In this document: positions 1 to 64,000 of the stretch, piece by piece
How the letters are laid out: the number at the start of each line of letters is the position of its first letter
Numbering within the stretch: position 1 is the first letter of the stretch
The notes under the pieces: model-generated
Databases searched by the model: none
Seen by the model: only the letters and a program-made list of their open reading frames with translations
What the model was told of the DNA's origin: nothing
NCBI RefSeq assembly: GCF_002934625.1
Contig: NZ_PTJD01000001.1
Coordinates: 445,041 to 509,040, forward strand
DNA length: 64,000 bases
Reading direction: 5' to 3'
Source: Kineococcus xinjiangensis
GTDB taxonomy: Bacteria; Actinomycetota; Actinomycetes; Actinomycetales; Kineococcaceae
Program-made: the position numbers and the translations under genes

Positions 1-198
1 GGCGCGGACCTGGTCTGGGTGCAGGAGGAGCCGGCCAACCAGGGTGCCTGGCAGTACGTGGCGATGAACTCCCCCGACGAGTTCAGCGACAAGCTGCGGC
101 TGGTCTCGCGCCCGGCCTCCGCCTCCCCGGCGGCGGGGTCGGTCAAGAAGCACCAGGTCGAGCAGGCCGCGCTCGTGGACGAGGCGTTCAACCGCTGA
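1..198 (+). CDS. sucA: 2-oxoglutarate dehydrogenase E1 component, C-terminal fragment (5' end lies outside the window)
   Basis: The open frame from nt 1 to TGA at 196-198 encodes ...VWVQEEPANQGAWQYVAMNSPDEF...LVSRPASASPAAGSVKKHQVEQAALVDEAFNR. The EEPxNQGAW and RPASASPA(V/A)G motifs match the conserved SucA/Kgd C-terminus (compare E. coli SucA ...WCQEEPLNQGAW...RPASASPAVG). Basis: sequence plus established knowledge. Confidence 0.7.
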   Translation, partial: GADLVWVQEEPANQGAWQYVAMNSPDEFSDKLRLVSRPASASPAAGSVKKHQVEQAALVDEAFNR

Positions 199-436
199 CG
201 TGCGACGGCTCCGGGCCGCCCCGCGTGGTGCCACCACGCGGGGCGGTCCGCTGCGCAGCGGCGACCACCCGGGCGGCACGTGGTGACGGGCGGGCGCTGA
301 CCGGTGGGCGCCCGGTCCGGCGCTGTCCGGGCCCCGGCGCGGGGCGGATATCCTCGCAGCGCCCCGGCGACGGCCGGGACTGGAGAACGGCGAGCGGCGA
401 ACGCCGCGAACGACCCGAGACAGGAGCGCCCCCGGC

Positions 437-1060
437 GTGAGCGAGGACCGCGTCTTCCCAGAGGACCGCTACGACGTGCGCGTCTGCGTCGTGGGCGACG
501 AGTTCGTGACCGGCGTCGGCGACCCGCGTTCCCTGGGCTGGGTCGGCCGGGTGGCCGCCCGCACGCCTCGCGAGGACCGGGAGGTCACCCTCTTCCCCCT
601 CGGCGTCCCCGGGGAGGCCACCACGGAACTCGCGGCGCGCTGGCGGGAGGAGACCGCCCGCCGCTTCGCCGGCGGCGACGAGCACCGGCTGATCATCGGC
701 CTGGGCCACCACGACCTCGACTGCGGCACGACGCTGGCCCGCAGCCGCCTCAACCTGGCCAACGTCCTCGACGAGTGCGAGGCCCGCGGCCTGCCCGCCC
801 TCGTGGTGGGGCCGGCGCCCGTGACCGACGAGGCCCGCAACGAGCGCATCGGCGACCTCGCCGACGCCTTCGCCGACGTCTGCGCCCGCCGCCGGGTCAG
901 CTACGTCGACACCTTCGGCCCGCTGTCCGACCACGAGGACTGGTACGCCGACCTGGCCGCCGGCGACGGCGTGCACCCGGGGCAGTCGGGCTACGGCCTG
1001 CTGGCGTGGCTGGTCCTGCACAGCGGCTGGTACGACTGGCTGGGCGTCCCGCAGCCCTGA
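437..1060 (+). CDS. SGNH/GDSL-family hydrolase
   Basis: 207 aa with a GTG start. The N-terminal VVGDEFVTGVGD block is GDSL-like. DGVHP near the C-terminus is the DxxH catalytic block of SGNH hydrolases. Codon usage matches the genome. Confidence 0.8.
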   Translation: MSEDRVFPEDRYDVRVCVVGDEFVTGVGDPRSLGWVGRVAARTPREDREVTLFPLGVPGEATTELAARWREETARRFAGGDEHRLIIGLGHHDLDCGTTLARSRLNLANVLDECEARGLPALVVGPAPVTDEARNERIGDLADAFADVCARRRVSYVDTFGPLSDHEDWYADLAAGDGVHPGQSGYGLLAWLVLHSGWYDWLGVPQP

Positions 1061-1124
1061 CCGGCGCACCCGCCCGGCCGCGGCGGTGCCTGCGCCGGGC
1101 GGGTGCGGCACTAGGGTCCCCCCC

Positions 1125-2858
1125 ATGAGCGCGGCTCACGGCGGCCCTCCCGAGCTCGTCCTCGGGCCGCTGCTGCGCTACGTCGACGAGACCCGCGCCA
1201 CGGTGTGGGTGGAGACCGACCGCCCCTGCGAGGTCGTGGTAGACGTCGGCGGCGGGGAGGACGCCTCCAGCGGCCGCGCCCCCACCTTCGGCGTCCACGG
1301 CCACCACTACGCCCTCGTCGTCGTGCGCGGCCTGCCGTCGGGCGCGGTCCTCCCCTACCGGGTGAGCCTCGACGGGCACGTGGTGTGGCCCGCGGAGGAC
1401 GGCCCGGGCGGGCCCGGCTCGCCCTTCCCGCCGAGCACCGTCCGCACCCGCGGCGAGACCGGGCGGCACGGCGCGGGGCACCTGCGGCTCTCGTTCGGCT
1501 CGTGCCGGCGCGCCGGCGGGGACTCGGCGCCGGAGCTGCGCGCGCTCGGGGCGGACGCCCTCGCGGCCCTCGCCCTGCGGATGGCCGCGACCGCGGAGGA
1601 CTCCTGGCCGCACGTGCTGCTCCTCGTGGGCGACCAGGTCTACGCCGACATGCCGTCGGAGCCCCTGCGCCGGCGCCTGCGCGAGGCCCACCGCGACAGC
1701 CTCGACGCCGACCCGGACGTGCGCGACGAGATCGGCACGTTCGAGGAGTACACCTGGCTGTACCGGGAGACGTGGGGCACCCCCGAGGTGCGCTGGCTGC
1801 TGTCGACGGTGCCCTCCTGCATGCTCCTCGACGACCACGACCTGCGCGACGACTGGAACACCTCCCGCACCTGGCGGGAGCGGGTGAGCGCGCAGCCGTG
1901 GTGGCGCGACCGGGTCGTCGGCGCCTTCGCCAGCTACTGGGTGCACCAGCACCTGGGCAACCTCTCCCCCGACGACATCGGGAGGGACCCGGTGTGGCGG
2001 GCGCTGCACGCCGAGCGCGACGACGCCGGGCGCAGCCGCGTCCTCGACGACTTCGCGTGGCGCGCCGACGCGGAGCCCACCTCGGCACGGTGGAGCTTCC
2101 GCCGCGACCTCGGCGACGTCCGGCTCGTCGCGGTGGACTCCCGCTGCTCGCGCGTGCTCGACCCGCGGGCCCGGCGCATGGTCGACCGGACCGAGTGGGC
2201 GTGGGTGCGCGAGCAGGTGCTCGACGCGGACGGGCGGGCACCGCGGCACGTCCTGCTCGCCACGACCCTGCCGGTCTTCCTGCCGCGCGCGCTGCACGAC
2301 CTGGAGGGCTGGGACGAGGCCGTCGCGGAGGGGGCGTGGGGGCGGCGCTGGGCGCGGGCCGGGGAGCGGCTGCGGCAGGCCGCGGACCTGGAGCACTGGG
2401 CGGCCTTCCGCGCCTCCTTCGCCGAGTTCACCGACCTGCTGGCCGAGCTGTGCTCCCCCGCCCGGGCCGGGGCGCCGCGCAGCGTCCTCGTGCTGTCCGG
2501 CGACGTCCACTGCAGCTACTCCGCCGAGGTCCGCCTGCCCGGTGTGGACCCGGCCCGCACCGCGGTGCACCAGCTCGTCATGTCGCCCTTCCGCAACCCG
2601 ATGGAGCGGCTGCTGCGGGCGGCCATCGTGGGTTTCGAGACCCGGCCCCTGCGCTCGGTGCTGGCGCGGCTGGCCCGCTCCGCGGGCGTGGCGGCCGACG
2701 GGGTCTCGTGGCGGGTGACGCACGGGCCGTGGTTCGCCAACGGCGTCACGACGCTGGACGTGGCCGGGGAGCGGGCGACCGCGGAGGTCGACCACGCCCT
2801 CGTCGTCGGGGGGCGGCAGCTCCTCGAGCGCACCGCCGACGTCCCGGTGCAGGGCTGA
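1125..2858 (+). CDS. PhoD-like metallophosphatase (alkaline phosphatase D family)
   Basis: LLLVGDQVYAD is the PhoD/calcineurin-like metallophosphatase GDxxY motif. It sits downstream of a beta-rich N-terminal domain (GPLLRYVDETRATVWVETD). An alternative in-frame GTG at 1086 would overlap the stop of the upstream gene. The ATG at 1125 is my preferred start but is not proven. Confidence 0.7.
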   Translation: MSAAHGGPPELVLGPLLRYVDETRATVWVETDRPCEVVVDVGGGEDASSGRAPTFGVHGHHYALVVVRGLPSGAVLPYRVSLDGHVVWPAEDGPGGPGSPFPPSTVRTRGETGRHGAGHLRLSFGSCRRAGGDSAPELRALGADALAALALRMAATAEDSWPHVLLLVGDQVYADMPSEPLRRRLREAHRDSLDADPDVRDEIGTFEEYTWLYRETWGTPEVRWLLSTVPSCMLLDDHDLRDDWNTSRTWRERVSAQPWWRDRVVGAFASYWVHQHLGNLSPDDIGRDPVWRALHAERDDAGRSRVLDDFAWRADAEPTSARWSFRRDLGDVRLVAVDSRCSRVLDPRARRMVDRTEWAWVREQVLDADGRAPRHVLLATTLPVFLPRALHDLEGWDEAVAEGAWGRRWARAGERLRQAADLEHWAAFRASFAEFTDLLAELCSPARAGAPRSVLVLSGDVHCSYSAEVRLPGVDPARTAVHQLVMSPFRNPMERLLRAAIVGFETRPLRSVLARLARSAGVAADGVSWRVTHGPWFANGVTTLDVAGERATAEVDHALVVGGRQLLERTADVPVQG

Positions 2859-2992
2859 GGGTGCGCAGCCGGGCAGCGCACCGAAGTGTTGCGAGTGCAT
2901 CTCGGTGCGGAACCGGTGCGCAGTATGGGCAGACGCAGCGGGTCGAGTAGTCCAGACTGTCCACCCTCAGTCCCAGACCAGGAGGTTCTCCC

Positions 2993-3910
2993 GTGGCCCA
3001 TCGCCGGTCGTTCCTGCTCATGTGCGGCACCGTCGCCGCCACCGCGCTCGCGGTCACCAGCTGCGGTTCCGACTCGCTCAGCGGCGCCCCCAGCTCCCCC
3101 GGCTCCACGGGGAGCCCCACCTCCTCGGCCGCGGCCCCCAGCGCCGACACGTCCCTGCAGGACTCCCTCCCGCAGGCCCTGAAGGACTCCGGCGTGCTGC
3201 GCGTCGGCACCAACGCCGAGTACCCGCCCAACGAGTACCTGGAGGGCGGCGAGGTCGCCGGCCTGGGCATCGACGTCATGAACGCCGTCGCCGCCAAGCT
3301 CGGCCTGGAGACGGAGTACACCAACGCGCCGTTCGACAGCCTGATCATCGGTGTGGCCGCCAACCGCTACGACGCGGCCGTCTCCTCCTTCACGATCAAC
3401 GAGGAGCGCAAGAAGGAGGTCAACATGGTCAGCTACTTCGAGGCGGGCAGCCAGTGGGCCACCCTGGCGGACAACCCCTCCGGCCTCGACCCGGCCTCCC
3501 CCTGCGGCAAGCGCGTGGCCGTGCAGACCGGCACCGTGCAGGCCGACGAGGACCTGCCCGCCCGCAACAAGGAGTGCGTCGACGCCGGCAAGCCGGCGAT
3601 CGAGGTCCTGACGTTCTCCAGCCAGCAGGACGCGACCGCGGCCCTGGTCGCCAACCGCGTCGACGCCACGGTGGCGGACTCCCCGATCATCGCCTACGCC
3701 GTGAAGCAGACCAACGGCCAGCTCGAGGCCGTCGGCGACGTCTACGACTCGGCGCCGTACGGCATCGTCATCCCGAAGGACCAGCCCGAGCTCGCGGAGG
3801 CGGTGGCGGAGGCGCTGAAGGCCCTGGAGGAGGACGGCACCTACGCCCAGGTCCTGCAGAAGTGGGGCAACGAGGACGGGGCCATCGACGACTTCGCCGT
3901 CAACCCGTGA
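2993..3910 (+). CDS. polar amino acid ABC transporter substrate-binding lipoprotein
   Basis: The N-terminus has a lipoprotein signal with lipobox LAVTSC followed by a Ser/Pro-rich linker. The remainder is a family-3 solute-binding fold (LRVGTNAEYPPNEY...GIVIPKD). AGGAGG lies upstream of the start. It is followed in-operon by a permease and an ATPase. Confidence 0.85.
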   Translation: MAHRRSFLLMCGTVAATALAVTSCGSDSLSGAPSSPGSTGSPTSSAAAPSADTSLQDSLPQALKDSGVLRVGTNAEYPPNEYLEGGEVAGLGIDVMNAVAAKLGLETEYTNAPFDSLIIGVAANRYDAAVSSFTINEERKKEVNMVSYFEAGSQWATLADNPSGLDPASPCGKRVAVQTGTVQADEDLPARNKECVDAGKPAIEVLTFSSQQDATAALVANRVDATVADSPIIAYAVKQTNGQLEAVGDVYDSAPYGIVIPKDQPELAEAVAEALKALEEDGTYAQVLQKWGNEDGAIDDFAVNP

Positions 3911-4907
3911 GTGCGCAGCCTCCCGTCAGCGCGGACGGGCAGGCCGGCGCGAGCGCCGAGGAGCGACCGGGCCGCATCGAGGCGGTCCCGGTCCGCCACC
4001 CGGGGCGGTGGGTGGCCGTCGCGGTCATCGCCGTCCTGGTGGCCATGTTCCTGCACCTCCTGCTGACGAACCCGGTCTTCAACTGGCCGTTCGTCTTCGA
4101 GGCCATGAACCAGCGCGTGGTCATCGAGGGGTTCATCTACGGGACCCTCCTGGTGACGCTGGGCGCGATGGTCGTCGGCGTCGTCGGCGGCGTGATCCTC
4201 GCGGTGATGCGGCTGTCGCCGAACCCGGTGCTGTCGGGTGTCTCGTGGGTCTTCACGTGGTTCTTCCGCGGGATCCCGCGCCTGGTGCTGCTGACGTTCA
4301 CGGGCGGCATCGGCGCGCTGTTCGCGACGGGGCTCTCGATCGGGGTCCCGTTCGACTTCCTGCTGGACCGCTGGTTCGGCACCGGTGAGCTGCGTCTGTT
4401 CACCCTCAGCCAGACCGAGATCAACGTCCTCGTCGGCTCGATCTTCGGCGGCATCATCGGCCTGGGGCTGTCGGAGGCGGCCTACATGGCCGAGATCGCC
4501 CGGGCGGGCATCCTCAGCGTCGACCGCGGCCAGCAGGAGGCCGCCGAGGCGCTGGGCATGACCCGGTCGCAGACGATGCGCCGGATCGTGCTGCCGCAGG
4601 CGATGCGCGTCATCGTGCCGCCGACGGGCAACGAGGTCACGGCGATGCTGAAGGACACCTCGCTGCTCATCGGCATCCCGGTGACGGCGGAGCTGTTCTT
4701 CCAGCTGCGCAACATCGGCAGCACGACGTACCAGCTCATCCCGGTCTTCGTGGCGGCGATCCTGTACTACCTGGCCGCCACGAGCGTGCTGATGGTGGGC
4801 CAGTACTTCCTGGAGAAGCGCTTCGGGCGCGGCTTCGGCTCGCGGATGGCACCCAAGCCGAAGGCCGCCGCGGGCGCCGGGGCCGGCGCGGCGACGGGGG
4901 GCGCGAA

Positions 4908-4911
<4 letters not shown>
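3907..4911 (+). CDS. amino acid ABC transporter permease (His/Glu/Gln/Arg family)
   Basis: The GTG start at 3907 overlaps the SBP stop (GTGA). The protein has multiple TM helices and the EAA-like motif region ([22 protein letters not shown]) typical of polar amino acid permeases. Confidence 0.85.
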
Positions 4912-5693
<782 letters not shown>

Positions 5694-5711
5694 GGCGGAG
5701 CCGGCGGCGAG

Positions 5712-5745
5712 GCTGGGGGCGGGTCCGGACGGACCCGCCCCCAGC
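5712..5745. terminator. GC-rich hairpin between the convergent ABC ATPase and pilT genes (putative bidirectional terminator)
   Basis: Perfect inverted repeat gctgggggcgggtcc-ggac-ggacccgcccccagc, a 15-bp stem with a 4-nt loop, lying between two convergent stop codons. Confidence 0.5.
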
Positions 5746-5766
5746 CCGTCCCGGCGCGGTGACGGC

Positions 5767-6867
5767 TCAGGCCACCAGGCCGAGGCGACGCAGCTCCACC
5801 AGCAGGTCGTGCGGGTTGCTCGCCGCGTGCTGGGCGTCCTCCAGCGTCACGACGCCGTCGCGGACCAGCGCCACCAGGTGCTGGTCGAACGTCTGCATCG
5901 CGTAGAAGCCGCCCTCCTTGATGAGGTCGGTGATGTGGTGAGTCTTCTCCGGGTCCGAGATCGCCTCGGCGATGCGACCGGTGTTGACGCAGATCTCCAT
6001 GACCACGCACCGGCCCTGCCCGTCCGCCCGCGGGACCAGCCGCTGGCACACGATGCCGCGCAGCGCACCGGCCAGCGCCAGGCGGATCTGCTTCTGCTCG
6101 TGCGGGGGGAAGAAGTCGATGATGCGGCTGATGGTCTCCGCCGCGTCGATGGTGTGCAGGGTGGACATGACGAAGTGGCCGGTCTCCGACGCCGACAGCG
6201 CCGCCTTGACGGTCTCCTCGTCGCGCATCTCGCCGACGAGGATGACGTCGGGGTCCTGGCGCATCGCGGCGCGCAGCGCGGTGGCGAAGTCCTGCGTGTC
6301 CAGCCGCACCTCGCGCTGGTTGATCATCGAGAGCTTGTCCGAGTGCATGACCTCGATGGGGTCCTCGATGGTGACGATGTGGGACTCGCGGGTGGAGTTG
6401 ATGTGGTCGATCATCCCCGCCAGCGTCGTCGTCTTGCCCGAGCCCGTCGGGCCGGTGACCAGCAGCAGCCCGCGCGGCTCGAGCGAGAGCTGCTCCAGCA
6501 CCGCGGGGACGCCCAGGTCGCGCAGGGCGATGGCGCTCACCGAGACGCGGCGCAGGACCATCGCCACCGTGCCGCGCTGACGGAAGGCGTTGACGCGGAA
6601 GCGCCCCCCGCCGTCGGGGCTGTAGGCGAAGTCGGCCTCGTTCGTGCGGGCGAACTGCTCGCGCAGGTCGGCGCGCAGGATCTCCTCCAGCATCAGCTCC
6701 GTGTCGACCGGGGTCAGCGCCGGCGACTGGAGGGCGCGGAGCCTGCCGTCGATGCGGACCCGGGGCGGCGAGCCGGCCTTGAGGTGCAGGTCGGAACCGC
6801 GCAACTGCACCAGGGCCTGCAGGAAGGGCGAGATGGCCAGGGCGGAGCCCGTGTCGAGGAGGGTCAC
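5767..6867 (-). CDS. pilT: type IV pilus twitching-motility ATPase PilT
   Basis: 366 aa. Walker A GPTGSGKTT is present, together with the PilT-specific Asp box and the His box (VMSTLHT). The C-terminal AIRNLIRE-like helix is replaced here by ITDLIKEG. Overall the protein is collinear with PilT-family retraction ATPases. Confidence 0.85.
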   Translation of the reverse strand: MTLLDTGSALAISPFLQALVQLRGSDLHLKAGSPPRVRIDGRLRALQSPALTPVDTELMLEEILRADLREQFARTNEADFAYSPDGGGRFRVNAFRQRGTVAMVLRRVSVSAIALRDLGVPAVLEQLSLEPRGLLLVTGPTGSGKTTTLAGMIDHINSTRESHIVTIEDPIEVMHSDKLSMINQREVRLDTQDFATALRAAMRQDPDVILVGEMRDEETVKAALSASETGHFVMSTLHTIDAAETISRIIDFFPPHEQKQIRLALAGALRGIVCQRLVPRADGQGRCVVMEICVNTGRIAEAISDPEKTHHITDLIKEGGFYAMQTFDQHLVALVRDGVVTLEDAQHAASNPHDLLVELRRLGLVA

Positions 6868-7027
6868 CCCGCGTGGATCGGCACCGCCGGGTGGGACCTT
6901 GACAGCCGCCGCCCCCGGCGGGGCGGGGGATCACCCGGGCGGACGTGGGAGCATGGCAGCAGCACCAGCACGAACCGCCAGCGCGAGCCCCGCCGCCTGG
7001 CGCCGCAGACCGGAAGGAGGACCCCGC

Positions 7028-7102
7028 ATGAGCAAGCGAGGCCGCAAGCGCCGTTCGCGCAAGGGCAACGCCGCCAACCACGGCAAGCGCCCCAACGCCT
7101 GA
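7028..7102 (+). CDS. 50S ribosomal protein bL37 (24 aa)
   Basis: ATG at 7028 encodes MSKRGRKRRSRKGNAANHGKRPNA. It matches the conserved actinobacterial bL37 micro-protein (KRGRK...ANHGKRPNA). It is too short to appear in the ORF track as a separate entry. Confidence 0.75.
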   Translation: MSKRGRKRRSRKGNAANHGKRPNA

Positions 7103-7169
7103 GACGGCCCCTCCGCGCTCCACGGCGGCCCGACACGGCCGCCGGGAGACGGAAGCCAGCACGCAGCAG

Positions 7170-7201
7170 GAGGGCCCGGCGGTCGAGACCGCCGGGCCCT
7201 C
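7170..7201. terminator. hairpin between the convergent bL37 and anti-sigma genes
   Basis: gagggcccggcgg-tcgaga-ccgccgggccctc, a perfect 13-bp stem. Confidence 0.5.
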
Positions 7202-7216
7202 CGCCGTCCTGGGAGG

Positions 7217-7537
7217 TCAGCCCCCGTAGGTGGCGCGCACCTCGGTGATCCTCAGGAGGATCTTCGCCCGCAGCTCCAGCGGCGCGGCGTCGCAGGCGCA
7301 GCTTCGCCGCACGAGCGCCTTGAGGTGCTCGCTCGCGTCGTACTCCCGCAGGCAGGGCGCGCACTCCAGCAGGTGCCGCCGGATCTTGTCGCAGTCGAGG
7401 GGGCCCAGCTCGCCGTCGATGTACTCGAACGCCCGGTCGAGGACCTCGCGGCACACCTGCTTCTCACCGGCCGGCCGCGGATCCGCCTGCCCGGCCCCGG
7501 GCCCGGAGAGCGCCGTGGGCTGTGCGCCGTCGTTCAC
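7217..7537 (-). CDS. rshA: zinc-associated anti-sigma factor RsrA/RshA
   Basis: The protein is about 106 aa and contains the ZAS HxxxCxxC motif (HLLECAPC) plus extra Cys residues (RSCACD). The GTG start at 7537 overlaps the sigH stop (GTGA). It lies immediately downstream of sigH, as in Streptomyces sigR-rsrA and mycobacterial sigH-rshA. Confidence 0.85.
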
Positions 7538-8157
7538 GCCGCACCCCCGGCGCCCCGCGTCGCGGCCGACACGCCGCGCTCCCGCGCGTAGTCCTGCAGC
7601 AGGTCGCGCAGCTGCCGCCGCCCCCGGTGCAAGCGCGACATGACCGTCCCGATCGGCGTGCCCATGATCTCGGCGATCTCCTTGTAGGCGAAGCCCTCCA
7701 CGTCCGCGAGGTACACCGCCATGCGGAACTCGTCGGGGATCGACTGCAGGGCTTCCTTCACGTCGGAGTCGGGCAGGTGGTCCAGCGCCTCGGTCTCCGC
7801 CGACTTCAGCCCGGAGGAGGTGTGCGACTCGGCGCGCGCGAGCTGCCAGTCCTCGATCTCGTCGCTGTGCGACTGCTGGGGCTCCCGCTGCTTCTTCCGG
7901 TACGTGTTGATGTACGTGTTCGTCAGGATGCGGTAGAGCCAGGCCTTGAGGTTGGTCCCCGGCGCGTACTGGTGGAACGAGGCGTAGGCCTTCGCGAAGG
8001 CGTCCTGCACCAGGTCCTCGGCGTCGGCCGGGTTCCGCGTCATCCGCAGCGCCGCGGAGTAGAGCTGGTCGAGGAAGGGCAGCGCGTCCTGCTCGAAGCG
8101 GGCCGCGCGCTCGTCGGCGGTCTCGCCCGAGGGGGCCCGGGAGGTCTGCTCGGTCAT
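7534..8157 (-). CDS. sigH: ECF sigma factor SigH/SigR (oxidative and thiol stress)
   Basis: 207 aa, starting MTEQTS. Region 2 ([14 protein letters not shown]...[10 protein letters not shown]) and region 4 ([23 protein letters not shown]) show very high similarity to SigR/SigH. The conserved downstream anti-sigma gene supports the call. Confidence 0.9.
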
Positions 8158-8325
8158 CGCCGTCGAGCCTAGTCGCCAGGCCGCGACCGCGCCGGGTGAG
8201 CGGGTGCCGGGACGACATCGCGGCCCGCCCGCGCAGGGCGGTCGGACCGGCGCCCGGGGGCCGGGTCGTGCCGGTCCGCGACGGGCGGCCGGCTGCGGAT
8301 CGCGTGCCAGGAGCATGCACGGCAG

Positions 8326-8351
8326 AACGCCGCCGCCGGGTGAGCCATTCC
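8326..8351 (-). promoter_or_regulatory. SigH/SigR-type promoter (GGAAT-N18-GTT) about 170 nt upstream of sigH
   Basis: The minus strand reads GGAAT (8351..8347), then 18 nt, then GTT (8328..8326). This is the consensus of SigR/SigH-dependent, autoregulated promoters. Basis: sequence plus established knowledge of the SigR regulon consensus. Confidence 0.55.
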
Positions 8352-8418
8352 GGGGCGCGGCGCTGCCGGAGCGCCGTCCCGCGGCCGGCCCGGCGCCCGG
8401 GCTCGCGGGCGCACCGGA

Positions 8419-9240
8419 TCAGGACCCGATGACCTCCCCCGTCCGCAGGTCCACCACGCCCTCCAGCTCCGCCGCCGGGGCGGGGTCCAGCAGGCCGGGG
8501 TCCTGCGCCCGCACGTTGCCCACCCGGCGCGAGACGGGGAAGGCGTCCAGGGCGGTCTCGAAGAGGTCGCGCGGCACGGCCTCCAGCACCTCCCGCACCT
8601 CCTCGGGCTCCGCCCGCTCCGGCTCCAGCCAGGCGTCGCGCAGGTCCGCGGGGACGACCAGCGGCATCCGGTCGTGCAGCCGGTCCAGGCCCGGCTCGGC
8701 CTCCGTCGTGATGATCGCGAACGACACGAGCCAGCGGTCCGGGTCGTCGTCGGGGCGGTCGCGGTCGCGCCAGAACTCGTAGATCCCCGCCAGCGACAGC
8801 CGCGAGCCGTCCCGGGAGCGCACCGCGAAGGGCTGCGTGCGCGGCTTGCCGCCGGCGCCCTCCGCCAGCGGGCTGCGCTGCCACTCGTACCAGGCGTCGA
8901 CCGGCACGAGGCAGCGCCGGGCCACGGCCGCCTTCGCGAAGGCGGGCTTCTCCAGCAGCGTCTCCACCCGGGCGTTGACCATCCGGTTGCCCACGGAGGG
9001 GTCCTTCGCCCAGCTCGGCACCAGGCCCCAGCGCAGGCGGCGCAGCGAGCGCACCGGCAGCGCCTCCGGCTCGCCCTTCGGCACCCGCTCCAGCACCACC
9101 GGCGGTGACGTCGTCGGCGCCACGTTCAGGCCCGGCGCGCCCTCGGCGCTGCCGGGCGTGCCGCCGACGGTGTCCTCGTCGACCTCGAACTCCTCCACGA
9201 GGTCGGCGGCACCGGTCCTGAGGGCATACCTCCCGCACAC
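8419..9240 (-). CDS. SOS-response-associated peptidase (SRAP/YedK/HMCES family, abasic-site processing)
   Basis: The family hallmark is an N-terminal Met-Cys2 followed by GRY. A GTG at 9240 gives M-CGRYAL..., whereas the longer ORF start at 9294 would bury the catalytic Cys. The WGLVPSWAKD and NARVETL motifs are typical of the family. Confidence 0.8.
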   Translation of the reverse strand: MCGRYALRTGAADLVEEFEVDEDTVGGTPGSAEGAPGLNVAPTTSPPVVLERVPKGEPEALPVRSLRRLRWGLVPSWAKDPSVGNRMVNARVETLLEKPAFAKAAVARRCLVPVDAWYEWQRSPLAEGAGGKPRTQPFAVRSRDGSRLSLAGIYEFWRDRDRPDDDPDRWLVSFAIITTEAEPGLDRLHDRMPLVVPADLRDAWLEPERAEPEEVREVLEAVPRDLFETALDAFPVSRRVGNVRAQDPGLLDPAPAAELEGVVDLRTGEVIGS

Positions 9241-9317
9241 GGGGGCCAGCTTGCCATCGGGCACCGACTCCGGCAGCGGAGGTGCGGTGATCACGAACCT
9301 GCGGTAGGCATCCCCCC

Positions 9318-9848
9318 ATGATTCTGGTCCGCCGCCTCGCCCGCCCGCTGATCGCCGCCTACTTCGTCAAGTGCGGGATCGACCAGGTCCGCCGCGCGAA
9401 GGAGCTGGCGCCGCAGGCCGAACCGGTCACCGACGCCGTCGCCGGCCCGCTGGGCCTGCCCGGGGACCCGGAGCTCCTGGTGCGCGCCAACGGCGCCGCG
9501 ATGGCCGGCGCCGGGGCCCTCTTCGCCCTGGGCCGGATGCCGCGGCTGTCGGCGCTCGTGATGGCCACGACCATGGCCCCCACCGCCTGCGCGGCCCACC
9601 CGTTCTGGACGGCGCGCGACACCGAGCGCCGCGCGGAGGAGCTCGGGGCCTTCCTCAAGCACGCCGGCCTCCTCGGCGCCGCCCTGCTCGCCGCGGTCGA
9701 CACGGCCGGCAAGCCGGGGGTGACGTGGCGGGGCAAGCGGCTGGCGCGCGACGCCCGCCGCGCCGCGAAGGTCGCCGCCGGCCAGGCCCGCCACGCCGCC
9801 ACGGTGAGCGCCAAGGACGTCCAGCTCGCGGTCGAGCGACTGCACTGA
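9318..9848 (+). CDS. DoxX-family membrane protein
   Basis: 176 aa hydrophobic protein. The N-terminal [18 protein letters not shown] block is typical of DoxX. Confidence 0.65.
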
Positions 9849-9907
9849 GACGCGCCCCGGGGGTGGGGCTGCGGAGGGCAGCGGCTCGGCGCTGGAACAA
9901 TGGCGGC

Positions 9908-11248
9908 GTGAGTTCATCCACCCCGAGTTCACCTGCACCCGTCGCGGCCGTCGCCGACCCGTGGCCGGCTCCGGTCGCGGACGGCCCCGTGGACGCCGTC
10001 GTGACGGTGCCGGGCTCGAAGTCCCTGACCAACCGCTACCTCGTCGTGGCGGCGCTGGCGGCCCGCGACTCCCGGCTGCGCGACCCGCTGCGCTCCCGCG
10101 ACACCGAGCTCATGGCACGTGCCGTGGGCAGCCTCGGCGTGGGGGTGGAGGACGCCGAGGCCGACTGGATCCTGCGTCCGGGCGCCCTGCGCGGCGGCTC
10201 CGAGGTCGACTGCGGGCTCGCGGGCACGGTCATGCGCTTCCTGCCCCCGGTGGCCGCCCTCGCGGACGGCGACGTGCGCTTCGACGGCGACCCGCGCGCC
10301 CGGGAGCGGCCCATGGCTGACCTGCTGGGGGCGCTGCGCTCCCTCGGGGTCGAGGTCGAGGACGAGGGCCGCGGGACGCTGCCGTTCACCGTCCGCGGCC
10401 GCGGTGGCCTGCGCGGCGGCACCGTCGTCCTGGACGCCTCGCGCTCCAGCCAGTTCGTCTCGGCGCTGCTGCTCGTCGGCTCCCGCTGCAGCCAGGGCCT
10501 GACCGTGCGCCACGAGGGCGGGCCCCTGCCCAGCCGGCCGCACGTGCAGATGACGGTGGAGGTGCTGCGCGACGTCGGCGCGGTCGTCGACGACAGCGTC
10601 GAGGGCACCTGGCACGTCGAGCCCGGTGAGCTCAACGGCCTGGACGTCCAGGTCGAGCCCGACCTGTCCAACGCCGCGCCGTTCCTGGCGGCGGCCGCGG
10701 TGACGCAGGGCCGGGTGCTGGTCCCGGGCTGGCCGCAGTCCACCACCCAGGCGGGCGACCTCCTGCGCGACGTCCTCGACCAGATGGGCGCCGACGTCTC
10801 CCTCGACCGCGACGGGCTGCTGGTGCAGGGCACCGGCGAGCTCTACGGCATCGACCTGGACCTGCGCGAGGCCGGGGAGCTGACCCCGGTGATCGCCGCC
10901 CTGGCCGCGCTGTCGGACTCCCCCTCCCAGCTGCGGGGGATCGGCCACCTGCGCGGGCACGAGACCGACCGGCTGGCGGCGCTGGCGACGGAGCTCAACC
11001 GGCTCGGCGGGGACGTCACGGAGACGGAGGACGGCCTGCTGGTGCGGCCGCGCCCCCTGCACGGCGCCGTGTTCGAGACCTACGCCGACCACCGGATGGC
11101 GACGGCGGGGGCTCTCCTGGGCCTGCGCGTGCCCGGCGTGCTCGTCGCCGACGTGGCCACCACGCGCAAGACCCTGCCGGACTTCCCGGGGATGTGGCGG
11201 CGGATGCTCACCGCCGAGGGCGACGTGCCGGCCGCGGCACGGGCCTGA
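9908..11248 (+). CDS. aroA: 3-phosphoshikimate 1-carboxyvinyltransferase (EPSP synthase)
   Basis: [17 protein letters not shown] and RPM motifs are collinear with AroA. The GTG start is at 9908, and the in-frame 5' part of the long ORF is probably not translated. rsgA follows, as in mycobacteria. Confidence 0.9.
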
Positions 11249-11261
11249 GGGAGCTCCCCCG

Positions 11262-12329
11262 GTGCCCGCCGACCGCCGTCCGCGCCGCTACGACGAGGAC
11301 GACGTCCGGATCCGCCCGAACCGGCACGGGTCCCGGCCGCGCACGAAGGAGCGCCCGTCGCACTCCGACGCGGTGCAGGCCTTCGTGGTGGCCGTGGACC
11401 GGGGCCGCTCCACCTGCCTCGTAGGCGCGGGCAACCTCGGCGCGCTCGGCCCGGACGCGCCGGGGGCACGGCTGGTGACGGCGATGCGGGCACGGGAGCT
11501 GGGCCGGCAGAAGGTGGTCGTCGGGGACCTCGTCGCCCTCGTCGGCGACGTCAGCGGGCAGCCCGACGCCCTGGCGCGCATCGTGCGCATCGAGGAGCGG
11601 CGCTCGGTGCTGCGCCGGACCGCCGACGACACCGACCCGGTCGAGCGGGTCGTCGTCGCCAACGCGGACCAGCTGGTGCTGGTCACGGCGGTCGCCGACC
11701 CGGAGCCGCGCCCGCGGCTGGTGGACCGCTGCCTCGTCGCGGCCTACGACGCCGGGATGACGCCGCTGCTGTGCCTGACCAAGGCGGACCTGCGCCCTCC
11801 GGAGGAGGTGCTGTCCACGTGGGCGCCGCTGGGGCTGGAGGCGGTGAGCACCTCCCGGCGCGAGGCCGCCGAGGGTGCGCAGATCGCGGGCCTGGACGAG
11901 CTGCGGGCGCGCCTGACGGGACGGGTGAGCGTCCTCGTCGGGCACTCGGGCGTAGGCAAGTCCACCCTCGTCAACGCGCTCGTGCCGAGCGCCCGGCGCG
12001 CGACGGGCCGCGTCAACGACGTCACCGGCCGCGGCCGGCACACGTCGACCTCCGCGGCGGCCCTGGCCCTGGAGGGCGGCGGCTGGGTGATCGACACCCC
12101 GGGCATCCGCTCCTTCGGCCTGGCCCACGTGGACCCGGAGCGCGTGCTGCTCGCCTTCCCCGACCTGGTGCCCGCCACGGCGGACTGCCCCCGCGGCTGC
12201 ACCCACGACGAGCCGGAGTGCGGGCTGGACGGGTTCGTCGAGGCGGGCGGGGCGGGCGCGGCCGGTCCGGTGCGGCTGGTGTCCCTGCGGCGCCTGCTGC
12301 GGGCGCGCTCCTCCGAGAGCGGGGACTGA
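11262..12329 (+). CDS. rsgA: ribosome small-subunit-dependent GTPase A (RsgA/YjeQ)
   Basis: Circularly permuted GTPase motifs are present: G4 LTKADL upstream of G1 GHSGVGKSTL. The C-terminal zinc knuckle CPRGCTHDEPEC is also present. Confidence 0.85.
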   Translation: MPADRRPRRYDEDDVRIRPNRHGSRPRTKERPSHSDAVQAFVVAVDRGRSTCLVGAGNLGALGPDAPGARLVTAMRARELGRQKVVVGDLVALVGDVSGQPDALARIVRIEERRSVLRRTADDTDPVERVVVANADQLVLVTAVADPEPRPRLVDRCLVAAYDAGMTPLLCLTKADLRPPEEVLSTWAPLGLEAVSTSRREAAEGAQIAGLDELRARLTGRVSVLVGHSGVGKSTLVNALVPSARRATGRVNDVTGRGRHTSTSAAALALEGGGWVIDTPGIRSFGLAHVDPERVLLAFPDLVPATADCPRGCTHDEPECGLDGFVEAGGAGAAGPVRLVSLRRLLRARSSESGD

Positions 12330-12350
12330 TCCCGCCACCGGCGGCCGCCC

Positions 12351-13034
12351 TCAGGGCAGCAGGGTGCGCCAGTAGCTCCAGAACTCCACCCCGACGACGC
12401 CGAGCAGCGCGGCGCAGGTCAGGGCGACGAGCAGCAGCCGGTAGTCGACCAGGGTGCGCGCCAGGGGGCGCAGCGCCGCGGGCACCGGCAGCACGCCCCG
12501 GTCCAGAGCGTCGGCGGTGCTGATCCAGAACAGCGGGACCATCACCGCCCACACGAGCATGCAGTACGGGCAGAGGGCGCGGATGACGAAGACGCTCTGC
12601 ACGACCAGCCAGGCGGTGAAGGCCGTCGCCGCCGCCGTGCCCACCCAGAACCCCAGCCGCACCCATCGCGGCAGCGGCGTCCCGGCCAGCAGCAGCACGC
12701 CGAGGGTGAGGGGCACCGGGAAGGCCATGAGCCCGAGGAACGGGTTCGGGAACCCCAGGACCGCCGCCTGCGGCTGGGTCATCACGGCACCGCAGGCGAG
12801 GACGGGGTTCAGGCTGCACGAGGGGACGTGGGCGGGATCGAGCAGCAGCCGGTAGCGCTCCACGGACAGGACGAGGGCGGCGGCGAGGCCGAGGGCGCCG
12901 GCGAGCGCGAGCAGCAGCCCGAGCCGGCGCGGCGGCACGGGCAGGTCCGACAGGTGCTGCTCCGGATCCGTCGTCGGCACTCCCCCGCCCCTTCCCGTCC
13001 GGCGCGGCGCCCGGTGCGGCGCGCCCGGCGCCAT
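12351..13034 (-). CDS. vitamin K epoxide reductase (VKOR) family membrane protein
   Basis: Multi-TM protein with the VKOR active-site CxxC (CPYC) and conserved loop cysteines (CSLNPVLAC). The ATG at 13034 is my chosen start. The ORF-track start at 13160 adds an Arg/Gly-rich extension that is unlikely to be translated. Confidence 0.7.
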   Translation of the reverse strand: MAPGAPHRAPRRTGRGGGVPTTDPEQHLSDLPVPPRRLGLLLALAGALGLAAALVLSVERYRLLLDPAHVPSCSLNPVLACGAVMTQPQAAVLGFPNPFLGLMAFPVPLTLGVLLLAGTPLPRWVRLGFWVGTAAATAFTAWLVVQSVFVIRALCPYCMLVWAVMVPLFWISTADALDRGVLPVPAALRPLARTLVDYRLLLVALTCAALLGVVGVEFWSYWRTLLP

Positions 13035-13137
13035 CCTGCCGGGCGTTCCCGGGCGCCGGCTCGGGAGCCCGCCCTCCCCGGGGCGCAGCGGACCGGGTCC
13101 GCGGCCGCGGCCGGCGCGGGCGGTAGCGTTCCGGCTC

Positions 13138-13965
13138 GTGCCGCCCTCCTCCACCGCCACCCGCTACGACGACGACCTGCGCCTGGCCCACGTCATCGCC
13201 GACCAGGTCGACGGCCTGACGATGGACCGCTTCCGGGCGCGCGACCTGCGGGTGGAGACGAAGCCGGACCTGACGCCGGTGACGGACGCCGACCGGGCCG
13301 CGGAGGAGCTGGTGCGCTCGCAGCTCAAGCGCACCCGGCCCCGGGACTCGGTGCTGGGCGAGGAGTACGGCCTCGTGGGCCACGGGCAGCGGCAGTGGGT
13401 GGTGGACCCCATCGACGGCACGAAGAACTTCGTCCGCGGGGTGCCGGTGTGGGCCACGCTCATCGCCCTGCTCGACGACGGCGTGCCGGTGCTGGGCGTG
13501 GTCTCGGCCCCGGCGCTGGGGAAGCGCTGGTGGGCCTCGCGCGGCTCGGGGGCCTGGTCCGGGCGCAGCCTGGCCTCGGCGGTGCGCCTGTCCGTGTCGG
13601 GGGTGCGCTCGCTGGCGGACGCGTCGTTCGCGTACTCCTCGCTGAGCGGCTGGGAGGAGGCGGGGCGCCTGGAGGGGTTCCTGGAGCTGTCCCGGCGGGT
13701 GTGGCGCACCCGCGGCTACGGCGACTTCTGGTCGTACATGCTGCTGGCGGAGGGCGCCGTGGACGTGGCGGCGGAGCCGGAGCTGGCGCTGCACGACATG
13801 GCGGCGCTGGTGCCGATCGTGGAGGAGGCGGGGGGTCGCTTCACCTCCCGCGACGGCGTCGACGGCTGCGGCGGCGGCAACGCGGTGGTGACCAACGGCC
13901 ACCTGCACGAGGAGGCGCTGCGCTACCTGGGCACGGGGGCGCACGTGCCGGCGGCCGGGGCCTGA
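13138..13965 (+). CDS. hisN: inositol-monophosphatase-family histidinol-phosphatase
   Basis: IMPase motifs LGEEYG, VVDPIDGT and WDxAA-like (DFWSYMLLAEGAVDV) are present. The protein is collinear with actinobacterial HisN. Confidence 0.75.
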   Translation: MPPSSTATRYDDDLRLAHVIADQVDGLTMDRFRARDLRVETKPDLTPVTDADRAAEELVRSQLKRTRPRDSVLGEEYGLVGHGQRQWVVDPIDGTKNFVRGVPVWATLIALLDDGVPVLGVVSAPALGKRWWASRGSGAWSGRSLASAVRLSVSGVRSLADASFAYSSLSGWEEAGRLEGFLELSRRVWRTRGYGDFWSYMLLAEGAVDVAAEPELALHDMAALVPIVEEAGGRFTSRDGVDGCGGGNAVVTNGHLHEEALRYLGTGAHVPAAGA

Positions 13966-13974
13966 GGCGCGCCC

Positions 13975-14754
13975 GTGGTCGTCCCCGCGCTCCCGGCCGG
14001 CCTGACGCGGCGGCTGGTCGTCTGGGAGCTGGTCGCGGTGTTCGCGGTCTCCCTGGGTGCCAGCGGCCTGCGCGCCCTGGTGAACTTCGTCGGTGCCGTG
14101 ACGGCGCCCGCGCCGCTGTCGTCGCAGCGGGCGACGGTGCTGGGCTCCTTCACCCCCGACCGGCCGTGGCTGGACCTGGCCTACCACCTGGTCTCCATCG
14201 CCACGGGGCTTGCGCCGGTGCTGCTGGTGGCGTACCTGCTGGTGCGCAGCGGGGAGTCGCTGCGCACCATCGGGGTGGACGCCAGTCGGCCGGGCTCCGA
14301 CCTGGGCCGGGGCCTGGCCCTGGCTGCGGCGATCGGCTCGACGGGCCTGGTGTTCTACCTGGCCACCGTCGCCCTCGGCATCAACAAGATGGTGGTGGCC
14401 TCGTCGCTGCCGGACGTGTGGTGGGCGGTGCCGGTGCAGGTGCTGGCCGCCGCGGAGAACGGCATCCTCGAGGAGGTCCTCGTCGCGGGGTTCCTGCTGC
14501 ACCGCCTGGCGCAGCTCGGGGTGGGGCGCGGCCGCGCGCTCGTCATCAGCTCGCTGCTGCGGGGCTCGTACCACCTGTACCAGGGCGCGGGCGGGTTCCT
14601 GGGCAACGTCATCATGGGTTTCGTCTTCGGCTGGCTGTACCAGCGCTGGGGGCGGGCGATGCCGCTGGTCGTCGCGCACACGGCGATCGACGTGGGGGCG
14701 TTCGTGGGCTTCGCCCTCCTGGCGGGGCGGGTGAGCTGGCTGCCGGGGGCCTGA
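13975..14754 (+). CDS. CPBP-family intramembrane glutamic endopeptidase (CAAX protease/Abi)
   Basis: The EExxxR-like motif (ENGILEEVLVAGFLLHR) and a conserved His in a later TM helix (LVVAHTAIDVGAFV) lie on a polytopic scaffold. Confidence 0.75.
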   Translation: MVVPALPAGLTRRLVVWELVAVFAVSLGASGLRALVNFVGAVTAPAPLSSQRATVLGSFTPDRPWLDLAYHLVSIATGLAPVLLVAYLLVRSGESLRTIGVDASRPGSDLGRGLALAAAIGSTGLVFYLATVALGINKMVVASSLPDVWWAVPVQVLAAAENGILEEVLVAGFLLHRLAQLGVGRGRALVISSLLRGSYHLYQGAGGFLGNVIMGFVFGWLYQRWGRAMPLVVAHTAIDVGAFVGFALLAGRVSWLPGA

Positions 14755-14801
14755 CGCGCCCTCGGCGGGCGGGGCGTCGCCGCGCTCGGCCCCGACCGGA
14801 G

Positions 14802-17800
14802 CTACCGGCGAGGCTGCACCGGCTGCCGCAGCAGGTGCAGCGGTGCCGGTTCGACACCGAGGTCCGTCAGCGCCCGCCAGTGGGCGAGGGCGAGCGCCTC
14901 GTCGACCAGGCCGTGGACCGGGGGGAGGCCAGGGCGGACCACGTGCACCAGTGCCTCCAGCTGGCACGACGGGACGGTGCCGGGGATGCGGTGGCCGGTC
15001 AGGTGCCGGGCGTACGGGCGGAGCACGGGGTCGTCGGCGGGTGTCTGCGTCGACGGGCCCGCCGTGAGCAGGCCGCCGCCGACCACGACCACGTCACCGC
15101 GCTCGGCCATCCGACGGGTGGCGGTGCGGGGGTCGAAGCAGTGCGGGAAGGAGTCGTCGACGACGATCGCGCCCGCGCGCAGCGAGTCGACGTCCAGGAC
15201 GCGGCGGTGCCCGCTGACGGCTGCGATGACCAGGTCCGCCTCGTGCACCGCGGCCGGCGCCCGTCCGTCCGGCCCGCACACCGCGACCTCGGCGCGGTGT
15301 CCGCGCGCTCTCGACTCCTCGGCCAGCCGGCCGAGGTGTGCGGCGCGGCCGGGAACGTCGCACAGCAGCAGACGCGCGGGCGCACCGGGTCCGAGGGTCA
15401 GCAGGAGCCGCAGCGACGACCAGCCGATGGAGCCGAGACCGACCACCGCCAGCGTGCACCCGTCGAGCCGGGTGCCGGTCGCGGCGAGGGCGAGGCGTGT
15501 GGTCGCCACCACCGACGCCGCGGTCACGGCGTGCCCGGTGGTCACGCGGGGAGCGTCCGGCGGCAGGGCCCGCACGACCTCGAAGCCGTAGCCGGTGTGC
15601 GCCGGGACCATCCCGGCCAGGGAGACCGCGGCCGCTCCGAGCCGGGCGGCGGTCTCGACGGCCCGCGCGACGTGCCGGGCCAGCGGAGCGCCGGCGGCCG
15701 GGCCCAGTTCGTCGGCGAAGACCGGGAGGCAGAGGAAGCCGGAGCGCCCGAGCGGTGTCGTCAGCTCCTCCAGCAGGCGGGGTCGGCCGTCGGGGAACAG
15801 CGCCGACCTGATCGACTCGCGCAGCCCGTCGGAGACCGGGAGGCCGGCCCGCGCCGCGAGCTCCTCCGGTGCCGGCAGGTACCCGACCAGCGCCGCGTCC
15901 AGCGACCGCGTCGCCGGGGTGACCGGCGCGGACGGCTGCGCGATGACCGGGCGGGCTGCCGAGGTGGCGCTGCCTCCCCGGGCGGCGTCGGTCAGCTCCC
16001 GCCGCACCTGCGCCGCCAAGTTCTCGAGGTCCGCGGGAGGCAGCACCCCGGCGGAGCAGCGCAGGGTCACCTGCAGGCCCGCTGCGCCCGGTCGCGCGGT
16101 GAGCAGCAGGTCCGTGCCGACCCGTGGCGGCTCGAGGTCGGTGCCCTCGTCCCAGGCCAGTGACAGCCGCCCGCCGCCGATCGGCCCGAGTGCCTCGAAG
16201 TCGAGGTAGCTGAACAGGAACTGGCCGCCGAACGACGACACGGACCCCGCGGAGGTGCCACGCCGGACGCGCTGCCGGATCGTCGCCCCGTCCCCCCGGG
16301 CCCGGTCGACGGCTGCCGCGACCTCCCGCACCTGCGCGGGGAAGGACGCTGCCGTGCCGTGCAGCCGCACCGGGACCACCGTCGCGAACGGCCCGACCAC
16401 CCGGTGCACGTCGGGTAGGGCGTGGTCACGTCCGGCGACCGCCACCCCGAGCAGCAGGTCGGCCTGGCCGGTCAGCCGCGCCAGGGCCCGGTGGTAGGCG
16501 GCGAGCACCGGCGCGAAGGGCGTGGCACCGGCCGCGGCCGCGCAGTCCCGCAGCGCGACGGTGAGCTCGTGGTCGAGGGTGAACGCCGTCCTGCCCGGTG
16601 CCGCCGAGGCCGCCTCGGGCCGGCGGAGCACGGGCGGGACGTAGCCGGGGCCCGCCTCGGCCCGGGCCTCGGCGGCCTCCCCGCCCTCCTGCCGCAGGAG
16701 CTCGACGTGGTCCCGGAACGTGCTGCGCAGCGGCGGCAGGCTCCGCGTCCTCCCGTCGGCGACCTCGTCGTAGAGCGACAGCAGGTCCTGCACCAGGACG
16801 ACCGCGCTGTAGCCGTCGCCGAGCAGGTGGTGAGCATGGACGACGAGGGCGTGCCGCCCGGGGCCGGTCCGCAGGACCTGCAGCCGCGCCAGCGGCCAGG
16901 AGGAGGCGTCGAGGCGGTGGGCCCGTTCCTCGGCCAGCCGCTGCGCCAGCTCCCCCGGATCCACGGAGCGGAAGCGGACGGGGATGCGCGCAGGCTGGTC
17001 CACCTCCTCCTGCACCGGCGGGCGCCGGTCGGCAGCGATCGCGGTCCGCAGCATGGGGTGCCGCTGCACGAGGCGGTCGACGGCGGTCTGGAAGTGCCCC
17101 GCATCCAGCTCGCCGGTCAGGCTGAAGCAGGCCAGCCAGCTCGTGCGGGCCCCCGGCGAGAGCGCCTCCGCCAGGAGGAACCCGCGCTGCGACGCGCTCA
17201 GCGGGAACGGCCCCGTCGTGCTCCGGCGGGGGCGATGCGGGGCAGGAGCCGCCTCGGCTGCGTCGACGGCGGCGGCCAGGCCGGCCAGCGTGCGGTGCCG
17301 GTGGAGCGCGCCGGGTGCGGGCAGGGCCGGGCGGTGCGGCTCCAGCTGGGCGAAGACCTCCAGCACGCCGATCGAGTCGCCGCCGAGGGCGAAGAAGTCG
17401 TCCTCGCGCGACACCTCCGCGACGCCGAGCAGCCGCTGCCACACCGAGGCGACGAGCTGCTCGGTCGGGGTGCGCGGTGGTGTCCGGTGCGGGCTCTGCG
17501 GGTGGGCCGGCGCCGGGGTGCCGGGCAGGCGGGCACGGTCCAGCTTCCCGGTCGCGGTGAGCGGCAGCTCGCCGACGACGGCCAGCCGGGCGGGGACCAG
17601 GTAGTCGGGCAGCCGCTCCGCCAGGTGGGCGCGGAGCTGCTCGGCCGTCGGGTCCGGACCGTCGCCCCGCAGCAGGACGTAGCCGACGAGGCGCGTCGTC
17701 CGCCCGTCGGGGGCCGGCTGGGCGACTACGGCGGCCCTCTCCACGGCCGGGTGCTCGCGCAGCACCGCCTCGGCCTCGCCGGGCTCGACCCGGTGGCCGC

Positions 17801-20800
17801 GGACCTTCACCTGCTCGTCGGTCCGGCCGAGGAACTCCAGGGCTCCGTCGTCCCGGCGGGCGACCCGGTCGCCGGTGCGGTACCAGCGGAGCCCGTCGCG
17901 GACGGGGAAGGCCCGCTCGGTCTGCTCGGGGTCGTCGAGGTACCCGGGGGTCAGGCCGGGGCCCGCCACCCACAGCTCCCCCGGCTCCCCGGCGGCGCAC
18001 CCCGCGCCGTTGGGGCCGACGACGTCCACCACCGCCCCCGCCACCGGGAAGCCGATCGGGATGCGGTTCATCGCGTCGTCAGGCCGGCGGTCGACGACGT
18101 GGCAGGTGGCGTTGACGGTCGCCTCGGTCGGCCCGTACAGGTTCACGATGCGCTGCGCCGGCCCGAAGAGGTCGAACCAGCGGCGGACCGGCACGGGCGA
18201 CAGGGCCTCCCCGCCGACGTGCACCCACCGCAGCGCCGACAGGTCGGGGGTGCCGCCGCCGGAGGCGACCTGCCGCTCGGCGGTGCGCAGGAGCTGCTCC
18301 CACAGCGTCGGCACCGAGCTCCAGACGGTGACCCGGCCCTGCTCGACCAGGTCGAGCAGCACCCGCGGGTCCCGTACCGCCTCGCGCGAGGCGGTGACGA
18401 CGGTGGCCCCGACCAGCAGCGGCGCGAGCAGCTGCCGGACCGAGGCGTCGAAGCAGATCGACGCGGTGGCCAGCATCCGGTCGCCCGCCCGGTAGCCGAA
18501 GGCGCCGACCGCCCAGCCCAGGTAGGTGGACACGGCGCGGTGGGTGATCGGGACGCCCTTCGGCCGGCCGGTCGTGCCGGAGGTGAAGGTCACGTAGGCG
18601 ATGTCGTCCGCGGCCGGCCGGGCGGGCGGCGCGTCGGGTGCGTCACCCACCGCTCCGCTGTCCACCTCGAGGACACGCAGGGGCGCGAGGAGCGAGGCGG
18701 CGCAGCGCGTCTCCGAGTCGCACACCACGGTGGTGGCGTGCGCCCGGTCCACGAGGTCGCGCAGCCGGGCCGGGGGGTGGGTGGGGTCCAGGGGGACCCA
18801 GGCCGCCCCGGAGTAGAGGATGCCGAGGAGTCCGATCACCGTCGCCGGACCCGGCGGCGTCAACAGGGCGACGCGGTCGCCCGCCCCGGTGCCGTCGACG
18901 CGCAGGCGGGCGGAGAGCCGGCGGGCCGCGCGGTCCAGCGCTCCGTAGCTCAGGGAGGTGCCGGCGTGCTCGACCGCGACCGCCTCCGGTGCGCGTCGGC
19001 ACTGCCGCGCGATGCGCAGGGCGAGCGAGTCCTCCGGCGCCCCCGGTCCCGGTGCTGCGGGTTCCTGGTCCGGCCGGGTGGCCCCCACCAGCTCGGCCAG
19101 CAGGTCGTCGCTGAGGCGCTCCAGCGTGGCCGGGGTGAAGAGACGAGCCGGGTGGTTCCAGGAGAAGCGGAGGGCACCGTCGAACTCCCAGCAGAGCAGG
19201 CTCAGCCCCGTCGCCGCCGAGGCCGTCCGCGCGGCGGTCTCCACGATCCGCACCGGGCAGTCGGTCGGCAGCTCGGCCGGGAAGCGGGCGAAGCTGAAGC
19301 CGGCCACAGCGGTCCCCGGCGCGGCGGGCAGCAGGCGGGCCAGGTCCAGCGAGCTCACGCTCCCGTGCTCCTCGGCGTCGCGCCACGCCGCCCGCACGAC
19401 GGGCGCCAGTGCGGCGGTGCCCGGCACGTCGGTCCCGACCGAGAGGGGCAGGGTGTCGGCGAAGGGGCCGACCACTCCCCCGATGCCCGCGAGCCGGGTA
19501 CCCCGACCGGCCCGTGCCACGTTGACGGTGACGCGCTGCCGGCCGGTCCGGCCTGCCAGCGTGCGCGCAAAGGCTGCGAGCACCAGGTGGAACAGGGAGA
19601 CGTCCAGCGCGGCCGCCCGGGTCCGCAGGGCGGCGGTGAGCGCGGCGTCGATGCCGAACTGCCGCGCGGTCAGCGGCGGGGCCGGTGCCTCGTCGGGATC
19701 CCCGTCGCAGGGCGGTTCCGCGACGGGCTCCGGCGTCCGCAGCCGTTCACCCCAGTGGTCGAGGTCGGCGACGAAGGCACCCGACCTCCGTTCCGTCGCG
19801 ACGAGGTCGGCGTGGTCGCGGAACGTCGACGGCAGGGCCGGCAGTTCGACGGGACGGTGCTGCGACAGGGCGGTGTAGACCCGCCACAGCTCGGCGCAGA
19901 GCAGGTTGAGGCTGGCTCCGTCTGCGGCGGCGTGGTGGAGGAGGAGCAGCAGCGAGGCGCGGTCGGCGTCCTCCCGGAGCAGGACCGCGCGCAGCGGGGG
20001 TCCGGTCGCGAGGTCGAGGACGCGGTTGCACAGCGCGTCCTCGGCGTCGTGGAGCGAGCCGGTCAGCGACCGGACCTCGAACCACTCCGGCCAGTCCGCG
20101 CCCCCTGGCGGTTCGACCTCCTGGCGCGGACGGCCGTCGACGGTGCGGATCCGCAGCCGCAGCATCGGGTGGCGGCGCTGCAGCAGGCTCAGGGAACGGG
20201 CGAGCAGCGCCGGGTCGGGGCCGCCGGTGAGGGTCTGCCGGAGGTAGGCGTAGGCAGGCACGTCGGGGTGCAGCAGGCCGCTGGTGTGGAAGGCCAGTTG
20301 CACCGGCGTCAGGGGGAACGGCCCCGTCTCCCGCGGCGCGTCCGGCGCCGGGGACGGCCCGGGGGCGACGGTCTGGCTTCCCGCCAGGTGGGCCGACAGT
20401 TGCGCGATCGACGGGTGCTCGAACAGCAGCGTGGTGGGCAGCTCCCGTCCGAGCTCGCGCTCGAGCCTGCGGACGAGGTCGACCGCGGCGAGGGAATCCA
20501 GCCCCATGGTCAGCAGCGACGCCTCCTCGTCGAGGTCCTCCGGGTGACGGCCCAGCTCAGCGGCGATCAAGCCGGCCACCACGTCGCGCGGTGCGCGCGC
20601 GGTCCGGTCCGCGGATGCGGGCGCGAGCGGCGGTCCCTCGGCCGGCGCCGGTGCTGGAACCGGCGGGAGGCGACGCCGGGGGGCGGGCGCGAGCGGGGGG
20701 CCGACCGGCTCGGGGCCCCTCACGAGCAGCTGCGCGGCGTCGACCGACGGCGCGTCCAGCACCGCCCCGGCCGCGGCCTGCGGGTCGACCTGCGGCACGT

Positions 20801-23800
20801 CCGCGACGGCGGCCAGGGCGCGGAAGGCCGCCGAGTCGGCCATGCCGGTGCCGGTCCAGGCGGCGAGGTTGAGCACCTGCATCGGTCGTCCGGCGTGCGC
20901 CTCGGCTGCCGCGAACGCGTCGAGGAACGAGTTCGCGGCGGCGTAGGCGCCGAGCCCACCGGCGTGACCCGGGAGGACGGAGGCGATCGAGGAGAGGGCG
21001 ACGAAGGCTCCCGGCCGGTTGCCGGCGAGGTCCAGCGCGCGGGCGAGCAGCAGGGTGCCCTGCACCTTCGGGGCGCAGACCGCCGCCACGGCCGGGACCG
21101 ACGTCGAGGCGAGCGTGCCCGGCTCCAGCAGCCCGGCGGCGTGGAGGACCCCGTCCAGCCTGGGCAGGGCGTCCACCAGGCCGGCCACGTCCACCGGCTG
21201 CGAGAGGTCCGCGCGGTGGTACCGGACCCGCGCACCCACCGCGGCGAGCTCCGCGACCAGGGCTCCCGGCGGGCGGGCGGTGCGCCCGACCAGGTGGAGG
21301 TCGGGGACGCCGCGGTCGGCGAGCGCCCGGGCCAGCGCAGCGCCGACACCGCCCGCACCGCCGGTGATCAGGTAGCACCCGTCCGCCGGCAGCGGGGGGC
21401 GGTCGGCCACGACCCCGGCGGCCAACGGCACCCTGGACAGCCGGCGCCCGCCGCGCCAGGCCACCGACTCGGCCGGGCCGGGCGCCGGCGGCGCGTCCAG
21501 CTCACGCACCAGCGCGTCGAGCCGGGCGGCGGTGTCGTCGAGGCTCGACAGGTCGACGAGCCGGAGCGGCTGCCGCCGGACTTCCTCGGGGAGCGCCAGC
21601 GCCAGACCGGCCAGGACCGCCTGACCGGGGCGGGCGCACTCGGTCGCCGCACCGGTCACGGCGACGTCCTCGGTGACGAGGAGCAGCGGGACGGGCCGCT
21701 CGGCCAGGAACCTCGCCAGCGGCAGGACGGTGCCCGCGGCGTCACGGGTCGAGGCGTCCAGGGCGTCGACGTCGTCGAGTTCCGCGCTCGGGCCGGCGAG
21801 CACGACCAGCACCGACACGTCCGGCAGCCCGGCCAGGTCCGGCAGTGCGCACGTGTGCACCGCGATGCCCCGCCTCGTGAGCCGTCGCGACAGAGCCGGG
21901 ACGAGGTCGGGGTGTGCGCCGACGAGGCCGACCGACGCCAGCACGGCACCGGCCGGCAGGGGGGTCTCGCGCCAGTCGAAACGGCGCAGCAGCGCCGACG
22001 GCGGGCGGTCCACCGAACCGTCCGTCTCGCCCCTGCCCACCGTGCCCGGCAGCCAGTGGGGCACCCGCTGGAACGGGTAGGTCGGCACCGGCACGCGCGG
22101 CCGAGGCGGATCCTCGGGTGGCGGGTGGATCGGTGCGCCGCGCTCCCACAGCCGGCCGACTGTGCCGAGGAAGGCCGCCGCGTCGTCGTCGCCGTCGGAG
22201 GCGGAGCCGAGGGCGGACAGGACCGCGACGTCCGAGGACGGCTGCAGGGCGCGCACCGCGGCGGCGACGAGGCCGCACAGCGCGGCGCCCGGCCCGACGG
22301 TGACGAGCGTGTCGTACCCCTCGGACAGCAACCGCTCGAGGACGGGGTGGAACAGCACCGGGCTGCGTGCGTGGTCGAGGAGGTACGCGGCGTCCAGTCG
22401 CGGGTTCCACTGCACGCTCACCGTGCTGAGCAGCGGCGTGCGCCACGCCCCCGGCGCGAGCCGGGCCGCGGCCGACCGCAGCCCGTCCAGCGCCGGATCC
22501 ACGCCCGGGGAGTGGAAGGCCCGCGAGACCGCCAGCCGCCGCCCCGGCAGGCCCCGCCGGGACAGCGCGGCCAGCACCGCGTCCACCGCGCTCCCGGGGC
22601 CCGAGACCACCACCTGGGACGGCCCGTTGACGGCGGCCACCACGGCCTCGTCGCCGGCCGCCGCCAGCACCTCCCGGACCTCTTCGGTGGAGGCGTCCAC
22701 CGCGGCCATCGCACCTGCGGCGCAGCGCTCCTGCATCAGCCGCCCGCGCTCGGCGGCGAAGCGCACCGCCTCGCGCGGGTCCAGCGCGCCGGCCACGGCG
22801 GCCGCGGCCAGCTCGCCGACGCTGTGCCCGGCCACCGCGTCGGGGCGCACCCCCCACGCCCGCAGCTGCGCGGCGAGCGCGATCCCGTGCGCCACCAGCA
22901 GCGGCTGGGCGACGTCCGTTCTCGCGAGCTCCCCCGGCTCGACGTCGTCGAGCGACCAGGCGAGCAGGCTGCGACCGCGGACCTCCCCCGCGGCCCCGGA
23001 CAGCTCCTCCACCACCTGCCGGTAGACCGGCTGCGACCGCAGCGCCCGGCCGAGCCCCGGCACCTGGGTGCCTTGGCCGGAGAACAGCAGTGCGGTCCTC
23101 GGGCGGCGCCGCGCGACGGCACCGGTCGTAGCGGCGCCCTCCAGCCGGTCGGCGAGGTCACCATCGACGGTCAGCGCCAGGCGGTGCGGGCGGTGGTCGC
23201 GGGCCGTGCTCGCACTGCGGACGAGGTCCGCTTCGTGCAGGTGGGGGTGCGCCCGGACGTGGGCGGCGAGTTCACGGGCTGCCGCCCGCAGCGCCGCTCC
23301 GGTCGCCGCGGAGAGGGTCAGCAGGTGCGGCCCGGGCGGCGGGGGCGACGACGGCCCGGGCCGGGGCGCCTCCTCCAGGATGACGTGCGCGTTCGTGCCG
23401 CCGAACCCGAACCCGTTGACGCCGGCCCGCAGCGGCAGTCCACCGGTCCACTCCCGGGGTTCGCGGACCACCTCGAGGCCCGCGGCGGCGAGGTCGAACG
23501 CGGCGGACGGTTCCTCGTGGTGCAGGGTCGGCGGCAGCGCGCGGTGGCTCAGGCTGAGGACCACCTTGACCAGGCTGGGCATCCCCGCGGAGTTGAGCAG
23601 GTGCCCGACGTTGGTCTTGACCGACCCCAGCCACCGCCGTCCGACGGCCGGGGCGGGGAACGTGCGCATCAGCGACCGCGCCTCGATCGGGTCCCCGATC
23701 GCGGTGCCCGTCCCGTGCGCCTCCACGTAGCTCACGGTCGCCGGGTCGATGCCGGCGTCGCGGTACGCCCGGGCGATCACGGCCTCCTGCAGTTGCGGGT

Positions 23801-26615
23801 TGGGCGCCATCAGGCTCAGCGAGCGCCCGTCGTTGTTCACGGTGCTGCCGCGAACCACGGCCAGCACCGGGTCCCCGGCCGCCCGCGCCACCGACAGCGG
23901 TTCGAGGACGAGGGCAGCCGCTCCCTCGCCGGGGACGAACCCGTCCGCGGCGGAGCTGAAGGCGCGGCAGCGGCCCGTCGGGGACAGCGCCTGCGCCGCC
24001 TCCAGCAGCCGGTGGCCGGTGGGGGTCAGGTTCAGACTGACCCCGCCCACGACGGCGGCGTCGCACTCGCCCGCCTCGAGGCTGCGCCGGGCCAGGTGCA
24101 GCGCGACCAGCGCGGAGGAGCAGGCGGTGTCGACGGCCAGCACCGGGCCGGAGAGGTCGAGGTGGTGCGCCACCCGCGCCGCGATGAGGTTGCGCAGGTT
24201 GCCCACCAGGGCCGAGGGGGGCACCGGCGCGCCGCTGTCCAGGGCCCGCTGCAGCAGGGTCGGGTAGCCGCTCTCGCCGACGGCGACGAAGACCCCGATG
24301 CGCCGGCCGCGTCGGCGCTCCCCCGCGTAGCCGGCGCGCTCCAGGGCCTCGTGGGCCACCTCGAGGAAGATGCGGGCGTGGGGGTCCGTGACGCCGGCCT
24401 CCGCGGCGTCGAGCCCGAAGAACCCCGCGTCGAAACCGGCGACATCGTCGAGGAACGCGCCCCACCGGGCCGTGGCCCCAGGGTTTGGCCGCCACCGGGC
24501 GGACGGCACCTCGGTGACGCTGTCGCGTCCCGCGCACAGGTTGCGCCAGAACGCCTCCGGGGTGTCGGCGTCGGGGAGGCGACAGGCCATCCCGACGACC
24601 GCTGCGGGATCCGCCGGCGGCGGCGCCTCGACCTCGCGGGGCGCGGGCTCCGCTCTCCGAGGCGCCGCCTCGGGAACACCCGCCAGTTCCTCGGCCAGCG
24701 CCGCGACGGTGGCGCAGTTCCGCAGCAGGGACTGCGGCAGCGGCCCGCCGAACTCGGTCTCCAGTTCGGCGAGCACGTGCAGCGCGGCCAGGGACGAACC
24801 ACCGACGGCCAGGAACCGGTCGTCGCGGGAGATCGACGAGGCCGGCACGCCGAGCACCTCCGCCCAGATCCGGGTGATGCGCTCCTCGATGCCGGAACGG
24901 GTCGACGGCGGCGCGGAGGCGGTTCCCCCCGCGCTCATCCGGGCGGCGACCTCCGCCTCCAGCGCGGCGAACCGCCCAGCGGTCAGCCGCTCCCGCAGCA
25001 CCGAGCGTTGGACCTTGCCGCTCGTGGTGCGGGGGAAGTCCTCCGGGGGGATCGGCAGCACGCAGACGTCACCGTGGCCCAGGGCCTCGCGGACGCGCGC
25101 CCGCACGGCGGCCAGCACCGGGACCAGGCCGTCGTCCAGCGGCTGGCGCGACGTCACGAACACGGCGACCCGCTCGGTGCCGCCTGCGGGATCGGTGCGG
25201 CCGACGACGGCGACCCGCCCGGGCGGTGCGCCGGGAGTGGCGAGCGCCACCTGCTCGAGGTCGCAGGCGTGGAACTTCTGGCCGGCGACGAACACCACGT
25301 CCTTGGCGCGGCCGGTCACGCACAGCCGGCCGCGGCGGAGGAAGCCCAGGTCGCCGGTGCGCAGCCAGCCGTCGGCGAAGGTCCGGGCGGTCTCCTCCGG
25401 CTGCCCGGAGTAGCCGCCGGCGACGTTCGGCCCGCGGAACTCGACGTGCCCGACCCGCGAGTCGGCCAGCACCTCCCCCTCGTCCCCGACGACGCGCAAC
25501 TCACCGCCCGGCACCGCGTAGCCGACGTCGAGGAGCTCCACGGGCGGCGGGCCGCCGGGTACCGGTTCGACGTCGACCGCGCGGCCGTCCGACAGTTCCC
25601 GCCGGTCCAGGACGAGCGGGCGGGCGACCTCGCCCAGCGGCGGGAACGCCACCGCCAGCGTCGCCTCCGCCAGCCCGTAGAGCGGGGCCAGCGCGCTCGG
25701 CCGGAGCCCGGAGGGACGCATGTGCTGGGAGAACGCGCGCCACATCGGCACCGGGATCGGCTCGGCACCGACGCCGACCAAGCGCACAGAGCGCAGGTCC
25801 AGCGCGGCGACCTCCTCCGCCGTCACGCGCCTGACCGTCAGCGCCAGCGCGAAGCTCGCCATCGGCAGCAGCGTGGCGCCGTGCCGGGCGGCGGCCTCGT
25901 ACCAGAGCGCCGGTCGTGCCCCGAAGTCCGCCGGGTCGAGCTTGACCTGCTTCAGCTGCAGCGACAGCGGGGTGAGGTGGGCGCCGATCAGGCCCATGTC
26001 GTGGGAGTACGGCAGCCAGCTGACCATCACGTCCGACTCCGTCACCGCACCGGCCGCGCGGGCCTGCCGGAGGTTGGCGACGACGTTGGCGTGGCTGAGC
26101 ACGACCCCCTTCGGGGCGCCGGTGCTGCCGGAGGAGAACTGCAGGAACGCGACGTCCGCGGCATCCGGCCGGTGCACCCGGGACAGCGGGTCGGCCAGCC
26201 GCAGTTCGTCCAGCGCGAGCATCCGGGGTCCGGACGGCGCACCGGCCCCCGGCAGGTGCCCCGGCGGGCGGGTGACGTCGGCGCCGGCCAGCAGCGGCGG
26301 CCGGCCCAGCTGCGCCCACACCGCCGCGACCTTCGCCGGCACCGGGGCCAGCGGCACGGGCACCAGCCCCGCGGCGAGCGCACCCCAGAAGCCGGTCAGG
26401 AAGTCGGTGCCGGCGCCCGCCAGCACGATCACGGGCGAGCCGGGTTCCGCGCCGGCGGTGCGCAGTCCCCCGGCGACGCGCAGGGACTCCTGCAGCAGTT
26501 CGTCGTAGCGCAGCACACGCTCATCGCCGTCCGCCGCGGTCCGGACGACCACCTGCTCGGGCGCGACCTCGGCGGCGTTGAGGAGGACGTCGAGGAGGGT
26601 GCCGTCGCGGCTCAC
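14802..26615 (-). CDS. hybrid PKS/NRPS megasynthase: FAAL-ACP-KS-AT-KR-ACP-C-A-PCP-C-(NAD(P)-binding Rossmann domain)
   Basis: One ORF of about 3,937 aa. Catalytic landmarks, as minus-strand nt positions, are: FAAL SSGSTGAPKG about 26120; ACP1 GGSSLAALH about 24795; KS DTACSS about 24125; AT GHSVGE about 22825 with the malonyl-type RAFHS motif; KR YLITGGAGGVG about 21360; ACP2 MGLDSLA about 20495; C1 HHAAADG about 19940; A-domain SGTTGRPKG about 18575 and GRTDEQVKVRGHRVE about 17300; PCP LGGDSIG about 17380; C2 HHLLGDG about 16825; terminal GLGSIG Rossmann motif about 15435. I place the start at GTG 26615, which overlaps the PPTase stop (GTGA). The in-frame ORF upstream to 26801 would run into the PPTase. 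Confidence 0.9.
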   Translation of the reverse strand: MSRDGTLLDVLLNAAEVAPEQVVVRTAADGDERVLRYDELLQESLRVAGGLRTAGAEPGSPVIVLAGAGTDFLTGFWGALAAGLVPVPLAPVPAKVAAVWAQLGRPPLLAGADVTRPPGHLPGAGAPSGPRMLALDELRLADPLSRVHRPDAADVAFLQFSSGSTGAPKGVVLSHANVVANLRQARAAGAVTESDVMVSWLPYSHDMGLIGAHLTPLSLQLKQVKLDPADFGARPALWYEAAARHGATLLPMASFALALTVRRVTAEEVAALDLRSVRLVGVGAEPIPVPMWRAFSQHMRPSGLRPSALAPLYGLAEATLAVAFPPLGEVARPLVLDRRELSDGRAVDVEPVPGGPPPVELLDVGYAVPGGELRVVGDEGEVLADSRVGHVEFRGPNVAGGYSGQPEETARTFADGWLRTGDLGFLRRGRLCVTGRAKDVVFVAGQKFHACDLEQVALATPGAPPGRVAVVGRTDPAGGTERVAVFVTSRQPLDDGLVPVLAAVRARVREALGHGDVCVLPIPPEDFPRTTSGKVQRSVLRERLTAGRFAALEAEVAARMSAGGTASAPPSTRSGIEERITRIWAEVLGVPASSISRDDRFLAVGGSSLAALHVLAELETEFGGPLPQSLLRNCATVAALAEELAGVPEAAPRRAEPAPREVEAPPPADPAAVVGMACRLPDADTPEAFWRNLCAGRDSVTEVPSARWRPNPGATARWGAFLDDVAGFDAGFFGLDAAEAGVTDPHARIFLEVAHEALERAGYAGERRRGRRIGVFVAVGESGYPTLLQRALDSGAPVPPSALVGNLRNLIAARVAHHLDLSGPVLAVDTACSSALVALHLARRSLEAGECDAAVVGGVSLNLTPTGHRLLEAAQALSPTGRCRAFSSAADGFVPGEGAAALVLEPLSVARAAGDPVLAVVRGSTVNNDGRSLSLMAPNPQLQEAVIARAYRDAGIDPATVSYVEAHGTGTAIGDPIEARSLMRTFPAPAVGRRWLGSVKTNVGHLLNSAGMPSLVKVVLSLSHRALPPTLHHEEPSAAFDLAAAGLEVVREPREWTGGLPLRAGVNGFGFGGTNAHVILEEAPRPGPSSPPPPGPHLLTLSAATGAALRAAARELAAHVRAHPHLHEADLVRSASTARDHRPHRLALTVDGDLADRLEGAATTGAVARRRPRTALLFSGQGTQVPGLGRALRSQPVYRQVVEELSGAAGEVRGRSLLAWSLDDVEPGELARTDVAQPLLVAHGIALAAQLRAWGVRPDAVAGHSVGELAAAAVAGALDPREAVRFAAERGRLMQERCAAGAMAAVDASTEEVREVLAAAGDEAVVAAVNGPSQVVVSGPGSAVDAVLAALSRRGLPGRRLAVSRAFHSPGVDPALDGLRSAAARLAPGAWRTPLLSTVSVQWNPRLDAAYLLDHARSPVLFHPVLERLLSEGYDTLVTVGPGAALCGLVAAAVRALQPSSDVAVLSALGSASDGDDDAAAFLGTVGRLWERGAPIHPPPEDPPRPRVPVPTYPFQRVPHWLPGTVGRGETDGSVDRPPSALLRRFDWRETPLPAGAVLASVGLVGAHPDLVPALSRRLTRRGIAVHTCALPDLAGLPDVSVLVVLAGPSAELDDVDALDASTRDAAGTVLPLARFLAERPVPLLLVTEDVAVTGAATECARPGQAVLAGLALALPEEVRRQPLRLVDLSSLDDTAARLDALVRELDAPPAPGPAESVAWRGGRRLSRVPLAAGVVADRPPLPADGCYLITGGAGGVGAALARALADRGVPDLHLVGRTARPPGALVAELAAVGARVRYHRADLSQPVDVAGLVDALPRLDGVLHAAGLLEPGTLASTSVPAVAAVCAPKVQGTLLLARALDLAGNRPGAFVALSSIASVLPGHAGGLGAYAAANSFLDAFAAAEAHAGRPMQVLNLAAWTGTGMADSAAFRALAAVADVPQVDPQAAAGAVLDAPSVDAAQLLVRGPEPVGPPLAPAPRRRLPPVPAPAPAEGPPLAPASADRTARAPRDVVAGLIAAELGRHPEDLDEEASLLTMGLDSLAAVDLVRRLERELGRELPTTLLFEHPSIAQLSAHLAGSQTVAPGPSPAPDAPRETGPFPLTPVQLAFHTSGLLHPDVPAYAYLRQTLTGGPDPALLARSLSLLQRRHPMLRLRIRTVDGRPRQEVEPPGGADWPEWFEVRSLTGSLHDAEDALCNRVLDLATGPPLRAVLLREDADRASLLLLLHHAAADGASLNLLCAELWRVYTALSQHRPVELPALPSTFRDHADLVATERRSGAFVADLDHWGERLRTPEPVAEPPCDGDPDEAPAPPLTARQFGIDAALTAALRTRAAALDVSLFHLVLAAFARTLAGRTGRQRVTVNVARAGRGTRLAGIGGVVGPFADTLPLSVGTDVPGTAALAPVVRAAWRDAEEHGSVSSLDLARLLPAAPGTAVAGFSFARFPAELPTDCPVRIVETAARTASAATGLSLLCWEFDGALRFSWNHPARLFTPATLERLSDDLLAELVGATRPDQEPAAPGPGAPEDSLALRIARQCRRAPEAVAVEHAGTSLSYGALDRAARRLSARLRVDGTGAGDRVALLTPPGPATVIGLLGILYSGAAWVPLDPTHPPARLRDLVDRAHATTVVCDSETRCAASLLAPLRVLEVDSGAVGDAPDAPPARPAADDIAYVTFTSGTTGRPKGVPITHRAVSTYLGWAVGAFGYRAGDRMLATASICFDASVRQLLAPLLVGATVVTASREAVRDPRVLLDLVEQGRVTVWSSVPTLWEQLLRTAERQVASGGGTPDLSALRWVHVGGEALSPVPVRRWFDLFGPAQRIVNLYGPTEATVNATCHVVDRRPDDAMNRIPIGFPVAGAVVDVVGPNGAGCAAGEPGELWVAGPGLTPGYLDDPEQTERAFPVRDGLRWYRTGDRVARRDDGALEFLGRTDEQVKVRGHRVEPGEAEAVLREHPAVERAAVVAQPAPDGRTTRLVGYVLLRGDGPDPTAEQLRAHLAERLPDYLVPARLAVVGELPLTATGKLDRARLPGTPAPAHPQSPHRTPPRTPTEQLVASVWQRLLGVAEVSREDDFFALGGDSIGVLEVFAQLEPHRPALPAPGALHRHRTLAGLAAAVDAAEAAPAPHRPRRSTTGPFPLSASQRGFLLAEALSPGARTSWLACFSLTGELDAGHFQTAVDRLVQRHPMLRTAIAADRRPPVQEEVDQPARIPVRFRSVDPGELAQRLAEERAHRLDASSWPLARLQVLRTGPGRHALVVHAHHLLGDGYSAVVLVQDLLSLYDEVADGRTRSLPPLRSTFRDHVELLRQEGGEAAEARAEAGPGYVPPVLRRPEAASAAPGRTAFTLDHELTVALRDCAAAAGATPFAPVLAAYHRALARLTGQADLLLGVAVAGRDHALPDVHRVVGPFATVVPVRLHGTAASFPAQVREVAAAVDRARGDGATIRQRVRRGTSAGSVSSFGGQFLFSYLDFEALGPIGGGRLSLAWDEGTDLEPPRVGTDLLLTARPGAAGLQVTLRCSAGVLPPADLENLAAQVRRELTDAARGGSATSAARPVIAQPSAPVTPATRSLDAALVGYLPAPEELAARAGLPVSDGLRESIRSALFPDGRPRLLEELTTPLGRSGFLCLPVFADELGPAAGAPLARHVARAVETAARLGAAAVSLAGMVPAHTGYGFEVVRALPPDAPRVTTGHAVTAASVVATTRLALAATGTRLDGCTLAVVGLGSIGWSSLRLLLTLGPGAPARLLLCDVPGRAAHLGRLAEESRARGHRAEVAVCGPDGRAPAAVHEADLVIAAVSGHRRVLDVDSLRAGAIVVDDSFPHCFDPRTATRRMAERGDVVVVGGGLLTAGPSTQTPADDPVLRPYARHLTGHRIPGTVPSCQLEALVHVVRPGLPPVHGLVDEALALAHWRALTDLGVEPAPLHLLRQPVQPRR

Positions 26616-27250
26616 GGGTCCCGCTCCCAGCACACGGTGAGGTGCACCCCGTCCGCCGGGTTCGAGGACCGGAACCCCCAGCGGGCCCCCTCCGCCCCGC
26701 CCAGGCGGGGTTCCGTTGCGCTGCAGTCCAGCGCGACGGTCCGCGGATCGCGCCCGAGGCCGGTCCCGGTCGCCTTCAGGTACGCCTCCTTGGCGGTCCA
26801 CAGCCTCAGGAAGCGCTCCTGCCGCCCCGCCGCGTCGGGCGCGTCCTCGAACCAGTCCAGCTCACCGGCCGACAGGCAGCGACGGGCGAGCGCCGGAGTG
26901 GTCGCCCGGGGGCCCTCGACGTCGACCCCGACCCGCCCGCCGGTGTGCGTGGCCACGGTGACCCAGCCGCCGCCGTGGGACAGGCTGACGTCGAGCGGCG
27001 GGTCGGCGACCGGACGGCCGGTGGGGGTGCGCCGCACCGACGCGCCGAGATCGGCGGCGAGTCGTCGGAGGAGGTGCCAGCCGAGCGCCGAGTCCTGCCG
27101 GTCCTCCCACCGCTGCAGCCGCGCCAGCCGGTGCTGCTCGGCGGACGGCAGGCCGGCGAGCAGCGCCGACCACGCGGGTGGCGCGAGCCGGGGACCGCGC
27201 GGCACCACGACGAGGTGCGCCGGCGGGGCGGGGGCGGCGTCGCTCTGCAT
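26612..27250 (-). CDS. Sfp-type 4'-phosphopantetheinyl transferase
   Basis: Motifs VGVDVEG and WTAKEAYLKATG are present, and the protein is about 212 aa. Its stop overlaps the megasynthase start, so the two are translationally coupled. Confidence 0.8.
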   Translation of the reverse strand: MQSDAAPAPPAHLVVVPRGPRLAPPAWSALLAGLPSAEQHRLARLQRWEDRQDSALGWHLLRRLAADLGASVRRTPTGRPVADPPLDVSLSHGGGWVTVATHTGGRVGVDVEGPRATTPALARRCLSAGELDWFEDAPDAAGRQERFLRLWTAKEAYLKATGTGLGRDPRTVALDCSATEPRLGGAEGARWGFRSSNPADGVHLTVCWERDP

Positions 27251-27434
27251 CGGCACCGATCCTGCCACTGTGCCCGCTCGGGGGGTGCTGCCCCGCGGCT
27301 GCGGTCCGCCTCCCGGCCTCGGACCGTCCGCCGCAGCGCTCGGGGCCTGACGCGCCCACGGCGGGGACGTTGCGCCGCGACGCACCCGCGTGTCGCAGGC
27401 GCAACGTCCCCGCCGAGGGGTCAGGCGGAGGGCC

Positions 27435-28853
27435 TCAGCGCAGGAACCACTGCCGCGGGGCGGCGAGCTCCTCGACGGCGTCCGGTCCCCAGGTGCCCTC
27501 GGCGTAGGGCAGCACCTCGGGCCGGGCCTGCTGGAACGGCTCGATGGCCTGCCAGGCGTTGCGCAGTCCCTCGACGCCGGTGAAGAGGGCGCGGTCGCCG
27601 GTGAGCACGTCGTGGATGAGCTTCACGTAGGGCGGGGCGTCGGTGCCGGGGAGCGAGGGCAGGGGCAGCGCGGCGGTGCCGGTGGTCAGCTCCTCCCCCA
27701 CCCCGAGCGCCTTGACGATCAGGGCGACCTCGATGCGGCCGCCCTCCAGCAGGGAGAAGCTGAGGGCGCTGGGCCGCTCCGGCAGCTCCGTCAGGGGCCC
27801 CTCGGGCCTGCGCAGCAGCAGTGTGATGCGCTGCTCGTCGGCGGCCATCTTCTTGCCGCTGCGCAGCAGGAACGGAACCCCGCGCCAGCGCTCGGAGTCC
27901 ACCCACAGCCGCACCGCCGCGAGGGTGTCGGTGCTGGAGTCGTCGGCGACGCCGTCGATGTCGCGGTAGCCCTCGAACTGGCCGAGGACGACCTCGGCGG
28001 GGTCGACGGCGCGGAAGTCCGCCAGGGCCGCGTCGCGGGCGGCGCGTACGGCGTCGGCGGACAGGTCGGCCGGGGTCTCCATCGCCACGGTCGCGGCGAG
28101 CTGGAACAGGTGGGTGACGATCATGTCGAGGAACGCGCCGGTGGCGTCGTAGAAGTCCGCGCGCTGGGCGACGTCGAGGGTCTCGGCGATGTCGATCTGC
28201 ACCTGCTCGACGTGCTCGCGGTTCCACACCGCCCCGAGCAGGGTGTTCGCGAAGCGGGCCCCGACGAGGTTGCGCACGGCCTCGAAGGCGAGGAAGTGGT
28301 CGATGCGGAAGACCTGGGACTCGTCGAAGACGCGCTGCACCTCGGCGTCGAGCTCCTCGAAGGAGGCCAGGTCGGTGCCGTAGGGCTTCTCGTAGACGAT
28401 GCGGCAGCCCTCGGCGAGGCCGTGGGCCTCGATGGCCCTGGTGATGCCGAGGGCCGCCCCCGGCGGCACGGCGAGGTAGTGGACGAGCTGCGCGTCGGCA
28501 CCGACGGCGTCGCGGGCCTCTGCGACGCGCGCGGGCAGCGAGCCGGCGTCGTCGGCGGAGAAACCGCCACCGGCGTAGGAGAGGCGGGCGGAGAAGTCCT
28601 CCCAGGGGCCCTCGCCCGGCTGGGGGCCGAACTCCTCCAGCGCCTCGCGCACGTGGTCGCGGAACCAGGCGGTGTCCTCGTCGCCGCGGGAGGTGCCGAC
28701 CAGGCGCCACTGCTCGGGCAGCAGGCCCTGGCGGGCCAGCTCGAAGAAGGCCGGCAGGACGAGGCGGCGGGCGAGGTCCCCGGTCGCGCCATACATCACG
28801 AACACGGTCGGCTGGGCCGGGGGTCGGGTCTCGCGCACGGGCTGGCTCACCAC
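27435..28853 (-). CDS. zwf: glucose-6-phosphate 1-dehydrogenase
   Basis: The dinucleotide fingerprint FVMYGATGDLARR, the active-site motif RIDHFLAFE (compare RIDHYLGKE) and EKPYGTD are present. The length is 472 aa. Confidence 0.9.
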   Translation of the reverse strand: MVSQPVRETRPPAQPTVFVMYGATGDLARRLVLPAFFELARQGLLPEQWRLVGTSRGDEDTAWFRDHVREALEEFGPQPGEGPWEDFSARLSYAGGGFSADDAGSLPARVAEARDAVGADAQLVHYLAVPPGAALGITRAIEAHGLAEGCRIVYEKPYGTDLASFEELDAEVQRVFDESQVFRIDHFLAFEAVRNLVGARFANTLLGAVWNREHVEQVQIDIAETLDVAQRADFYDATGAFLDMIVTHLFQLAATVAMETPADLSADAVRAARDAALADFRAVDPAEVVLGQFEGYRDIDGVADDSSTDTLAAVRLWVDSERWRGVPFLLRSGKKMAADEQRITLLLRRPEGPLTELPERPSALSFSLLEGGRIEVALIVKALGVGEELTTGTAALPLPSLPGTDAPPYVKLIHDVLTGDRALFTGVEGLRNAWQAIEPFQQARPEVLPYAEGTWGPDAVEELAAPRQWFLR

Positions 28854-29160
28854 TCACCTCGTCGGGTCGGCTTCCGGAAGTCTTCCAGGAGTGTTGCAGG
28901 CGGGGCCGTCGCGTCGAACGCTAGGCCGTCCCGGTGCGCCGCGCGCGAGCAGCCCGACGCCGCCGGCCGCCGGGGCGCTAGGGTTCCCGGCATGACCGCC
29001 GCCCGCGCCGCCGCCACCGCCCGCGGTGCGCTGCGCGGTGCGTGGTGGTGGGCGACCCCGTCGGCCGCCTGAGCCCCACCGCCAGGGAGGCCGCCGCGAG
29101 GTGGCGCTGCCCGGCCCCCCTCGCCGACCGGCTCCGCACCCCGAGCCCGACCGAGGAGAA

Positions 29161-31152
29161 CCGATGAGCACCCCCGGCCCCACCGCCCCCGCCCACCTCG
29201 CGCGGGCCGTCGTCGAGCGCCTGCTCACCCCCGGCGCCCCGCCGTTCGCCCTGCTGCGCCGCCTGGACCCGGCGACGGGCTCCCCGGGTCCCGTGGAGGT
29301 CCTCACCGGCGAGGTCACGACGGTCGAGCGGCTCGCCGACGTCCCCCTGCCCGCCGGCGCCCCGCAGGACGGGCCGAGTCGCGACGCGCTCGCGCTCGTC
29401 CCGTTCCGCCAGCTCGCCGAGCGCGGCTTCGAGGTCCACGACGACGGCACCCCGCTGCGGGTGCTGCGCGTGCAGGAGTCTGTGGAGCTGCACGACCTCG
29501 ACGACCTGCTCTCCGCCCTGCCCGACGACGACGTGGACCTGCGCGACGTCGCCCCGAGCATGAGCGACGACGCCTACGCCGACGTGGTGCGCCGCATCCT
29601 CGCCGAGGAGATCGCCGAGGGCACCGGCGCGAACTTCGTGATCCGCCGCGACGTCGACGCACGCATCGACGGCTTCACCCCGCGCACCGCCCTGAGCCTC
29701 TTCCGCCGCCTGCTGGTGGCGGAGACGGGCGCGTACTGGACGTTCGTGGTCCACGTGCCGCCGGGCTCGGACGGCCCCGCGGGCCGGACCCTCGTCGGCG
29801 CCAGCCCCGAGGTGCACGTGCGGATGGCGCGCGGCGAGGTCGTGATGAACCCCATCTCCGGCACCTACCGCTATCCCGCGACCGGCCCGGACGCCGACGG
29901 GCTCGTGGAGTTCCTCACCGACCCCAAGGAGGTCGAGGAGCTGTTCATGGTGGTCGACGAGGAGCTGAAGATGATGTGCTCCGTCGGCGACCTCGGCGGC
30001 ACCGTCCACGGCCCCTACCTGCGGGAGATGGCCCACCTCGCGCACACCGAGTTCGAGCTGCGCGGACGCAGCACCCTCGACGCGCGGGAGGTGCTGCGGC
30101 AGACGATGTTCGCGGCCACCGTCACGGGCAGCCCGCTGGAGAGCGCCTGCCGGGTGATCCGCCGCTACGAGCCGTCGGGACGTGCCTACTACGCCGGCGC
30201 CCTGGCGCTGCTGGGCCGCGACGCCGACGGCGTGCAGACGCTGGACTCCCCCATCCTCATCCGCACCGCCGACGTCGCCGACGACGGCGCGGTGCGGGTC
30301 TCCGTGGGCGCCACCCTCGTGCGGGCCTCCGACCCCGCCGGCGAGGTCGCCGAGACCCACGCCAAGGCCGCCGGGGTGCTGCGCGCCCTCGGGGCGCTGC
30401 CGCCCGCACCGCAGAGCGGGCCCGCCGGGGCGCCGCCCGCCCGCCGGGTCCCCCTCGTCGCGGACCCGCGGGTGGCGTCGCTGCTGGCCTCCCGCCGCGA
30501 CCGGCTGGCGCCGTTCTGGCTCAACGCGCAGGCGCAGGAGCCGGGCGAGGTCCTCGGCGAGGTGCTCGTCGTGGACGCGGAGGACACGTTCACGGCGATG
30601 CTCGCGCACGTGCTCACCGCCGGCGGGCTGCCCTCGCGGGTGCTGCGCTTCGACGACCCCGGCCTGGACGCGGCGCTGGACGCGCACCGCGGCCTCGTCG
30701 TGCTCGGCCCTGGCCCCGGCGACCCCGAGGACTCGGGTGACACGCGGCTGCGGCGGCTGCAGGAGCTGGCAGCCAGGGTGTCGAAGGACGCCCGCTCCGG
30801 TGGCAACCCGCTGCTGGGGGTGTGCCTCGGCCACCAGCTGCTCTCCCGCACCCTCGGGCTCCCGCTGCGCCGCAAGGACGTCCCTTACCAGGGGCTGCAG
30901 GCGGAGGTGGACCTCTTCGGGCGCCGCGCGACGGTCGGCTTCTACAACTCGTTCACGGCGCGCGCCGACGCCGGGCGGCTGGCCGAACTGGCGGAGCGCG
31001 GCGTGGAGGTCTGCACCGGTCCCGGCGACGAGGTGGTGGCGGTGCGCGGGCAGGGGTTCGCGGGCATCCAGTTCCACCCCGAGTCCGTGCTGACCCTCGA
31101 CGGGCCCGGAGTGCTGCGCTCGGTGGTGGAGCCGCTGCTGCACCGGGTCTGA
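29161..31152 (+). CDS. fused chorismate-utilising enzyme / class-I glutamine amidotransferase (anthranilate synthase family; TrpE(G)/PhzE-like)
   Basis: The N-terminal roughly 430 aa is an MST-family chorismate-binding domain (SGTYRYPATG, MVVDEELKMMCSVGD, GRAYYAGALAL). The C-terminal roughly 200 aa is a GATase with a catalytic Cys (GVCLGHQ) and a His (IQFHPE). GGAG lies upstream of the ATG at 29161. Confidence 0.75.
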   Translation, partial: PMSTPGPTAPAHLARAVVERLLTPGAPPFALLRRLDPATGSPGPVEVLTGEVTTVERLADVPLPAGAPQDGPSRDALALVPFRQLAERGFEVHDDGTPLRVLRVQESVELHDLDDLLSALPDDDVDLRDVAPSMSDDAYADVVRRILAEEIAEGTGANFVIRRDVDARIDGFTPRTALSLFRRLLVAETGAYWTFVVHVPPGSDGPAGRTLVGASPEVHVRMARGEVVMNPISGTYRYPATGPDADGLVEFLTDPKEVEELFMVVDEELKMMCSVGDLGGTVHGPYLREMAHLAHTEFELRGRSTLDAREVLRQTMFAATVTGSPLESACRVIRRYEPSGRAYYAGALALLGRDADGVQTLDSPILIRTADVADDGAVRVSVGATLVRASDPAGEVAETHAKAAGVLRALGALPPAPQSGPAGAPPARRVPLVADPRVASLLASRRDRLAPFWLNAQAQEPGEVLGEVLVVDAEDTFTAMLAHVLTAGGLPSRVLRFDDPGLDAALDAHRGLVVLGPGPGDPEDSGDTRLRRLQELAARVSKDARSGGNPLLGVCLGHQLLSRTLGLPLRRKDVPYQGLQAEVDLFGRRATVGFYNSFTARADAGRLAELAERGVEVCTGPGDEVVAVRGQGFAGIQFHPESVLTLDGPGVLRSVVEPLLHRV

Positions 31153-31210
31153 CGCAACCCGGGCCTCTCGGGAGCAGTCCCTCGGCCCGCACGGGGTGAG
31201 GAACGAGCGA

Positions 31211-31247
31211 CGCGCGCCCCGGGTCCGACGGCACCCCGGGGCGCGCG
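31211..31247. terminator. perfect GC-rich hairpin between the convergent TrpE(G)-like and flotillin genes
   Basis: cgcgcgccccggg-tccgacggca-ccccggggcgcgcg, a 13-bp stem. Confidence 0.5.
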
Positions 31248-31252
31248 AGCGG

Positions 31253-32749
31253 TCACTGCTGTCCCGAACCCTCCATGCGGGCGGGGGCCCCGTCCAGGCC
31301 CTGCGGCGTGCTGCTGCTGAGGGAGTGCAGCATCTGGGTGACGTCGATGCCGGTGGTGCGCTTCAGGACCTCGAACGTCTCCTGCATGTTGGCGCCGACG
31401 GAGCGGCTGAGCGCACCCGCGCCGTCGTTGGAGATGACGGTCAGGTCCTTGATGTTGCCCAGCGGGCTGGCCAGGGCCTCCGCCACCTGGGGCAGCACCT
31501 CCAGCGCGCGCTGGGTGAGTGCCGCCTCCCCGAACTCCTTCAGCGCCTGCGCCTCCTTCTGCAGAGCCTCCGCCTTCGCGGTCCCGGTCGCGGAGATGGC
31601 CTCCGCCTGCGCCTGGCCCTCGAGGCGGACGGCGTTCGCGTCCGCGGTGCGCCGCTGCAGCTCGGCCTCCGCGGCGAGCCGGACGCGTGCGGCGTCCGCC
31701 TCGGCGGAGAGGCGGACCCGCTCGGCCTCGGCTCGTGCCGCGGCGACGGCGGCCTGCTGCTCGGCCTCGGCGGAGAGCACCCGGGCCGTCTTGTGGGCCA
31801 TGGCCTGCTGCTCGGCGTCGTAGCGGCGGGCGTCGGCCGGCTTGCGGACCTCGGTGTCGAGCATGCGCTCGGTCAGCTCCGCCTGGCGCTGCGCCACCCG
31901 CTCCTGCTCCTGGAGGACCTGCTGCTGCGCGGCGGCCTCGGCGAGGCGGCCGGCCGCGTCGGCCTCGGCCGCGGCCTTGTCCTGGTCGGCCTTGAACTGC
32001 GCCTGCTGCAGCGCCAGGTCGCGCTGCGCCTGCGCGATCTTGGCGTCGGACAGCGCCTTGGCCTGCTGCGCCTCCTGGGCGTTGTTGGCCTCGGCGATCT
32101 CGGCGGCCCGACGGGCGTTGGCAGCCTCGGGCCGGCCGAGGTCCTTGAGGTAGTTGCCGTCGTCGCTGACGTCCTGGATCTGCAGGGTGTCCAGGACGAG
32201 CCCCTGGTTGTTGAGGCTGGTCACCGCCTCCTCCTCCACCTGGCGGGCGAAGGCGACGCGGTCGCGGATGATCTCCTCGACGGTGAGGGTGCCGATCACG
32301 CCGCGCAGGCTGCCGGCGAGGACCTCCTGGGTGAACGGCTCGATCTCCTTCTGCTGGTGCAGGAACCGCTGCGAGGCGGCGCGCACCATGTCCTCGGTAC
32401 CGCCGACCTTGACGATGGCGACGCCGTCGACGTTGAGCCGGATCCCCTGGCGGGAGACGGCGCCGCGGATGGAGATGGGGATGCGCACGGAGGAGAGGGA
32501 GAGCCGGTGCGCCTGCTGGACCAGGGGCTTGACGAACACGCCGGCGCCCATGACGACCTTCTGCCCGGACAGGTCGGTGGTGACCTGGCCGGTCTGGGGG
32601 TTCGTGACCGGCCTTCCCTTCTTGCCGACGATGATCAGCGCCTCGGAGGGGCTGGCGATCTTGTAGCGCGTCTTGACCGCGATGATCGCGAGCAGGAGGA
32701 GGACGACGAGCGCCCCCGCTGCGACGGCGGCGTAGAGGAGTGTGTCCAT
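31253..32749 (-). CDS. flotillin / SPFH (band-7) domain protein (YqiK/FloT-like)
   Basis: An N-terminal TM helix is followed by an SPFH domain. A long Ala/Glu/Gln-rich coiled coil carries the EA repeats typical of flotillins. Confidence 0.85.
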   Translation of the reverse strand: MDTLLYAAVAAGALVVLLLLAIIAVKTRYKIASPSEALIIVGKKGRPVTNPQTGQVTTDLSGQKVVMGAGVFVKPLVQQAHRLSLSSVRIPISIRGAVSRQGIRLNVDGVAIVKVGGTEDMVRAASQRFLHQQKEIEPFTQEVLAGSLRGVIGTLTVEEIIRDRVAFARQVEEEAVTSLNNQGLVLDTLQIQDVSDDGNYLKDLGRPEAANARRAAEIAEANNAQEAQQAKALSDAKIAQAQRDLALQQAQFKADQDKAAAEADAAGRLAEAAAQQQVLQEQERVAQRQAELTERMLDTEVRKPADARRYDAEQQAMAHKTARVLSAEAEQQAAVAAARAEAERVRLSAEADAARVRLAAEAELQRRTADANAVRLEGQAQAEAISATGTAKAEALQKEAQALKEFGEAALTQRALEVLPQVAEALASPLGNIKDLTVISNDGAGALSRSVGANMQETFEVLKRTTGIDVTQMLHSLSSSTPQGLDGAPARMEGSGQQ

Positions 32750-33137
32750 CTCACATCACTTCCGGTGGGGAGGGATCGCGGATTCGTGCGGGGCGCTCAG
32801 TGCGGCGTCGTCCCGGGGCGCCGAGGAGGCAGTCGGCTGGTCTGCCCCCGGCGGGCAGGCCGGGGCGCGCGCTCGGAGAGCCTCCAGCGGCCGCTCGTCG
32901 AGGCGGTGCAGCGGGATCGGGAGACCGGGGATCCGCGGGTCGCGGCGAGGGCCGCGGTCGGGGTGGTTCACGTGGGCACCTGTTCTCGGGATCGGCGAAG
33001 TCGTTGCCGACCAGGCTTCCCGGCGCTCCAGGTGCTGAGAGTAGCGGTCGCGCGGTGGGCGTGGTAGCTCCGCGGCCGTGGTCGCGGCTCGGGCGTCACC
33101 CGCGCGGAGCAGCCCCGGTGCGGTGCCCGCACCGGGG

Positions 33138-35750
33138 TCACAGCCGGGGGTCGACCGGCTCCGACTCCAGCGCGAGGACCGCGAAGGCGCACTCGTGCAC
33201 CCGCCACAGCGGCTCTCCCGCCGCCGCGCGCTCCAGCGCCTCCAGCCCCAGGGCGTACTCCCGGCTCGCCAGGGACCGCTTGCGCCCCAGGTTCCGCTCC
33301 CGCAGCCGCTCCAGGTTCCCCGGCTCCGCGTAGTCGGGGCCGTAGACCAGCCGCAGGTAGTCCGGGCCGCGCACCTTCAGGCCCGGCTGGACGAGCCCCT
33401 TGCGGCCCCACACGAGGTTCGCGGCCGGCTTGACGACCATCCCCTCCCCGCCGGCCGCGGTCAGCTCCTCCCACCAGCGCACCCCCGCCGCCACGGAGGT
33501 CTCGTCCGTGACGTCGACGGCGAGGCGCCGCGTCCCGGCGAACGTGCCGGGATCGGTGTCGACGAGGCGGTCGGCCAGGCCCAGGTGCCAGGTGTGCGGC
33601 CGCTCCGCGAACGTCGCCCCGCCGGCGGCCAGCACCTGGAACGGCGCCAGCCGCACCCCGTCGAGGCCGTCGGTGGGCCAGCAGTAGCGGCGGTACGCCT
33701 CCCGGAACGCCGTCGCGTTGCCGGCCCGCGACGCCGTGCGCCCGAGCAGGTCCCCCACGTCGAGACCGCGGGCGGCGGCGCGCTCCAGCACACCGGTGGC
33801 GGCACTCAGCGCGTGCGTCGCCGCCGCTCCCACCGCGGCGTACTGCTCGCGCAGCAGTTCCTGCGCCTTGGCGTTCCACGGCAGCAGTTCCGCGTCCAGC
33901 AGCAGCCAGGGTGCGCCGAGCTCCTCGAACAGCCCCGCGCGCTCCGCCGCGGCGCGGACCCGCTCCACGAACGTCGCGGTGAGTTCCGGGGAGAAGAACG
34001 AGCGGCCGGTGCGCGTCCACACCGCCCCCAGCGCGTCGTCGGGCGCCCCGAAGCGGGACGCGGCCGTCGCGGCGTCCCGGCAGACGAGGGCGACCGCCCG
34101 GGAGCCCATGTGCTTCTCCTCGCACAGCACCGCGTCCACCCCGTCCGCGCGGTAGGAGTCGAAGGCCTGCTCCGGGTGCTCCAGCAGACCGGGCCGGGCC
34201 GACGTCGCGACCGGGCTCATCGTGGGTGGCAGGTGCAGCAGCCAGCGCGGGTCGACGGCGTAGCGGCTCATCACCTCAAGCGCGGCGGCGGCGTTCTCCT
34301 CGCGCACGGTGATCCGGCCGTGGTGGCGGGTCTCCACGACCCGGCGGCCGGTGACGTCGGACAGGTGCAGCACGTCGGGGTCGCGCACCACCGCGGCGGG
34401 TGGGGTGGGCCCGGCGCCCGGCTCCGCGGCGGCCACCGGGAACGGGCGGACCGGTTCGTAGTGCACGGCGCGCGCGGCGACGTCGACGAGTTCCCGCTCC
34501 GGCCAGCGCAGGGCGGTGAGGCTGCCACCGAAGACGCAACCGGTGTCCAGGCACATCGTGCGGTTGACCCACTCCGGCTGCGGCGTCGGTGTGTGGCCGT
34601 AGAGCACCGTCGCGGCGCCGCGGTAGTCCTGCGCCCACGGGTAGCGCACGGGCAGGCCGAACTCGTCCGTCTCCCCCGTCGTCTCGCCGTACAGGCAGAA
34701 CTCCCGGACCCGGCGGGAGGAGCGGTTGTGGTACCGCTCCGGCAGCCCCGCGTGGCAGACGACGAGGTTCCCGCCGTCGAGGACGAGGTGGGACACGAGG
34801 GAGTCGAGGAACGCCACGACCTCCGTGCGGAAACCCTCCTCCTCCGCCTCGAGCTGCTGCAGGGACTCCGCCAGCCCGTGCGTCAGCTGCACCCGGCTGC
34901 CGCGCAGCGCCCGAACCAGCTTCGCGTCGTGGTTGCCGGGGACGACGAGCGCGCTGCCCTCGGCGGCCATCCCCATCACGAGCCGCAGCACCCCCGGGGT
35001 GTCGGGCCCGCGGTCGACGAGGTCCCCCAGCAGAACGGCCCGGCGGCCCTCGGGGTGCGCGGCGCCCACCGGCCGGCCCTCGGCGTCGTGGCGCAGGACG
35101 TAGCCGAGGCGGGTGAGCAGCTCCTCCAGCTCCGCGCGGCAGCCGTGCACGTCGCCGACGACGTCGAACGGGCCGTGCTCGTCGCGGCGGTCCGTGAACA
35201 ACCGGGTCCGCTCGATGCGCGCCGCGTCGGCCTCCTCCTGCGAGCGCAGCACGTGGACGCGGCGGAACCCCTCCTTCTCCAGGCTCCGCAGGCCGCGCCG
35301 CAACTGGTCGCGCTGGCGCTTGAGCACCCCGGGGCCGAACTGCCGGTCGGGGCGGGCGGCGTTGCGCTCGGCGCAGACCCGCTCGGGCAGGTCGAGGACG
35401 ATCGCCGTCGGCAGCACGTCGTGCTCGCGGGCCAGCGCGACGAGCTTGCGGCGCGCGTCGGGCTGGACGTGGGTGGCGTCCACGACGGTGAGCAGGCCGC
35501 GCGCCAGGCGCTTGGCCGCCACGGCGAAGAGGACCTCGAACGCGTCCGCGGTGGCGGACTGGTCGTTCTCGTCGTTGGACACGAGCGCGCGGAAGGCGTC
35601 GCTGGAGAGCACCTCGGCGGGGCCGAACCTCGTCCTGGCGAACGTCGTCTTGCCGGAGCCGGTGACGCCGACGAGGGCGACGAGGCTGAGCTCGGGAACG
35701 TCGAGGTCGACGGTCCCGGGGGTCGTGCCGGGGGTCGTGTTGCCGGTCAT
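33138..35750 (-). CDS. pnkp: bacterial polynucleotide kinase-phosphatase Pnkp (RNA repair: 5' kinase, 2',3' phosphatase, ligase-like adenylyltransferase)
   Basis: 870 aa with the three-domain order of bacterial Pnkp. The kinase has the P-loop GVTGSGKTT. The calcineurin-like phosphatase has GDVHGC, GDLVDRG and GNHD. The C-terminal domain is a ligase-like nucleotidyltransferase. The ATG at 35750 overlaps the hen1 stop (ATGA). Confidence 0.85.
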   Translation of the reverse strand: MTGNTTPGTTPGTVDLDVPELSLVALVGVTGSGKTTFARTRFGPAEVLSSDAFRALVSNDENDQSATADAFEVLFAVAAKRLARGLLTVVDATHVQPDARRKLVALAREHDVLPTAIVLDLPERVCAERNAARPDRQFGPGVLKRQRDQLRRGLRSLEKEGFRRVHVLRSQEEADAARIERTRLFTDRRDEHGPFDVVGDVHGCRAELEELLTRLGYVLRHDAEGRPVGAAHPEGRRAVLLGDLVDRGPDTPGVLRLVMGMAAEGSALVVPGNHDAKLVRALRGSRVQLTHGLAESLQQLEAEEEGFRTEVVAFLDSLVSHLVLDGGNLVVCHAGLPERYHNRSSRRVREFCLYGETTGETDEFGLPVRYPWAQDYRGAATVLYGHTPTPQPEWVNRTMCLDTGCVFGGSLTALRWPERELVDVAARAVHYEPVRPFPVAAAEPGAGPTPPAAVVRDPDVLHLSDVTGRRVVETRHHGRITVREENAAAALEVMSRYAVDPRWLLHLPPTMSPVATSARPGLLEHPEQAFDSYRADGVDAVLCEEKHMGSRAVALVCRDAATAASRFGAPDDALGAVWTRTGRSFFSPELTATFVERVRAAAERAGLFEELGAPWLLLDAELLPWNAKAQELLREQYAAVGAAATHALSAATGVLERAAARGLDVGDLLGRTASRAGNATAFREAYRRYCWPTDGLDGVRLAPFQVLAAGGATFAERPHTWHLGLADRLVDTDPGTFAGTRRLAVDVTDETSVAAGVRWWEELTAAGGEGMVVKPAANLVWGRKGLVQPGLKVRGPDYLRLVYGPDYAEPGNLERLRERNLGRKRSLASREYALGLEALERAAAGEPLWRVHECAFAVLALESEPVDPRL

Positions 35751-37186
35751 GCCGCATCCCCTCCGTCCCGGGTGAACACCGCGATCTGGGTGGGCGGGCC
35801 GACCTCGGGATCGTCCGGTCCCGCGCCGGCGAACCGCACGCCGTAGCCGTGCTGGCCGGCCACGTCCGCCGCCCACCGGCGGAACTCCTCCCGCGTCCAC
35901 TCGAAGCGGTGGTCGGGGTGGCGGAAGCGCCCCGCGGGCAGCGACGGGAACCGCACGTTGTGCTCGGCGTTGGGCGTGGTGACCACGACCGTGCGGGGTG
36001 CCGTGAACGCGAAGACGCTGCGCTGCAACGCAGGCAGCCGGGACGGTTCGACGTGCTCCACCACCTCCACGAGGACCGCCGCGTCGAGGCCCGCGAGGCG
36101 GTCGTCTCGGTACGTCAGCGACGTCTGCAGCAGCGCCAGTCGCTCGCGCTGCCGCTGCGGCATCCGGTCCAGGCGCAGCCGCCGCTCCGCGCCCGCCAGC
36201 GCCCGGGAGGAGACGTCGGCCGCGACGATCCGGGTGAACGCCGGATCGGCGAGCAGCTCCGCGACGAGGGCGCCCTCCCCGCAGCCGAGGTCCGCGACCC
36301 GCCGGGCACCGGCCTGCCGCAGCAGTTCCACGACGACGGCGCGGCGCTGAGCCGCGAGGCTCGGCCTCGCGACGGCCGCCGCGGCCTCCTCCGCGGCACG
36401 CAGGACGGCGGCCTCCCCCAGCGCGTCGGGGTCGTCGCCGCCGCCGAGCAGGTCCAGCGCCTCCGAGGCCAGGGACCGCTGGCGGGCGAGGTAGCGGTGG
36501 CTGATGAGTTCCCGCTCGGGGTGGGTCTCCAGCCATCCGGAGCCCACCCGCAGGAGCTTCTCCACCTCCTCCGCACCCACCCAGTAGTGCTTGGCGTCGT
36601 CGAGCACGGGCAGCAGGACGTAGAGGTGGCTCAGCGCGTCGGCCAGGCGCACGGTCCCGCGCAGCCGCAGGTCGACGTACGGGGACGCCCCCCAGGAGGG
36701 CACCTCCTCGTCCAGGGGGAGTTCGCGCGCGTCGACGTCCCAGCCCAGCGGCGCGAACAGCCGGCGCACCAGCTCCGCCCCGCCGTCCGGGCCGCCGCGG
36801 CAGGGCAGCACGGGCAGGCGCACCTGGAGCGGGAGCGCGGCGGCGGCCAGGGCCGGGCGGCTGGTGCAGCGCCCGGCGAGCGCGGTGCGGAACACCGAGG
36901 CGATCGCGACGGCCAGCAGGCTGGACGCGGCGTAGGGGCGGTCGTTGACGTGCTGGTGGAGCGCGAACCCCTCGCCGCCCCTCGCGCCCCGCACCAGTGC
37001 CACCGGGTCCACCTCCAGCAGCAGGGCGGCGGTGCAGCGCTCGGGCGTGGCCTCGGGGTAGACCACGTGGGCGGTGCCGCTGGCGAGCGGGGTCGCCTGC
37101 GGGCGGTCCGGGTGCTTGTGCAGGAGGTGCCCGAGGTCCGTGGCCGGCCGCTCGGGCGTTCCCGTGGTGGTGAGGGTGAGGAGCAC
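35747..37186 (-). CDS. hen1: bacterial Hen1 RNA 3'-terminal ribose 2'-O-methyltransferase
   Basis: The N-terminus has the Hen1 signature LLTLTTTG...ATDLGHLLHKHP. The C-terminus has the SAM methyltransferase motif I (VADLGCGEG) and the HEH/metal-binding region (EVVEHVE). I place the start at GTG 37186. The longer ORF upstream has no Hen1-like sequence. Confidence 0.8.
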   Translation of the reverse strand: MLLTLTTTGTPERPATDLGHLLHKHPDRPQATPLASGTAHVVYPEATPERCTAALLLEVDPVALVRGARGGEGFALHQHVNDRPYAASSLLAVAIASVFRTALAGRCTSRPALAAAALPLQVRLPVLPCRGGPDGGAELVRRLFAPLGWDVDARELPLDEEVPSWGASPYVDLRLRGTVRLADALSHLYVLLPVLDDAKHYWVGAEEVEKLLRVGSGWLETHPERELISHRYLARQRSLASEALDLLGGGDDPDALGEAAVLRAAEEAAAAVARPSLAAQRRAVVVELLRQAGARRVADLGCGEGALVAELLADPAFTRIVAADVSSRALAGAERRLRLDRMPQRQRERLALLQTSLTYRDDRLAGLDAAVLVEVVEHVEPSRLPALQRSVFAFTAPRTVVVTTPNAEHNVRFPSLPAGRFRHPDHRFEWTREEFRRWAADVAGQHGYGVRFAGAGPDDPEVGPPTQIAVFTRDGGDAA

Positions 37187-37345
37187 CGGTCCACACCACC
37201 ACAACGGGGGCCGGATGCGCGCGGGGGTTTCGGTGTCGGCCGGGACGGACCGCAGCGCACCTCCTGCGTCGGTCGTCCCCGTGTGGTACCCACGAGTGTG
37301 GGTGATGCTCAGGACCGGCGCGGACGCCCGGTGCCCCCGGTCCTC

Positions 37346-39469
37346 GTGGACGCTGCACCACGCCCTGCCGCCGTCGGCGCGCAGGAGGCGGACGACGGGG
37401 CGGGCGCGGTGGGGACCGCCCCCGGTGCGGGGATCGACCCGCGTCTGGCGCTGGCCGACGCCGTGGCCGCCGACGCGGAGGCGTGGGTGGTGCACCGGGC
37501 CGTGCGCGACGACGCGGGCGGGGTGGTGGACTTCGAGGCCGTGTGGGCCAACGAGGCCGCGGTGCGGACCTCCGGCCTCGGGCCGATGGTGGGCCGGCGG
37601 CTCCTCGAGATGGTGCCCGAGATCGCCGACAGCCTGTTCCCGGTCTTCCGCAGCGTCGTGGACAGCGGCGAACCGCAGCAGCTGATGACCCCCGCCGTGG
37701 TCAGCGACGCCCGCCCGTCCTGGCGTCCGGGCTGGACCGCCTTCCATCTGCGCGCGGTGGGCGACCTGCTCGTCGTGCACTGGCGGGACGCCACCGAGGA
37801 GCACGGCAACGCCCTGGCCGCCGCCGCCGCCGAGACGCGGCTGCAGGCCCTCCTGCAGAACGCCGACGAGGTCATCGGGGTCTACACCAAGGACGCGAAG
37901 CCGCTGTACCTCAGTCCGTCCGCCCGGCGGGTGCTCGGCACCGGCGCCCCCTCGGCGCACTTCGCCGCCCGGGTGCACGTCGAGGACCGGCCGCTGGTCA
38001 TGGAGGTCTTCGCCACCCTCCTGGCGGGTGGGCCGGGGCAGGTGGTCGAGGTCGAGGCCCGCCTCCAGCACGGCGACGGGCACTGGATGTGGGTGCACGC
38101 CCGGGGCACCAACCACGTCGACGACCCCGACGTGGGTGGCATCGTCATCAACCTGCGCGACATCACCGAGCAGCACGACTTCGCCGAGCAGCTGCGGCGC
38201 CAGGCCCTGCAGGACCCCCTCACCTCGCTGCCCAACCGCCGGCTCATCGACACCGAGCTGGAGAGGGCGCTGGCGCGCACCCGGCGCGGCAGCGAGCTGA
38301 TCGGCGTCCTGCTCTGCGACGTCGACCACTTCAAGAGCATCAACGACCTCCACGGGCACCCGGCCGGTGACGAACTCCTGCAGCAGTTCGGCCGGCGCCT
38401 GTCCTCGGCGGTGCGCCCGGCCGACATCGTCGGCCGGCTCGGGGGCGACGAGTTCATCGTGGTCTGCGAGGACCTCGCCGACGTCGACGACCTGCGCGCC
38501 CTCACCGCGCGCATCCGCTCCGCCGTGTGCGGGGACTACGACATCGCGGGCCGGGACGTCTCCGTCACCGTCACGTTCGGGGCCAGCGCGGGGCGGCACC
38601 CGGACTCCAGCGACGAGGTCCTCAGCCAGGCCGACACTGCCCTGTACGAGGCCAAGCGCGCGGGCCGCGACCGCGTCGAGGTCTTCGACCACCGCATCCA
38701 CCAGCGGCAGAAGCACCGCAGCGCCAGGGAGTCCGCCCTGCGGACGGCGCTGGGTGCGGAGGAGTTCCGCCTGCACTACCAGCCCGTGATCGACCTGCGG
38801 AGCGACCGTGTCGTCGGTGCGGAGGCGCTGCTGCGCTGGGACCACCCGCAGGAGGGCCTGCTGCTGCCCGCCGCGTTCCTCGGGCTGGCCGAGGAGAGCA
38901 ACCTCATCGTCGACATCGGCGCCTGGGTGCTCCGTGCCGCCATGGCGGAGGCCGCCGGCTGGTCCGGGGACGACGGGGGGCGGCCCTGGCTGAGCATCAA
39001 CGTCTCCGGGCGCCAGCTGGCCCACCCCGACCTGCTCCTGCACCTGGACGCGGCGCTGCTGGCGAGCGGGCTGGACCCCGCCCGCGTCGAGATCGAGATC
39101 ACCGAGACGGTCGCCCTCCACGACCTCGACGCGACCCAGCGGGTGCTGACCGCCGTCCGCGCGCGGGGGCTGCACATCGCCCTGGACGACTTCGGCACCG
39201 GCTACTCGTCCCTGACGTGGCTGCAGCGGCTGCCGGTCGACACGGTCAAGCTGGACCGCAGCTTCGTGGCGGACCTGCTCTCCCCCGGAGGTCGGCACAC
39301 CCCCAGCATCATCGGCGGGGTCACGGCACTCGCCCACGCGATGGGCAAGCACGTCATCGCCGAGGGGATCGAGAGCACGCAGCAGCGGGACCACCTCGTC
39401 GAGCTGGGCTGCGACTACGCGCAGGGGTACCTGTTCCACCACCCCGCCCCGCACGGCCCCTTCGGCTGA
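37346..39469 (+). CDS. PAS-GGDEF-EAL signalling protein (c-di-GMP turnover)
   Basis: Two PAS-like sensor domains precede a GGDEF domain, in which RLGGDEF retains the GG(D/E)EF motif. The EAL domain has EALLRW, DDFGTGYSSL and the EGIES motif, consistent with an active phosphodiesterase. The 5' boundary is uncertain: GTG 37346 is a candidate, and the ORF-track start at 35849 lies antisense to hen1 and is rejected. Confidence 0.75.
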   Translation: MDAAPRPAAVGAQEADDGAGAVGTAPGAGIDPRLALADAVAADAEAWVVHRAVRDDAGGVVDFEAVWANEAAVRTSGLGPMVGRRLLEMVPEIADSLFPVFRSVVDSGEPQQLMTPAVVSDARPSWRPGWTAFHLRAVGDLLVVHWRDATEEHGNALAAAAAETRLQALLQNADEVIGVYTKDAKPLYLSPSARRVLGTGAPSAHFAARVHVEDRPLVMEVFATLLAGGPGQVVEVEARLQHGDGHWMWVHARGTNHVDDPDVGGIVINLRDITEQHDFAEQLRRQALQDPLTSLPNRRLIDTELERALARTRRGSELIGVLLCDVDHFKSINDLHGHPAGDELLQQFGRRLSSAVRPADIVGRLGGDEFIVVCEDLADVDDLRALTARIRSAVCGDYDIAGRDVSVTVTFGASAGRHPDSSDEVLSQADTALYEAKRAGRDRVEVFDHRIHQRQKHRSARESALRTALGAEEFRLHYQPVIDLRSDRVVGAEALLRWDHPQEGLLLPAAFLGLAEESNLIVDIGAWVLRAAMAEAAGWSGDDGGRPWLSINVSGRQLAHPDLLLHLDAALLASGLDPARVEIEITETVALHDLDATQRVLTAVRARGLHIALDDFGTGYSSLTWLQRLPVDTVKLDRSFVADLLSPGGRHTPSIIGGVTALAHAMGKHVIAEGIESTQQRDHLVELGCDYAQGYLFHHPAPHGPFG

Positions 39470-39524
39470 GACCGCAGCCGCCGCAGCGACCGGCACCCCA
39501 CCGGCCGGGTGCTCGACAGGACCG

Positions 39525-40946
39525 GTGTCGGGGTCGCTCGCTAGCGTCGGGGACGTGCCGCAGCGCTGGAGCCCCGAGCAGGTGGTCGCGCTGGCCCCGG
39601 ACGCGTCGTCGGTGGCGGCCGGCCGCAAGCTCGCCGCCGCGGGGCCCTGGTCGCAGACGGGTGCCACGGCCGAACCGGCCGCGGTGTGGGGCCTGTGCAA
39701 GGGCAGCGGGAAGACGCCGTACCAGACGATCGTCGACCTCACCGGGCCCGCGTACCGCTGCTCCTGCCCGAGCCGGAAGTTCCCGTGCAAGCACGCCCTC
39801 GGCCTGCTGCTGCTCTGGTCGGCCGGAGGGGTGGAGGAGACCGCCGCCCCCAGCGACTTCGCCGCGGCCTGGCTGGACTCCCGGGCCGCGAAGGCCGCCC
39901 GCAGCACCACCGCCGGGGCGGACGGCACGGGCACCGGGGTCGACGGCACGAGCGCCGGGGTCGACGGCACGAGCGCCGGGGCGGACGGCACGGGGGTCCA
40001 GCGGGACGCGGAGCGGGCGGCCCGCCGACGCGCCGAGCAGCGCGCCGAGCGGATGGGTGCGGGCGCCGCGGACCTGGACCGGTGGCTGCGCGACCGGGTG
40101 CGCACGGGTCTGGCCGGGGCGGACCGCGCCGGCTACGGCGACGTCGACGCGGTGGCGGCGCGGCTGGTGGACGCGCAGGCGCAGGTGCTGGCCGGTGGCG
40201 TCCGGCGGCTGGCGGGGGTGGCGGCCTCCGGCGACGGCTGGCCGGGGCGGCTGCTGGCGGAGCTGGCGCTGCTGCGGTTGCTGACCGCCGCCCACTCCCG
40301 GCTGGCGGACCTGCCCGAGCCGCTGGCCGCGACGGTCCGGGCCCGGGTCGGGTACCCGGTGCGCACGGAGGACGTGCTGGCCACCCCGGCGGTGCGCGAC
40401 CGCTGGAACGTGCTGTCCCTGCGCGACAGCACCGAGGACCGGCTGGTGGTGCGGCGGGTCGTCCTGCTCGGGGAGCACACCGGGCGGGTGGCGGTCGTGC
40501 TCTCCTTCGCCCCGCCGGGGCAGCCGCTGGACGCCTCGCTGGTGCCGGGGCGCAGCCTGGAGGCCGACCTGCACTTCCACCCCGGTTCCGCGCCGCGCGC
40601 CGTGGTCGGCGCCCGCCACGGCGAGCCCGGGGTGCTCGGTGCCGTGGCGGGCGCCGGCGTGGCGGCGGCGCTGGCCTCGTGGGCGCAGGCGCTGGCCGCC
40701 GACCCCTGGCTGACGTCGTGGCCGGTGGTGCTGGCCGCGGTGGTGCCGGCCGCGGACCCGGGCGAGGACCGCCCCGGCAGCCTGCTGGACGAGGCGGGCG
40801 ACGCCCTGCCGCTGGCACCGGGCGCCGAGCCGTGGCACCTGCTCGCCGTCTCCGGTGGCCGGCCGGTGACCGTGGTGGCCGAGCAGACCCCGCTCGGGCT
40901 GCACCCGCTGTCGGCGCTGACGGAGCACGGGCTGGTGGCGCTGTGA
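39525..40946 (+). CDS. SWIM zinc-finger family protein
   Basis: The SWIM C-x-C-x(n)-C-x-H motif is present as CSCPSRKFPCKHALG. The N-terminal RWSPEQVVALAPDASSVAAGRKLA block is typical of this bacterial SWIM family. The start is either GTG 39525 or GTG 39555. The stop overlaps the next gene (GTGA). Confidence 0.8.
   Translation: MSGSLASVGDVPQRWSPEQVVALAPDASSVAAGRKLAAAGPWSQTGATAEPAAVWGLCKGSGKTPYQTIVDLTGPAYRCSCPSRKFPCKHALGLLLLWSAGGVEETAAPSDFAAAWLDSRAAKAARSTTAGADGTGTGVDGTSAGVDGTSAGADGTGVQRDAERAARRRAEQRAERMGAGAADLDRWLRDRVRTGLAGADRAGYGDVDAVAARLVDAQAQVLAGGVRRLAGVAASGDGWPGRLLAELALLRLLTAAHSRLADLPEPLAATVRARVGYPVRTEDVLATPAVRDRWNVLSLRDSTEDRLVVRRVVLLGEHTGRVAVVLSFAPPGQPLDASLVPGRSLEADLHFHPGSAPRAVVGARHGEPGVLGAVAGAGVAAALASWAQALAADPWLTSWPVVLAAVVPAADPGEDRPGSLLDEAGDALPLAPGAEPWHLLAVSGGRPVTVVAEQTPLGLHPLSALTEHGLVAL
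39910..40000 (+). repeat. imperfect tandem repeat of about 24 nt inside the SWIM gene
   Basis: ggggtcgacggcacgagcgccggg occurs twice, flanked by degenerate copies (gcggacggcacgggcacc). It encodes a (GADGTGTGVDGTSAGVDGTSAGADGTG) linker. Confidence 0.45.
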
Positions 40947-42535
40947 GCGGCACGGACCCCGCTCCCCTCTCCTTCGACGACCTCGTCGGCGCGGCGCTGC
41001 TGGGGACCGCGCGCCGGCCGGTGGATCCCGCCGGCCTGCCGGGCGCCGTGGGCGCGAGTGCCGCCGGGCTGCCGGGCGGGGACCCCGCGGCGCTGCTGCT
41101 CGACGCCGCCGCGCTCGCCGTGGTGCACGAGCGCGCGGGGGTGCTGCCGCTGCGCGGACAGCAGCCCGCACCCGCCGCCGGGGAGGAGGCGGGGCGCGTG
41201 GCCGGGCCGGCCGCCGCGGACCGGCTCGGCGGCCTCCTGGCGCGGGCGGGCACCCAGGACGGCGATGCGCTCCTCGCCCTGTGGCTGGACGCCGCGGCCG
41301 CCGCGGGCGTGCTCGCCCCGCCCGTCCTCCTGCCGGACCTGCTGGAGGTGGCCACGCGCTCGCGCGCCACGGCGGCACGGGTGGCGGCCGTGGCCGGGGA
41401 GCGGGGCCGGTGGCTGGCGCAGTGGCGTCCCACCTGGGCCGGCGCCCTGTCCCGGCACACCCCCCTGGGCACCTCCTCCGGCACCGCCGCGCCCGCACCG
41501 CGGCAGCCCGGCGACCCTGCGCAGGACCCGGCGTGGGCGCACGGGGCGCCCGCGGGACGACGGGCGTGGCTGGCTGCGCTGCGGGCCACCGACCCCGCCG
41601 CCGCCCGGGAGGTGCTGGCCACCTCGTGGGCGAGCGAGCGGGGCGAGGACCGCGAGGCGCTGCTGCCGCTGCTGCGGGACGGCCTCGGCCCCGACGACGA
41701 GCCGCTGCTGGAGGTCGCGCTGCGGGACCGGCGCGCCGCGGTGCGGGAGGTGGCCGCGGCGCTGCTGGCGGCCCTGCCCGGCAGCGTGCACGGGCGGCGC
41801 AGCGCCGAGCTGGCACTGCGCCACGTCCGGGTGGAGCGCCGGCGCCTGCGCCGCACGCTGGTCGTGACGCTGCCCGACCTCGACCCCGGGGAGGCGCGGG
41901 CCCTGGGGGTGCCGCCCGCCCCCCACGGGACCGGGGCGAGGCAGTGGCAGCTCCAGCACCTCGTGGCCGCGGCCCCGCTGGCGGTGTGGGAGGACACGCT
42001 GGGCGGCAACGCCGAGGACCTGGTGGCCCTGCCGGTGGCCGACGACCTCTACGCGGTGCTGCACGCGGGCTGGGCGGAGGCGGCGCGCACCCAGCAGGAC
42101 GCCGCGTGGGCGCGGGCCCTGCTGGCCGCCGGGACCACCCGCGACCTCGCCGCCCTCGCGCTCGTGCTGCCGCCGCAGGAGCGGGCCACGGTGGCGGCCG
42201 CCGCCCTGGACGCCGACGACGGCAGGGACCGGCGCTCCCGCCTGCCACCCTCGGCGGAGCTGCTCCGGGTGCTCAGCGGGGTCCCGGCTCCCTGGCCGGA
42301 GCCCCTGGCCCCCTCCGTCGTGACCTGGGTGCGCCGCGTGCGCCGGGCCGCGGTCTGGTACGACCGGCCCGTCGTGCACCTCGCGGGGCTGCGCCTGCCC
42401 TGCGACGAGAGCACCGAGGCCGCGCTGCGCGCCGCCGCCGCGGCCCTGCCCGACGACGCCCCGCTCGCCCCGGACGTCTCCGGGGCCGCAGACACCCTGT
42501 CCTTCCGCCGCCACATGCTCGAGGAGCTCCGTTGA
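40943..42535 (+). CDS. DUF5691-like protein (Ala/Leu-rich, HEAT-like repeats)
   Basis: 530 aa helical repeat protein. Both its start (GTGA) and its stop (TTGA) are coupled to the neighbouring genes. My recollection is that NCBI annotates homologues in this conserved five-gene block as DUF5691. This should be confirmed by HMM search. Confidence 0.65.
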   Translation: MSGTDPAPLSFDDLVGAALLGTARRPVDPAGLPGAVGASAAGLPGGDPAALLLDAAALAVVHERAGVLPLRGQQPAPAAGEEAGRVAGPAAADRLGGLLARAGTQDGDALLALWLDAAAAAGVLAPPVLLPDLLEVATRSRATAARVAAVAGERGRWLAQWRPTWAGALSRHTPLGTSSGTAAPAPRQPGDPAQDPAWAHGAPAGRRAWLAALRATDPAAAREVLATSWASERGEDREALLPLLRDGLGPDDEPLLEVALRDRRAAVREVAAALLAALPGSVHGRRSAELALRHVRVERRRLRRTLVVTLPDLDPGEARALGVPPAPHGTGARQWQLQHLVAAAPLAVWEDTLGGNAEDLVALPVADDLYAVLHAGWAEAARTQQDAAWARALLAAGTTRDLAALALVLPPQERATVAAAALDADDGRDRRSRLPPSAELLRVLSGVPAPWPEPLAPSVVTWVRRVRRAAVWYDRPVVHLAGLRLPCDESTEAALRAAAAALPDDAPLAPDVSGAADTLSFRRHMLEELR

Positions 42536-43689
42536 CGCCGAACCCCGCAGCCCCCTCCCCTGGCGCACCGGGGGCCTCGCCGGCCGCCGCGGACGGCGGG
42601 GCGGGCACGACCGGTCTGCTGCGCCCGCACGCGGAGCAGCAGTTCGCGGCCGAACTGGCGGCGCTCGCCGCCTCCGACGACCGGCCGCGGCCGCCGGCCT
42701 GGCGGCTGTCGCCGGCGGCGGTCGTGACGTACCTGCTGGGCGGGACGCTGCCCGACGGGACCGTCGTCACCCCCAAGTACGTCGGGCCGCGGCGACTGGT
42801 GGAGGTGGCGGTGGCGACGCTGGCGACCGACCGCGCCCTGCTGCTGCTGGGCGTGCCCGGCACGGCGAAGACGTGGGTGAGCGAGCACCTCGCCGCCGCC
42901 GTCTGCGGGCGCTCGACGCTCGTGGTGCAGGGGACCTCCGGCACCGCGGAGGAGGCCGTCCGCTACGGCTGGAACTACGCCCGCCTGCTCGCCGAGGGCC
43001 CCTCCCCCGCGGCGCTGGTGCCCTCGCCGGTGATGGTGGCGATGCGGGAGGCGCAGGTGGCGCGGATCGAGGAGCTGACGCGCATCCCCTCCGACGTGCA
43101 GGACGCGCTCATCACGGTCCTGTCGGAGAAGTCGCTGCCCGTTCCGGAGCTGGGCGTGGAGGTGCAGGCCGCGAAGGGGTTCAACGTCATCGCCACCGCC
43201 AACGACCGCGACCGCGGCGTGAACGAGCTGTCCTCGGCGCTGCGCCGCCGCTTCAACACCGTGGTGCTGCCCCTGCCCGGCACACCGGAGGAGGAGGTGC
43301 AGATCGTGGTCCGGCGCGTGGAGCAGCTCGGCTCCGCGCTGGAACTGCCGGAGGTGCCCGCCGCGCTGGAGGAGATCCGCCGCGTCGTGACGGTGTTCCG
43401 GGAGCTGCGCTCGGGCTCCACCCTGGACGGGCGGACGGCGCTGAAGACGCCGTCGGGCACGCTGTCCACGGCCGAGGCCATCTCCGTGGTGACCCACGGG
43501 CTCGCCCTGTCCGCGCACTTCGGCGACGGGGTGCTGCGCGCCTCCGACATCGCCGCGGGCATCGTGGGCTCCGTGGTCAAGGACCCGGTGGCGGACCGGG
43601 CGGTGTGGGTGGAGTACCTGGAGGCCGTGGCCCGCGAGCGCGAGGGCTGGGCGGACTTCTACCGCGCCTGCCGGGAGGTCACGGGGTGA
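42532..43689 (+). CDS. MoxR-like AAA+ ATPase
   Basis: Walker A LLLGVPGTAKT, Walker B and sensor 1 (FNVIATANDRD) are present. The arginine-finger region and the C-terminal lid are typical of MoxR/AAA_3/AAA_5. A TTG start at 42532 overlaps the upstream stop. Confidence 0.8.
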   Translation: MTPNPAAPSPGAPGASPAAADGGAGTTGLLRPHAEQQFAAELAALAASDDRPRPPAWRLSPAAVVTYLLGGTLPDGTVVTPKYVGPRRLVEVAVATLATDRALLLLGVPGTAKTWVSEHLAAAVCGRSTLVVQGTSGTAEEAVRYGWNYARLLAEGPSPAALVPSPVMVAMREAQVARIEELTRIPSDVQDALITVLSEKSLPVPELGVEVQAAKGFNVIATANDRDRGVNELSSALRRRFNTVVLPLPGTPEEEVQIVVRRVEQLGSALELPEVPAALEEIRRVVTVFRELRSGSTLDGRTALKTPSGTLSTAEAISVVTHGLALSAHFGDGVLRASDIAAGIVGSVVKDPVADRAVWVEYLEAVAREREGWADFYRACREVTG

Positions 43690-46103
43690 GCGCCGAGCCG
43701 GTGGCCCAGGAGCAGGTGACCCACGAGCAGGTGCGCTCCTCGCCTGCGGCGGGCGGGGCGCGGGTGCGGGTCTGCGGGGTCCGCCACCACGGCCCGGGGT
43801 CGGCGCGGGCGGTCCTCGCTGCGCTGGAGTCGCTGCAGCCGGACGTCGTGCTGCTGGAGGGCCCGGCCGACGCGGACCCCCTGGTGGCGCTCGCCGGCGC
43901 GGCGGACATGGAGCCGCCCGTGGCGCTGCTGGCGCACGTCACCGGGGAGCCGCGCACGTCCGCGTTCTGGCCGTTCGCGGTGTTCTCCCCGGAGTGGCAG
44001 GCGCTGCGCTGGGCGGTGCTGCACGGTGTTCCCGTGCGGTTCTGCGACCTGCCCGCCGCGGCGGTGCTCGCGATGCGGGACGACGGGTCCGGAACCGGGG
44101 AACCCGAAGGCGCGGAATCCGGCGGCGCGGAACCCGGCCCCGGCCGTGAGGACGGCGAACCCCCGCGCGGTGACGGGGAGGAGCACGGCGACGACGGTCC
44201 CCGCGACGGGGCCGCCCCGGGAACCGCGGAACTGCTGCGGGCCGATCCCCTCGCGGCCCTCGCCGCCGCCGCGGGCTACGACGACCCCGAGCGCTGGTGG
44301 GACGACGTGGTGGAGTCCCGCCTGGACGCGCCCGCCCCGTTCGACGTCATCACCGACGCGATGGCCGCGGTCCGCGAGCACGCACCGGCGCTGCCCGCCG
44401 CGGAGGAGGAGCGCGAGACGCGCCGCGAGGCGCACATGCGCCAGGTGCTGCGCGCGGTCCTGAAGGAGGGAGCCCAGCGCGTCGCGGTCGTCTGCGGCGC
44501 CTGGCACGCGCCCGCCCTGTCGGGGAAGCTGCCGCCCGCCGCAGCCGACGCGCGCACGCTGCGCGGCCTGCCCAGGCGGCGCGTCTCCCTGACGTGGGTG
44601 CCGTGGACGCACTCCCGGCTCGCGGCGGCCTCCGGCTACGGAGCGGGCGTCGACTCCCCCGGCTGGTACCACCACCTGTTCACCTCCCCCGACGAGCCGG
44701 TCACGCGCTGGCTGATCGCCGTGGCCGGGGTGCTGCGGGCGGAGGACCTGCCCGTCTCCACCGCCTCCGTCATCGAGGCCGTGCGGCTGGCCGACGCCCT
44801 GGCGGTGATGCGGGGGCGGCCGCTGGCCGGGCTGGCGGAGGTGACGGAGGCCACCCGCGCGGTCCTGTGCGAGGGCGACGAGAGCGCCCTGCACCTGGTG
44901 ACGCGGCGCCTCGTCGTCGGTGAGGCGCTCGGCCGGGTGCCGGCGGAGACCCCCGCCGTCCCCCTCGACTCCGACCTGCGCGCCACCGCGAAGGCGCTGC
45001 GCCTCAAGCTCGACCCGCTCGAGCGCACCCTGGAACTCGACCTGCGCAAGGACACCGACCTCGCCCGCTCCCGGCTCCTGCACCGCCTCGCCCTCCTCGG
45101 TGTCGACTGGGGCCGGGCTGCGGCGTCGCTCACCCGGTCCACCGGGACGTTCCGGGAGACGTGGCAGCTCGTGTGGCGGCCGGAACTGGCGGTGGACGTC
45201 ATCGAGGCGTCGGTGTGGGGCACCACGGTGGAGGCTGCGGCCACGGCCCGGGCCGTCGAGCGCGCCGGGGAGGCCACCCTGCCGCAGCTGACCGCCCTGG
45301 TGGAGCGGTGCCTGCTCGCGGGGCTGCCGCAGGCGCTCCCCCCGGTGCTGCGGGCCCTCGACGTGCGCGCCGCCGCGGACGCCGATGTGGAGCACCTGAT
45401 GACCGCGCTGCCGCCGCTGGTGCGCGCCCACCGCTACTCCGACGTGCGCCGCACCGGCAGCGGCGACCTCGCGCAGGTCGCGGACGCACTGCTGGTGCGG
45501 GTGTGCGCGGCGCTGCCCGCGGCGGTCGTCTCCCTCGACGACGACGCCGCGCGCGACCTGCGCCGGGCCGTCGACGCCGTGCACGAGGCTGTGGGGTTGT
45601 GGGAGGACCCGCGGGGTTCGCGGCTGTGGTCGGCCACCCTGGCGGGCCTGGTCGCGGTCGAGCCGGGCCGCCAGGGCCCGCCGGGGCTGCTGGCCGGGCG
45701 GATCGTGCGGCTGCTGCGGGACTCCGGCGACCTGCCGGCTGCGGAGGCCGCGCGCCGCCTGGGGTTCACCCTCTCCCGCGGCACCCCCGCGCCGGCCGCG
45801 GCGGGCTGGGTCGAGGGGTTCCTCGGCTCGGGCGGCGGCACGGTCCTCGTCCACGACGAGGACCTGCTCGCCCTGCTGGACGCGTGGGTGTGCTCGCTGC
45901 CGGAGCGGGAGTTCACGGACGTTCTCCCCCTGCTGCGGCGCACCTTCGGCGGTTTCGCCGCGCCGGAGCGCCGCGCGCTCGGGGACGCGCTGCGGCGGGG
46001 CTCCGGAGCGAGGCGGGGCGAGGGGCGCAGCGCCGGGGTCGACGAGGAGCGGGCCGCACCGGCGCTGCGCACCGCCGCGATGCTCCTGGGAGTTCCGGCA
46101 TGA
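43686..46103 (+). CDS. DUF5682-like large protein with an acidic low-complexity insert
   Basis: 805 aa. The GTGA and ATGA overlaps place it between the MoxR ATPase and VWA genes. I found no recognisable catalytic motif. An acidic Gly/Glu/Asp/Pro-rich linker lies at about nt 44080-44230. Confidence 0.6.
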   Translation: MSAEPVAQEQVTHEQVRSSPAAGGARVRVCGVRHHGPGSARAVLAALESLQPDVVLLEGPADADPLVALAGAADMEPPVALLAHVTGEPRTSAFWPFAVFSPEWQALRWAVLHGVPVRFCDLPAAAVLAMRDDGSGTGEPEGAESGGAEPGPGREDGEPPRGDGEEHGDDGPRDGAAPGTAELLRADPLAALAAAAGYDDPERWWDDVVESRLDAPAPFDVITDAMAAVREHAPALPAAEEERETRREAHMRQVLRAVLKEGAQRVAVVCGAWHAPALSGKLPPAAADARTLRGLPRRRVSLTWVPWTHSRLAAASGYGAGVDSPGWYHHLFTSPDEPVTRWLIAVAGVLRAEDLPVSTASVIEAVRLADALAVMRGRPLAGLAEVTEATRAVLCEGDESALHLVTRRLVVGEALGRVPAETPAVPLDSDLRATAKALRLKLDPLERTLELDLRKDTDLARSRLLHRLALLGVDWGRAAASLTRSTGTFRETWQLVWRPELAVDVIEASVWGTTVEAAATARAVERAGEATLPQLTALVERCLLAGLPQALPPVLRALDVRAAADADVEHLMTALPPLVRAHRYSDVRRTGSGDLAQVADALLVRVCAALPAAVVSLDDDAARDLRRAVDAVHEAVGLWEDPRGSRLWSATLAGLVAVEPGRQGPPGLLAGRIVRLLRDSGDLPAAEAARRLGFTLSRGTPAPAAAGWVEGFLGSGGGTVLVHDEDLLALLDAWVCSLPEREFTDVLPLLRRTFGGFAAPERRALGDALRRGSGARRGEGRSAGVDEERAAPALRTAAMLLGVPA

Positions 46104-47368
46104 GCGCGCCACCCCCCGGCACCGAACCCTCCGGCACCGAAGCACCCGGCAGCGACCCCCTCGGCACCGGCGCGCCAGCGGGCTTCGAGCCCCTCGTCAC
46201 CGGCGCCGACCGGCTGCGCCGCTGGCGGCTGCTGCTCGGCGGGGAGGCCTCGTCCTGCCTGGGCGTGGAGCTGCGGGGGGATTCCGCGGCGATCGACGCC
46301 GCCCTGGCCGCCCTCTACGACGGCGAGGGCAGCGACCCGCGCGGGGGCCCGCGCAGCGCCGGCCTGGGCGCCTCCGCCCCCCGGGTGGCCCGCTGGCTGG
46401 GTGACATCCGCACGTACTTCCCCTCCACGGTGGTGCAGGTGATGCAGCGCGACGCCGTGGAGCGGCTGGACCTGACGCGGCTGCTGCTGGAACCGGAACT
46501 GCTGGAGTCGGTTCAGCCGGACGTGCACCTCGTGGGCACGCTGCTGTCGCTGAACCGGGTGATGCCGGAGCAGACGAAGGCCACCGCGCGGACGGTGGTG
46601 GCCAAGGTGGTCGCCGAGGTGGAGCGGCGCATCGCCGACCGCACGAGGTCCGCCGTCGGCGGGGCGCTCAACCGGGCCACGCGGACGCACCGGCCGAAGC
46701 TGCGCGACCTCGACTTCGACCGGACCATCCGCGCGAACCTCGCCCACTACCTCCCGGAGCACCGCACCGTCGTCCCCGAGCGCCTGGTCGGCCACGGCCG
46801 CCACCAGCAGGCCGTCGCGCGCGACGTGGTGCTGGCCATCGACCAGTCCGGCTCGATGGCCGAGTCGGTGGTGTACGCGTCGGTGTTCGGGGCGGTGCTG
46901 GCCTCGATGCGGGCGCTGCGCACGTCGCTCGTCGTCTTCGACACCGAGGTCGTGGACCTCACCGACCTGCTCCGCGACCCCGTCGACGTCCTGTTCGGCA
47001 CGCAGCTGGGCGGCGGCACCGACATCAACCGCGCCATCGCCTACTCGCAGTCGCTCATCACCCGTCCCGCGGACTCGATGTTCGTGCTCATCAGCGACCT
47101 CTACGAGGGTGGGGTCCGCGACGAGATGCTGCGCCGTGTCGCGCAGCTGACAGCGGCCGGGGTCCAGGTCGTGGTGCTGCTGGCGCTGTCCGACAGCGGC
47201 GCGCCCGCCTTCGACCGGGACAACGCCGCGGCACTGGCCGCCCTGGGGGTTCCGGCGTTCGCGTGCACGCCGGACGCGTTCCCGGACCTCCTCGCCGTCG
47301 CGCTGCAGCGCGGCGACGTCGGCGCCTGGGCGCAGCGCACCCTCGGCAGCGCCGCCACGGGCCGTTGA
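46100..47368 (+). CDS. von Willebrand factor A (VWA) domain protein
   Basis: The C-terminal VWA domain has the MIDAS motif DQSGSM. Downstream T and D residues are also present (GGGTDINRAI, ISDLYEGG). Confidence 0.8.
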   Translation: MSAPPPGTEPSGTEAPGSDPLGTGAPAGFEPLVTGADRLRRWRLLLGGEASSCLGVELRGDSAAIDAALAALYDGEGSDPRGGPRSAGLGASAPRVARWLGDIRTYFPSTVVQVMQRDAVERLDLTRLLLEPELLESVQPDVHLVGTLLSLNRVMPEQTKATARTVVAKVVAEVERRIADRTRSAVGGALNRATRTHRPKLRDLDFDRTIRANLAHYLPEHRTVVPERLVGHGRHQQAVARDVVLAIDQSGSMAESVVYASVFGAVLASMRALRTSLVVFDTEVVDLTDLLRDPVDVLFGTQLGGGTDINRAIAYSQSLITRPADSMFVLISDLYEGGVRDEMLRRVAQLTAAGVQVVVLLALSDSGAPAFDRDNAAALAALGVPAFACTPDAFPDLLAVALQRGDVGAWAQRTLGSAATGR

Positions 47369-47404
47369 GCCCGGTGCACCCGCACCGGCCCACCCGCCCC
47401 GGCG

Positions 47405-49036
47405 CTACGCCCGCACGTCGCGGCGGCCGTGGGCGGCGACCCCCGCCGCGGTGAGCAGCAGGGCCACGATCAGCAGCCCCACCGCCCCGGCGCCGTCGTG
47501 CGCCTCGACGGGAACCGCTGCCACGTGCGCGTACGGCGAGAGCGCCCGCACCGCGGGGGGCCAGCCGAAGGTGTCGCTGAACACGAGGAGCAGGAACCCC
47601 CCGGCGGCGGGAACGGCGCCGACGGCGAGGACCGCCCGCGGCAGGACGCCGAAGGCGAGCACCGCCGCGCCGAGGCTGACCAGCATCACCGGCACCGTGT
47701 TCAGCGCCCCGCCCACCCCCGCGGCGACCCCCAGCCCGGACCCGGCGATCCGGGCCCCCGCCCAGGCCGCCGTTCCCGCCAGCGCGGCGAGGAGGGTGCA
47801 GCCGAGCGCGAGGACGGCGGCGTGCCCGGCCAGCTGCGCGCGGCGGGACACGGGCAGGGAGAGCAGGAGCACGTGGCGGCCGGCGGACTCGTCCGCGGCG
47901 TCGGCGGCGATGCGGCTGGCCGCGAACAACCCGCCGGGGACGGCGAGCAGCGCGAACACCGCCGCGAGGTAGCCCTCCGCGCTGCCCATGCCGGTGAAGC
48001 CGGCCTCCGCCGCGGCGGAGGCGAACTGCGGGTTGTCGCCGAGGAAGCCGGTCAGCGACACCGTCAGCAGGCCCACCAGCAGGTAGTAGGCGGCCACCCC
48101 CGCCGTCCACGCCGCCCAGCCGCGCGCCCCGCGACGCACCGCGAACCCGGTGGAGGAGCCCAGCAGCGCCGTCCGCGGGGCGCGCTCGTCCGGCACCCGC
48201 ACCAGGCCCGCGCCGACGTCGCGCCGCTCCACCGCCACGAACGCGAGCACGGCCGGCAGCAGCGCCATGCCGGCCAGCACGAGCAGCGGAACCGGGTCGT
48301 CGGCGGCGTAGGGCCGCACCTGACCGAGCACCCCGAAGGGGCTCAGCCAGCGCAGCCAGCCGAAGGGCTCCGAGCCGTCGGCCACCATGCGCGCCATGAA
48401 GGCGACCGCGAGCACCGCTCCCCCGGCGCCGGCCGCGCTGCGCCGGTCGGGCAGCACCTGCGCGCAGGCCAGGCCGAGCATGACGAAGGCCGCGCCGGTC
48501 AGGGCGGTCCCCGCCCCGTGCAGGAGCGCCCCGGCCGGCTCGGTGCCGACGACGAGCAGCCCTGCGGCCAGCGCGGCACCCACGACGGCCTGCGCGGCCA
48601 GCGCCACCGCCGCCACCCGCAGGAGCAGGGAGCGGGCGGGCAGGGTTCCCGCGCGCAGCAGCGCCCAGCGGCCGGCGTCCTCCTCGCCCCGCGTGACGCG
48701 CACCGTCGACAGCAGCGCCCAGACCGCGACGAGGACCGTCGTCATCAGCCCGGTCCGCCACACCGTGAAACCGCCCGGGTCGTCGAGGGCGACCGCCGGG
48801 CCGAACAGCGTCCGGATCGCGGGGTTGGTGGCGAGCACCTGCAGCGCACCGGCACCGAGCTCGCCGCCCACGGTCTCGCGGTACTGCACGACGACGACCG
48901 GCGGCAGCAGCGCCAGCAGCGCCGCGACGACGAGCGTGCCGCGGCGCAGCTCGCGCACCAGGTGGGCGGTGACGGCCCGGCCGGGCTCGCCCACCGCCGG
49001 GGTGGCGGGGGCCGTCGGGGCGGCCACGGCGCTCAT
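47405..49036 (-). CDS. ABC-2 type exporter permease (large polytopic)
   Basis: 543 aa, 10-12 predicted TM helices, no ATPase motifs. Its start overlaps the stop of the upstream ABC ATPase (ATGA). Confidence 0.7.
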   Translation of the reverse strand: MSAVAAPTAPATPAVGEPGRAVTAHLVRELRRGTLVVAALLALLPPVVVVQYRETVGGELGAGALQVLATNPAIRTLFGPAVALDDPGGFTVWRTGLMTTVLVAVWALLSTVRVTRGEEDAGRWALLRAGTLPARSLLLRVAAVALAAQAVVGAALAAGLLVVGTEPAGALLHGAGTALTGAAFVMLGLACAQVLPDRRSAAGAGGAVLAVAFMARMVADGSEPFGWLRWLSPFGVLGQVRPYAADDPVPLLVLAGMALLPAVLAFVAVERRDVGAGLVRVPDERAPRTALLGSSTGFAVRRGARGWAAWTAGVAAYYLLVGLLTVSLTGFLGDNPQFASAAAEAGFTGMGSAEGYLAAVFALLAVPGGLFAASRIAADAADESAGRHVLLLSLPVSRRAQLAGHAAVLALGCTLLAALAGTAAWAGARIAGSGLGVAAGVGGALNTVPVMLVSLGAAVLAFGVLPRAVLAVGAVPAAGGFLLLVFSDTFGWPPAVRALSPYAHVAAVPVEAHDGAGAVGLLIVALLLTAAGVAAHGRRDVRA

Positions 49037-49941
49037 CGCGCGGCCTCCCCGTAGTAGCCGAGGAAGATCTCCTCCAGGGACGGCTCGCGCACGGACAGCT
49101 GCACCACGTCGTCCCCGGCGACGGCCCGCAGCAGGGGCGCGGGCTCACCGGCCAGGGTGAGCACGACGCGCCCCTCGCCGAGGACCTCGACGTCGGCCAC
49201 ACCGGGGACCGCGGCGAGACCGGCGGGGACGGGCCCGGCGAACGACAGGTGGAACTCGTGGCGGCGCAGGCGGCGCAGCTCGGCGAGGCCCGCGACCTGG
49301 ACGAGGCGCCCGGCCCGCAGGATGCCGACCCGGTCGCAGACCGCCTCCACCTCCGCGAGGACGTGGGAGCTGAGCAGGACCGCCTGCCCGCGGGCGGCGG
49401 CCTCCACCACGCAGCGCTGGAACTCCCGGCCCATCAACGGATCCAGCCCGCTGGTCGGCTCGTCGAGGACGAGCAGCGGGGCGCGCGTGGCGAACGCCGC
49501 CACCAGCGCCACCTTCTGCCGGTTGCCCGTGGAGTAGGCGCGGCACGGCTTGTCCAGCCGCAGGTCGAACCTCTCCACGAGTTCGTCGCGGTAGCCGAGG
49601 TCGGTGCCAGGCCCCAGGTTCGCCAGCAGCTCCAGCGCCTCCGCGCCGGTGAGGTTCGGCCAGAGGGCGACGTCGGCGGGGACGTGGGCGAGGTGGCGGT
49701 GGGCGGCGCGGACGTCCTCGGCGGGGTCGCCGAAGACCCGTGCGCGGCCGGCGGTCGGCCGGGCCAGGCCCAGCAGCATCCGCAGGGTGGTGGACTTGCC
49801 GGCGCCGTTGGGGCCGAGGAACCCGAAGACCTCCCCGGGTTCGATGCGCAGGTCCAGGCGGTCCACCGCCAGGGTCCGCCCGTAGCGCTTGCTCAGTCCC
49901 TCCGCCTCCACGGCGGGCAGGGCAGGGTCGATCGTGGGCAT
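49033..49941 (-). CDS. ABC transporter ATP-binding protein (ABC-2/DrrA-like)
   Basis: Walker A GPNGAGKST, signature YSTGNRQKVALVAAF and Walker B LLVLDEPTSGLD are present. The start is MPTIDP at 49941. The 5' extension in the ORF track is not supported. Confidence 0.85.
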   Translation of the reverse strand: MPTIDPALPAVEAEGLSKRYGRTLAVDRLDLRIEPGEVFGFLGPNGAGKSTTLRMLLGLARPTAGRARVFGDPAEDVRAAHRHLAHVPADVALWPNLTGAEALELLANLGPGTDLGYRDELVERFDLRLDKPCRAYSTGNRQKVALVAAFATRAPLLVLDEPTSGLDPLMGREFQRCVVEAAARGQAVLLSSHVLAEVEAVCDRVGILRAGRLVQVAGLAELRRLRRHEFHLSFAGPVPAGLAAVPGVADVEVLGEGRVVLTLAGEPAPLLRAVAGDDVVQLSVREPSLEEIFLGYYGEAAR

Positions 49942-50113
49942 GGCCGGTCCTCTCGCGGTCGTCGTCCAGTTCGGACTGCCGACCAGGCTTCCCGGCGCAC
50001 CGGTTGAGACAGTACTCCTCCCCCGGGCCCGTGTCAGCGGTTCGACCCCACGCGGCGATGCCCCCGGTCCTCCCCGGACGGGGAGGACCGGGGGCATCGC
50101 CCGGGCGTGGTTC

Positions 50114-51505
50114 TCAGCCCAGCGGTGCGGTCACCGCGAACGAGGCGTCCCCGTTGAAGACGGACGTGTTCTGGCGCAGGTCCAGCTGCAGGACGTAGTT
50201 GGAGTGCCGCACGAAGCGGCCCGGGACGTTGTACGACTCGAACGACGTCGTGCCGTTCCCCGCGAAGCCCGCCCGGGCGCAGAAGGTGGCGTCCCCGCGG
50301 AACCCGGCGCTGCCGTCGGATCGCGCCAGGACCAGCTTGAAGTTCTCGTGCCGCAGGTAGTAGCCCGGGAAGTTCACAGCCTGGAAGGACGAGCAGGCGC
50401 CGTTGGCGAGACCCGGCACCACGCTGAAGGTCGCGTCGCGGCGGTCGGCGGAGGGGCTCGACGCGCTGAGCGGGTCGATGACGGCCTTGTAGTCCCGGTG
50501 CCGGACGAACCGGTCGGGGAAGTTCGCCGAGCGCAGCGACCGGTTCCCGGTGGGCACCGCGGTGCCGTCGCCGACGTCCTCGCGCAGCACTGTGAAGTGC
50601 CGGGCGTGGCCGGACAGCCCGGCCAGCTCCACCTTCGGGCTGAAGGTGCTCAGGTCCGCGCTGTCGGCGTAGAAGTAGCGACGCGCACCGTACTGGTCGA
50701 AGTAGATGCGCCAGCGCCCGTCGGCCATCCGGACGAGCGCGGGACCCTCCAGGCCGCTGCCCCAGCCTGCCCAGTTCCCCGTCCCGCGGAACGTCCAGGG
50801 TCCGCTGAGGGAGGTCGCGGTGGCGTGCTCGATGTACTTCGTCGTCTCGTTCTTGAGGAAGTTGTGGTAGGTGCCGCCCACCTTCACGACGAAGCTGTCG
50901 ATGTAGTTCGCCGGGATGCCGAGCGCGGCGGGAGCGCTCCAGGTGGACAGCGCCGAGTTCGTCGCCGTGATGCGGTACGGGCGGAACTGGCCGTTCGTCC
51001 CCGTCGTGGAGATCGACATGATGACGTGCACGGAGCCGTCGGAGTCGCGGAACCACTCGGGCGCCCACGTGCTGCCGCTGGTGCCCGCGACGTTCACCGT
51101 GACGTTGCGCAGGAAGGTCCACGTGCGGGTGTCGGCGCTGCGGGCGAACCCGATCGTGTTCCCCGTCCACCCGGTGGTGTAGACGAGGTAGTAGTAGCCG
51201 TCGCTGTGGCGCAGGACGCTCGGGTCGCGGACGAGGCCCGACGGCGGCGTGTAGGCGTTGGCGCGGACGAGGTCGAAGTTCGCGGCGTTGCCGGAGTCGT
51301 AGACGTACATGTTCGACTCGCTGGAGTTCGTGAACGCCGTCATCAGGTAGTGGGGGACGGGCCCGGCGGCCGCGGCCGGCTGGGTGGTGGCGGCGAGCCC
51401 GGCACCTGCCAGGACCGCAGCGGAGACGGCCGTGGCCAGGGCGCGGCGCAGTCGTCCCCTCCGGTGCGGCGCAGCGGGGGCGGTGGTGGAGCGGGGCGTG
51501 ATCAA
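50114..51505 (-). CDS. secreted GH43-family glycoside hydrolase with two C-terminal AbfB (arabinose-binding) domains
   Basis: TTG start at 51505 with GAGAGG upstream. A Tat/Sec-like signal (RRGRLRRALATAVSAAVLAGAGLAATTQPAAAAG) is present. The GH43 core contains the catalytic-base motif RDPSV. Two AbfB repeats (SFQAVNFPGYYLRHENFKLVL and SFESYNVPGRFVRHSNYVLQL) are present. Confidence 0.75.
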   Translation of the reverse strand: MITPRSTTAPAAPHRRGRLRRALATAVSAAVLAGAGLAATTQPAAAAGPVPHYLMTAFTNSSESNMYVYDSGNAANFDLVRANAYTPPSGLVRDPSVLRHSDGYYYLVYTTGWTGNTIGFARSADTRTWTFLRNVTVNVAGTSGSTWAPEWFRDSDGSVHVIMSISTTGTNGQFRPYRITATNSALSTWSAPAALGIPANYIDSFVVKVGGTYHNFLKNETTKYIEHATATSLSGPWTFRGTGNWAGWGSGLEGPALVRMADGRWRIYFDQYGARRYFYADSADLSTFSPKVELAGLSGHARHFTVLREDVGDGTAVPTGNRSLRSANFPDRFVRHRDYKAVIDPLSASSPSADRRDATFSVVPGLANGACSSFQAVNFPGYYLRHENFKLVLARSDGSAGFRGDATFCARAGFAGNGTTSFESYNVPGRFVRHSNYVLQLDLRQNTSVFNGDASFAVTAPLG

Positions 51506-51608
51506 GGGGGTGCCTCTCGTCGTTGAAAGACCCGTGTGAGCGTTAACATCGCCAACGCGAAGGCCAATGAATCCAGGTTCGGCGCCCGGTGTCAACTGCA
51601 CGCCCCGC

Positions 51609-52496
51609 TCAGCCGTTCAGCCTGCGCGCCAACGACCGCAACCACGGCTGCGAGAGCGCGGGCTCGCCCGCCACGGCCCGGGCGATGCGTCGGCGTCCCT
51701 CGCGGCTGCGCCCGTAGGAGACCAGCGCCACGGCCTCGGCGAGGGCCTGCCGCGTCCGCTCGCCCCGCTCGGGGTCCTCCCCGGCGCCCGTCCACCGGTC
51801 GGGCCGGTAGGAGCGGGTCAGCTTGTCCTGCCAGTTGCCGAACCAGGACCAGACCTCGGGGTCCAGGGACACGTTGAGCACCGAGGCGCCGGAGAGCTCT
51901 CGCGTCCACGGGGCCTCCTCCTGCCACCGGAACGCGTTCGGGCTGGTCGTGCCCCGCCGGGTGACACCCACGAAGCGGAGCCTGCGCCGCACGGTCCGCC
52001 AGGGCGCCCCTGCGTCCTCCACCCACTCGCGCAGCACGCCGAACAGGTCGGTGAACGTCGACCCGCTCGAGACCACGTCGACGAAGGTCACCGGCCTGCC
52101 GGCCCGGGCCAGGAGCGCCGGGGACGCTCCGACCGAGGCCAGCAGCTCACGCGCCGCGACCAGTTGCCGCGGCGTCAGCTCCGGCACGACCCAGCGGCGA
52201 CCGGAGGGGGACGGCGCACCGCGCTGGAAGGACAGCGGCAGGCGGAGCACCCGCTGCTCCGCCCCCACCTCGGCCAGGGCCCCGCCGAGCAGGTCGAACA
52301 TGCTGTCCAGGGACCGGCCGACGAAGACGAGGTCGCCGCCCCCGCTGCGGGCCAGCACCCTGCCCGCGCACTCCACGAGCGCGTCGAGGAACCACGGCTC
52401 CGCGTGCTGCGCGCCCTCGGGGAGCATCGAGCCGAGGCGGTCGGGGGCGACGAGGTCCCACCGGAAGGGCGGTTCGGGACCGGCGGGACTGGTCAC
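51609..52496 (-). CDS. hypothetical protein (295 aa), probably in an operon with kptA
   Basis: Codon usage is genome-like. It lies 22 nt downstream of kptA on the same strand. I recognise no motif. Confidence 0.5.
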   Translation of the reverse strand: MTSPAGPEPPFRWDLVAPDRLGSMLPEGAQHAEPWFLDALVECAGRVLARSGGGDLVFVGRSLDSMFDLLGGALAEVGAEQRVLRLPLSFQRGAPSPSGRRWVVPELTPRQLVAARELLASVGASPALLARAGRPVTFVDVVSSGSTFTDLFGVLREWVEDAGAPWRTVRRRLRFVGVTRRGTTSPNAFRWQEEAPWTRELSGASVLNVSLDPEVWSWFGNWQDKLTRSYRPDRWTGAGEDPERGERTRQALAEAVALVSYGRSREGRRRIARAVAGEPALSQPWLRSLARRLNG

Positions 52497-52518
52497 TCCC
52501 CCATCGTGCCGCGCGGGC

Positions 52519-53085
52519 TCAGCCCCCCGCGCCCGGCGGCACCGGCTCCGGGTGCTCCGGTGGCCGCAGGTACGCCGGCGGGACGGCGTCGGTGAGCCAG
52601 ACGCCGTTGGCCGAGCGGTGGAACACGTGCCCGTCCCGCGCCATCCGGCCCGCGAGGACGGTCAGGACGGCGGGGCGGCCCCGGCGGGCGCCCACCCGTG
52701 CGGCGGTGGCGGTGTCCGCGGAGAGGTGCACGTGGTGGCGCCCGCCACGGTGCAGGCCCTGCTCGAGGATCGCCGCGAGGTTGCGCACCGGGGTGCCGTG
52801 GTAGAGCAGCTCCGGCGGATCGACCGGCTGCAACCCGAGGTCGACCGCGACGCTGTGGCCCTGGTTGGCGCGGATGCGGTCCCCGTCCAGGGCGAAGCGC
52901 TGCTTGTCGCTGGCGGCCACCACCCGCTCGAGCTGGGCACGGCCCACCGGCCGCCCGGACCGGGCCAGGGCGTCCAGCAGGTCGGCCACGCCCACCCAGC
53001 CGTGGCGGTCGAGGTGGATCCCGACGCTCTCCGGCGCGTGCCGCAGGACCCGCGAGAGCAGCTTCGAGACGCGGACGTCGTCCAT
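52519..53085 (-). CDS. kptA: RNA 2'-phosphotransferase KptA/Tpt1
   Basis: Tpt1 motifs SKLLSRVLRHAPE (R-H), LRANQGHS and VHLS are present. Length is 188 aa. Confidence 0.85.
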   Translation of the reverse strand: MDDVRVSKLLSRVLRHAPESVGIHLDRHGWVGVADLLDALARSGRPVGRAQLERVVAASDKQRFALDGDRIRANQGHSVAVDLGLQPVDPPELLYHGTPVRNLAAILEQGLHRGGRHHVHLSADTATAARVGARRGRPAVLTVLAGRMARDGHVFHRSANGVWLTDAVPPAYLRPPEHPEPVPPGAGG

Positions 53086-53144
53086 CTGCCGATGGTGCCG
53101 CGCCGGGCCCGGGCCCGCCCGCGCGGCGCAGACATCCCGGATAC

Positions 53145-53180
53145 GACGAAGGCCCGGACCATGTGGTCCGGGCCTTCGTC
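53145..53180. terminator. hairpin immediately 3' of the tRNA-Met and upstream of kptA
   Basis: gacgaaggcccggacc-atgt-ggtccgggccttcgtc, a stem of about 15-16 bp. Confidence 0.45.
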
Positions 53181-53184
53181 GATC

Positions 53185-53261
53185 TGGTAGCGGGGGCAGG
53201 ATTTGAACCTGCGGCCTCTGGGTTATGAGCCCAGCGAGCTACCGAGCTGCTCCACCCCGCG
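53185..53261 (-). tRNA. tRNA-Met (anticodon CAT), initiator-like
   Basis: The minus-strand sequence CGCGGGGTGGAGCAGCTCGGTAGCTCGCTGGGCTCATAACCCAGAGGCCGCAGGTTCAAATCCTGCCCCCGCTACCA folds as a cloverleaf. CCA is encoded. The anticodon loop is CTCATAA. The anticodon stem has three consecutive G-C pairs and the 1:72 base pair is unpaired (C1/U72); both are features of bacterial initiator tRNA-fMet. Confidence 0.85.
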
Positions 53262-53349
53262 TCGCGTTGACAGGTAGAACTCTACGGCACGGTGGACGGG
53301 AGACCAAATCGCCTCCCCGCGGGGCACGGGCCCCGCGGGGAGGCGACGG

Positions 53350-56300
53350 TCAGGAGCCGGCCGTGGCGGTGCCCTCCGGGTCAGCCGCGGGCGACGCGGC
53401 GTCGGTGGGCGCGGCCGCACCCTCGGCGGGCACGTCGGCGCCCTCGGCGGGTGCACCCGTGGCTGCGGCGATGCGGTCCTCCGCGGCGATGGCGCGGTCG
53501 ACGGCCTGACCCAGCCGCTCCTGCGCCTCGCCGTAGGCGGCGAAGTCGCCGGCCTGCAGCGCCGCAGCGCTGTCCTGGATGGCCTTGCGCGCGTCCTGCA
53601 GGGCCGTGTCGAGCTGCGCCTGCGCGTCCGGCGGCACCCCCGGCTCGCCCTCCGGCCCCTCCGGGCCCGGCTCGCCCAGGTCGGGCGTGGCCACCCCGGA
53701 GTCGCCGCCGAAGACCTGGTCCAGCGCCTCCGGCAGGGTGTTGGCGAAGCCGATCTTGTCGCCGAAGACGACCGCGACCTTCCGCAGCTGCGGATAGGTC
53801 ACCCCGCTGCGGCTCTGGCCGTAGACCGGCTCCACGTAGAGGAAGCCGCCGCCGACCGGGAGCGTCAGCAGGTTGCCGTAGAGGACCTGCGACTCGCCCT
53901 GGCTGAGCAGCCTGATCTCGTTGGCCACGAGCGGGCTGGAGACGATGTTGGCCTGCACCTGCCCGGGACCCGAGACGGCCGTCTCCCGGGGGAGCTGCAG
54001 CAGCCGCATGGTGCCGTAGCCCTCGCGCTTCTCCCCCTCGACGCCGCCCGCGTCGGCGTCCACGGCCAGGTAGCCGGTCAGCACGTTGCGCTGGTTCGCC
54101 CCCGTCTGCCGCGGGATGTAGGTGGACGTGAGGCTGAAGGACTCGTCCTCCTGCCCCGGCATCCGCAGCGTCAGGTAGTAGGGCGGCTCCGCGGCCGCGT
54201 CGGCCTCACCGCCGGTCGGGTCGTTGGGCACCTCCCAGAAGTCCTGCTGCGTGTAGAAGGACTGCGGGTCGGTGACGTGGTACCGGCCGAGCACGTCGCG
54301 CTGGACCTTGAACATGTCCTGCGGGTAGCGCAGGTGCTGCATCAGGTCGCCGCTGATCGCCGAGAGCGGCTCCACCGAGGTCGGGAAGGCCTTCATCCAC
54401 GCCTTGAGCATGGGGTCCTCCTCGTCCCAGGCGTAGAGGGTGACCTTGCCGTCGTAGGCGTCCACGGTGGCCTTCACCGAGTTGCGCACGTAGTTGACCG
54501 TGCGGTCCTGCAGCGCCTGCACGCTCTGCGCGTTGCCCGTGCGGGTGTCCTGCGTCGCCTCGCCCAGCTCGGTCGTCGCCGAGTACGGGTAGTCCGCGGT
54601 CGTCGTGTACGCGTCGATGATCCAGACGATCCGGTCACCGACGACGGCCGCGTAGGGGTCGCCGTCCAGCGTCAGCCACGGGGCGACCTTCTCCACGCGC
54701 TCGCGGGGGTGGCGGTCGTACATGATCCGCGACTGCGGGTTCACCCGGTCCGAGAGCAGGATGTTCTGGTCGGCGAAGTTGATCGCGTAGGCGGCCCGGG
54801 CGAAGAAGGAGCCCATCCGCACCCCACCCTCGCCCTCGTAGGTGTTGCGGGCATAGCCCTCGGGGGACTCGTTGGGGTAGTCCAGCTCGGTGGGCGGTGC
54901 CCCCTCACCGGCGCCGACGATCGAGTACGCCGGGGACTGCTCCCCGAAGTAGATGCGCGGCTGGTACTCGCCCAGCTCGGGCGACGTCGACAGGCCGCGC
55001 TCGAAGAACACCGGCCGGCCGTCCGGGGTGCGCTCGTTGCCGTACGCCCCCACCATCCCGTAGCCGTGGGTGTAGACGGTGTGGTCGTTGATCCAGTTGC
55101 GCTGGCTCGGGTTCAGCCCGCGCAGGGACACCTCGCGCGGGGCGATGACCGTGTCCCGCACCACGCCGTCGATGCGGTAGCGGTCGACGTCGAGGGCGTC
55201 GGGGAAGGCGTAGTAGGGCCGCACCTGCTCCAGCTGCCGGTACGTCGGGCTGAGCAGCGCCGGGTCGAGCAGGCGGATGCCGGGGATCGTGCCCGCGTCG
55301 TTGCGCAGCTGCCCGGGCTGGGCCTCGGTGTCCGGGATGTACTGGTTGACCTGCGTGTCGGCCAGGTCGTAGGCCGCTCTCGTGGCCTCGATGTTGCGTT
55401 CCAGGAACGGCGCCTCGACGGTCGCGGCGCTCGGCTGGACGCGGAAGCGCTGCACCGCCGCCGGGTAGATGCCCCCCACGGCCACCGCGCTGATCACCAG
55501 CAGCGTCGTGCCCGCGGCCGGCAGCCGCCACGACGCCCCCGCCGCGGCCGCGATGAACAGCATCGCGACGAGGATCGAGGCCACCGCGAGGATCGCCTTG
55601 GCGGGCAGCACGGCGTTGACGTCGGTGTAGGTGGGGCCGACGACGCCCACGCTGCGGATGGAGACGTTGGCGGACTCGCTCGTCATGAGCTGGTAGCGGT
55701 CCAGCCAGTAGCCGACGCCGCGCAGCAGCAGGAAGGCCGCGCCGAGCAGGGCGAGGTGGATGCGCGCCTCGCGCGTCGTGCGCGGCCCGCCCCCGGCCAG
55801 CCGCAGCCCGCCGTAGAGGTAGTGCGTCGCCAGTGCGGCGATGCCGGCCAGCACCACGACCGCCGTGAGGAAGCTCACGACGAACTGGATCCACGGCAGG
55901 GTGAAGACGTAGAAGCCGTAGTCGAGCTGGAACTGCGGGTCCGTGGTGCCCCACTCGACCCGGTTCCACCAGAGCAGCGCGGTCTCCCACTGGGCGGAGG
56001 CGACGGTGGCCCCGAAGAGACCCGCCCCCAGGGAGAGGGCGAGGGTGACCAGCCGGCGCAGCGGCTCCAGAGACTCCCGGTAGCGGTCGAGCCCGGCCTG
56101 CTCGGTGGAGATGGGGGCGTAGATGGGCCTGCTGCGGTAGGCCAGCGACAGGGTCACGCCCACCGCGGCGGCCATCAGGGTCCCGCCGGCGAGGAAGAGG
56201 CCGATCTGCAGCCAGAGCCGCTTGGTGAAGACGGAGAGGAAACCGAGCTGGTCGAACCACCAGACATCGGTGAGGATCCTCGCCCCCACGACCACGGCGA

Positions 56301-56400
56301 TGAGGGCGCCGACGAGGATGGCCACCGTGGGGACGAGCGGTCCCCGGCGTCGGCGGCGCAGGACGGGGCGGGACGTTGGCCCGCGGGACTCGAAGCTCAC
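53350..56400 (-). CDS. UPF0182-family large membrane protein (Rv3193c-like)
   Basis: 1016 aa. About seven N-terminal TM helices are followed by a large extracytoplasmic domain and an Ala/Glu/Pro-rich C-terminal tail. It is collinear with UPF0182 proteins of actinobacteria. Confidence 0.85.
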   Translation of the reverse strand: MSFESRGPTSRPVLRRRRRGPLVPTVAILVGALIAVVVGARILTDVWWFDQLGFLSVFTKRLWLQIGLFLAGGTLMAAAVGVTLSLAYRSRPIYAPISTEQAGLDRYRESLEPLRRLVTLALSLGAGLFGATVASAQWETALLWWNRVEWGTTDPQFQLDYGFYVFTLPWIQFVVSFLTAVVVLAGIAALATHYLYGGLRLAGGGPRTTREARIHLALLGAAFLLLRGVGYWLDRYQLMTSESANVSIRSVGVVGPTYTDVNAVLPAKAILAVASILVAMLFIAAAAGASWRLPAAGTTLLVISAVAVGGIYPAAVQRFRVQPSAATVEAPFLERNIEATRAAYDLADTQVNQYIPDTEAQPGQLRNDAGTIPGIRLLDPALLSPTYRQLEQVRPYYAFPDALDVDRYRIDGVVRDTVIAPREVSLRGLNPSQRNWINDHTVYTHGYGMVGAYGNERTPDGRPVFFERGLSTSPELGEYQPRIYFGEQSPAYSIVGAGEGAPPTELDYPNESPEGYARNTYEGEGGVRMGSFFARAAYAINFADQNILLSDRVNPQSRIMYDRHPRERVEKVAPWLTLDGDPYAAVVGDRIVWIIDAYTTTADYPYSATTELGEATQDTRTGNAQSVQALQDRTVNYVRNSVKATVDAYDGKVTLYAWDEEDPMLKAWMKAFPTSVEPLSAISGDLMQHLRYPQDMFKVQRDVLGRYHVTDPQSFYTQQDFWEVPNDPTGGEADAAAEPPYYLTLRMPGQEDESFSLTSTYIPRQTGANQRNVLTGYLAVDADAGGVEGEKREGYGTMRLLQLPRETAVSGPGQVQANIVSSPLVANEIRLLSQGESQVLYGNLLTLPVGGGFLYVEPVYGQSRSGVTYPQLRKVAVVFGDKIGFANTLPEALDQVFGGDSGVATPDLGEPGPEGPEGEPGVPPDAQAQLDTALQDARKAIQDSAAALQAGDFAAYGEAQERLGQAVDRAIAAEDRIAAATGAPAEGADVPAEGAAAPTDAASPAADPEGTATAGS

Positions 56401-56584
56401 GACATCGCAACTTACAAGCCGCCGGGCGGGTGCCCCGCCTGACGAGTCGTATCCATATCGTCACATTGCGTCTGCGGGCCCCTCGCGCGCCACCCGAGAC
56501 GGTGCCGGGCCGTCGTCGGATCTTCACACGCAGTGGTGGACAGGAGGCTCCGGAGCGCCCCGCGCGCGTGTCACCATCGCTTGC

Positions 56585-57166
56585 GTGACCGATCCGCAAC
56601 CCACTGCACCCACCCTCGCGCTCCCCGTCGGGGCGCTGTGGCAGACCGTCGCCGAGATCGAGCGGCACGTCGCCGCCGCCGGCTGGGGAGCACCGGTGCG
56701 CCTCTTCGCCCTCGTCCGCACCGCCGAGGCGCTGAGCCGCGACCCCTTCCTCGCCGAGCGCCTCCCCGCCGACGTCGTCGAGGCCGCCGAGCGGGACCCC
56801 GCCCACCTGACCTCCGTCGAGCAGGAGGGCCTGCCCGCGGAGCAGGACCTCGACGACCTGCTCGGCCAGCTCGCCTGGGGGCCGGGCGTCGACGGCGCCG
56901 CCGTCGTCGTCGAGCGCCTCCTCGTCCCGCCGGACGCCGCGGCCGACGTCCGCGCCAGCCACCCCGCCGACGACGAGGCCCGCGTCGCCGCCCTCGCCGC
57001 CCACCCGCAGGCGGAGGACGTCCGCATCGCCGTGGGCGTCCTGCGCGACGGCCGGCACGAGTGCGTCGTGCGCAGCCGGTCCAAGGACCGCGACATCGAC
57101 GTGGCCACCGGGGCCGACCTCGTGCCCGGCCTCGTCGCGGCGCTGCAGGCGACCCTCACCGACTGA
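56585..57166 (+). CDS. conserved hypothetical protein (actinobacterial)
   Basis: 193 aa, divergent from the UPF0182 gene. GTG start at 56585. No motif recognised. Confidence 0.5.
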   Translation: MTDPQPTAPTLALPVGALWQTVAEIERHVAAAGWGAPVRLFALVRTAEALSRDPFLAERLPADVVEAAERDPAHLTSVEQEGLPAEQDLDDLLGQLAWGPGVDGAAVVVERLLVPPDAAADVRASHPADDEARVAALAAHPQAEDVRIAVGVLRDGRHECVVRSRSKDRDIDVATGADLVPGLVAALQATLTD

Positions 57167-57214
57167 CACCCCCACCCCCGACGGCCCACGGCCGGGGCCC
57201 TCGCGCCCCGGCCG

Positions 57215-58267
57215 TCAGCCCGGGCAGCGCGGCAGGTCGTCCACCTCGCCGCGCCCGATGGCCTCCACCGCCCGCCGGGCCTCCCCCAGGGTGGAGACCG
57301 GCACCAGCCGCAGCCCGTCCGGCACCACGCCCGCGACCTCCGCGCACTCGGCGGCGGGCGCGAGGAAGAACTCCACGCCCGCCTCCCTGGCCCCGATGAG
57401 CTTCTGGCGCAGCCCGCCGATGACGCCCACCTGCCCGTCCGGGGAGATGGAGCCCGTGCCCGCCACCTGCCGGCCGCCCGTCATCGCGCCGGGGGTGAGC
57501 CGGTCCACCACGGCCAGGGCGAACATCAGCCCCGCGCTGGGGCCGATGACGTCGGCGAGGGCGAACTCCACCTCGAAGGGCATGACGTACGGGGAGAGCA
57601 CGACCCCCAGCCGCGGGGACCCGTCCGGTCCCTCCTGGACGGGGGCCCGCACCTCGGTCTCCCGCCCGTCCCGGCGCACCAGCAGGCTCAGCTCCCCGCC
57701 CGCGCCGGCGCCGGCGACCGCCCCGCGCAGGTCCGCCACCTCGCTCACGGGCTCTCCCTCGGCGCTGAGGAGCACGTCGCCGCGGCGCAGCCCCTCCTCC
57801 ACGGTGCCCGGCGCGGCGCGGGCGACGACGAGCCCCTCCTCCACGTCGATGCCGAGCTCGGCCAGGGCGGCCACCTTCGCCGCCTCCTGGGAGCCGGTCA
57901 TCTCCGCCGCCCCCTGCTCGTCCGCCTGCTCGGCCGTCTCGTCGCGGCCGTAGAGCTGCTCGCGGCGCAGCAGGGAGACGTCCGGGTCGACCCATGCGGA
58001 GAGGAGCTCGGGCAGGGCGAGCTCCGAACCGGGGCCACCCGCCACGGACACCGTCGTCAGGTGCAGGGAACCGGTCGTGGGGTGGGTCTCGCGCCCGGTG
58101 ATCGTCAGCACCGGCTCGCCGTCCTTGCGCCCCAGCGTGTCGTGGACCGAGCCGGGACCGAGGGAGACGTAGGGCACGGGCAGCAGGGCCGCCGTCGCCA
58201 CCAGGAGCGCGAGGCCCATCGCGGAGCCCGCCAGCAGGTCCCCGCGCCGCTGCCCGGACGCGTCCAT
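57215..58267 (-). CDS. PDZ domain protein with a Lon-protease-like (S16) C-terminal domain (YlbL / Rv3194c-like)
   Basis: An N-terminal TM helix, a PDZ domain (GDVLLSAEGEPVSEVADL) and a Lon-C domain (GPSAGLMFALAV...ISPDGQVGVIGG) are present. The start is either MDASG at 58267 or 30 nt upstream. Confidence 0.75.
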   Translation of the reverse strand: MDASGQRRGDLLAGSAMGLALLVATAALLPVPYVSLGPGSVHDTLGRKDGEPVLTITGRETHPTTGSLHLTTVSVAGGPGSELALPELLSAWVDPDVSLLRREQLYGRDETAEQADEQGAAEMTGSQEAAKVAALAELGIDVEEGLVVARAAPGTVEEGLRRGDVLLSAEGEPVSEVADLRGAVAGAGAGGELSLLVRRDGRETEVRAPVQEGPDGSPRLGVVLSPYVMPFEVEFALADVIGPSAGLMFALAVVDRLTPGAMTGGRQVAGTGSISPDGQVGVIGGLRQKLIGAREAGVEFFLAPAAECAEVAGVVPDGLRLVPVSTLGEARRAVEAIGRGEVDDLPRCPG

Positions 58268-58433
58268 CCCCGCAGCGTAGGCGAGCCCGCACCGCACGCA
58301 GCCCGCGCCCCACCTGCTGCCCGGCGCCCGGAACCGTCATCATGGTTCGGAGCATCCGGCGGAAGACCCCGAGGGGAACTCCCACCACCTGTCAGCGGTT
58401 GAGCGGACGACGGCGAGCAACGGAGGAACCGGC

Positions 58434-59990
58434 GTGGACGAGCGACGCGACGACGAGCAGGAGCGCCCCGAGGACGGCGAGCAGCAGAGCCCGCGCCCCT
58501 CCCAGCCGGGCTTCGGCCCCCCCGGCAGCCTTCCCGGCCGCCTCAGCGGCGGCGGTGGGGACCAGGGCGCCAACCCCTTCGAGGAGCTGTTCGGCTCGCT
58601 CTTCGGGGGCAACCTGCCGCCGGACTTCCCGGCCGGCGCGTTCCCCGGCGGCCTGCCGGGCGGGATGCCCCCCGGCCTCCCCGGGTTCGGCGGCACGCCC
58701 CTGGACCCGCAGCAGATGGGGCAGGTCCTGGCCCAGCTGCAGCGCTTCCTCGCCGGCAGCGGCGACTCGCCGGTGAACTGGGACCTGGCCCGCGACATCG
58801 CCCGCAAGGCCGCCAGCGGCGAGGGCGACCCGAGCCCCGGCGCGGCGGACCGCCGCGCCGTCGAGGACGCGCTGCGCGTCGCCGAGCTCTGGCTGGACGG
58901 GGTGACCGAGCTCGCCGCCGCCGGCTCCAGCACGGAGTCGTGGAGCCGGGCGGACTGGATCGAGCGGACGATGCCCGTCTGGACGCGCCTCGTCGAGCCC
59001 GTCGCCACGACCGTCTCAGCCGCAATGGCCGAGGCCCTCACCTCCCAGGCCCCGCCCGAGCTGGCCGCGATGATCGGCCCGGCGAGCGGGATGCTGCGGC
59101 AGGTCGGCGGTGGCATCTTCGGGATGCAGCTCGGGCAGGCGGTGGGCGCCCTGTCCGGGGAGGTCCTCTGCTCCACCGACATCGGCCTGCCGCTCGCACC
59201 GGCCGGCCGGGCGGCGCTCCTGCCCGCCAACCTCGCGGCCTTCGCCGACGGCCTGGAGATCCCCCTCGACGAGGTCCGCCGCTACATCGCGCTGCGGGAG
59301 GCCGCGCACGCCCGCCTGTTCGCGCAGGTGCCGTGGCTGCGCTCCCACCTCGTCGGGGCGGTCGAGGCGTTCGCACGCGGCATCCGCGTCGACGTCGAGC
59401 GCATCAGCGAGGCGGCGCGCGACGTCGACCCCGCCAACCCCGAGTCGCTGCAGGAGGCGCTGTCCTCCGGCGTCTTCGAGCCGGAGAACACCCCGGAGCA
59501 GAAGGTCGCGCTGGAGCGGCTCGAGTCCACGCTGGCCCTGGTGGAGGGCTGGGTCGACCACGTGGTCGACGCCGCGGCCCGGCGCGCCCTGCCGCACGCC
59601 CCGGCGCTGCGGGAGACGATGCGCCGCCGACGCGCCAGCGGGGGCCCCGCCGAGCACGCGCTCGGTGTGCTCGTCGGCCTGGAGCTGCGCCCGCGCCGGG
59701 CGCGGGAGGCCGCGGCCCTGTGGGCGCTCCTGGAGGAGCGCGGCGGCCGGGAGGCGCGCGACTCGGTGTGGCAGCACCCGGACCTGCTGCCCACGGCGGA
59801 GGACCTGGCCGCGGCCGAGGGCTTCGTCGCGCGCAGCACCGGCGGCAGCGAGGGGCAGCCGGAGGGTGACGCCATGGACGCCGCCCTGGCGCAGCTGCTC
59901 GACGACGAGGCCGCCGGCGGCGAGCGCGGGGACGGCGGCGAACCGGCTTCCGAGGAGGACGAGGGCCCGGAGGGCCCGTCGGCGCGGTGA
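58434..59990 (+). CDS. Pro/Gly-rich protein with a DUF2342-like putative zinc-metalloprotease domain (Rv3192-like)
   Basis: The N-terminal low-complexity region is Pro/Gly-rich. The C-terminal roughly 380 aa is a conserved domain of unknown fold. Placement next to the UPF0182 and PDZ-LonC genes mirrors mycobacteria. The family assignment is tentative. Confidence 0.5.
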   Translation: MDERRDDEQERPEDGEQQSPRPSQPGFGPPGSLPGRLSGGGGDQGANPFEELFGSLFGGNLPPDFPAGAFPGGLPGGMPPGLPGFGGTPLDPQQMGQVLAQLQRFLAGSGDSPVNWDLARDIARKAASGEGDPSPGAADRRAVEDALRVAELWLDGVTELAAAGSSTESWSRADWIERTMPVWTRLVEPVATTVSAAMAEALTSQAPPELAAMIGPASGMLRQVGGGIFGMQLGQAVGALSGEVLCSTDIGLPLAPAGRAALLPANLAAFADGLEIPLDEVRRYIALREAAHARLFAQVPWLRSHLVGAVEAFARGIRVDVERISEAARDVDPANPESLQEALSSGVFEPENTPEQKVALERLESTLALVEGWVDHVVDAAARRALPHAPALRETMRRRRASGGPAEHALGVLVGLELRPRRAREAAALWALLEERGGREARDSVWQHPDLLPTAEDLAAAEGFVARSTGGSEGQPEGDAMDAALAQLLDDEAAGGERGDGGEPASEEDEGPEGPSAR

Positions 59991-60550
59991 GCTGGCTGCC
60001 GGGGGCGGGTCTCGTCGCGGACGCCCGCGCCCGCATCGGCGCCGCCCCCGGCGACACCCCCGAGGCGAGGTTCGAGCGGGACGCGTGGGCGGCGCTGCTC
60101 GACACCACCGGCCCGGCGCTGCTCACCCGCGCAGCGGCACCGGCGCACGTGACCTCCTCGGCGCTGCTGGTCACGCCCGAGGGGCACCGCACGTGTCTCG
60201 TCCTGCACGCGCGCATGCGCCTGTGGGTGCAGCCCGGCGGTCACCTCGAGGCCGGGGACACCTCGCTCGCCGGTGCCGCCGCACGGGAGCTGGCGGAGGA
60301 GACGGGGCTGCGCGCCGACGTCCGGCCGCGGCCGCTGGCGCTGTCGCGGCACCGGGCGCCGTGCCGGCCCGCGGAGGTGGACTGGCACCTCGACGTGCAG
60401 CACCTGGCGGTGGCGCCGGAGACGCCCCCGGCGGTGAGCCCGGAGTCCCTGCACGTGGCGTGGTGGGACGTCGACGACCTCCCCGCCGACCTCGCACCCG
60501 GGGTCGCCGGCCTGGTGGCCCTCGCGGCCGGCGCCGTCAGCACGCCCTGA
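59987..60550 (+). CDS. NUDIX hydrolase
   Basis: The Nudix box GGHLEAGDTSLAGAAARELAEETGL matches Gx5Ex7REUxEExGU. The start overlaps the upstream stop. Confidence 0.8.
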   Translation: MSWLPGAGLVADARARIGAAPGDTPEARFERDAWAALLDTTGPALLTRAAAPAHVTSSALLVTPEGHRTCLVLHARMRLWVQPGGHLEAGDTSLAGAAARELAEETGLRADVRPRPLALSRHRAPCRPAEVDWHLDVQHLAVAPETPPAVSPESLHVAWWDVDDLPADLAPGVAGLVALAAGAVSTP

Positions 60551-60554
60551 GCCG

Positions 60555-61217
60555 TCAGCGCGCCCTGACCCGCTCCCGGGGGCGTTCCGCCACGAGGACG
60601 TCGCCGGCGGTGTCGGCGGGCTCGGGGGCCGCGGCGGGCGGGGCGGCGCCGAGCCCCTGCCCGTCCTCCGGGCAGGTCCGCTCGTCGAGGTCGTCGGAGT
60701 CGGGGTGCTCCCCGCCCCCGGCACAGGCTTCGCGGTGGTCGACGCCCTGGAGGAACCCCCGCGCCCGCTCGGTGCGGGGGTAGTTCTCCAGCAGCGCCCA
60801 GAAGCGGGGGCCGTGGCCGGGGACGACCAGGTGCGCCAGCTCGTGGAGCAGGACGTAGTCGAGGACCCAGCCGGGCATGCCGCGCAGGCGGGTCGAGAGC
60901 CGGATCGTCCCGTCACCCGGTGTGCAGGAACCCCATCGGGCCTGCTGGTTGTCGACCCATGCCACGCTGCGGGGCCGCGCCACCCCGGCCAGGTAGCGGC
61001 GGGACAGCTCCGCCGCCCGGCTCGCGAGCTCTTCGTCGGCCGGCCTGCGCCGGCGGTCGGCCGCAGCCAGCCGCTCCAGCATCCGGCCGACCCACAGCTC
61101 CTCCTCGGAGGCGGAGAAGCGCGCGGGGATGAGCACGACGGTGCGACCGCCGTCGCGGTACGCAGACACCGTGCGGCTGCGCCGGCGGCTGCGGCGCACC
61201 TCTACGCCGTCCTCCAC
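60555..61217 (-). CDS. DUF45/YgjP-type (M48-like) zinc metallopeptidase-fold protein
   Basis: A zinc motif HELAHL sits in the context LLHELAHLVVPGHGPRFWALLENYP, which is characteristic of YgjP/WLM-like proteins. Confidence 0.75.
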   Translation of the reverse strand: MEDGVEVRRSRRRSRTVSAYRDGGRTVVLIPARFSASEEELWVGRMLERLAAADRRRRPADEELASRAAELSRRYLAGVARPRSVAWVDNQQARWGSCTPGDGTIRLSTRLRGMPGWVLDYVLLHELAHLVVPGHGPRFWALLENYPRTERARGFLQGVDHREACAGGGEHPDSDDLDERTCPEDGQGLGAAPPAAAPEPADTAGDVLVAERPRERVRAR

Positions 61218-61426
61218 GCAGGCACGCTACCCTGCGCGCCCGCTGCGGCACCTGCACACGCCGCGGCGTGGCGGCCCCGGGGTGTCGCACCGGGGTGTCG
61301 GTGCCGCGCCCACGGGCCGCCTCGGGGGCCCTTCGCTAGGGTGACCGGACCGGTGCCGACGGTGATCCGGTGATGAGGACCTGTCCGGACACCGTCGAGC
61401 ACGACGGCAGAACCGAGGAGAACGAG

Positions 61427-61582
61427 ATGTCTGAGACCTACAAGGGCGAGTTCTACTGCGTGAAGTGCAAGGAGAAGCGCGAGGCCGAGGGCAACGTCGT
61501 GGAGACCAACGGCCGCCGGATGGCCAAGGGGCAGTGCCCCGTCTGCGGCACCAACCTCAACCGCATCCTCGGCAAGGCGTGA
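61427..61582 (+). CDS. small zinc-ribbon protein (DUF5679-like)
   Basis: 51 aa with two CxxC pairs (CVKCKEK...CPVCGTN). GGAGG lies upstream of the ATG at 61427. It is a conserved actinobacterial micro-protein. Confidence 0.6.
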   Translation: MSETYKGEFYCVKCKEKREAEGNVVETNGRRMAKGQCPVCGTNLNRILGKA

Positions 61583-61660
61583 CCCCCGGCGCGAGGTGAT
61601 CCCCGGTGCCGTCCGGGCGCCGCTCCGGGCAGCCGGCTGTGGACGGCGGCGGGAGCGGCG

Positions 61661-62791
61661 GTGCCCGCGCTGCCAGGCTGCGCCTCCACGTCGGAGGGAG
61701 CAGCCGTGCGCTCGGCACCGCCACCAGCAACACCCCCGCTCGCCCGTCTGCGCGGCGGTCTCGCCGTGCTGTGGCGCCCGGACGGGAGCGTCCAGCTGGG
61801 CACCAGCCCCCGCTCCAGCCTGCTGCTGCGGGGACTGACCCCGCCGCAGCGCGCGTGCCTGGCGACCCTCGCCGGTGCGCCGGGCCCGGGAGCGCCCACG
61901 CCGGCCGCCGGGCAGGGGACCCTCCCGGGGCCGGGGAGCGGAGCGAGCCTCCTGGCACTGCTGCGGGAGAGCGGTGCCCTCGACTCGGAGGGCACCGCCG
62001 GCGCGGGGCACCACCCGTCGCCGCAGCGGTGGGTGGCCGACGGGCGGGCCTGGGCGGCGGCGCACCCCGCCGGGCCCCGTCCGGCCGAGCGCCTCGCCCG
62101 CCGCCGCGCCCATCGCGTGACCGTCCTCGGGGGTGGACGCACCGGCACGGGCATCGCGACGACCCTCGCCGCAGCAGGGATCGGCGGCGTGGAGGTCGTC
62201 GACCGGACTCGCGCGCAGGCGCTGGACGTGGCGCCCGTCGCCGCGGCGGCCCCGGACCTCGGCGGCAGCCGGTCCCTCGCGGCCCACCGCGCCGTCGTGC
62301 GAGCCGCCGAAGGCTTCGCACCCCCACCCACCGCCACGCACGACCGCGGGCAGCCGGACGTGGTCGTCCTCGTGCAGCGGGGCGCCGCGGACGCCAGCGC
62401 GGCCGACGGGCTGGTGGCCGAGGGGATCCCCCACCTGTCCGTGGTGGTGCGCGACAGCGACGTGCTCGTCGGCCCGTTCGTGGTGCCGGGGACGACACCG
62501 TGCCTGCGCTGCCTGGACCTGCACCGCACCGACCTCGACCCCGGCTGGCCGCACGTGGTCACCCAGCTGCCCGCGGCGCCGCCGCAGCGCTGCCCGGCGG
62601 AGGAGACCGCTACGGCCACGGCGGTCGCGGGGTTGGCGTCGCTGCAGGTGCTGGCCCACGTCGACGGGGCCCCGGTGAGTTCGCAGGGGGCGACGCTGGA
62701 ACTGCTGGTCCCCGAGACGGTGGTGCGCAGGCGCCCCTGGTCGGTCCACCCCCAGTGCGGCTGCACCGAGCTGCCCGTGCCCGGGACCTGA
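61661..62791 (+). CDS. ThiF/MoeB-like dinucleotide-binding protein with an N-terminal extension and CxxC motifs
   Basis: A Rossmann motif in VTVLGGGRTGTGIATTLAAAGIGGVEVVD resembles the ThiF/E1-like ATP-binding fold. A downstream CLRC and a C-terminal CGC are present. An N-terminal domain of about 130 aa has unknown function. The start is uncertain. Confidence 0.5.
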   Translation: MPALPGCASTSEGAAVRSAPPPATPPLARLRGGLAVLWRPDGSVQLGTSPRSSLLLRGLTPPQRACLATLAGAPGPGAPTPAAGQGTLPGPGSGASLLALLRESGALDSEGTAGAGHHPSPQRWVADGRAWAAAHPAGPRPAERLARRRAHRVTVLGGGRTGTGIATTLAAAGIGGVEVVDRTRAQALDVAPVAAAAPDLGGSRSLAAHRAVVRAAEGFAPPPTATHDRGQPDVVVLVQRGAADASAADGLVAEGIPHLSVVVRDSDVLVGPFVVPGTTPCLRCLDLHRTDLDPGWPHVVTQLPAAPPQRCPAEETATATAVAGLASLQVLAHVDGAPVSSQGATLELLVPETVVRRRPWSVHPQCGCTELPVPGT

Positions 62792-62920
62792 CCGGCATCC
62801 CCGTCAGGCGCCGGCGTCGCTCAGGCCCGCGGACCGGGCGCAGCTCCTGTCCCCCTCGCGCCGGATCCCCTCGCCGCCCGGCGCGGAAGCGCTGCGCGGC
62901 AGGAGGATCCGGCGTGCGGG

Positions 62921-63127
62921 TCAGGCGTGCGCGAAGCGGACCTCGAGCTCCGCCTCGACGGCGGCCGCCTCTGCCCGCTCGGCGCGGCGGACCGCGCGCT
63001 CCGCGCGGCGGGCCGCGACGTCGGCGCGCCGCCGGGCACGCAGGGTGCGCACCAGCCGGGCCCGTTCGGCGTTGCGGCGCTGCTCGGCCTGCATGGTTCT
63101 GATGGTTTCGTCCAACAGCACGTGCAC
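62921..63127 (-). CDS. possible small Arg/Ala-rich coiled-coil protein (68 aa) downstream of whiB7
   Basis: A GTG at 63127 is preceded by GGAGG. The frame is open to 62921. Composition is extremely Arg/Ala/Glu-rich, so this could also be a GC-artefact ORF. Confidence 0.3.
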   Translation of the reverse strand: MHVLLDETIRTMQAEQRRNAERARLVRTLRARRRADVAARRAERAVRRAERAEAAAVEAELEVRFAHA

Positions 63128-63260
63128 GGTGGAACTCCTCTGTCGTGGGTGGACCCCGGCCGGGGCCCTGCGGATCCGGGGCCGGCGGAGCCCTGGACGG
63201 CTCCGCCGGCGGTGGTGCTGACGGACGTGACTCCCTGCCCGGTGGCCGGGCGGGTTCCCG

Positions 63261-63557
63261 TCACGCCGCGACGTCGACCTTGCGGGGACGGCCACGGGGC
63301 CGCTTGCGCGGGACGACGGCGCCGGCGACGAGCAGCTCGCCGCCCCAGACGCCCCAGGGCTCGTTGCGGGCGACCGCACCCTCGAGGCACTGCACCCGCA
63401 GCGGGCAGTCGCCGCAGAGCGCCTTGGCGCGCTCGACGTCGGCGGGGGACTCGGCGAACCAGAGCTCCGCGTCGTTGCGCCGGCACGGCAGATCGGTTGC
63501 GAGAGAACAGGTCTGGATGTCGTCGACAGCGAGGTCGAGCATTGCGACGAGCGGCAT
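63261..63557 (-). CDS. whiB7: WhiB7-type transcriptional regulator (Wbl with C-terminal AT-hook)
   Basis: The four-Cys Fe-S motif is present (C...C-x22-CGDC-x5-C). The G(V/I)WGG turn appears as PWGVWGG. The C-terminal AT-hook RGRPRK, diagnostic for WhiB7, is present. The ATG at 63557 is preceded by GAGGAGG. An in-frame open upstream region is treated as leader, not as coding sequence. Confidence 0.85.
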   Translation of the reverse strand: MPLVAMLDLAVDDIQTCSLATDLPCRRNDAELWFAESPADVERAKALCGDCPLRVQCLEGAVARNEPWGVWGGELLVAGAVVPRKRPRGRPRKVDVAA

Positions 63558-63895
63558 GCCGCTCACCTCCTCGGGGTTTCGTGCGCCGTGCCCGGGACGG
63601 GCGGTCGTCCCGGTGGTGCCGTGCGGGTTCGTTCGGTGCGAGGTGCCGCGGTGCGCCGTCCTGTGCTGCGTGGTGCCGTGCGAGGCGGTGCTCCGCGGAT
63701 GGGGAGGGTGAGTGGTGGCCATGGCCGTGGTCATCGCTGTCGCCTTCTCGTCGGTCCTGCCCGGTGCCGCGGATCGCCGCCCGGTGGTTCGTGGTTCCTG
63801 GTGCTGGAGTGCTGAGTGGTGGGCCGGCAACGCAAAGAGGCCGCGGACCCGATGTCTCGGGTTCCGCGGCCTCGGAGGCTCCGGTCTGGTGGGGC

Positions 63896-64000
63896 TAGAC
63901 CGTGGTGCTCCGGAAACGACGGGTACCCGAGACGGGCTTGGGGAGGTAGGCGACGTGGCGCGTGCCGACGACGTCGAACTGCAGGCGCACCTCTCCCCCG
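63896..64000 (-). CDS. 3' end of an unidentified gene whose start lies outside the window
   Basis: An open frame ends at TAG (63898..63896) and encodes ...GEVRLQFDVVGTRHVAYLPKPVSGTRRFRSTTV. It is followed by a hairpin at 63838-63875 (ggccgcggacccg...cgggttccgcggcc) and then a T-containing tract on the minus strand. Confidence 0.3.

Follow-up and report, generated by a model that had tools for sequence, protein, structure and literature searches.

A two-gene locus of Kineococcus xinjiangensis predicted to assemble a lipo-amino acid and to release it through a condensation domain and a TAD-like domain

In a 64,000-nt stretch of Kineococcus xinjiangensis DNA (the window), we find the gene for an Sfp-type 4'-phosphopantetheinyl transferase (PPTase) overlapping the start of a gene for a single 3,937-aa megasynthase with the domain order FAAL-ACP-KS-AT-KR-ACP-C-A-PCP-C-TAD. 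Our best explanation, to which we assign a probability of roughly 0.6, is that the two genes form a self-contained operon for the assembly of a lipo-amino acid, which would be released, without a thioesterase (TE), by the conserved pair of the second condensation domain (C2) and the terminal domain, a homologue of the CarI 'putative terminal amidation domain' (TAD) with a fold like that of acyl-ACP reductase (AAR). The terminal domain is the obvious release device, and the missing TE is explained by a TAD at the end of the protein, with its catalytic Cys and its site for NAD. The C-TAD end is an unusual and uncharacterised pair that would act in release.

The two-gene locus and the domain map

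The megasynthase reading frame is open across 14802..26801 on the minus strand, and the GTG at 26615, taken as the start, gives a protein of 3,937 aa (14802..26615, minus strand). The PPTase gene (26612..27250, minus strand) starts with an ATG at 27250 and encodes 212 aa that are 100% identical to the NCBI entry '4'-phosphopantetheinyl transferase [Kineococcus xinjiangensis]'. Its Pfam matches are ACPS (PF01648, 6e-17, at 151-252) and, weakly, AASDHPPT_N (PF22624, 4e-4, at 71-148), in coordinates of the longest ORF; an ACPS-superfamily C-half joined to a related N-half within ~210-240 aa is what defines an Sfp-type (group II) PPTase. The junction reads ...GAG CGG GAC CCG TGA / GTG AGC CGC..., so that one GTGA holds both the stop codon of the PPTase gene (26614-26612) and the start codon of the megasynthase gene (26615-26613), and the start coupling proposed in the first-pass annotation can be read directly at 26615-26612. 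The same annotation regarded the coupled PPTase as dedicated to the megasynthase, in agreement with which the pairing is kept in the closest relatives (loci L003, L005, L006, L009, L028, L083 and L084), and the pair recurs between unrelated flanks. Those Streptomyces loci in which enough sequence before the megasynthase gene is visible show no PPTase gene immediately next to its start.

The genes on either side encode a CPBP protease (13975-14754, plus strand), G6PD (zwf, 27435-28853, minus strand) and a TrpE/GATase fusion (29026-31152, plus strand), each assigned by Pfam and each lying where the first-pass annotation had placed it. All three are missing from the flanks of relatives and were rejected as cluster members; because none is conserved next to the unit, the immunity or processing role suggested for the CPBP protease is unsupported. 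The window holds no TE and no further PKS or NRPS gene, and the motif of an MbtH-like protein is absent from all of its frames, in keeping with the earlier description of a unit without TE, MbtH-like protein, transporter or regulator. Likewise, no conserved trans partner (ammonia donor, TE or transporter) is found beside the megasynthase among relatives; the top neighbour family occurs in 17 of 78 loci and reflects Streptomyces synteny.

Pfam recovers AMP-binding (twice), PP-binding (three times), KS, AT, KR and Condensation (twice) in the order predicted by the first-pass annotation, all on the minus strand. The FAAL loading domain (24891..26615, aa 1-575; Pfam AMP-binding) has the fatty acyl-AMP ligase PRK09192 (414 bits) and PRK05850 as its top NCBIfam models over aa 33-549, and its motif FSSGSTGAPKG is conserved among relatives' loci. 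It is followed by ACP1 (24621..24863, aa ~585-665; PP-binding), with the attachment Ser608 in GGSSLAA, and by the ketosynthase (23163..24608, aa 670-1151; Pfam ketoacyl-synt 2e-76, Ketoacyl-synt_C and KAsynt_C_assoc), which has the full catalytic set of Cys832 (DTACSS, present in 72/72 loci), His (EAHGTGT) and His (NVGHLL). The acyltransferase (22164..23087, aa 1177-1484; Pfam Acyl_transf_1 4e-56) contains GHSVGE and RAFHS; the HAFH/YASH rule for AT extender choice is established, and from the xAFH motif we infer a malonyl-type specificity. The ketoreductase (20811..21938, aa ~1560-1935, catalytic part 1746-1921; Pfam KR 7.5e-36) carries GGAGGVG and YAAAN. With the Cys-His-His set of the KS, GHSxG and xAFH of the AT, the KR Tyr and the ACP Ser all in place, these domains have the make-up of a type I PKS module whose reduction ends at the beta-hydroxyl, and since the megasynthase contains neither a DH nor an ER domain, the chain would stop at the 3-hydroxy level.

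The remaining domains before the C-TAD end are ACP2 (20385..20582, aa 2012-2077; GLDSLAA, the best PP-binding stretch by Pfam), the first condensation domain C1 (19041..20318, aa ~2100-2525; Pfam Condensation in two stretches), the adenylation (A) domain (17544..19010, aa 2536-3024; Pfam AMP-binding 1e-142 and AMP-binding_C) and the PCP (17256..17468, aa ~3050-3120; PP-binding), with Ser3081 in GGDSIG. The A domain had been placed at nt about 17300-18600, a position that the Pfam boundaries shift to about 17544-19010. C1, which would join the 3-hydroxyacyl chain to the amino acid, contains HHAAADG; its HHxxxDG motif is preserved in 81 loci, and it shares 34% identity with C2. The serines of all three carrier domains are present. 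A domain-by-domain check for a missing catalytic Cys, Ser or His reveals no such loss: the catalytic motifs across all 11 domains are intact in this protein and conserved in 66-81 loci of different species.

We also extracted the Stachelhaus code of the A domain, as the first-pass annotation had recommended, by alignment to PheA, the numbering of which was verified on 1AMU. The code is DARSHGLVNK, with Asp235 and Lys517 present and Arg at position 239, and DARSHGL(I/V)NK is found in 72/75 loci. It matches no published code, and full-text literature searches with the codes DARSHGL..., DARS[QK]GL... and GGRNLGL... returned no paper with a match. The Arg239 in the pocket points to an amino acid that probably has an anionic side chain or a strongly polar one. 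The last five positions are presumably the same as those of the ornithine code DMENLGLINK, with Arg in place of Glu239, a relation that by analogy hints at an acidic substrate.

The C-TAD end and its family

C2 (15876..17207, minus strand, aa 3137-~3580; Pfam Condensation 3137-3439) retains the intact HHLLGDG reported in the first-pass annotation, with the catalytic His at position 3263, and the HHxxxDG motif is invariant in 81 loci. Neither a carrier nor an adenylation domain lies downstream of it. Its predicted model is a complete C fold with TM scores of 0.70-0.76 to solved C domains, and the PDB matches of the C domains are generic (PvdL C3, McyB, TycC6 and, by fold, AmbE CmodAA). Epimerisation (E) domains carry their catalytic Glu in the motif EGHGRE; at this place C2 reads VAVAGRD, and it scores 79.9 bits against the PvdL C domain versus 52.8 bits against the PvdL E domain, so the assignment as an E domain was rejected. 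The predicted model of C2 and TAD together has a pTM of 0.50, too low for it to be informative on how the domains are oriented towards each other.

The domain at the extreme C-terminus (14805..15818, minus strand, aa ~3600-3937) has no Pfam match. The first-pass annotation had recognised an additional C-terminal domain, as we do, and had called it a Rossmann domain, a generic identity that gives way to a more specific one: phmmer relates it to the CarI TAD (9e4x/9e4s) with E=1e-34, and Foldseek superposes its model on 9e4s/9e50/9e56 with TM scores of 0.77-0.84 and rmsd values of 2.1-2.4 Å over ~370 residues. The predicted model has the two-lobed fold of the TAD family, a macro-like N-lobe and a Rossmann C-lobe. 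Judged by sequence and predicted structure, the terminal domain is clearly a member of the TAD/AAR-like family and homologous to the CarI TAD. Its motifs are TTGH, GLGSIG, LCDV and DDSFP, together with Cys3884 (codon 14964-14966), which is followed by Gln-Leu-Glu. Cys3884 aligns with the invariant CarI Cys2238 at the start of helix alpha12 and TTGH with the CarI Thr-Thr-Gly, while GLGSIG and LCDV align with the CarI GLGSVG and LCDV, predicting a site that prefers NAD(H) over NADP(H) or CoA, with the LCDV Asp as the NAD-selecting residue. The Asp-Asp-Ser-Gly-cisPro loop of TADs reads DDSFP here. The Cys is present in 80/80 loci and TTGH in 75/81. The domain does not directly follow the PCP, as a ~450-aa C domain (aa 3137-3580) intervenes.

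The C-TAD end is encoded in at least 338 species genomes, including those of Streptomyces, Micromonospora and others, of which the 80 loci examined are a subset; essentially all of these 80 have the full collinear 11-domain order. The best match in the genome scan, whose loci do not include K. xinjiangensis itself, is at 72%, and carriers of the family include S. griseus, S. anulatus and S. viridochromogenes. Further C-TAD relatives occur in Chloroflexota, Bradymonadales and one Bacteroidota-like contig. The first-pass annotation held such compact single-ORF assembly lines to be rarely characterised; this family is indeed uncharacterised, and our literature search found no product of any C-TAD clade member, but it is not rare.

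Among 99 scorable TAD representatives, 53 are of the C-TAD type, and those of mappable length almost always have the architecture (FAAL-ACP)-KS-(AT)-KR-ACP-C-A-PCP-C-TAD. The Phe of DDSFP is found in 50/51 C-TAD members, whereas 37/47 PCP-TAD members have Ala or Gly there. C-TAD members read DDSFP, with Gln or Arg at Cys+1 and Glu at Cys+3, versus DDS[A/G]P, Val/Ile and Ser in the CarI type, and their A-domain codes fall into only two main groups, where the PCP-TAD clade shows some 40 different ones. By these sequence signatures, C-TAD is a clade of its own, distinct from the CarI-type PCP-TAD.

Proposed assembly and release

The predicted logic of the first-pass annotation, in which a fatty acid is activated, extended once with malonyl, ketoreduced and amidated with one amino acid, follows from the domains. 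In the pathway that we propose, the PPTase would produce the holo forms of the three carrier domains, and the FAAL would adenylate a free fatty acid and load it onto ACP1. KS and AT would then carry out one malonate extension, and the KR would leave a 3-hydroxyacyl chain on ACP2. The A domain would place one specific amino acid on the PCP, and C1 would make the amide, giving an N-(3-hydroxyacyl)-aminoacyl-S-PCP. From the PCP, the chain would pass to Cys3884 of the AAR-like TAD, where an NAD(H)-dependent step would free it with a modified C-terminus. C2 is given the placeholder role of catalysing an additional acyl transfer, which would act on the intermediate bound to the PCP and would have no carrier-bound acceptor. 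What we infer are the substrate classes, the passage of the chain to the Cys and the chemistry in which release ends. We rank release as an aldehyde slightly ahead of release as a primary amide, because the C-TAD active site resembles that of a true acyl-ACP reductase at two positions. The amide is about as defensible, since two other residues, the Asp that selects NAD and the second Asp in DDS, match the CarI type and not AAR.

Taken further, the C-TAD pair may be a distinct off-loading device found across phyla, not one of CarI-type amidation, in which an AAR-like NAD(H) Cys enzyme works with a carrier-less C domain. It would serve only 3-hydroxyacyl chains conjugated to one particular amino acid, anionic or polar, or, in the GGRNLGLVNK group, to a non-amino acid. 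Hundreds of actinomycetes, and with them Chloroflexota, Bradymonadales and Bacteroidota-like bacteria, would then make a new lipid or signal of physiological importance. We put this extension forward tentatively and think it rather improbable as a whole.

A different outcome would be CarI-like amidative release, of the kind proposed for cyanobacterial TADs, in which an N-(3-hydroxyacyl) amino acid would leave as its primary carboxamide, with C2 only assisting, for example in PCP positioning or ammonia delivery. The CarI TAD is the closest solved homologue; TTG, the NAD-selecting Asp, the nicotinamide-stacking Asp (the second D of DDS) and the Cys are common to both; and carmabin, vatiamide and hectoramide, which come from TAD-ended modules, bear terminal amides (bioRxiv 10.1101/2024.10.28.620694). 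Amidation has, however, never been shown in vitro for any TAD: the CarI and VatR domains gave no in vitro turnover with any tested nitrogen donor (bioRxiv 10.1101/2024.10.28.620694), and we found no in vitro reconstitution of any TAD in the literature. Furthermore, CarI-type TADs directly follow the PCP and accept about 40 different amino acids as the last residue; the C-TAD clade has another active-site signature and a nearly fixed substrate code. A TAD acting alone would also leave unexplained why the catalytic His of C2 is invariant across hundreds of species. We regard this explanation as unlikely.

The first-pass annotation had let C2 capture a further nucleophile, free or delivered in trans. 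In a model on this line, C2 would be the release catalyst and would condense the lipo-amino acid on the PCP with such an amine or alcohol, and the terminal domain would be an accessory dehydrogenase that makes or modifies the nucleophile. Use of a free nucleophile by a terminal C domain has an established precedent in the VibH type, and this precedent, the full C fold of C2, its intact and invariant HHxxxDG and the lack of a carrier after it speak for the model. Yet the surroundings of the megasynthase in 78 loci show no conserved trans partner and no conserved gene to supply a nucleophile, and the acyl-accepting Cys of the terminal domain, kept in 80/80 loci, points to covalent thioester handling and not to a dehydrogenase of free substrates. 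We consider this model doubtful.

An aminolipid synthase seems more improbable still. Here C2 would take another fatty acyl group from ACP1 and use it to O-acylate the intermediate on the PCP at its 3-hydroxyl, before the TAD off-loads a membrane or surface lipid, not an antibiotic, of the acyloxyacyl structure seen in ornithine lipids. The C-TAD end co-occurs with KS-KR, and hence with a 3-hydroxyl, in almost every mapped architecture, and in several phyla the gene has only housekeeping genes around it and none for tailoring, resistance or regulation, a setting that would suit a physiological lipid. This reasoning is purely architectural, however, and leaves the NAD site unexplained, and we know of no precedent for a C domain that uses the upstream PCP-bound intermediate of its own module as acceptor. 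Finally, a larger cluster that has decayed or fallen silent, leaving this locus as a remnant with no product, might be suspected from the lack of TE, transporter and regulator and from the housekeeping flanks, but we reject it as very improbable, given an ORF uninterrupted over 11.8 kb at 76% G+C, the intact and conserved catalytic motifs and 11-domain order, which contradict decay and truncation, and a stand-alone organisation that is the rule in the family.

For work on TAD chemistry, the two-gene cassette is about the smallest natural system ending in a TAD. Since it consists of a PPTase and one polypeptide without partner genes, the entire system could be expressed and what it makes could be identified directly. 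The family is among the more widespread orphan megasynthases in actinomycetes, and its distribution suggests that the product could be a common but overlooked lipid or signal. DDSFP, Cys-[Gln/Arg]-x-Glu and the fixed A-domain codes could serve to sort TAD homologues into two functional classes, and the C-TAD clade signature offers testable mutants.

Comparison with known systems

The TAD modules of CarI, VatR and HcaD (Rankin et al. 2024; PDB 9e4s/9e4u/9e4x/9e50/9e56) likewise stand at the extreme C-terminus of an NRPS without a TE. In CarI, the phosphopantetheine arm of the PCP extends as far as the corresponding Cys, with NAD bound beside it (bioRxiv 10.1101/2024.10.28.620694). A terminal domain of ~340-400 aa, TTG, GxGxxG, the NAD-selecting Asp, the DDS-x-Pro loop and the Cys are common to both systems. 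The Kineococcus protein differs in the full C domain between PCP and TAD, in DDSFP and Cys-Gln-Leu-Glu as against the CarI DDSGP and Cys-Ala-Phe-Ser, and in the code of the preceding A domain, which is nearly fixed in the C-TAD clade and varied in the PCP-TAD clade.

AAR-type domains take the acyl group from a carrier onto Cys and then reduce the thioester by hydride transfer to an aldehyde (PMC9594044). The cyanobacterial SeAAR (PDB 6JZU) and, from TamH, a thioester-reductase domain of the AAR type, to which the N-terminal part of PigE is homologous, belong to the same two-lobed fold family as the terminal domain. In an alignment of the window protein, CarI and SeAAR, for which the SeAAR sequence was verified against 6JZU, the catalytic Cys falls on C294 within the AAR-like fold, Glu occupies Cys+3 (Cys-Phe-Ala-Glu in SeAAR), and an aromatic residue precedes the conserved Pro (DGGYP in SeAAR, DDSFP here). 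Nevertheless, the domain scores 14.6 bits with the curated NCBIfam model TIGR04058, far below the cut-off of 449.7, and has an NAD-selecting Asp where AAR, an NADPH enzyme, has Thr-Ala-Arg. Moreover, AAR is free-standing, whereas the domain here is fused behind an NRPS C domain.

The front of the protein resembles mycosubtilin/iturin synthases of the MycA type, in which a ligase, an ACP and a KS likewise precede C-A-PCP in one ~4,000-aa polypeptide. As the first-pass annotation had noted, the KR stands in for the aminotransferase: AT-KR occupy its place, Pfam finds no aminotransferase, and the chain would be 3-hydroxy, not 3-amino. The cis AT, the addition of one amino acid only, and the lack of downstream NRPS genes and of a TE are further differences. 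The first six domains are of the same kind and order as the FAAL-ACP-KS-AT-KR-ACP of the olefin synthase Ols and the CurM type (PMC11730487), and an NRPS module and the C-TAD end follow here in place of the sulfotransferase-TE with which Ols ends and makes a terminal alkene (PMC11730487).

A member of the family has in fact been described before, as a hybrid gene annotated '[A-PCP-KS-AT-KR-ACP-C-A-PCP-C]' beside the foxicin clusters of S. curacoi, S. regalis and Streptomyces sp. JHA19, where its terminal domain was not recognised and no product was assigned (PMC5318452). The gene of S. curacoi DSM 40107 is among our loci (L044); it has the full collinear order, with 46-62% identity per domain, and belongs to the same family as the Kineococcus megasynthase.

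Organization and neighbourhood of the megasynthase locus

The two-gene locus is genuine and intact, and had been mapped correctly. Within the window, whose G+C content is 70-82%, the megasynthase reading frame is open from 26801 to 14802 on the minus strand and encodes 3,937 amino acids from a GTG at 26615. The stop codon of the PPTase gene upstream overlaps this GTG within a GTGA tetranucleotide (26615-26612); the PPTase gene starts with an ATG at 27250 and specifies a 212-residue protein identical (100%) to an NCBI protein from Kineococcus xinjiangensis (Actinomycetota, Kineosporiales). Along the megasynthase, Pfam matches to AMP-binding, PP-binding, KS (N, C and C-extension), AT, KR and PP-binding are followed in turn by Condensation, AMP-binding with AMP-binding_C, PP-binding and a second Condensation; there is no Pfam match over the last ~350 residues. 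According to NCBIfam, the N-terminal adenylating domain groups with fatty acyl-AMP ligases (FAALs). The full set of catalytic motifs was found: Cys-His-His in the KS, GHSVGE and RAFHS in the AT, GGAGGVG and YAAAN in the KR, serines in all three carrier domains, HHxxxDG in each condensation domain (C1 and C2), and Asp235 and Lys517 in the A domain. The open reading frames, junction, Pfam matches and motifs thus bear out the domain order and GTGA coupling described in the first-pass annotation, and a catalytic residue missing from the KS, AT or C domains, a possibility it had raised, is not what we observed. Its only positional slip concerned the A domain, which spans approximately 17544-19010.

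The genes on one flank of the unit (aroA, rsgA, VKOR, inositol monophosphatase and CPBP protease) and on the other (G6PD, a TrpE/GATase fusion and flotillin) are housekeeping genes. The remainder of the 64-kb window holds no PKS, NRPS, TE or MbtH gene, consistent with the earlier statement that the immediate locus lacks a thioesterase and an MbtH-like protein. When the flanking ORFs of 78 loci were clustered, no family occurred in more than 17 loci, indicating that the unit consists of one gene, or of two where the megasynthase requires its own PPTase. By the same clustering, the CPBP, zwf and TrpE(G) genes that had been offered as context for the pathway are bystanders. Elsewhere in the window, the longest ORFs for VKOR (12351-13160, minus strand) and inositol monophosphatase (12856-13965, plus strand) overlap head to head by ~300 nt; as the Pfam matches start only at residues 83 and 120, the true starts must lie further in. 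A 1,259-aa PAS-GGDEF-EAL protein of cyclic-di-GMP turnover is encoded at 35690-39469 (plus strand), and a conserved, operon-like set follows at 39686-47368 (plus strand), comprising DUF5691, an AAA_5/MoxR-like ATPase, DUF5682 and a VWA CoxE-like protein, with a stretch of 81.8% G+C at 40-42 kb.

Relatives of the megasynthase

Although ordinary as a hybrid PKS-NRPS, the megasynthase is a member of a large orphan family. When one genome per species was scanned, relatives of its C2 and terminal domain proved to be encoded in 338 genomes, the top one (72% identity) in an uncultured Actinomycetota MAG. Using tblastn with each window domain against 80 fetched loci, we observed the full FAAL-ACP-KS-AT-KR-ACP-C-A-PCP-C-TAD order (TAD being the terminal domain) in virtually all loci of sufficient length to show it. 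Every catalytic motif is kept in 66-81 loci, including DTACSS in 72/72 and both DDSFP and the TAD cysteine in 80/80. This conservation of order and motifs excludes a decayed gene and, likewise, the truncated remnant of a larger cluster that had been considered earlier.

In the closest relatives (loci L003, L005, L006, L009, L028, L083 and L084, from Nocardioidaceae, Ornithinimicrobium and Actinomycetales MAGs), a PPTase gene immediately precedes the megasynthase gene at a distance of 0-27 nt, and the outer flanks bear no relation to the window's. No PPTase gene was seen in Streptomyces loci with 570-1,900 nt visible upstream. In S. curacoi and others, the megasynthase gene has been noticed beside fox clusters, with no product assigned and its last domain unrecognised (PMC5318452); a full-text literature search for the architecture returned nothing beyond this foxicin paper. 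In some Streptomyces (e.g. S. curacoi), further KS/AT genes lie within a few kb of the megasynthase, as in loci L024 (16640-19036), L027 (21365-22513) and L044. These are possibly the foxicin-type PKS reported to adjoin the hybrid gene in S. curacoi; since most loci lack this adjacency, it looks coincidental. In two Ornithinimicrobium MAGs and Melissospora (L007, 4839-6344; L011, 7615-8661; L062, 12749-14278), the TAD is closely followed downstream by an extra, weakly related adenylating domain (26-31% identity).

The A-domain code is DARSHGL(I/V)NK in 72 of 75 actinomycete loci. A second group of 16 representatives ending in C2 and TAD (C-TAD), among them proteins P0215, P0228, P0230, P0234, P0235 and P0239, has the code GGRNLGLVNK; here FGGS replaces FDAS, so the Asp that binds the alpha-amino group is missing, while Arg239 is kept as in the code of the window. 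The Arg at this position in both groups suggests an amino acid whose side chain would be anionic or strongly polar. In L088, the locus of P0215 (6001-23372), an isocitrate/isopropylmalate-dehydrogenase-family gene, a crotonase gene and an RND transporter gene directly follow the megasynthase, and these neighbours hint that the GGRNLGLVNK group may use a hydroxy or keto di-acid instead of an amino acid.

Identity of the C-terminal domains

In a sequence search against solved structures, the last 387 residues matched the carmabin-pathway CarI 'putative terminal amidation domain' (TAD; 9e4x, 9e4s, 9e4u, 9e50 and 9e56) with E=1e-34, and no other solved structure scored better than 0.01. The AlphaFold model, which spans C2 and the terminal domain (mean pLDDT 76.5, the terminal part mostly 85-95), superimposes on the TAD structures with TM scores of 0.77-0.84 and rmsd values of 2.1-2.4 Å. 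Cys3884 has an aligned counterpart in CarI, as do TTG, GLGSIG, the Asp that selects NAD (LCDV) and the DDS-x-Pro loop, which points to this domain as the missing release device. Thus, the terminal domain noted in the first-pass annotation exists, and the generic label Rossmann gives way to that of a TAD homologue. The structures are described in a preprint (Rankin et al., bioRxiv 10.1101/2024.10.28.620694), in which NAD adjoins an invariant Cys within reach of the PCP phosphopantetheine and none of the nitrogen donors tried gave turnover; the largest of its sequence clusters comprises 460 sequences, mainly Streptomyces, and another is mainly Micromonospora. The text and supplement passages of the preprint on which we draw contain no discussion of an extra C domain before the TAD.

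C2 has a complete condensation fold (TM 0.70-0.76 to AmbE CmodAA, SrfA-C, HtmB2-CT and others), an invariant HHxxxDG and 34% identity to C1. It is closer to the PvdL C domain than to the PvdL E domain, and it is not an epimerase, since the E-type Glu is missing.

Comparison with known release systems

In an HMMER search of 1.84 billion representatives, 861 TAD homologues were found, 291 of them with E<=1e-30; in nearly every case the domain forms the very C-terminal end of a large protein. Upstream sequence sufficed for classification in 99 of the top 150: 53 are of the C-TAD type of the window, 43 are of the PCP-TAD type of CarI, and 3 are unclear. The C-TADs are the closest relatives of the window TAD and almost always end a (FAAL-ACP)-KS-(AT)-KR-ACP-C-A-PCP-C-TAD protein, whereas the more distant PCP-TADs end varied multi-module NRPSs. 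The last A-domain code is DARS[H/Q/K]GL[I/V/L]NK in 26 C-TAD clusters and GGRNLGLVNK in 16, with four others; PCP-TADs carry ~40 codes (Asp, Asn, Gln, Thr, Gly, Ser, Orn, Cys, Pro and beta-Ala types). The loop before the conserved Pro is DDSFP in 50/51 C-TADs and DDS[A/G]P in 37/47 PCP-TADs, the residue at Cys+1 is Gln/Arg in 47/51 versus Val/Ile in 37/47, and that at Cys+3 is Glu in 50/51 versus Ser in 44/47. The C-TAD terminus represents a separate variant of a release domain described only recently. In these patterns, PCP-TADs behave as general-purpose release domains, whereas the C-TAD pair behaves as if dedicated to a single kind of 3-hydroxyacyl conjugate.

PCP-C-TAD protein ends occur in Streptomyces, Micromonospora, Streptosporangium, Actinoplanes and Nocardioidaceae, and C-TAD members also in Chloroflexota, Bradymonadales and a contig with Bacteroidota-type neighbour genes. 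The clade includes a short form of ~2,900 aa that lacks the FAAL, ACP and AT; this KS-KR-ACP-C-A-PCP-C-TAD protein stands alone in loci L086 (7622-18997) and L085 (10001-18670) from other phyla. In L086, the locus with Bacteroidota-type neighbours, an SDR gene overlaps the megasynthase stop codon, and an Asn-synthase-like amidotransferase is encoded in convergent orientation.

Given its domains and the accepted logic of PKS and NRPS assembly, we infer with high confidence that the megasynthase would build its chain to N-(3-hydroxyacyl)-aminoacyl-S-PCP. We assign release to C2-TAD, where the chain would most likely be passed to Cys3884 for processing beside NAD(H), by analogy with acyl-ACP reductase (AAR), with the reductase domain of TamH (PMC9594044) and with cross-linking data on CarI. 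We rank an aldehyde first among the candidate outcomes and a primary amide second. Third comes a free nucleophile captured by C2, after which the megasynthase has no carrier or A domain, and fourth O-acylation of the 3-hydroxyl. The aldehyde is placed slightly ahead because the active site resembles that of AAR: the true AAR (sequence verified against PDB 6JZU) has DGGYP and Cys-Phe-Ala-Glu, so that it has an aromatic residue and a Glu in common with the C-TAD clade but lacks the NAD-selecting Asp.

Follow-up and report, generated by a model that had tools for sequence, protein, structure and literature searches.

A TAD-family terminal domain as the candidate chain terminator of a putative lipo-amino-acid assembly line in Kineococcus xinjiangensis

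The window analysed here is a stretch of 64,000 nucleotides from Kineococcus xinjiangensis (contig NZ_PTJD01000001.1, positions 445,041 to 509,040), and it carries on its reverse strand an ORF that encodes a hybrid PKS-NRPS megasynthase (Table 1). The domain order, established with Pfam up to the last domain, is FAAL-ACP-KS-AT-KR-ACP-C-A-PCP-C-TAD (TAD, terminal amidation domain), and the fatty acyl-AMP ligase (FAAL) at its beginning is matched by NCBIfam at 2e-97. The stop codon occupies positions 14802-14804. From start-codon context, a GTG at 26615 is likely the true start of the megasynthase; residue numbers used below run from the start of the longest ORF and are to be reduced by 62 if translation begins at this GTG. 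The same probable start is overlapped by the TGA of an adjacent gene for an Sfp-type 4′-phosphopantetheinyl transferase (PPTase), in the arrangement GTGA. Three stretches of the megasynthase match the Pfam PP-binding family. The last of these, PCP3, is the sole possible chain donor to both the terminal condensation domain (C2) and the TAD. No thioesterase (TE), reductase (R) domain, aminotransferase or other release enzyme was found in the megasynthase or elsewhere in the 64-kb window.

Table 1. Features of the megasynthase and the adjacent PPTase gene (positions are those of the window).
Feature	Position	Strand	Basis
Sfp-type 4′-phosphopantetheinyl transferase gene	26612..27385	-	Pfam ACPS PF01648 6e-17, AASDHPPT_N
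Megasynthase ORF, 3999 aa, hybrid PKS-NRPS	14802..26801	-	Pfam, NCBIfam, start-codon context
PCP3, last carrier protein, GGDSI at nt 17370-17384	17262..17489	-	Pfam PP-binding
Terminal condensation domain C2, residues 3195-3609, HHLLGDG at nt 16812-16832	15975..17219	-	Pfam PF00668
C2-TAD linker, residues ~3610-3630, predicted disordered, poorly conserved	15912..15974	-	AF2 pLDDT <50, conservation
TAD-family (AAR-like) terminal domain, residues 3631-3999, N-lobe and Rossmann lobe	14805..15911	-	phmmer, profile, AF2, Foldseek
TTG, Thr3754-Thr3755-Gly3756, followed by conserved His3757	15534..15542	-	alignment to CarI Thr2042-Thr2043-Gly2044
Dinucleotide P-loop GLGSIG (GxGxxG), residues 3788-3793	15423..15440	-	corresponds to CarI 2076-GxGxxG-2081
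Asp3815 (LLLCD), end of second Rossmann strand	15357..15359	-	aligns with CarI Asp2102 in ITLCDV
DDSFP loop, residues 3882-3886	15144..15158	-	Asp3883 corresponds to CarI Asp2170
Cys3946 in VPSCQLEAL, predicted catalytic (acyl-accepting) cysteine	14964..14966	-	aligns with CarI Cys2238 in IMGCAFSAL
Glu3949, Cys +3, subfamily marker	14955..14957	-	Glu in 100% of C-TAD versus Ser in 98% of PCP-TAD representatives

An earlier note on this DNA, made from the sequence alone, had pointed to an atypical domain at the C-terminal end of the ORF. That domain is present, and the three strings quoted from it all lie inside the flagged interval: LAVVGLGSIGWSSLRLLL (nt 15399-15452), FLCLPVFADE (nt 15708-15737) and TTGHAVTAAS (within nt 15513-15548). 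Its limits needed revision. By the boundaries of the AF2 model the domain proper measures about 369 aa and not roughly 430 aa; residues 1-59 of the flagged interval still belong to the condensation domain and residues 60-80 form a disordered linker, about 85 aa together. The proposed upper limit, 16150, also falls out of frame, as the codon frame starts at 16151.

The last 449 aa of the megasynthase match no Pfam family above threshold. Sub-threshold matches to Pfam FolD NAD-binding (0.02) and to NCBIfam PigE (1.8e-10), SbnB (5.7e-4) and AAR (0.02) were taken as leads only, and none of these identities was assigned. A phmmer search against the PDB matched the tail to the CarI TAD (9e4x/9e4s) with an E value of 1.5e-34 over tail residues 132-440, and a profile built from 70 relatives matched the same domain at 2e-69 over chain residues 30-412. 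The profile scored 238 bits with the CarI TAD, 43 with PigE and 22 with AAR; the AAR match in the PDB profile search (E 8e-4) was confined to the Rossmann part. The tail was modelled by AF2 with pLDDT 88.4 and pTM 0.81, and a Foldseek search against the PDB, which the earlier note had proposed as a check, returned CarI TAD chains as its ten best matches (E 3e-33 to 1e-29), with TM 0.69-0.72 (query) and 0.77-0.84 (target) and rmsd 2.2-3.5 Å. AAR structures (6JZQ, 6JZU, 6JZY, 6JZZ) came next at E about 3e-15, followed by generic amino-acid and 2-hydroxyacid dehydrogenases with TM <0.46. The terminal domain is clearly homologous to the CarI TAD, in a family related to cyanobacterial acyl-ACP reductase (AAR), and is a member of the already described TAD family (Rankin et al., 2024, bioRxiv 10.1101/2024.10.28.620694). 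A domain that had been left unassigned can therefore be placed in a family with crystal structures. The phmmer and Foldseek results bear out the description of a two-lobed, Rossmann-type dinucleotide-binding domain at the chain-release position. The likeness to shikimate and amino-acid dehydrogenases that had been suggested is real but distant, given the TM values above; relatives of the domain carry the JGI annotation 'predicted amino acid dehydrogenase'.

These searches also bear on the conventional release domains. An SDR-type R domain (PF07993) would likewise be C-terminal, use a nicotinamide cofactor and provide an alternative to TE release, and the tail does hold a dinucleotide-binding motif. 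However, R domains of this type have an unrelated fold, unrelated motifs and no catalytic cysteine. The tail has no match to PF07993 (none at E≤1), to PF01370-type families or to the type I thioesterase family PF00975, neither TGxTGFLG nor GxSxG occurs in it, and in the fold search it groups with TAD and AAR and not with SDRs or α/β hydrolases. Across the whole protein, Pfam finds neither a thioesterase nor NAD_binding_4, in agreement with the earlier note, which had nevertheless allowed that a profile search might uncover a divergent SDR-type R domain. On the Pfam and Foldseek results we reject a divergent R domain or a thioesterase, whose probability we regard as negligible.

The similarity to relatives far exceeds what chance would give. 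Matches with E≤1e-30 were obtained for 578 representative proteins among 1.84 billion, relatives were found in 361 species genomes, and the best 80 loci are all from Actinomycetota. Two architectures occur, in which the TAD follows either a condensation domain, as it does here (C-TAD), or a carrier protein (PCP-TAD). Every cofactor-binding and catalytic residue of the TAD family is present and conserved in the terminal domain. In CarI the TTG motif positions the catalytic cysteine (Rankin et al., 2024), and here Thr3755, Gly3756 and the adjoining His3757 are at least 85% conserved in both architecture groups. The P-loop reads GxGS(I/V)G in 80/80 of the best related loci, and the strand that ends in Asp3815 reads LxLCD in 78/80, with the aspartate retained in the C-TAD and PCP-TAD groups alike. 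[quoted passage not shown] The earlier proposal of an NAD(P)-dependent release step therefore holds as far as nicotinamide-dependent termination is the best reading, but its NADP(H) half is not supported.

The predicted active site agrees with this assignment. Asp2170 of CarI lies under the nicotinamide ring in an Asp-Asp-Ser-Gly-cisPro loop (Rankin et al., 2024). The corresponding DDSFP loop keeps both aspartates, the serine and the proline, and replaces the CarI glycine with Phe3885, a phenylalanine found throughout the C-TAD subgroup. At this position AAR has D-G-G-Y-P, and PigE has D-V-A-L-P by profile alignment; the second Asp of DDSxP is therefore specific to TADs. Cys3946 is present in 80/80 of the best loci and conserved in both architecture groups. 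It was missed by the earlier note, which had pointed to a Cys/His-containing domain (FLCLPVFADE, TTGHAVTAAS); the motif flagged there is not the active site, and the cysteine of FLCLPVFADE is not conserved. Besides Glu3949, a reciprocal marker separates the two groups: Gly3908 in C-TADs is replaced by Glu in 91% of PCP-TADs.

The preservation of these residues also speaks to whether the domain is active at all. The earlier note had allowed for a docking or structural domain without conserved catalytic residues, and a relic without catalysis is a related possibility; either would fit the observation that activity has been shown for no TAD. However, all cofactor and catalytic residues are retained, and they are kept in Streptomyces, Micromonospora, Nonomuraea, Streptosporangium, Ornithinimicrobium and Nocardioidaceae at only ~50% identity. 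Conservation within the domain (0.57-0.63) is also far above that of the linker preceding it (0.17). We consider an inactive domain very improbable.

What distinguishes this TAD from its structurally characterized relatives is the domain that precedes it. C2 is followed by neither an A domain nor a carrier protein in the megasynthase, as judged by Pfam; it is connected to the TAD by a ~21-residue linker, so that PCP3 lies ~450 residues upstream of the TAD. Its best PDB matches by phmmer are condensation domains (PvdL C, 5e-36; TycC, 8e-23), and its motifs are of the C type (an LSASQRGF start, AGR...VGPFATVVP), on which grounds an epimerization domain was rejected. The HHxxxDG motif is found in every locus with coverage among the best 80, and His3325 and Asp3329 are at least 95% conserved in 132 sequences. 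C2 is as conserved as the TAD, and the linker between them is not (mean conservation of 0.17 in the linker, against 0.5-0.6 in the two domains that flank it). Because the motif is intact everywhere and conservation resembles that of the TAD, C2 is predicted to be functional and catalytically intact. The C-TAD junction recurs in 62/62 high-scoring representatives that have an upstream domain and in all of the best 80 loci with enough upstream DNA.

The C-TAD form belongs to a single conserved orphan megasynthase type, (FAAL-ACP)-KS-(AT)-KR-ACP-C-A-PCP-C-TAD, whose A-domain code, DARSHGL(I/V)NK, hardly varies; PCP-TADs, by contrast, occur after A domains of diverse specificity. KS-first variants of the C-TAD megasynthase were seen in other assemblies. 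The ten-residue A-domain code of the megasynthase is DARSHGLVNK, which has no match among the familiar A-domain codes. Within the PCP-TAD group, codes for Orn, Gln, Ser, Asn, Gly, Asp, Pro, Tyr and Cys are recognizable, and the emergence of such known codes supports the mapping of code positions. The PCP-C-TAD order is not discussed in the parts of Rankin et al. (2024) available to us.

Gene neighbourhoods added no partner to this machinery. None of the ten genes that neighbour the megasynthase in the window adjoins any of the 80 best homologous loci, and de novo clustering of downstream ORFs gave nothing common to more than 18 of these 80. Five full-length contexts of relatives share no neighbour genes; three of these contexts have small ORFs immediately upstream, which are mutually unrelated. 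A PabAB-like chorismate-binding/GATase gene (29026-31152) was considered as an ammonia source and rejected as a conserved partner, since none of the other contexts contains it. A literature search yielded no paper on the product of a C-TAD megasynthase, nor any later TAD biochemistry.

The best point of comparison is provided by the TADs of CarI, VatR and HcaD from Moorena producens, which are represented by PDB entries 9E4S, 9E4U, 9E4X, 9E50 and 9E56 (Rankin et al., 2024). The domain described here shares with the CarI TAD a two-lobe fold (a macrodomain-like N-lobe and a Rossmann C-lobe), its place as the last NRPS domain, the TTG and GxGxxG motifs, the NAD-selecting Asp, the DDSxP loop and the position of the catalytic Cys, at about 26% structure-based identity. 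It differs from CarI and other PCP-TADs in the Phe, Glu and Gly substitutions noted above and in following C2, whereas the CarI TAD is reported to follow a PCP directly through a 26-residue linker (Rankin et al., 2024). In the sequence similarity network (SSN) of that study, 'Cluster 1' is dominated by Streptomyces at an edge threshold of ~65%; our domain shares 47-55% identity with the Streptomyces members of the best 80 loci, which is below this edge. The CarI TAD binds NAD and NADH with Kd values of 11.6 and 3.5 µM, respectively, and does not bind NADP(H); its Cys2238 lies 4 Å from nicotinamide C4, can be cross-linked to PCP phosphopantetheine and forms a disulphide with dephospho-CoA (Rankin et al., 2024). 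According to the same paper, neither the CarI nor the VatR TAD gave any release in vitro when supplied with NAD(H), metals, ammonia or any one of the 20 amino acids, and catalytic activity was demonstrated for no TAD, which is attributed to the lack of authentic substrates.

We somewhat favour a reading in which the TAD-family domain, with its NAD(H) site and an invariant cysteine that would lie in the cleft next to the nicotinamide, is the chain terminator of a self-contained lipo-amino-acid assembly line and a primary amide is the most likely outcome. FAAL would load a fatty acid, the one PKS module would extend it to a 3-hydroxyacyl chain, and C1 and the A domain would add a single amino acid, bound to PCP3. 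The phosphopantetheine arm of this carrier would then enter the NAD tunnel, and the N-(3-hydroxyacyl)-aminoacyl chain would be transferred to Cys3946 as a thioester, from which it may be released with the nicotinamide cofactor and C2. The product would have a nitrogen-capped C-terminus, that is, a primary amide, as proposed for the TAD family, with reductive aldehyde release as the main alternative. The analysis shows the fold, the family, the conserved cofactor and catalytic residues and the C-TAD architecture; transfer of the chain to the cysteine, the part played by C2 and the chemistry at release are inferred. TAD-type release is favoured by retention of the second Asp of DDSxP, which is absent from the proven reductases PigE and AAR. 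The amide assignment itself is derived from three cyanobacterial products, all of PCP-TADs and none of a C-TAD, and the TAD schemes in the published text do not explain the role of C2 (Rankin et al., 2024).

The only biochemically proven relatives of the domain (AAR, the PigE N-terminal domain and the TamH C-terminal domain) are aldehyde-forming thioester reductases, and this argues against the amide. If the terminal domain acts as they do, Cys3946 would take up the chain, and NADH would reduce it to a free N-acyl amino aldehyde without incorporation of nitrogen; the aldehyde may then cyclize or be processed. AAR of Synechococcus elongatus has the same overall fold (TMt ~0.7) and, by way of CarI, an equivalent cysteine (AAR Cys294). 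Its ping-pong acyl-Cys chemistry is the model for the first step proposed above, the transfer of the chain to Cys3946. The PigE and TamH domains of prodigiosin and tambjamine synthesis are likewise AAR-like, use a Cys and NAD(P)H and offload carrier-bound acyl chains, and the profile matches PigE residues 68-279 at 2.4e-10. Reported data on the CarI TAD, which binds NADH slightly better than NAD+, and a Streptomyces cluster consensus that is 25.5% identical to AAR versus 20.5% for the CarI cluster, are also in keeping with reduction (Rankin et al., 2024).

The differences from the proven reductases are considerable, however. The CarI TAD is by far the closest relative by profile score, the models for AAR (TIGR04058) and PigE/TamH-type proteins (NF053554) give only 14.1 bits and 39.8 bits against cut-offs of 449.7 and 850, and the Asp under the nicotinamide is kept where AAR has Gly and PigE Val. 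PigE has a GYPGSIC loop among its cofactor motifs, and the reductases are described as having an extended P-loop in place of the GxGxxG found here; moreover, NADH gave no substrate release by the CarI or VatR TADs (Rankin et al., 2024). AAR is a stand-alone, NADPH-preferring enzyme whose partner is an aldehyde-deformylating oxygenase, and the strand and helix with which the TAD N-lobe begins have no counterpart in it (Rankin et al., 2024), whereas the domain here has both Asp3815 and Asp3883 and is fused to a megasynthase. PigE and TamH are fused to a PLP-dependent (class III) transaminase that uses the aldehyde; this protein and the window hold no transaminase, and no conserved transaminase or aldehyde-processing gene was found in the contexts compared. 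As simple reduction would also leave the conserved C2 without a role, we regard it as possible but unlikely.

The presence of a complete, conserved condensation domain with an intact HHxxxDG and no A-PCP acceptor downstream raises the alternative that release is in truth catalysed by C2, which the TAD would serve as a cis-acting NAD+-dependent dehydrogenase. In the C2 reaction the PCP-bound chain would be joined to a free nucleophile, either ammonia or a free amino acid used sacrificially, and the TAD might generate the ammonia or, by analogy, oxidatively cleave the N-Cα bond of the added residue to leave a primary amide and a 2-oxoacid. Myxothiazol, whose synthesis follows a glycine-then-cleave logic, provides the analogue. 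The invariance of the C-TAD junction is consistent with such a division of labour, as are the subfamily-specific changes near the active site (Glu3949, Gly3908 and Phe3885) and the single A-domain code of C-TADs in contrast to the promiscuity of PCP-TADs. It has been suggested for CarI that the Asp under the nicotinamide favours NAD+ (Rankin et al., 2024), and there is weak likeness to NAD+-dependent amine-cleaving and amino-acid dehydrogenases, seen in the SbnB match and in the dehydrogenase folds. This likeness, however, lies mostly in the Rossmann lobe, amino-acid oxidation has been shown by no TAD, and invariance of a cysteine that in CarI reacts with phosphopantetheine is not in itself explained. 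This purely inferential scheme is, in our judgement, improbable. A broader reading, that the C-TAD didomain is a distinct two-enzyme termination machine in which C2 and the NAD-binding Cys domain cooperate, we hold to be doubtful. C2 could, for example, join the chain with ammonia or with a sacrificial amino acid, which the TAD would make or oxidatively trim, and the product would be one conserved lipo-amino-acid metabolite across Actinomycetota.

Few release domains that recur in NRPS and PKS enzymes still have an unproven chemistry. The TAD is among them, and the window presents its actinobacterial form in the simplest setting, one polypeptide and an adjacent PPTase. The inputs are a free fatty acid, malonyl-CoA and one amino acid, and the pathway could be reconstituted or heterologously expressed and its product read directly. 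As a single self-sufficient polypeptide with a neighbouring PPTase, this could therefore be the system that reveals what TADs do. Should the domain prove to be simply an AAR-like reductase, the gain would be a routine improvement in annotation. If C2 and the TAD cooperate, a new termination logic would emerge that is useful for engineering C-terminal amides or aldehydes of lipopeptides, and a conserved orphan metabolite would be identified.

The megasynthase reads, by Pfam, AMP-binding - PP - KS - AT - KR - PP - Condensation - AMP-binding - PP - Condensation, with the first AMP-binding domain identified as FAAL by NCBIfam (2e-97). No Pfam family rises above threshold in the last ~450 aa, and neither a thioesterase nor NAD_binding_4 was found over the whole protein. 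The earlier note had singled out 14802-16150 as a domain resembling neither a thioesterase nor an SDR-type reductase. The ORF is present and the three peptide strings quoted all lie within these limits, although the codon frame starts at 16151.

When the tail of the megasynthase was compared by phmmer with all PDB chains, one strong family was recovered (9e4x/9e4s and sister entries; E 1.5e-34, query residues 132-440 of the tail). These structures are described as the terminal amidation domain (TAD) of the carmabin biosynthetic pathway (Rankin et al., bioRxiv 10.1101/2024.10.28.620694), where it belongs to CarI. A profile of 70 relatives improved this match to E 2e-69 and also matched PigE in its N-terminal reductase region (4ppm, 2.4e-10) and the cyanobacterial acyl-ACP reductase AAR (8e-4). 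In an AF2 model built from the relatives' alignment (pLDDT 88.4, pTM 0.81) the domain proper begins near residue 85 of the interval; residues 1-59 belong to the preceding condensation domain and residues 60-80 are disordered. The fold search that the earlier note had proposed, run with Foldseek against the PDB, returned CarI TAD chains as its top ten (E 3e-33 to 1e-29, TM 0.77-0.84 on target, rmsd 2.2-3.5 A), then AAR structures (E ~1e-15, TM ~0.7), and after these amino-acid and 2-hydroxyacid dehydrogenases at TM <0.46 only. On the phmmer, profile, AF2 and Foldseek results, the predicted fold, which the earlier note could not assign, is that of TAD and AAR; the suggested likeness to dehydrogenases extends to the Rossmann lobe and nothing further. 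Every structural and motif test places the domain among TADs except its position, which is not adjacent to a PCP, whereas membership tests for AAR proper, PigE/TamH fusions, SDR-type R domains and thioesterases all failed. The observation stood and its interpretation did so in part; the domain is an identifiable member of a known release-domain family.

Alignment supplied a counterpart for each residue singled out in the CarI structures (numbered here from the longest-ORF start): the TTG motif T3754-T3755-G3756 (CarI Thr2042-Thr2043-Gly2044), the P-loop G3788-L-G-S-I-G3793 (2076-GxGxxG-2081), D3815 (Asp2102), the loop D3882-D3883-S-F-P3886 (Asp2169-Asp2170-Ser-Gly-cisPro) and C3946 (Cys2238). 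In CarI, Asp2102 is reported to bind both adenosine hydroxyls and to exclude NADP(H) and CoA, and Cys2238 to lie 4 A from nicotinamide C4, to cross-link to the PCP phosphopantetheine and, within the NAD tunnel, to be joined to dephospho-CoA by a disulfide (Rankin et al., 10.1101/2024.10.28.620694). The last megasynthase domain is of TAD fold, NAD(H)-type and Cys-containing; the cysteine of FLCLPVFADE, to which the earlier note had pointed, is variable among relatives and non-catalytic. Where TAD has the second Asp of the DDSxP loop, PigE has Val (D-V-A-L-P) and AAR reportedly Gly (Rankin et al., 10.1101/2024.10.28.620694), and at this diagnostic position (D3883) the domain goes with TAD against the proven reductases.

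A word-indexed search gave 69 relatives, mostly actinobacterial fragments and several annotated 'condensation domain-containing'. When a single genome from each species was scanned, 361 genomes encoded a relative. An uncultured Actinomycetota MAG has the closest one (72%); next come those of Nocardioidaceae MAGs (57-62%), then two loci from Ornithinimicrobium together with two MAGs of Actinomycetales (50-54%), and lower-ranked relatives are mostly from Streptomyces at about 50% (47-55%). Exhaustive HMMER searching of 1.84 billion representatives yielded 578 matches at E<=1e-30. As Rankin et al. (10.1101/2024.10.28.620694) describe a Streptomyces-dominated SSN cluster of 460 TAD homologs, the kind is already known, and the present domain is a new, fairly divergent member, with 47-55% identity to the Streptomyces sequences found.

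When the window's domains were mapped onto the best 80 loci of the species scan, the order FAAL-ACP-KS-AT-KR-ACP-C-A-PCP-C-TAD was kept wherever upstream DNA sufficed, and a carrier protein was never found between the last C domain and the TAD. The 139 top HMMER representatives that are new proteins were grouped by architecture. In 62 the TAD directly follows a condensation domain (C-TAD), always within (FAAL-ACP)-KS-(AT)-KR-ACP-C-A-PCP-C-TAD or a ~2.9-kaa variant starting at KS; 44, lower-scoring throughout, have the CarI-like C-A-PCP-TAD order (PCP-TAD); 12 are alone or fragments; and of the remaining 21, two are unplaceable, and in 19 the part of the domain that is covered is too short for a class to be assigned. 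The two groups share the catalytic residue set but differ at position 3885 (F in C-TAD, Ala/Gly in PCP-TAD), at 3908 (G against Glu in 91% of PCP-TAD) and at 3949, three residues past the catalytic C3946 (Glu in 100% of C-TAD, Ser in 98% of PCP-TAD). Strict C-TAD coupling, its tie to a single module type and a single A-domain code, and the E3949/G3908 swap go unmentioned in the text and supplement of Rankin et al. as available, although the figures may show them. Seven variant loci (L018, L020, L024, L055, L064, L067 and L072; five from Micromonospora) gave no match to the window's AT domain as query. Other variants, such as P0094 and P0112, are ~2.9-kaa proteins that begin at KS without FAAL-ACP and AT, and no FAAL or AT gene was found nearby in the two contexts inspected (L084, L085).

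The last condensation domain, C2, matches PvdL best in the PDB (5e-36), then TycC, and is 36% identical to the first, C1, over 281 aa. Among the best 80 loci its HHxxxDG motif occurs in every one with coverage. In a set of 132 sequences, H3325 and D3329 are at least 95% conserved. Mean conservation is on a par in C2 (0.51-0.60) and the TAD (0.57-0.63), against 0.17 in the linker between them. By these sequence measures C2 is a genuine C domain. The code of the preceding A domain, its positions placed by GrsA numbering, is confined in C-TAD proteins to DARS[H/Q/K]GLINK or, in the KS-first variant, GGRNLGLVNK. The form DARSHGL(I/V)NK is near-invariant in the C-TAD megasynthase family (L001-L080, P0070-P0208), and we know of no specificity code matching it. 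In GGRNLGLVNK, loss of the usual Asp235 hints at a substrate lacking a normal alpha-amino group or bound in an unusual mode; Arg239, kept in both codes, suggests an anionic side chain. Last A domains before PCP-TAD carry many recognisable codes (Orn, Gln, Ser, Asn, Gly, Asp, Pro, Tyr, Cys), which supports the mapping of positions and looks as expected of a generic release domain.

Features of the window
Feature	Coordinates	Strand	Remarks
Megasynthase ORF	14802-26801	minus	3999 aa
Last A domain	17517-19019	minus	10-residue code DARSHGL(I/V)NK
Sfp-type 4'-phosphopantetheinyl transferase (PPTase)	26612-27385	minus	PF01648, 6e-17; directly upstream of megasynthase
Glucose-6-phosphate-dehydrogenase-like	27435-28853	minus	G6PD_N + G6PD_C; 50 nt upstream of PPTase
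Fused chorismate-binding/class-I glutamine amidotransferase (PabAB- or TrpEG-like)	29026-31152	plus	divergent from the G6PD-like, PPTase and megasynthase genes
Pnkp (kinase-phosphatase-ligase)/Hen1 (methyltransferase) RNA-repair pair	33138-36886	minus	
Tpt1/KptA RNA 2'-phosphotransferase	52519-53085	minus	further along from Pnkp/Hen1
DUF5691, MoxR-type AAA_5 ATPase, DUF5682, VWA CoxE-like operon	~39800-47400	plus	
ORF	39867-40946	plus	no Pfam match

The megasynthase is an orphan among housekeeping genes: ECF sigma/anti-sigma, SRAP, EPSP synthase, RsgA, VKOR, IMPase and CAAX protease on one flank, and G6PD-like, PabAB-like, flotillin, Pnkp/Hen1, GGDEF-EAL, a MoxR/VWA operon, ABC transporter, GH43, UPF0182 and others on the other. 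None of these neighbours recurs beside homologous megasynthases in the loci and full-length contexts examined, in agreement with the available account of Rankin et al. (10.1101/2024.10.28.620694), in which no nitrogen-donor gene co-occurs with TAD. The PabAB-like gene was weighed as an ammonia source for the TAD and set aside, being missing from all other contexts examined. The sole relevant neighbour is the PPTase. The first 62 codons after the longest-ORF start, GTG 26801 (26615-26801, minus), overlap with the PPTase gene and translate to a sequence rich in Arg, Gly and Pro, so the true start is probably the in-frame GTG 26615 (MSRDGTLLDVLLNAAE...), and all residue numbers would then fall by 62. 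The PPTase TGA stop overlaps this codon as GTGA (26612-26615), which suggests translational coupling; the G6PD-like gene, not found beside homologous megasynthases, possibly shares an operon with the PPTase and the megasynthase. GC content across the window is 70-82%, with its maximum (0.82) in the 40-42 kb stretch. A 3642-aa ORF antisense to the megasynthase (16422-27350, plus) was rejected as a high-GC artefact, its codon-position GC (~0.97 at position 1, ~0.88 at position 3) mirroring that of the megasynthase gene.

PCP3, the last carrier protein, is the only one able to reach the TAD, and the conserved, predicted-active C2 lies between them. By analogy with CarI and AAR, the PCP3 phosphopantetheine would enter the cofactor tunnel and the N-(3-hydroxyacyl)-aminoacyl chain would pass to Cys3946; under the hypothesis for the TAD family, ammonia or a nitrogen donor would then attack the chain to give a primary amide. 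The main alternative, hydride transfer to the chain with release of an aldehyde, has precedent in AAR, PigE and TamH, but the domain is much closer to TAD than to these reductases and retains the Asp found only in TAD, which argues for nitrogen capping. The preference is modest, because the available text of Rankin et al. (10.1101/2024.10.28.620694) reports in vitro turnover for no TAD and all evidence for amides comes from PCP-TAD enzymes. The conserved C2 calls for a role, and the most economical one, speculatively, would be to provide or place the attacking nucleophile (ammonia, or else an amino acid that is sacrificed), with the TAD making or trimming it. The terminal domain belongs to a recently described family of release domains, here in a conserved variant architecture, and the finding would be of high interest only were C2 and the TAD together to turn out to terminate the chain by a new mechanism.

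Follow-up and report, generated by a model that had tools for sequence, protein, structure and literature searches.

The five consecutive genes analysed here are, as judged from gene order, domain content and sequence similarity, the Kineococcus xinjiangensis copy of ddrTUVWX, a five-gene operon present in several phyla. In Deinococcus deserti, ddrTUVWX is among the most strongly radiation-induced operons and depends on IrrE/DdrO (Blanchard et al. 2017, PMC5552922; see PMC6300522 for a review covering the operon); the first gene, ddrT, shows a more than 10-fold IrrE-dependent radiation induction (PMC5552922). This induction was measured in D. deserti, whereas the regulation in Kineococcus is read from the DNA: the operon is predicted to be under the control of a PafBC-type DNA-damage promoter. 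On balance, and with moderate confidence, we favour the view that this ddrTUVWX homologue encodes an ATP-driven remodelling machine that is induced by damage and works on targets bound to nucleic acid, a kind of substrate that we infer.

The first-pass annotation had ascribed a stress-related accessory role to the block and noted that it has no described biochemical function, and both statements hold. It had also presented the block as an undescribed system with homologues annotated by domain names only; the same operon had, however, been published as ddrTUVWX (PMC5552922), and YehL gives its name to a subfamily of MoxR ATPases (PMC3893208). These two elements are already known. New are the PafBC-type promoter, the TraB/TIKI/ChaN-like fold in DUF5682, the ZSWIM8/OB-like character of the SWIM protein, and the midasin-related ATPase.

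Gene organisation and homologous operons

The features of the locus are collected in Table 1; "window" refers to the whole 64-kb stretch of DNA that was analysed. The ORF calls and the sequences of the four 4-nt gene junctions (GTGA, TTGA, GTGA and ATGA) bear out the earlier description of five co-directional, overlapping genes, and Pfam profile searches uphold the SWIM/DUF5691/MoxR/DUF5682/VWA domain assignments (the SWIM match in the first protein scores 27 bits, against a cut-off of 19.6). The five ORFs lack internal stops and have a GC content at the third codon position of 0.95–0.97, in a window of about 76% GC. NCBIfam holds no specific family for any of the five proteins. A sigma-70 promoter and an intrinsic terminator were sought inside 39300–47600, and neither was found.

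Table 1. Predicted genes and promoter of the ddrTUVWX-like operon and its upstream neighbours (positions in the window)
Feature	Position	Strand	Remarks
Pnkp	33138–35756	minus	beyond PAS-GGDEF-EAL gene
Hen1	35747–37402	minus	beyond PAS-GGDEF-EAL gene
PAS-GGDEF-EAL gene	~37400–39469	+	immediate upstream neighbour
PafBC (RecA-NDp/P1)-type DNA-damage promoter, predicted	39526–39547	+	TGTCGG-N10-TAGCGT, -26 element and -10
SWIM ORF, earlier call	39525–40946	+	no internal stop
ddrT-like gene, SWIM zinc-finger protein	39555–40946	+	likely start GTG 39555
ddrU-like gene, DUF5691 protein, SWIM partner	40943–42535	+	Pfam DUF5691, E 1e-120, full length
ddrV-like gene, YehL-subfamily MoxR AAA+ ATPase	42532–43689	+	Pfam AAA_5, 7e-38
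ddrW-like gene, DUF5682 (YehM family)	43686–46103	+	Pfam DUF5682, 2e-275; start 43686 or 43731
ddrX-like gene, VWA_CoxE protein	46100–47368	+	Pfam VWA_CoxE, 5e-51

Two gene starts deserve comment. The SWIM gene had been called from 39525, but the NCBI version of its product is 463 aa long and the stretch 39526–39547 is a promoter motif rather than coding sequence, so that translation probably starts 30 nt further on. For the DUF5682 gene, the upstream start is preceded, 7 nt away, by a good Shine–Dalgarno sequence (GGGAGG), and the downstream one is implied by the NCBI call of 790 aa.

The D. deserti operon (Deide_18730–18690) has the same co-directional order of SWIM, DUF5691, AAA_5, DUF5682 and VWA_CoxE genes, with junctions that overlap likewise and a damage-responsive element directly ahead of the first gene. 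In BLASTP comparisons, the window proteins are 38, 37, 72, 49 and 59% identical to DdrT, DdrU, DdrV, DdrW and DdrX, respectively (E values of 8e-45, 1e-27, 0, 0 and 3e-153). The D. deserti operon (9001–16272 of our locus L086) lies between adk and infA, and its flanks match Deide_18740 and Deide_18680 as described in PMC5552922.

The (yehI)-yehLMPQ cluster of Escherichia coli is, on the same kind of comparison, a rearranged form of the operon. In strain K-12, yehL, yehM, yehP and yehQ specify AAA_5, DUF5682, VWA_CoxE and SWIM proteins, which corrects the earlier statement that no MoxR-VWA machine with a SWIM finger and two large DUF proteins was known. The window proteins are 40, 28 and 39% identical to YehL, YehM and YehP (E values of 4e-75, 5e-30 and 1e-80). 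The core trio of ATPase, DUF5682 and VWA_CoxE genes keeps its order, while the SWIM gene is last in E. coli and first in the window; YehQ has two SWIM fingers. The two SWIM proteins share PF04434, and outside the finger, hhalign gave only P 0.006 over 38 columns. Instead of DUF5691, the E. coli cluster has a WGR/DUF4132 protein upstream (YehI, MolR), as does that of Bacillus mycoides; neither YehI nor YehF has a homologue in the window or the 80 loci described below, and hhalign detected no relation of DUF5691 to DUF4132, DUF5682 or YehQ. YehL is one of the seven named MoxR subfamilies (PMC3893208, which cites Snider & Houry 2006 for it). We place the window ATPase there by comparison with YehL (362 aa aligned, full length; hhalign probability 100%), the other MoxR-type relatives covered being NorQ and midasin, via the PDB search. 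We found no functional study of yehL, yehM, yehP or yehQ in the literature; a cross-linking report on YehQ was set aside as an entrapment-database artefact, and a butanol paper merely lists yehQ strains.

All five genes are present together in 80 out of 80 related species-level loci, namely those in which the contig reaches far enough to judge; the block is conserved as a unit. Flanking genes are another matter: no single one recurs in over 15 of the 80 loci. Hen1-Pnkp, the GGDEF-EAL gene and the ABC transporter lack such conservation and were discarded as functional context for that reason; the former argument from a position between Hen1-Pnkp and an ABC exporter falls with them. The SWIM-DUF5691 pair runs divergently from AAA5-DUF5682-VWA in each of the 12 Streptomycetaceae loci, by which the obligate co-translation proposed earlier proves overstated. 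The two sub-blocks are neighbours in every examined locus, across eight phyla. The AAA5 protein is 70–87% identical among actinobacterial genera and 72% identical to that of Deinococcus; clustering at 50% identity divides DUF5682 into about 4,260 groups. Full-text literature searches returned nothing for DUF5682, DUF5691 or their Pfam/InterPro accessions, nor anything relevant on the combinations SWIM+MoxR+VWA or PafBC+SWIM.

A predicted PafBC-type promoter

PafBC-dependent promoters share a 22-nt motif, tGTCgg-N10-tA-N3-T, which provides the -26 and -10 elements (consensus from PMC8635444; see also PMC5656591, Table S1). The sequence TGTCGGGGTCGCTCGCTAGCGT at 39526–39547 is the sole match to TGTCRG-N10-TANNNT on both strands of the 64-kb window, where 0.07 would be expected. 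The GTG start codon lies 7 nt 3' of the motif and, therefore, the mRNA is probably leaderless. No pafBC genes are located within the window. Ahead of the SWIM gene, 29 of 74 loci show the exact motif, and 58 show it with at most one mismatch (about one expected), among them most of the actinobacterial homologues; the Leptolyngbya, Chloroflexota and Acidimicrobiales loci are without it. A second motif precedes the AAA5 gene in all 12 divergent Streptomycetaceae loci and in none of 67 co-directional ones, such that both sub-blocks of a divergent locus are behind PafBC-type promoters that share one short intergenic region. The Mycobacterium smegmatis VWA protein MSMEG_5511, whose gene has a P1 motif and whose protein level is PafBC-dependent, is a candidate homologue of the window VWA protein. 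As a separate observation, Streptomycetaceae keep a PafBC-type motif at the MoxR-VWA operon locus; a published motif search describes the PafBC motif as apparently not conserved in S. venezuelae.

In Deinococcus, the operon combines a sigma-70 promoter with an RDRM, the operator of the DdrO repressor, in contrast with the PafBC-type activator promoter and putative leaderless mRNA of Kineococcus. The RDRM operator adjoins the -10 element in the D. taeanensis and D. deserti loci; it is absent upstream of the window operon, which has the PafBC-type promoter in that position. Since the regulator is lineage-specific, a missing RDRM is no argument against orthology with ddrTUVWX. The LexA box TCGAAC-N4-GTTCGA occurs upstream of the actinobacterial operons at background level only. 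In E. coli, a LexA-like box is found 9 nt before yehF/molR, and molR is a LexA regulon member according to the literature.

Features of the five proteins

The SWIM finger of the first protein has the form CxCx6CxH (C79/C81/C88/H90, numbered from 39525) and is followed by a lengthy helical stretch and, at the C terminus, a beta-rich domain with putative OB-like barrels. Among structural matches, ZSWIM8 ranks top, and OB-fold proteins are also found; with Foldseek, no PDB entry matched the model significantly. We describe the protein as resembling ZSWIM8, with putative OB-like C-terminal barrels. SWIM and DUF5691 are joined in one 1009-aa Hymenobacter protein. PDB sequence searches returned no relative for DUF5691, DUF5682 or the VWA protein.

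The ATPase has Walker A (GVPGTAKT), Walker B, sensor-1 N and an arginine finger (RRRF), all unchanged in 80 out of 80 loci; since Walker B contains E-E (IEEL, atypical) instead of D-E, ATPase competence is only assumed. Its closest solved relatives by PDB sequence search are midasin (3e-16) and then NorQ (9e-9). In the VWA protein, the MIDAS is intact (D248-x-S-x-S, T307 and D333), its residues being retained in 78–80 of the 80 loci, and the N-terminal region includes a conserved RWRLLLG.

The earlier reading of the 805-aa protein as one without recognisable motifs does not stand: DUF5682 carries the motif set GxRHH...E58...R247-E248...GxWH274, in which G31-x-x-H34, E58, R247/E248 and G271-x-x-H274 are invariant in 80–81 sequences, and E. 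coli YehM also has the GxxH, Glu and Arg residues. Paired GxxH motifs with a conserved Glu and Arg are the defining pattern of the TraB/TIKI/ChaN/EreA superfamily. The N-terminal domain has a fold of this kind, similar enough to be counted as shared; the Pfam TraB model gave no match to the protein at E<0.01. We hypothesise that the domain is a TraB/TIKI/ChaN-like hydrolase fold, of which the activity would be conjectural; to our knowledge, the ChaN-like members are not enzymes. DUF5682 differs from the TraB/PrgY/TIKI/ChaN/erythromycin-esterase superfamily in that the domain is fused to a helical scaffold of about 500 residues, which makes up the C-terminal part.

Candidate functions

The reading we favour would proceed as follows. 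DNA damage would turn the operon on, in Actinobacteria via PafBC activated by ssDNA. The YehL-type MoxR ATPase would form a hexameric motor, and the VWA/MIDAS protein would be its adaptor, gripping an acidic residue of the target, the pair acting as a split midasin. A recognition module may be made up of DUF5691 and the ZSWIM8-like SWIM protein with its OB-like barrels; it would lead the motor to a target bound to nucleic acid, most likely one sitting on ssDNA or damaged DNA. DUF5682 would serve as a scaffold whose TraB/TIKI-like domain may cut the extracted target. The job would be to clear or process, at the expense of ATP, proteins that have become trapped on damaged DNA, both the substrate and the hydrolase activity being hypothetical. 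Midasin/Rea1 shares the logic, an AAA_5 motor working with a MIDAS domain by which a ligand is held and drawn off a large particle, but it is a single chain of 4,900 residues with six fused AAA modules, whereas the ATPase and the MIDAS protein of the block are separate and small; we would limit the likeness to mechanism, as opposed to family membership. Several observations count against the favoured reading: the 80 loci have no DNA-repair gene in common next to the block; no SOS-type box was found at the B. mycoides (Cheo box) and Rhizobium (GAAC-N7-GAAC) loci; some 8 kb separate the E. coli LexA-like box from yehL, which is downstream of it; and yehL and yehM are silenced by H-NS in E. coli.

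Other functions can be envisaged for such a motor. Quality control of RNA or ribosomes following genotoxic stress, in which it would strip factors from damaged ribonucleoprotein particles instead of DNA and the SWIM/OB module would read RNA, seems unlikely to us: midasin is a ribosome-biogenesis remodeller, ZSWIM8 recognises an Argonaute-RNA complex, the RNA-repair genes RtcB and LigT are likewise radiation-induced in D. deserti, and the operon is inserted there in a ribosomal-protein/secY/adk/infA cluster, but this context is found in one genome only and not conserved in the 80 loci, the Hen1-Pnkp neighbourhood of the window is not conserved either, and PafBC senses ssDNA, with the PafBC and DdrO regulons consisting mostly of DNA-repair genes. 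A maturation or metal-insertion chaperone for a client encoded elsewhere and needed under stress would be in keeping with all the characterised MoxR-VWA pairs (PMC3893208): RavA/ViaA, NorQ/NorD, CbbQ/CbbO and CoxD/CoxE likewise have a MoxR-class AAA+ ATPase gene beside a VWA/MIDAS partner, the VWA protein of the block belongs to the CoxE-like family, as in those pairs, and NorQ is the runner-up among solved ATPase relatives. Those systems, however, have the client enzyme adjacent and no counterpart of the SWIM, DUF5691 (or DUF4132) and DUF5682 partners, whereas the 80 loci share no neighbouring gene that could encode a client, and the operon appears to be under damage-specific regulators in at least two phyla; we regard the chaperone role as distinctly unlikely.

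Improbable in our view is a conflict or anti-phage role (the first-pass annotation had suggested a possibly conflict-related one) as an NTP-dependent system of the MoxR-vWA kind, damage-induced because phage attack or prophage induction yields ssDNA. MoxR-vWA cores are known in predicted conflict systems, PafBC-related WYL regulators reportedly govern several defence systems, cell death is set off by HopBA1, a TraB/EreA-like effector, and there is a weak bpMoxR match (25.8 bits, below the 27-bit cut-off). Against this, PADLOC matched none of the five proteins, the loci have no defence-island neighbours in common, 5333 of 5426 complete E. coli genomes (98%) have yehM, at one and the same chromosomal site, its family is rare on plasmids (44 out of 72,556) and nearly absent from phage records (one out of 50,697), and the conservation of AAA5 is very high. 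That SWIM+DUF5691 and AAA5+DUF5682+VWA are two independent modules and mere neighbours, instead of one machine, could be argued from their divergent orientation in Streptomycetaceae and from E. coli and Bacillus, where the SWIM gene is at the opposite end of the cluster and DUF4132 takes the place of DUF5691; given their constant adjacency across eight phyla and the paired PafBC-type promoters of the divergent loci, we consider it very improbable.

More speculatively, and as a possibility that we hold only tentatively, ddrTUVWX/yehLMPQ may represent an unrecognised pan-bacterial DNA-damage tolerance pathway composed of a split-midasin AAA+/MIDAS motor, a SWIM-OB sensor that guides it and a TIKI-like hydrolase. 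Proteins caught on damaged or single-stranded DNA, for example DNA-protein crosslinks, poisoned topoisomerases or stalled complexes, would then be extracted and cleaved. Control of the pathway would have been taken on, in separate events, by three damage regulators that are unrelated to one another: DdrO/IrrE, PafBC and possibly LexA.

This operon ranks among the larger conserved gene sets of bacteria. The analysis joins the YehL MoxR subfamily, the Deinococcus ddr genes and the actinobacterial PafBC regulon, the literatures of which are otherwise unconnected as far as we have searched, and supplies hypotheses at the level of domains (TIKI-like hydrolase, ZSWIM8/OB-like sensor, split midasin), by which an orphan operon becomes a well-defined candidate, open to experiment, for a new activity in the DNA-damage response.

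Gene content and surroundings of the operon

The five plus-strand open reading frames of the operon translate without internal stops, with a third-position GC of 0.95–0.97 in a window of ~76% G+C, and consecutive genes are joined by four-base overlaps (GTGA, TTGA, GTGA, ATGA). These checks bear out the reading frames and overlaps described in the first-pass annotation, and Pfam recovered every domain that it had named. The product of gene 4 (DUF5682) matches a protein of Kineococcus xinjiangensis at 100% identity. Neither a canonical sigma-70 promoter nor an intrinsic terminator was found within the block.

Features of the operon and its surroundings in the window; identities are to the window protein across 80 related loci
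Feature	Position	Strand	Sequence or Pfam evidence	Identity
Hybrid NRPS-PKS gene	14802–26861	−	Pfam; single 4019-aa ORF	
Pnkp (RNA repair)	33138–35756	−	Farther upstream; junction with Hen1 overlaps	
Hen1 (RNA repair)	35747–37402	−	Farther upstream	
PAS-GGDEF-EAL gene (c-di-GMP turnover)	~37400–39469	+	Frame-specific GC and Pfam; directly upstream of operon	
PafBC-type promoter	39526–39547	+	TGTCGG GGTCGCTCGC TAGCGT, directly before SWIM gene	
Gene 1, SWIM		+	SWIM, 27 bits (cut-off 19.6)	38–58%
Gene 2, DUF5691		+	DUF5691, E 1e-120, full length	28–48%
Gene 3, AAA5		+	AAA_5, E 7e-38	70–87%
Walker B Glu-Glu of AAA5	43069–43074		AAA5 residues 180–181	
Gene 4, DUF5682		+	DUF5682, E 2e-275, full length	45–62%
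Gene 5, VWA		+	VWA_CoxE, E 5e-51	57–80%
ORF convergent with operon end	47405–49144	−	~580 aa, GC3 0.94	
DrrA-like ABC ATPase gene	49033–50097			

The RNA-repair pair Hen1-Pnkp had been taken for the immediate upstream neighbour; a PAS-GGDEF-EAL gene, missing from that account, in fact intervenes, and 55 nt separate its end from the promoter motif. A homologue of this gene lies near the operon in one (L075) of the 80 related loci, which are the best 80 of at least 586, and the Hen1-Pnkp pair is linked to the operon in no other of the 80. All-against-all clustering of the flank ORFs yielded no gene common to more than 15 of the 80 loci, and we therefore regard Hen1-Pnkp, the GGDEF-EAL gene and the ABC transporter as incidental neighbours. 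A diguanylate cyclase gene and an EAL gene are found, by chance, near the operons of D. taeanensis and Rhizobium. The ORF convergent with the operon end overlaps the upstream DrrA-like ABC ATPase gene; its coding signal is good, it is without a Pfam match and it may encode the permease partner. Elsewhere in the window, the 4019-aa NRPS-PKS, with two adenylation, three carrier and two condensation domains and a KS-AT-KR set by Pfam, looks like an ordinary secondary-metabolite megasynthase.

Relatives in Actinomycetota, Deinococcus and Escherichia coli

An alignment of DUF5682 proteins served to search GTDB genomes, one for each species, and gave at least 586 stretches with a relative, of which the best 80 loci were retained. 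These are mostly from Actinomycetota, with one each labelled Leptolyngbya, Chloroflexota, Acidimicrobiales and Gemmatimonadota. In every one of the 80 where the contig reaches far enough, all five genes are adjacent (tblastn with the window proteins), so that the first-pass view of one dedicated, co-conserved system stands. Its further inference of obligate co-translation goes too far: in all 12 Streptomycetaceae loci SWIM-DUF5691 is divergent from AAA5-DUF5682-VWA, so that the block is made up of two sub-modules that are kept together and need not be one transcript. The locus labelled Gemmatimonadota (L008, a metagenome-assembled genome) has an AAA5 82% identical to that of Kineococcus as well as a PafBC-type motif, and its contig is probably actinobacterial and mis-binned. 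The DUF5682 family at large comprises 4,259 clusters at 50% identity (exhaustive HMMER scan, E ≤ 1e-3).

The supposition that nothing like this block was known proved wrong: the block is the counterpart of the ddrTUVWX operon of Deinococcus and is related to the YehL-type MoxR cluster of E. coli. According to Blanchard et al. (PMC5552922), who named ddrTUVWX, the first product is a SWIM zinc-finger protein, the last is VWA CoxE-like, and the middle ones include proteins of 39.5 and 79.3 kDa; the operon is given there as among the most strongly radiation-induced, its first gene more than 10-fold and IrrE-dependently, and as having the operator of the DdrO repressor, the RDRM, in front of it. 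A 2018 review lists its function as unknown (PMC6300522). The D. deserti locus that holds the SWIM protein P0443 reads adk, SWIM, DUF5691, AAA_5 (368 aa), DUF5682 (728 aa), VWA_CoxE, infA, and its neighbours match Deide_18740 and Deide_18680 of the paper, which verifies its identity as ddrTUVWX. Its products are 38, 37, 72, 49 and 59% identical to those of the window, in gene order. This operon (L086, 9001–16272) sits between adk and infA within the conserved ribosomal-protein/secY/adk/infA/rpoA cluster.

In E. coli K-12, yehL, yehM, yehP and yehQ encode AAA_5, DUF5682 (E 2e-98), VWA_CoxE and SWIM proteins. The window AAA5 is 40% identical to YehL (E 4e-75), the VWA protein 39% to YehP (E 1e-80), and the DUF5682 protein 28% to YehM (E 5e-30; hhalign probability 100% over 672 columns). 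One of the seven MoxR subfamilies has YehL as its type member (PMC3893208), and yehL and yehM are silenced by H-NS (PMC3686432). Among the annotated loci, Deinococcus and Rhizobium have the order SWIM, DUF5691, AAA, DUF5682, VWA, which Hymenobacter shares with SWIM and DUF5691 merged into one 1009-aa protein (residues 3–457 and 563–1000). In contrast to the window, where SWIM comes first and DUF5691 second, the clusters of E. coli and Bacillus mycoides begin with DUF4132 and end with SWIM (DUF4132, AAA, DUF5682, VWA, SWIM); a sequence relation between DUF5691 and DUF4132 was not found. The window block is the Kineococcus representative of this ddrTUVWX/YehL-type MoxR family.

Promoter motifs and damage regulators

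Since DUF4132 and WGR genes are reported in the literature as damage-regulated, upstream regions were scanned for damage motifs. The actinobacterial LexA box occurs there at background level only. The PafBC (RecA-NDp/P1) consensus, tGTCgg-N10-tA-N3-T (PMC8635444; PMC5656591 Table S1), has a single exact match in the 64-kb window (0.07 expected), and 7 nt lie between its −10 element and GTG 39555, the NCBI start codon of the 463-aa SWIM protein. Gene 1 therefore probably starts later than first annotated: GTG 39525 is probably promoter-internal, and we favour GTG 39555, from which the SWIM-gene mRNA would probably be leaderless.

Exact motifs precede the equivalent start in 29 of 74 loci, at 25–41 nt or, in three loci, 71 nt; if one mismatch is tolerated while the GTC triplet is held constant, the count is 58 of 74 vs ~1 predicted by background. 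The motif is missing in the cyanobacterial, Chloroflexota and Acidimicrobiales loci. Facing the AAA5 gene, all 12 divergent Streptomycetaceae loci have a further copy, TGTCAGTG-N8-CAnnnT, which occurs at that place in none of the 67 co-directional ones. The divergent intergenic region of one of them (L039, 8548–8640) thus carries back-to-back PafBC-type promoters, TGTCAGTG-N8-TAnnnT and TGTCAGTG-N8-CAnnnT, as do L055, L056, L061–L063, L067, L071 and L076–L079. According to a motif search in the literature (PMC9380542), the PafBC motif of mycobacteria did not seem to be conserved in S. venezuelae. MSMEG_5511 of M. smegmatis (annotation: ‘von Willebrand factor, type A’), a possible DdrX/YehP homologue, has an upstream P1 (PafBC) motif and a PafBC-dependent protein level (PMC5656591 Table S1).

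Where the actinobacterial operons carry this motif, ddrTUVWX has a different damage operator, the RDRM: at the equivalent position, D. taeanensis reads TTGACA-N17-TACAAT followed at once by TTACGCCAGAAACATAA, a pattern unique within the locus and absent from 200 shuffles, and D. deserti reads TACAAT and then TTACGTTCAAAGCGTAA. The yeh cluster of E. coli has a LexA-like box, AACTGGATAAAATTACAGGG, at its head, 9 nt before yehF/molR, which agrees with a cited assignment of molR to the LexA regulon; taken alone, this evidence is weak. Regulatory systems of two unrelated kinds, and perhaps of a third, thus agree in pointing to the operon as part of the response to DNA damage; induction was measured solely in Deinococcus, and elsewhere promoter motifs point the same way.

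Protein anatomy and possible roles

The ATPase keeps its Walker A (GVPGTAKT), sensor 1 and arginine finger in all 80 loci, and in all of these, as in YehL, Walker B has Glu-Glu (IEEL/FEEI) where Asp-Glu is usual. Its nearest solved relatives are midasin AAA modules (E 3e-16), followed by NorQ, and the MIDAS site of the VWA protein (DxSxS, T, D) is complete. An operon of the damage regulon thus encodes a MoxR motor, a MIDAS adaptor, a protein of hydrolase-like fold and a SWIM protein. We hypothesise that its job is the removal of proteins trapped on damaged DNA: the SWIM-DUF5691 unit, fused in Hymenobacter, would recognise a target bound to nucleic acid, the MoxR hexamer would pull on it together with the MIDAS protein like a split midasin, and DUF5682 would be the scaffold of the complex and perhaps cleave the target.

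The midasin analogy of the ATPase, the ribosomal-protein cluster around the D. deserti operon and the RNA-dependent recognition by ZSWIM8 would suit RNA or ribosome quality control; however, the regulons are DNA-centred and the genomic context is not conserved, and we consider this role unlikely. Quite improbable, too, is a classical chaperone for client maturation, as suggested by the CoxE type of the VWA protein and the relation of the ATPase to NorQ: a linked client gene was not found in the flanks of the 80 loci, and there are three additional conserved partners. An anti-phage conflict system is very unlikely, given that PADLOC gave zero matches, that yehM is in 98% of E. coli genomes (5333 of 5426 complete ones), that plasmids and phages seldom carry the family (44 records and 1 record, respectively) and that its sequences are very highly conserved.

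Within the literature searched, the connection of ddrTUVWX with yehLMPQ and with the operon of actinobacteria appears to be new, as do the fold assignments and the conserved PafBC-type promoter, predicted to be leaderless. Rather than a new kind of system, the operon is a well-defined, broadly conserved, damage-regulated machine that is now directly testable.
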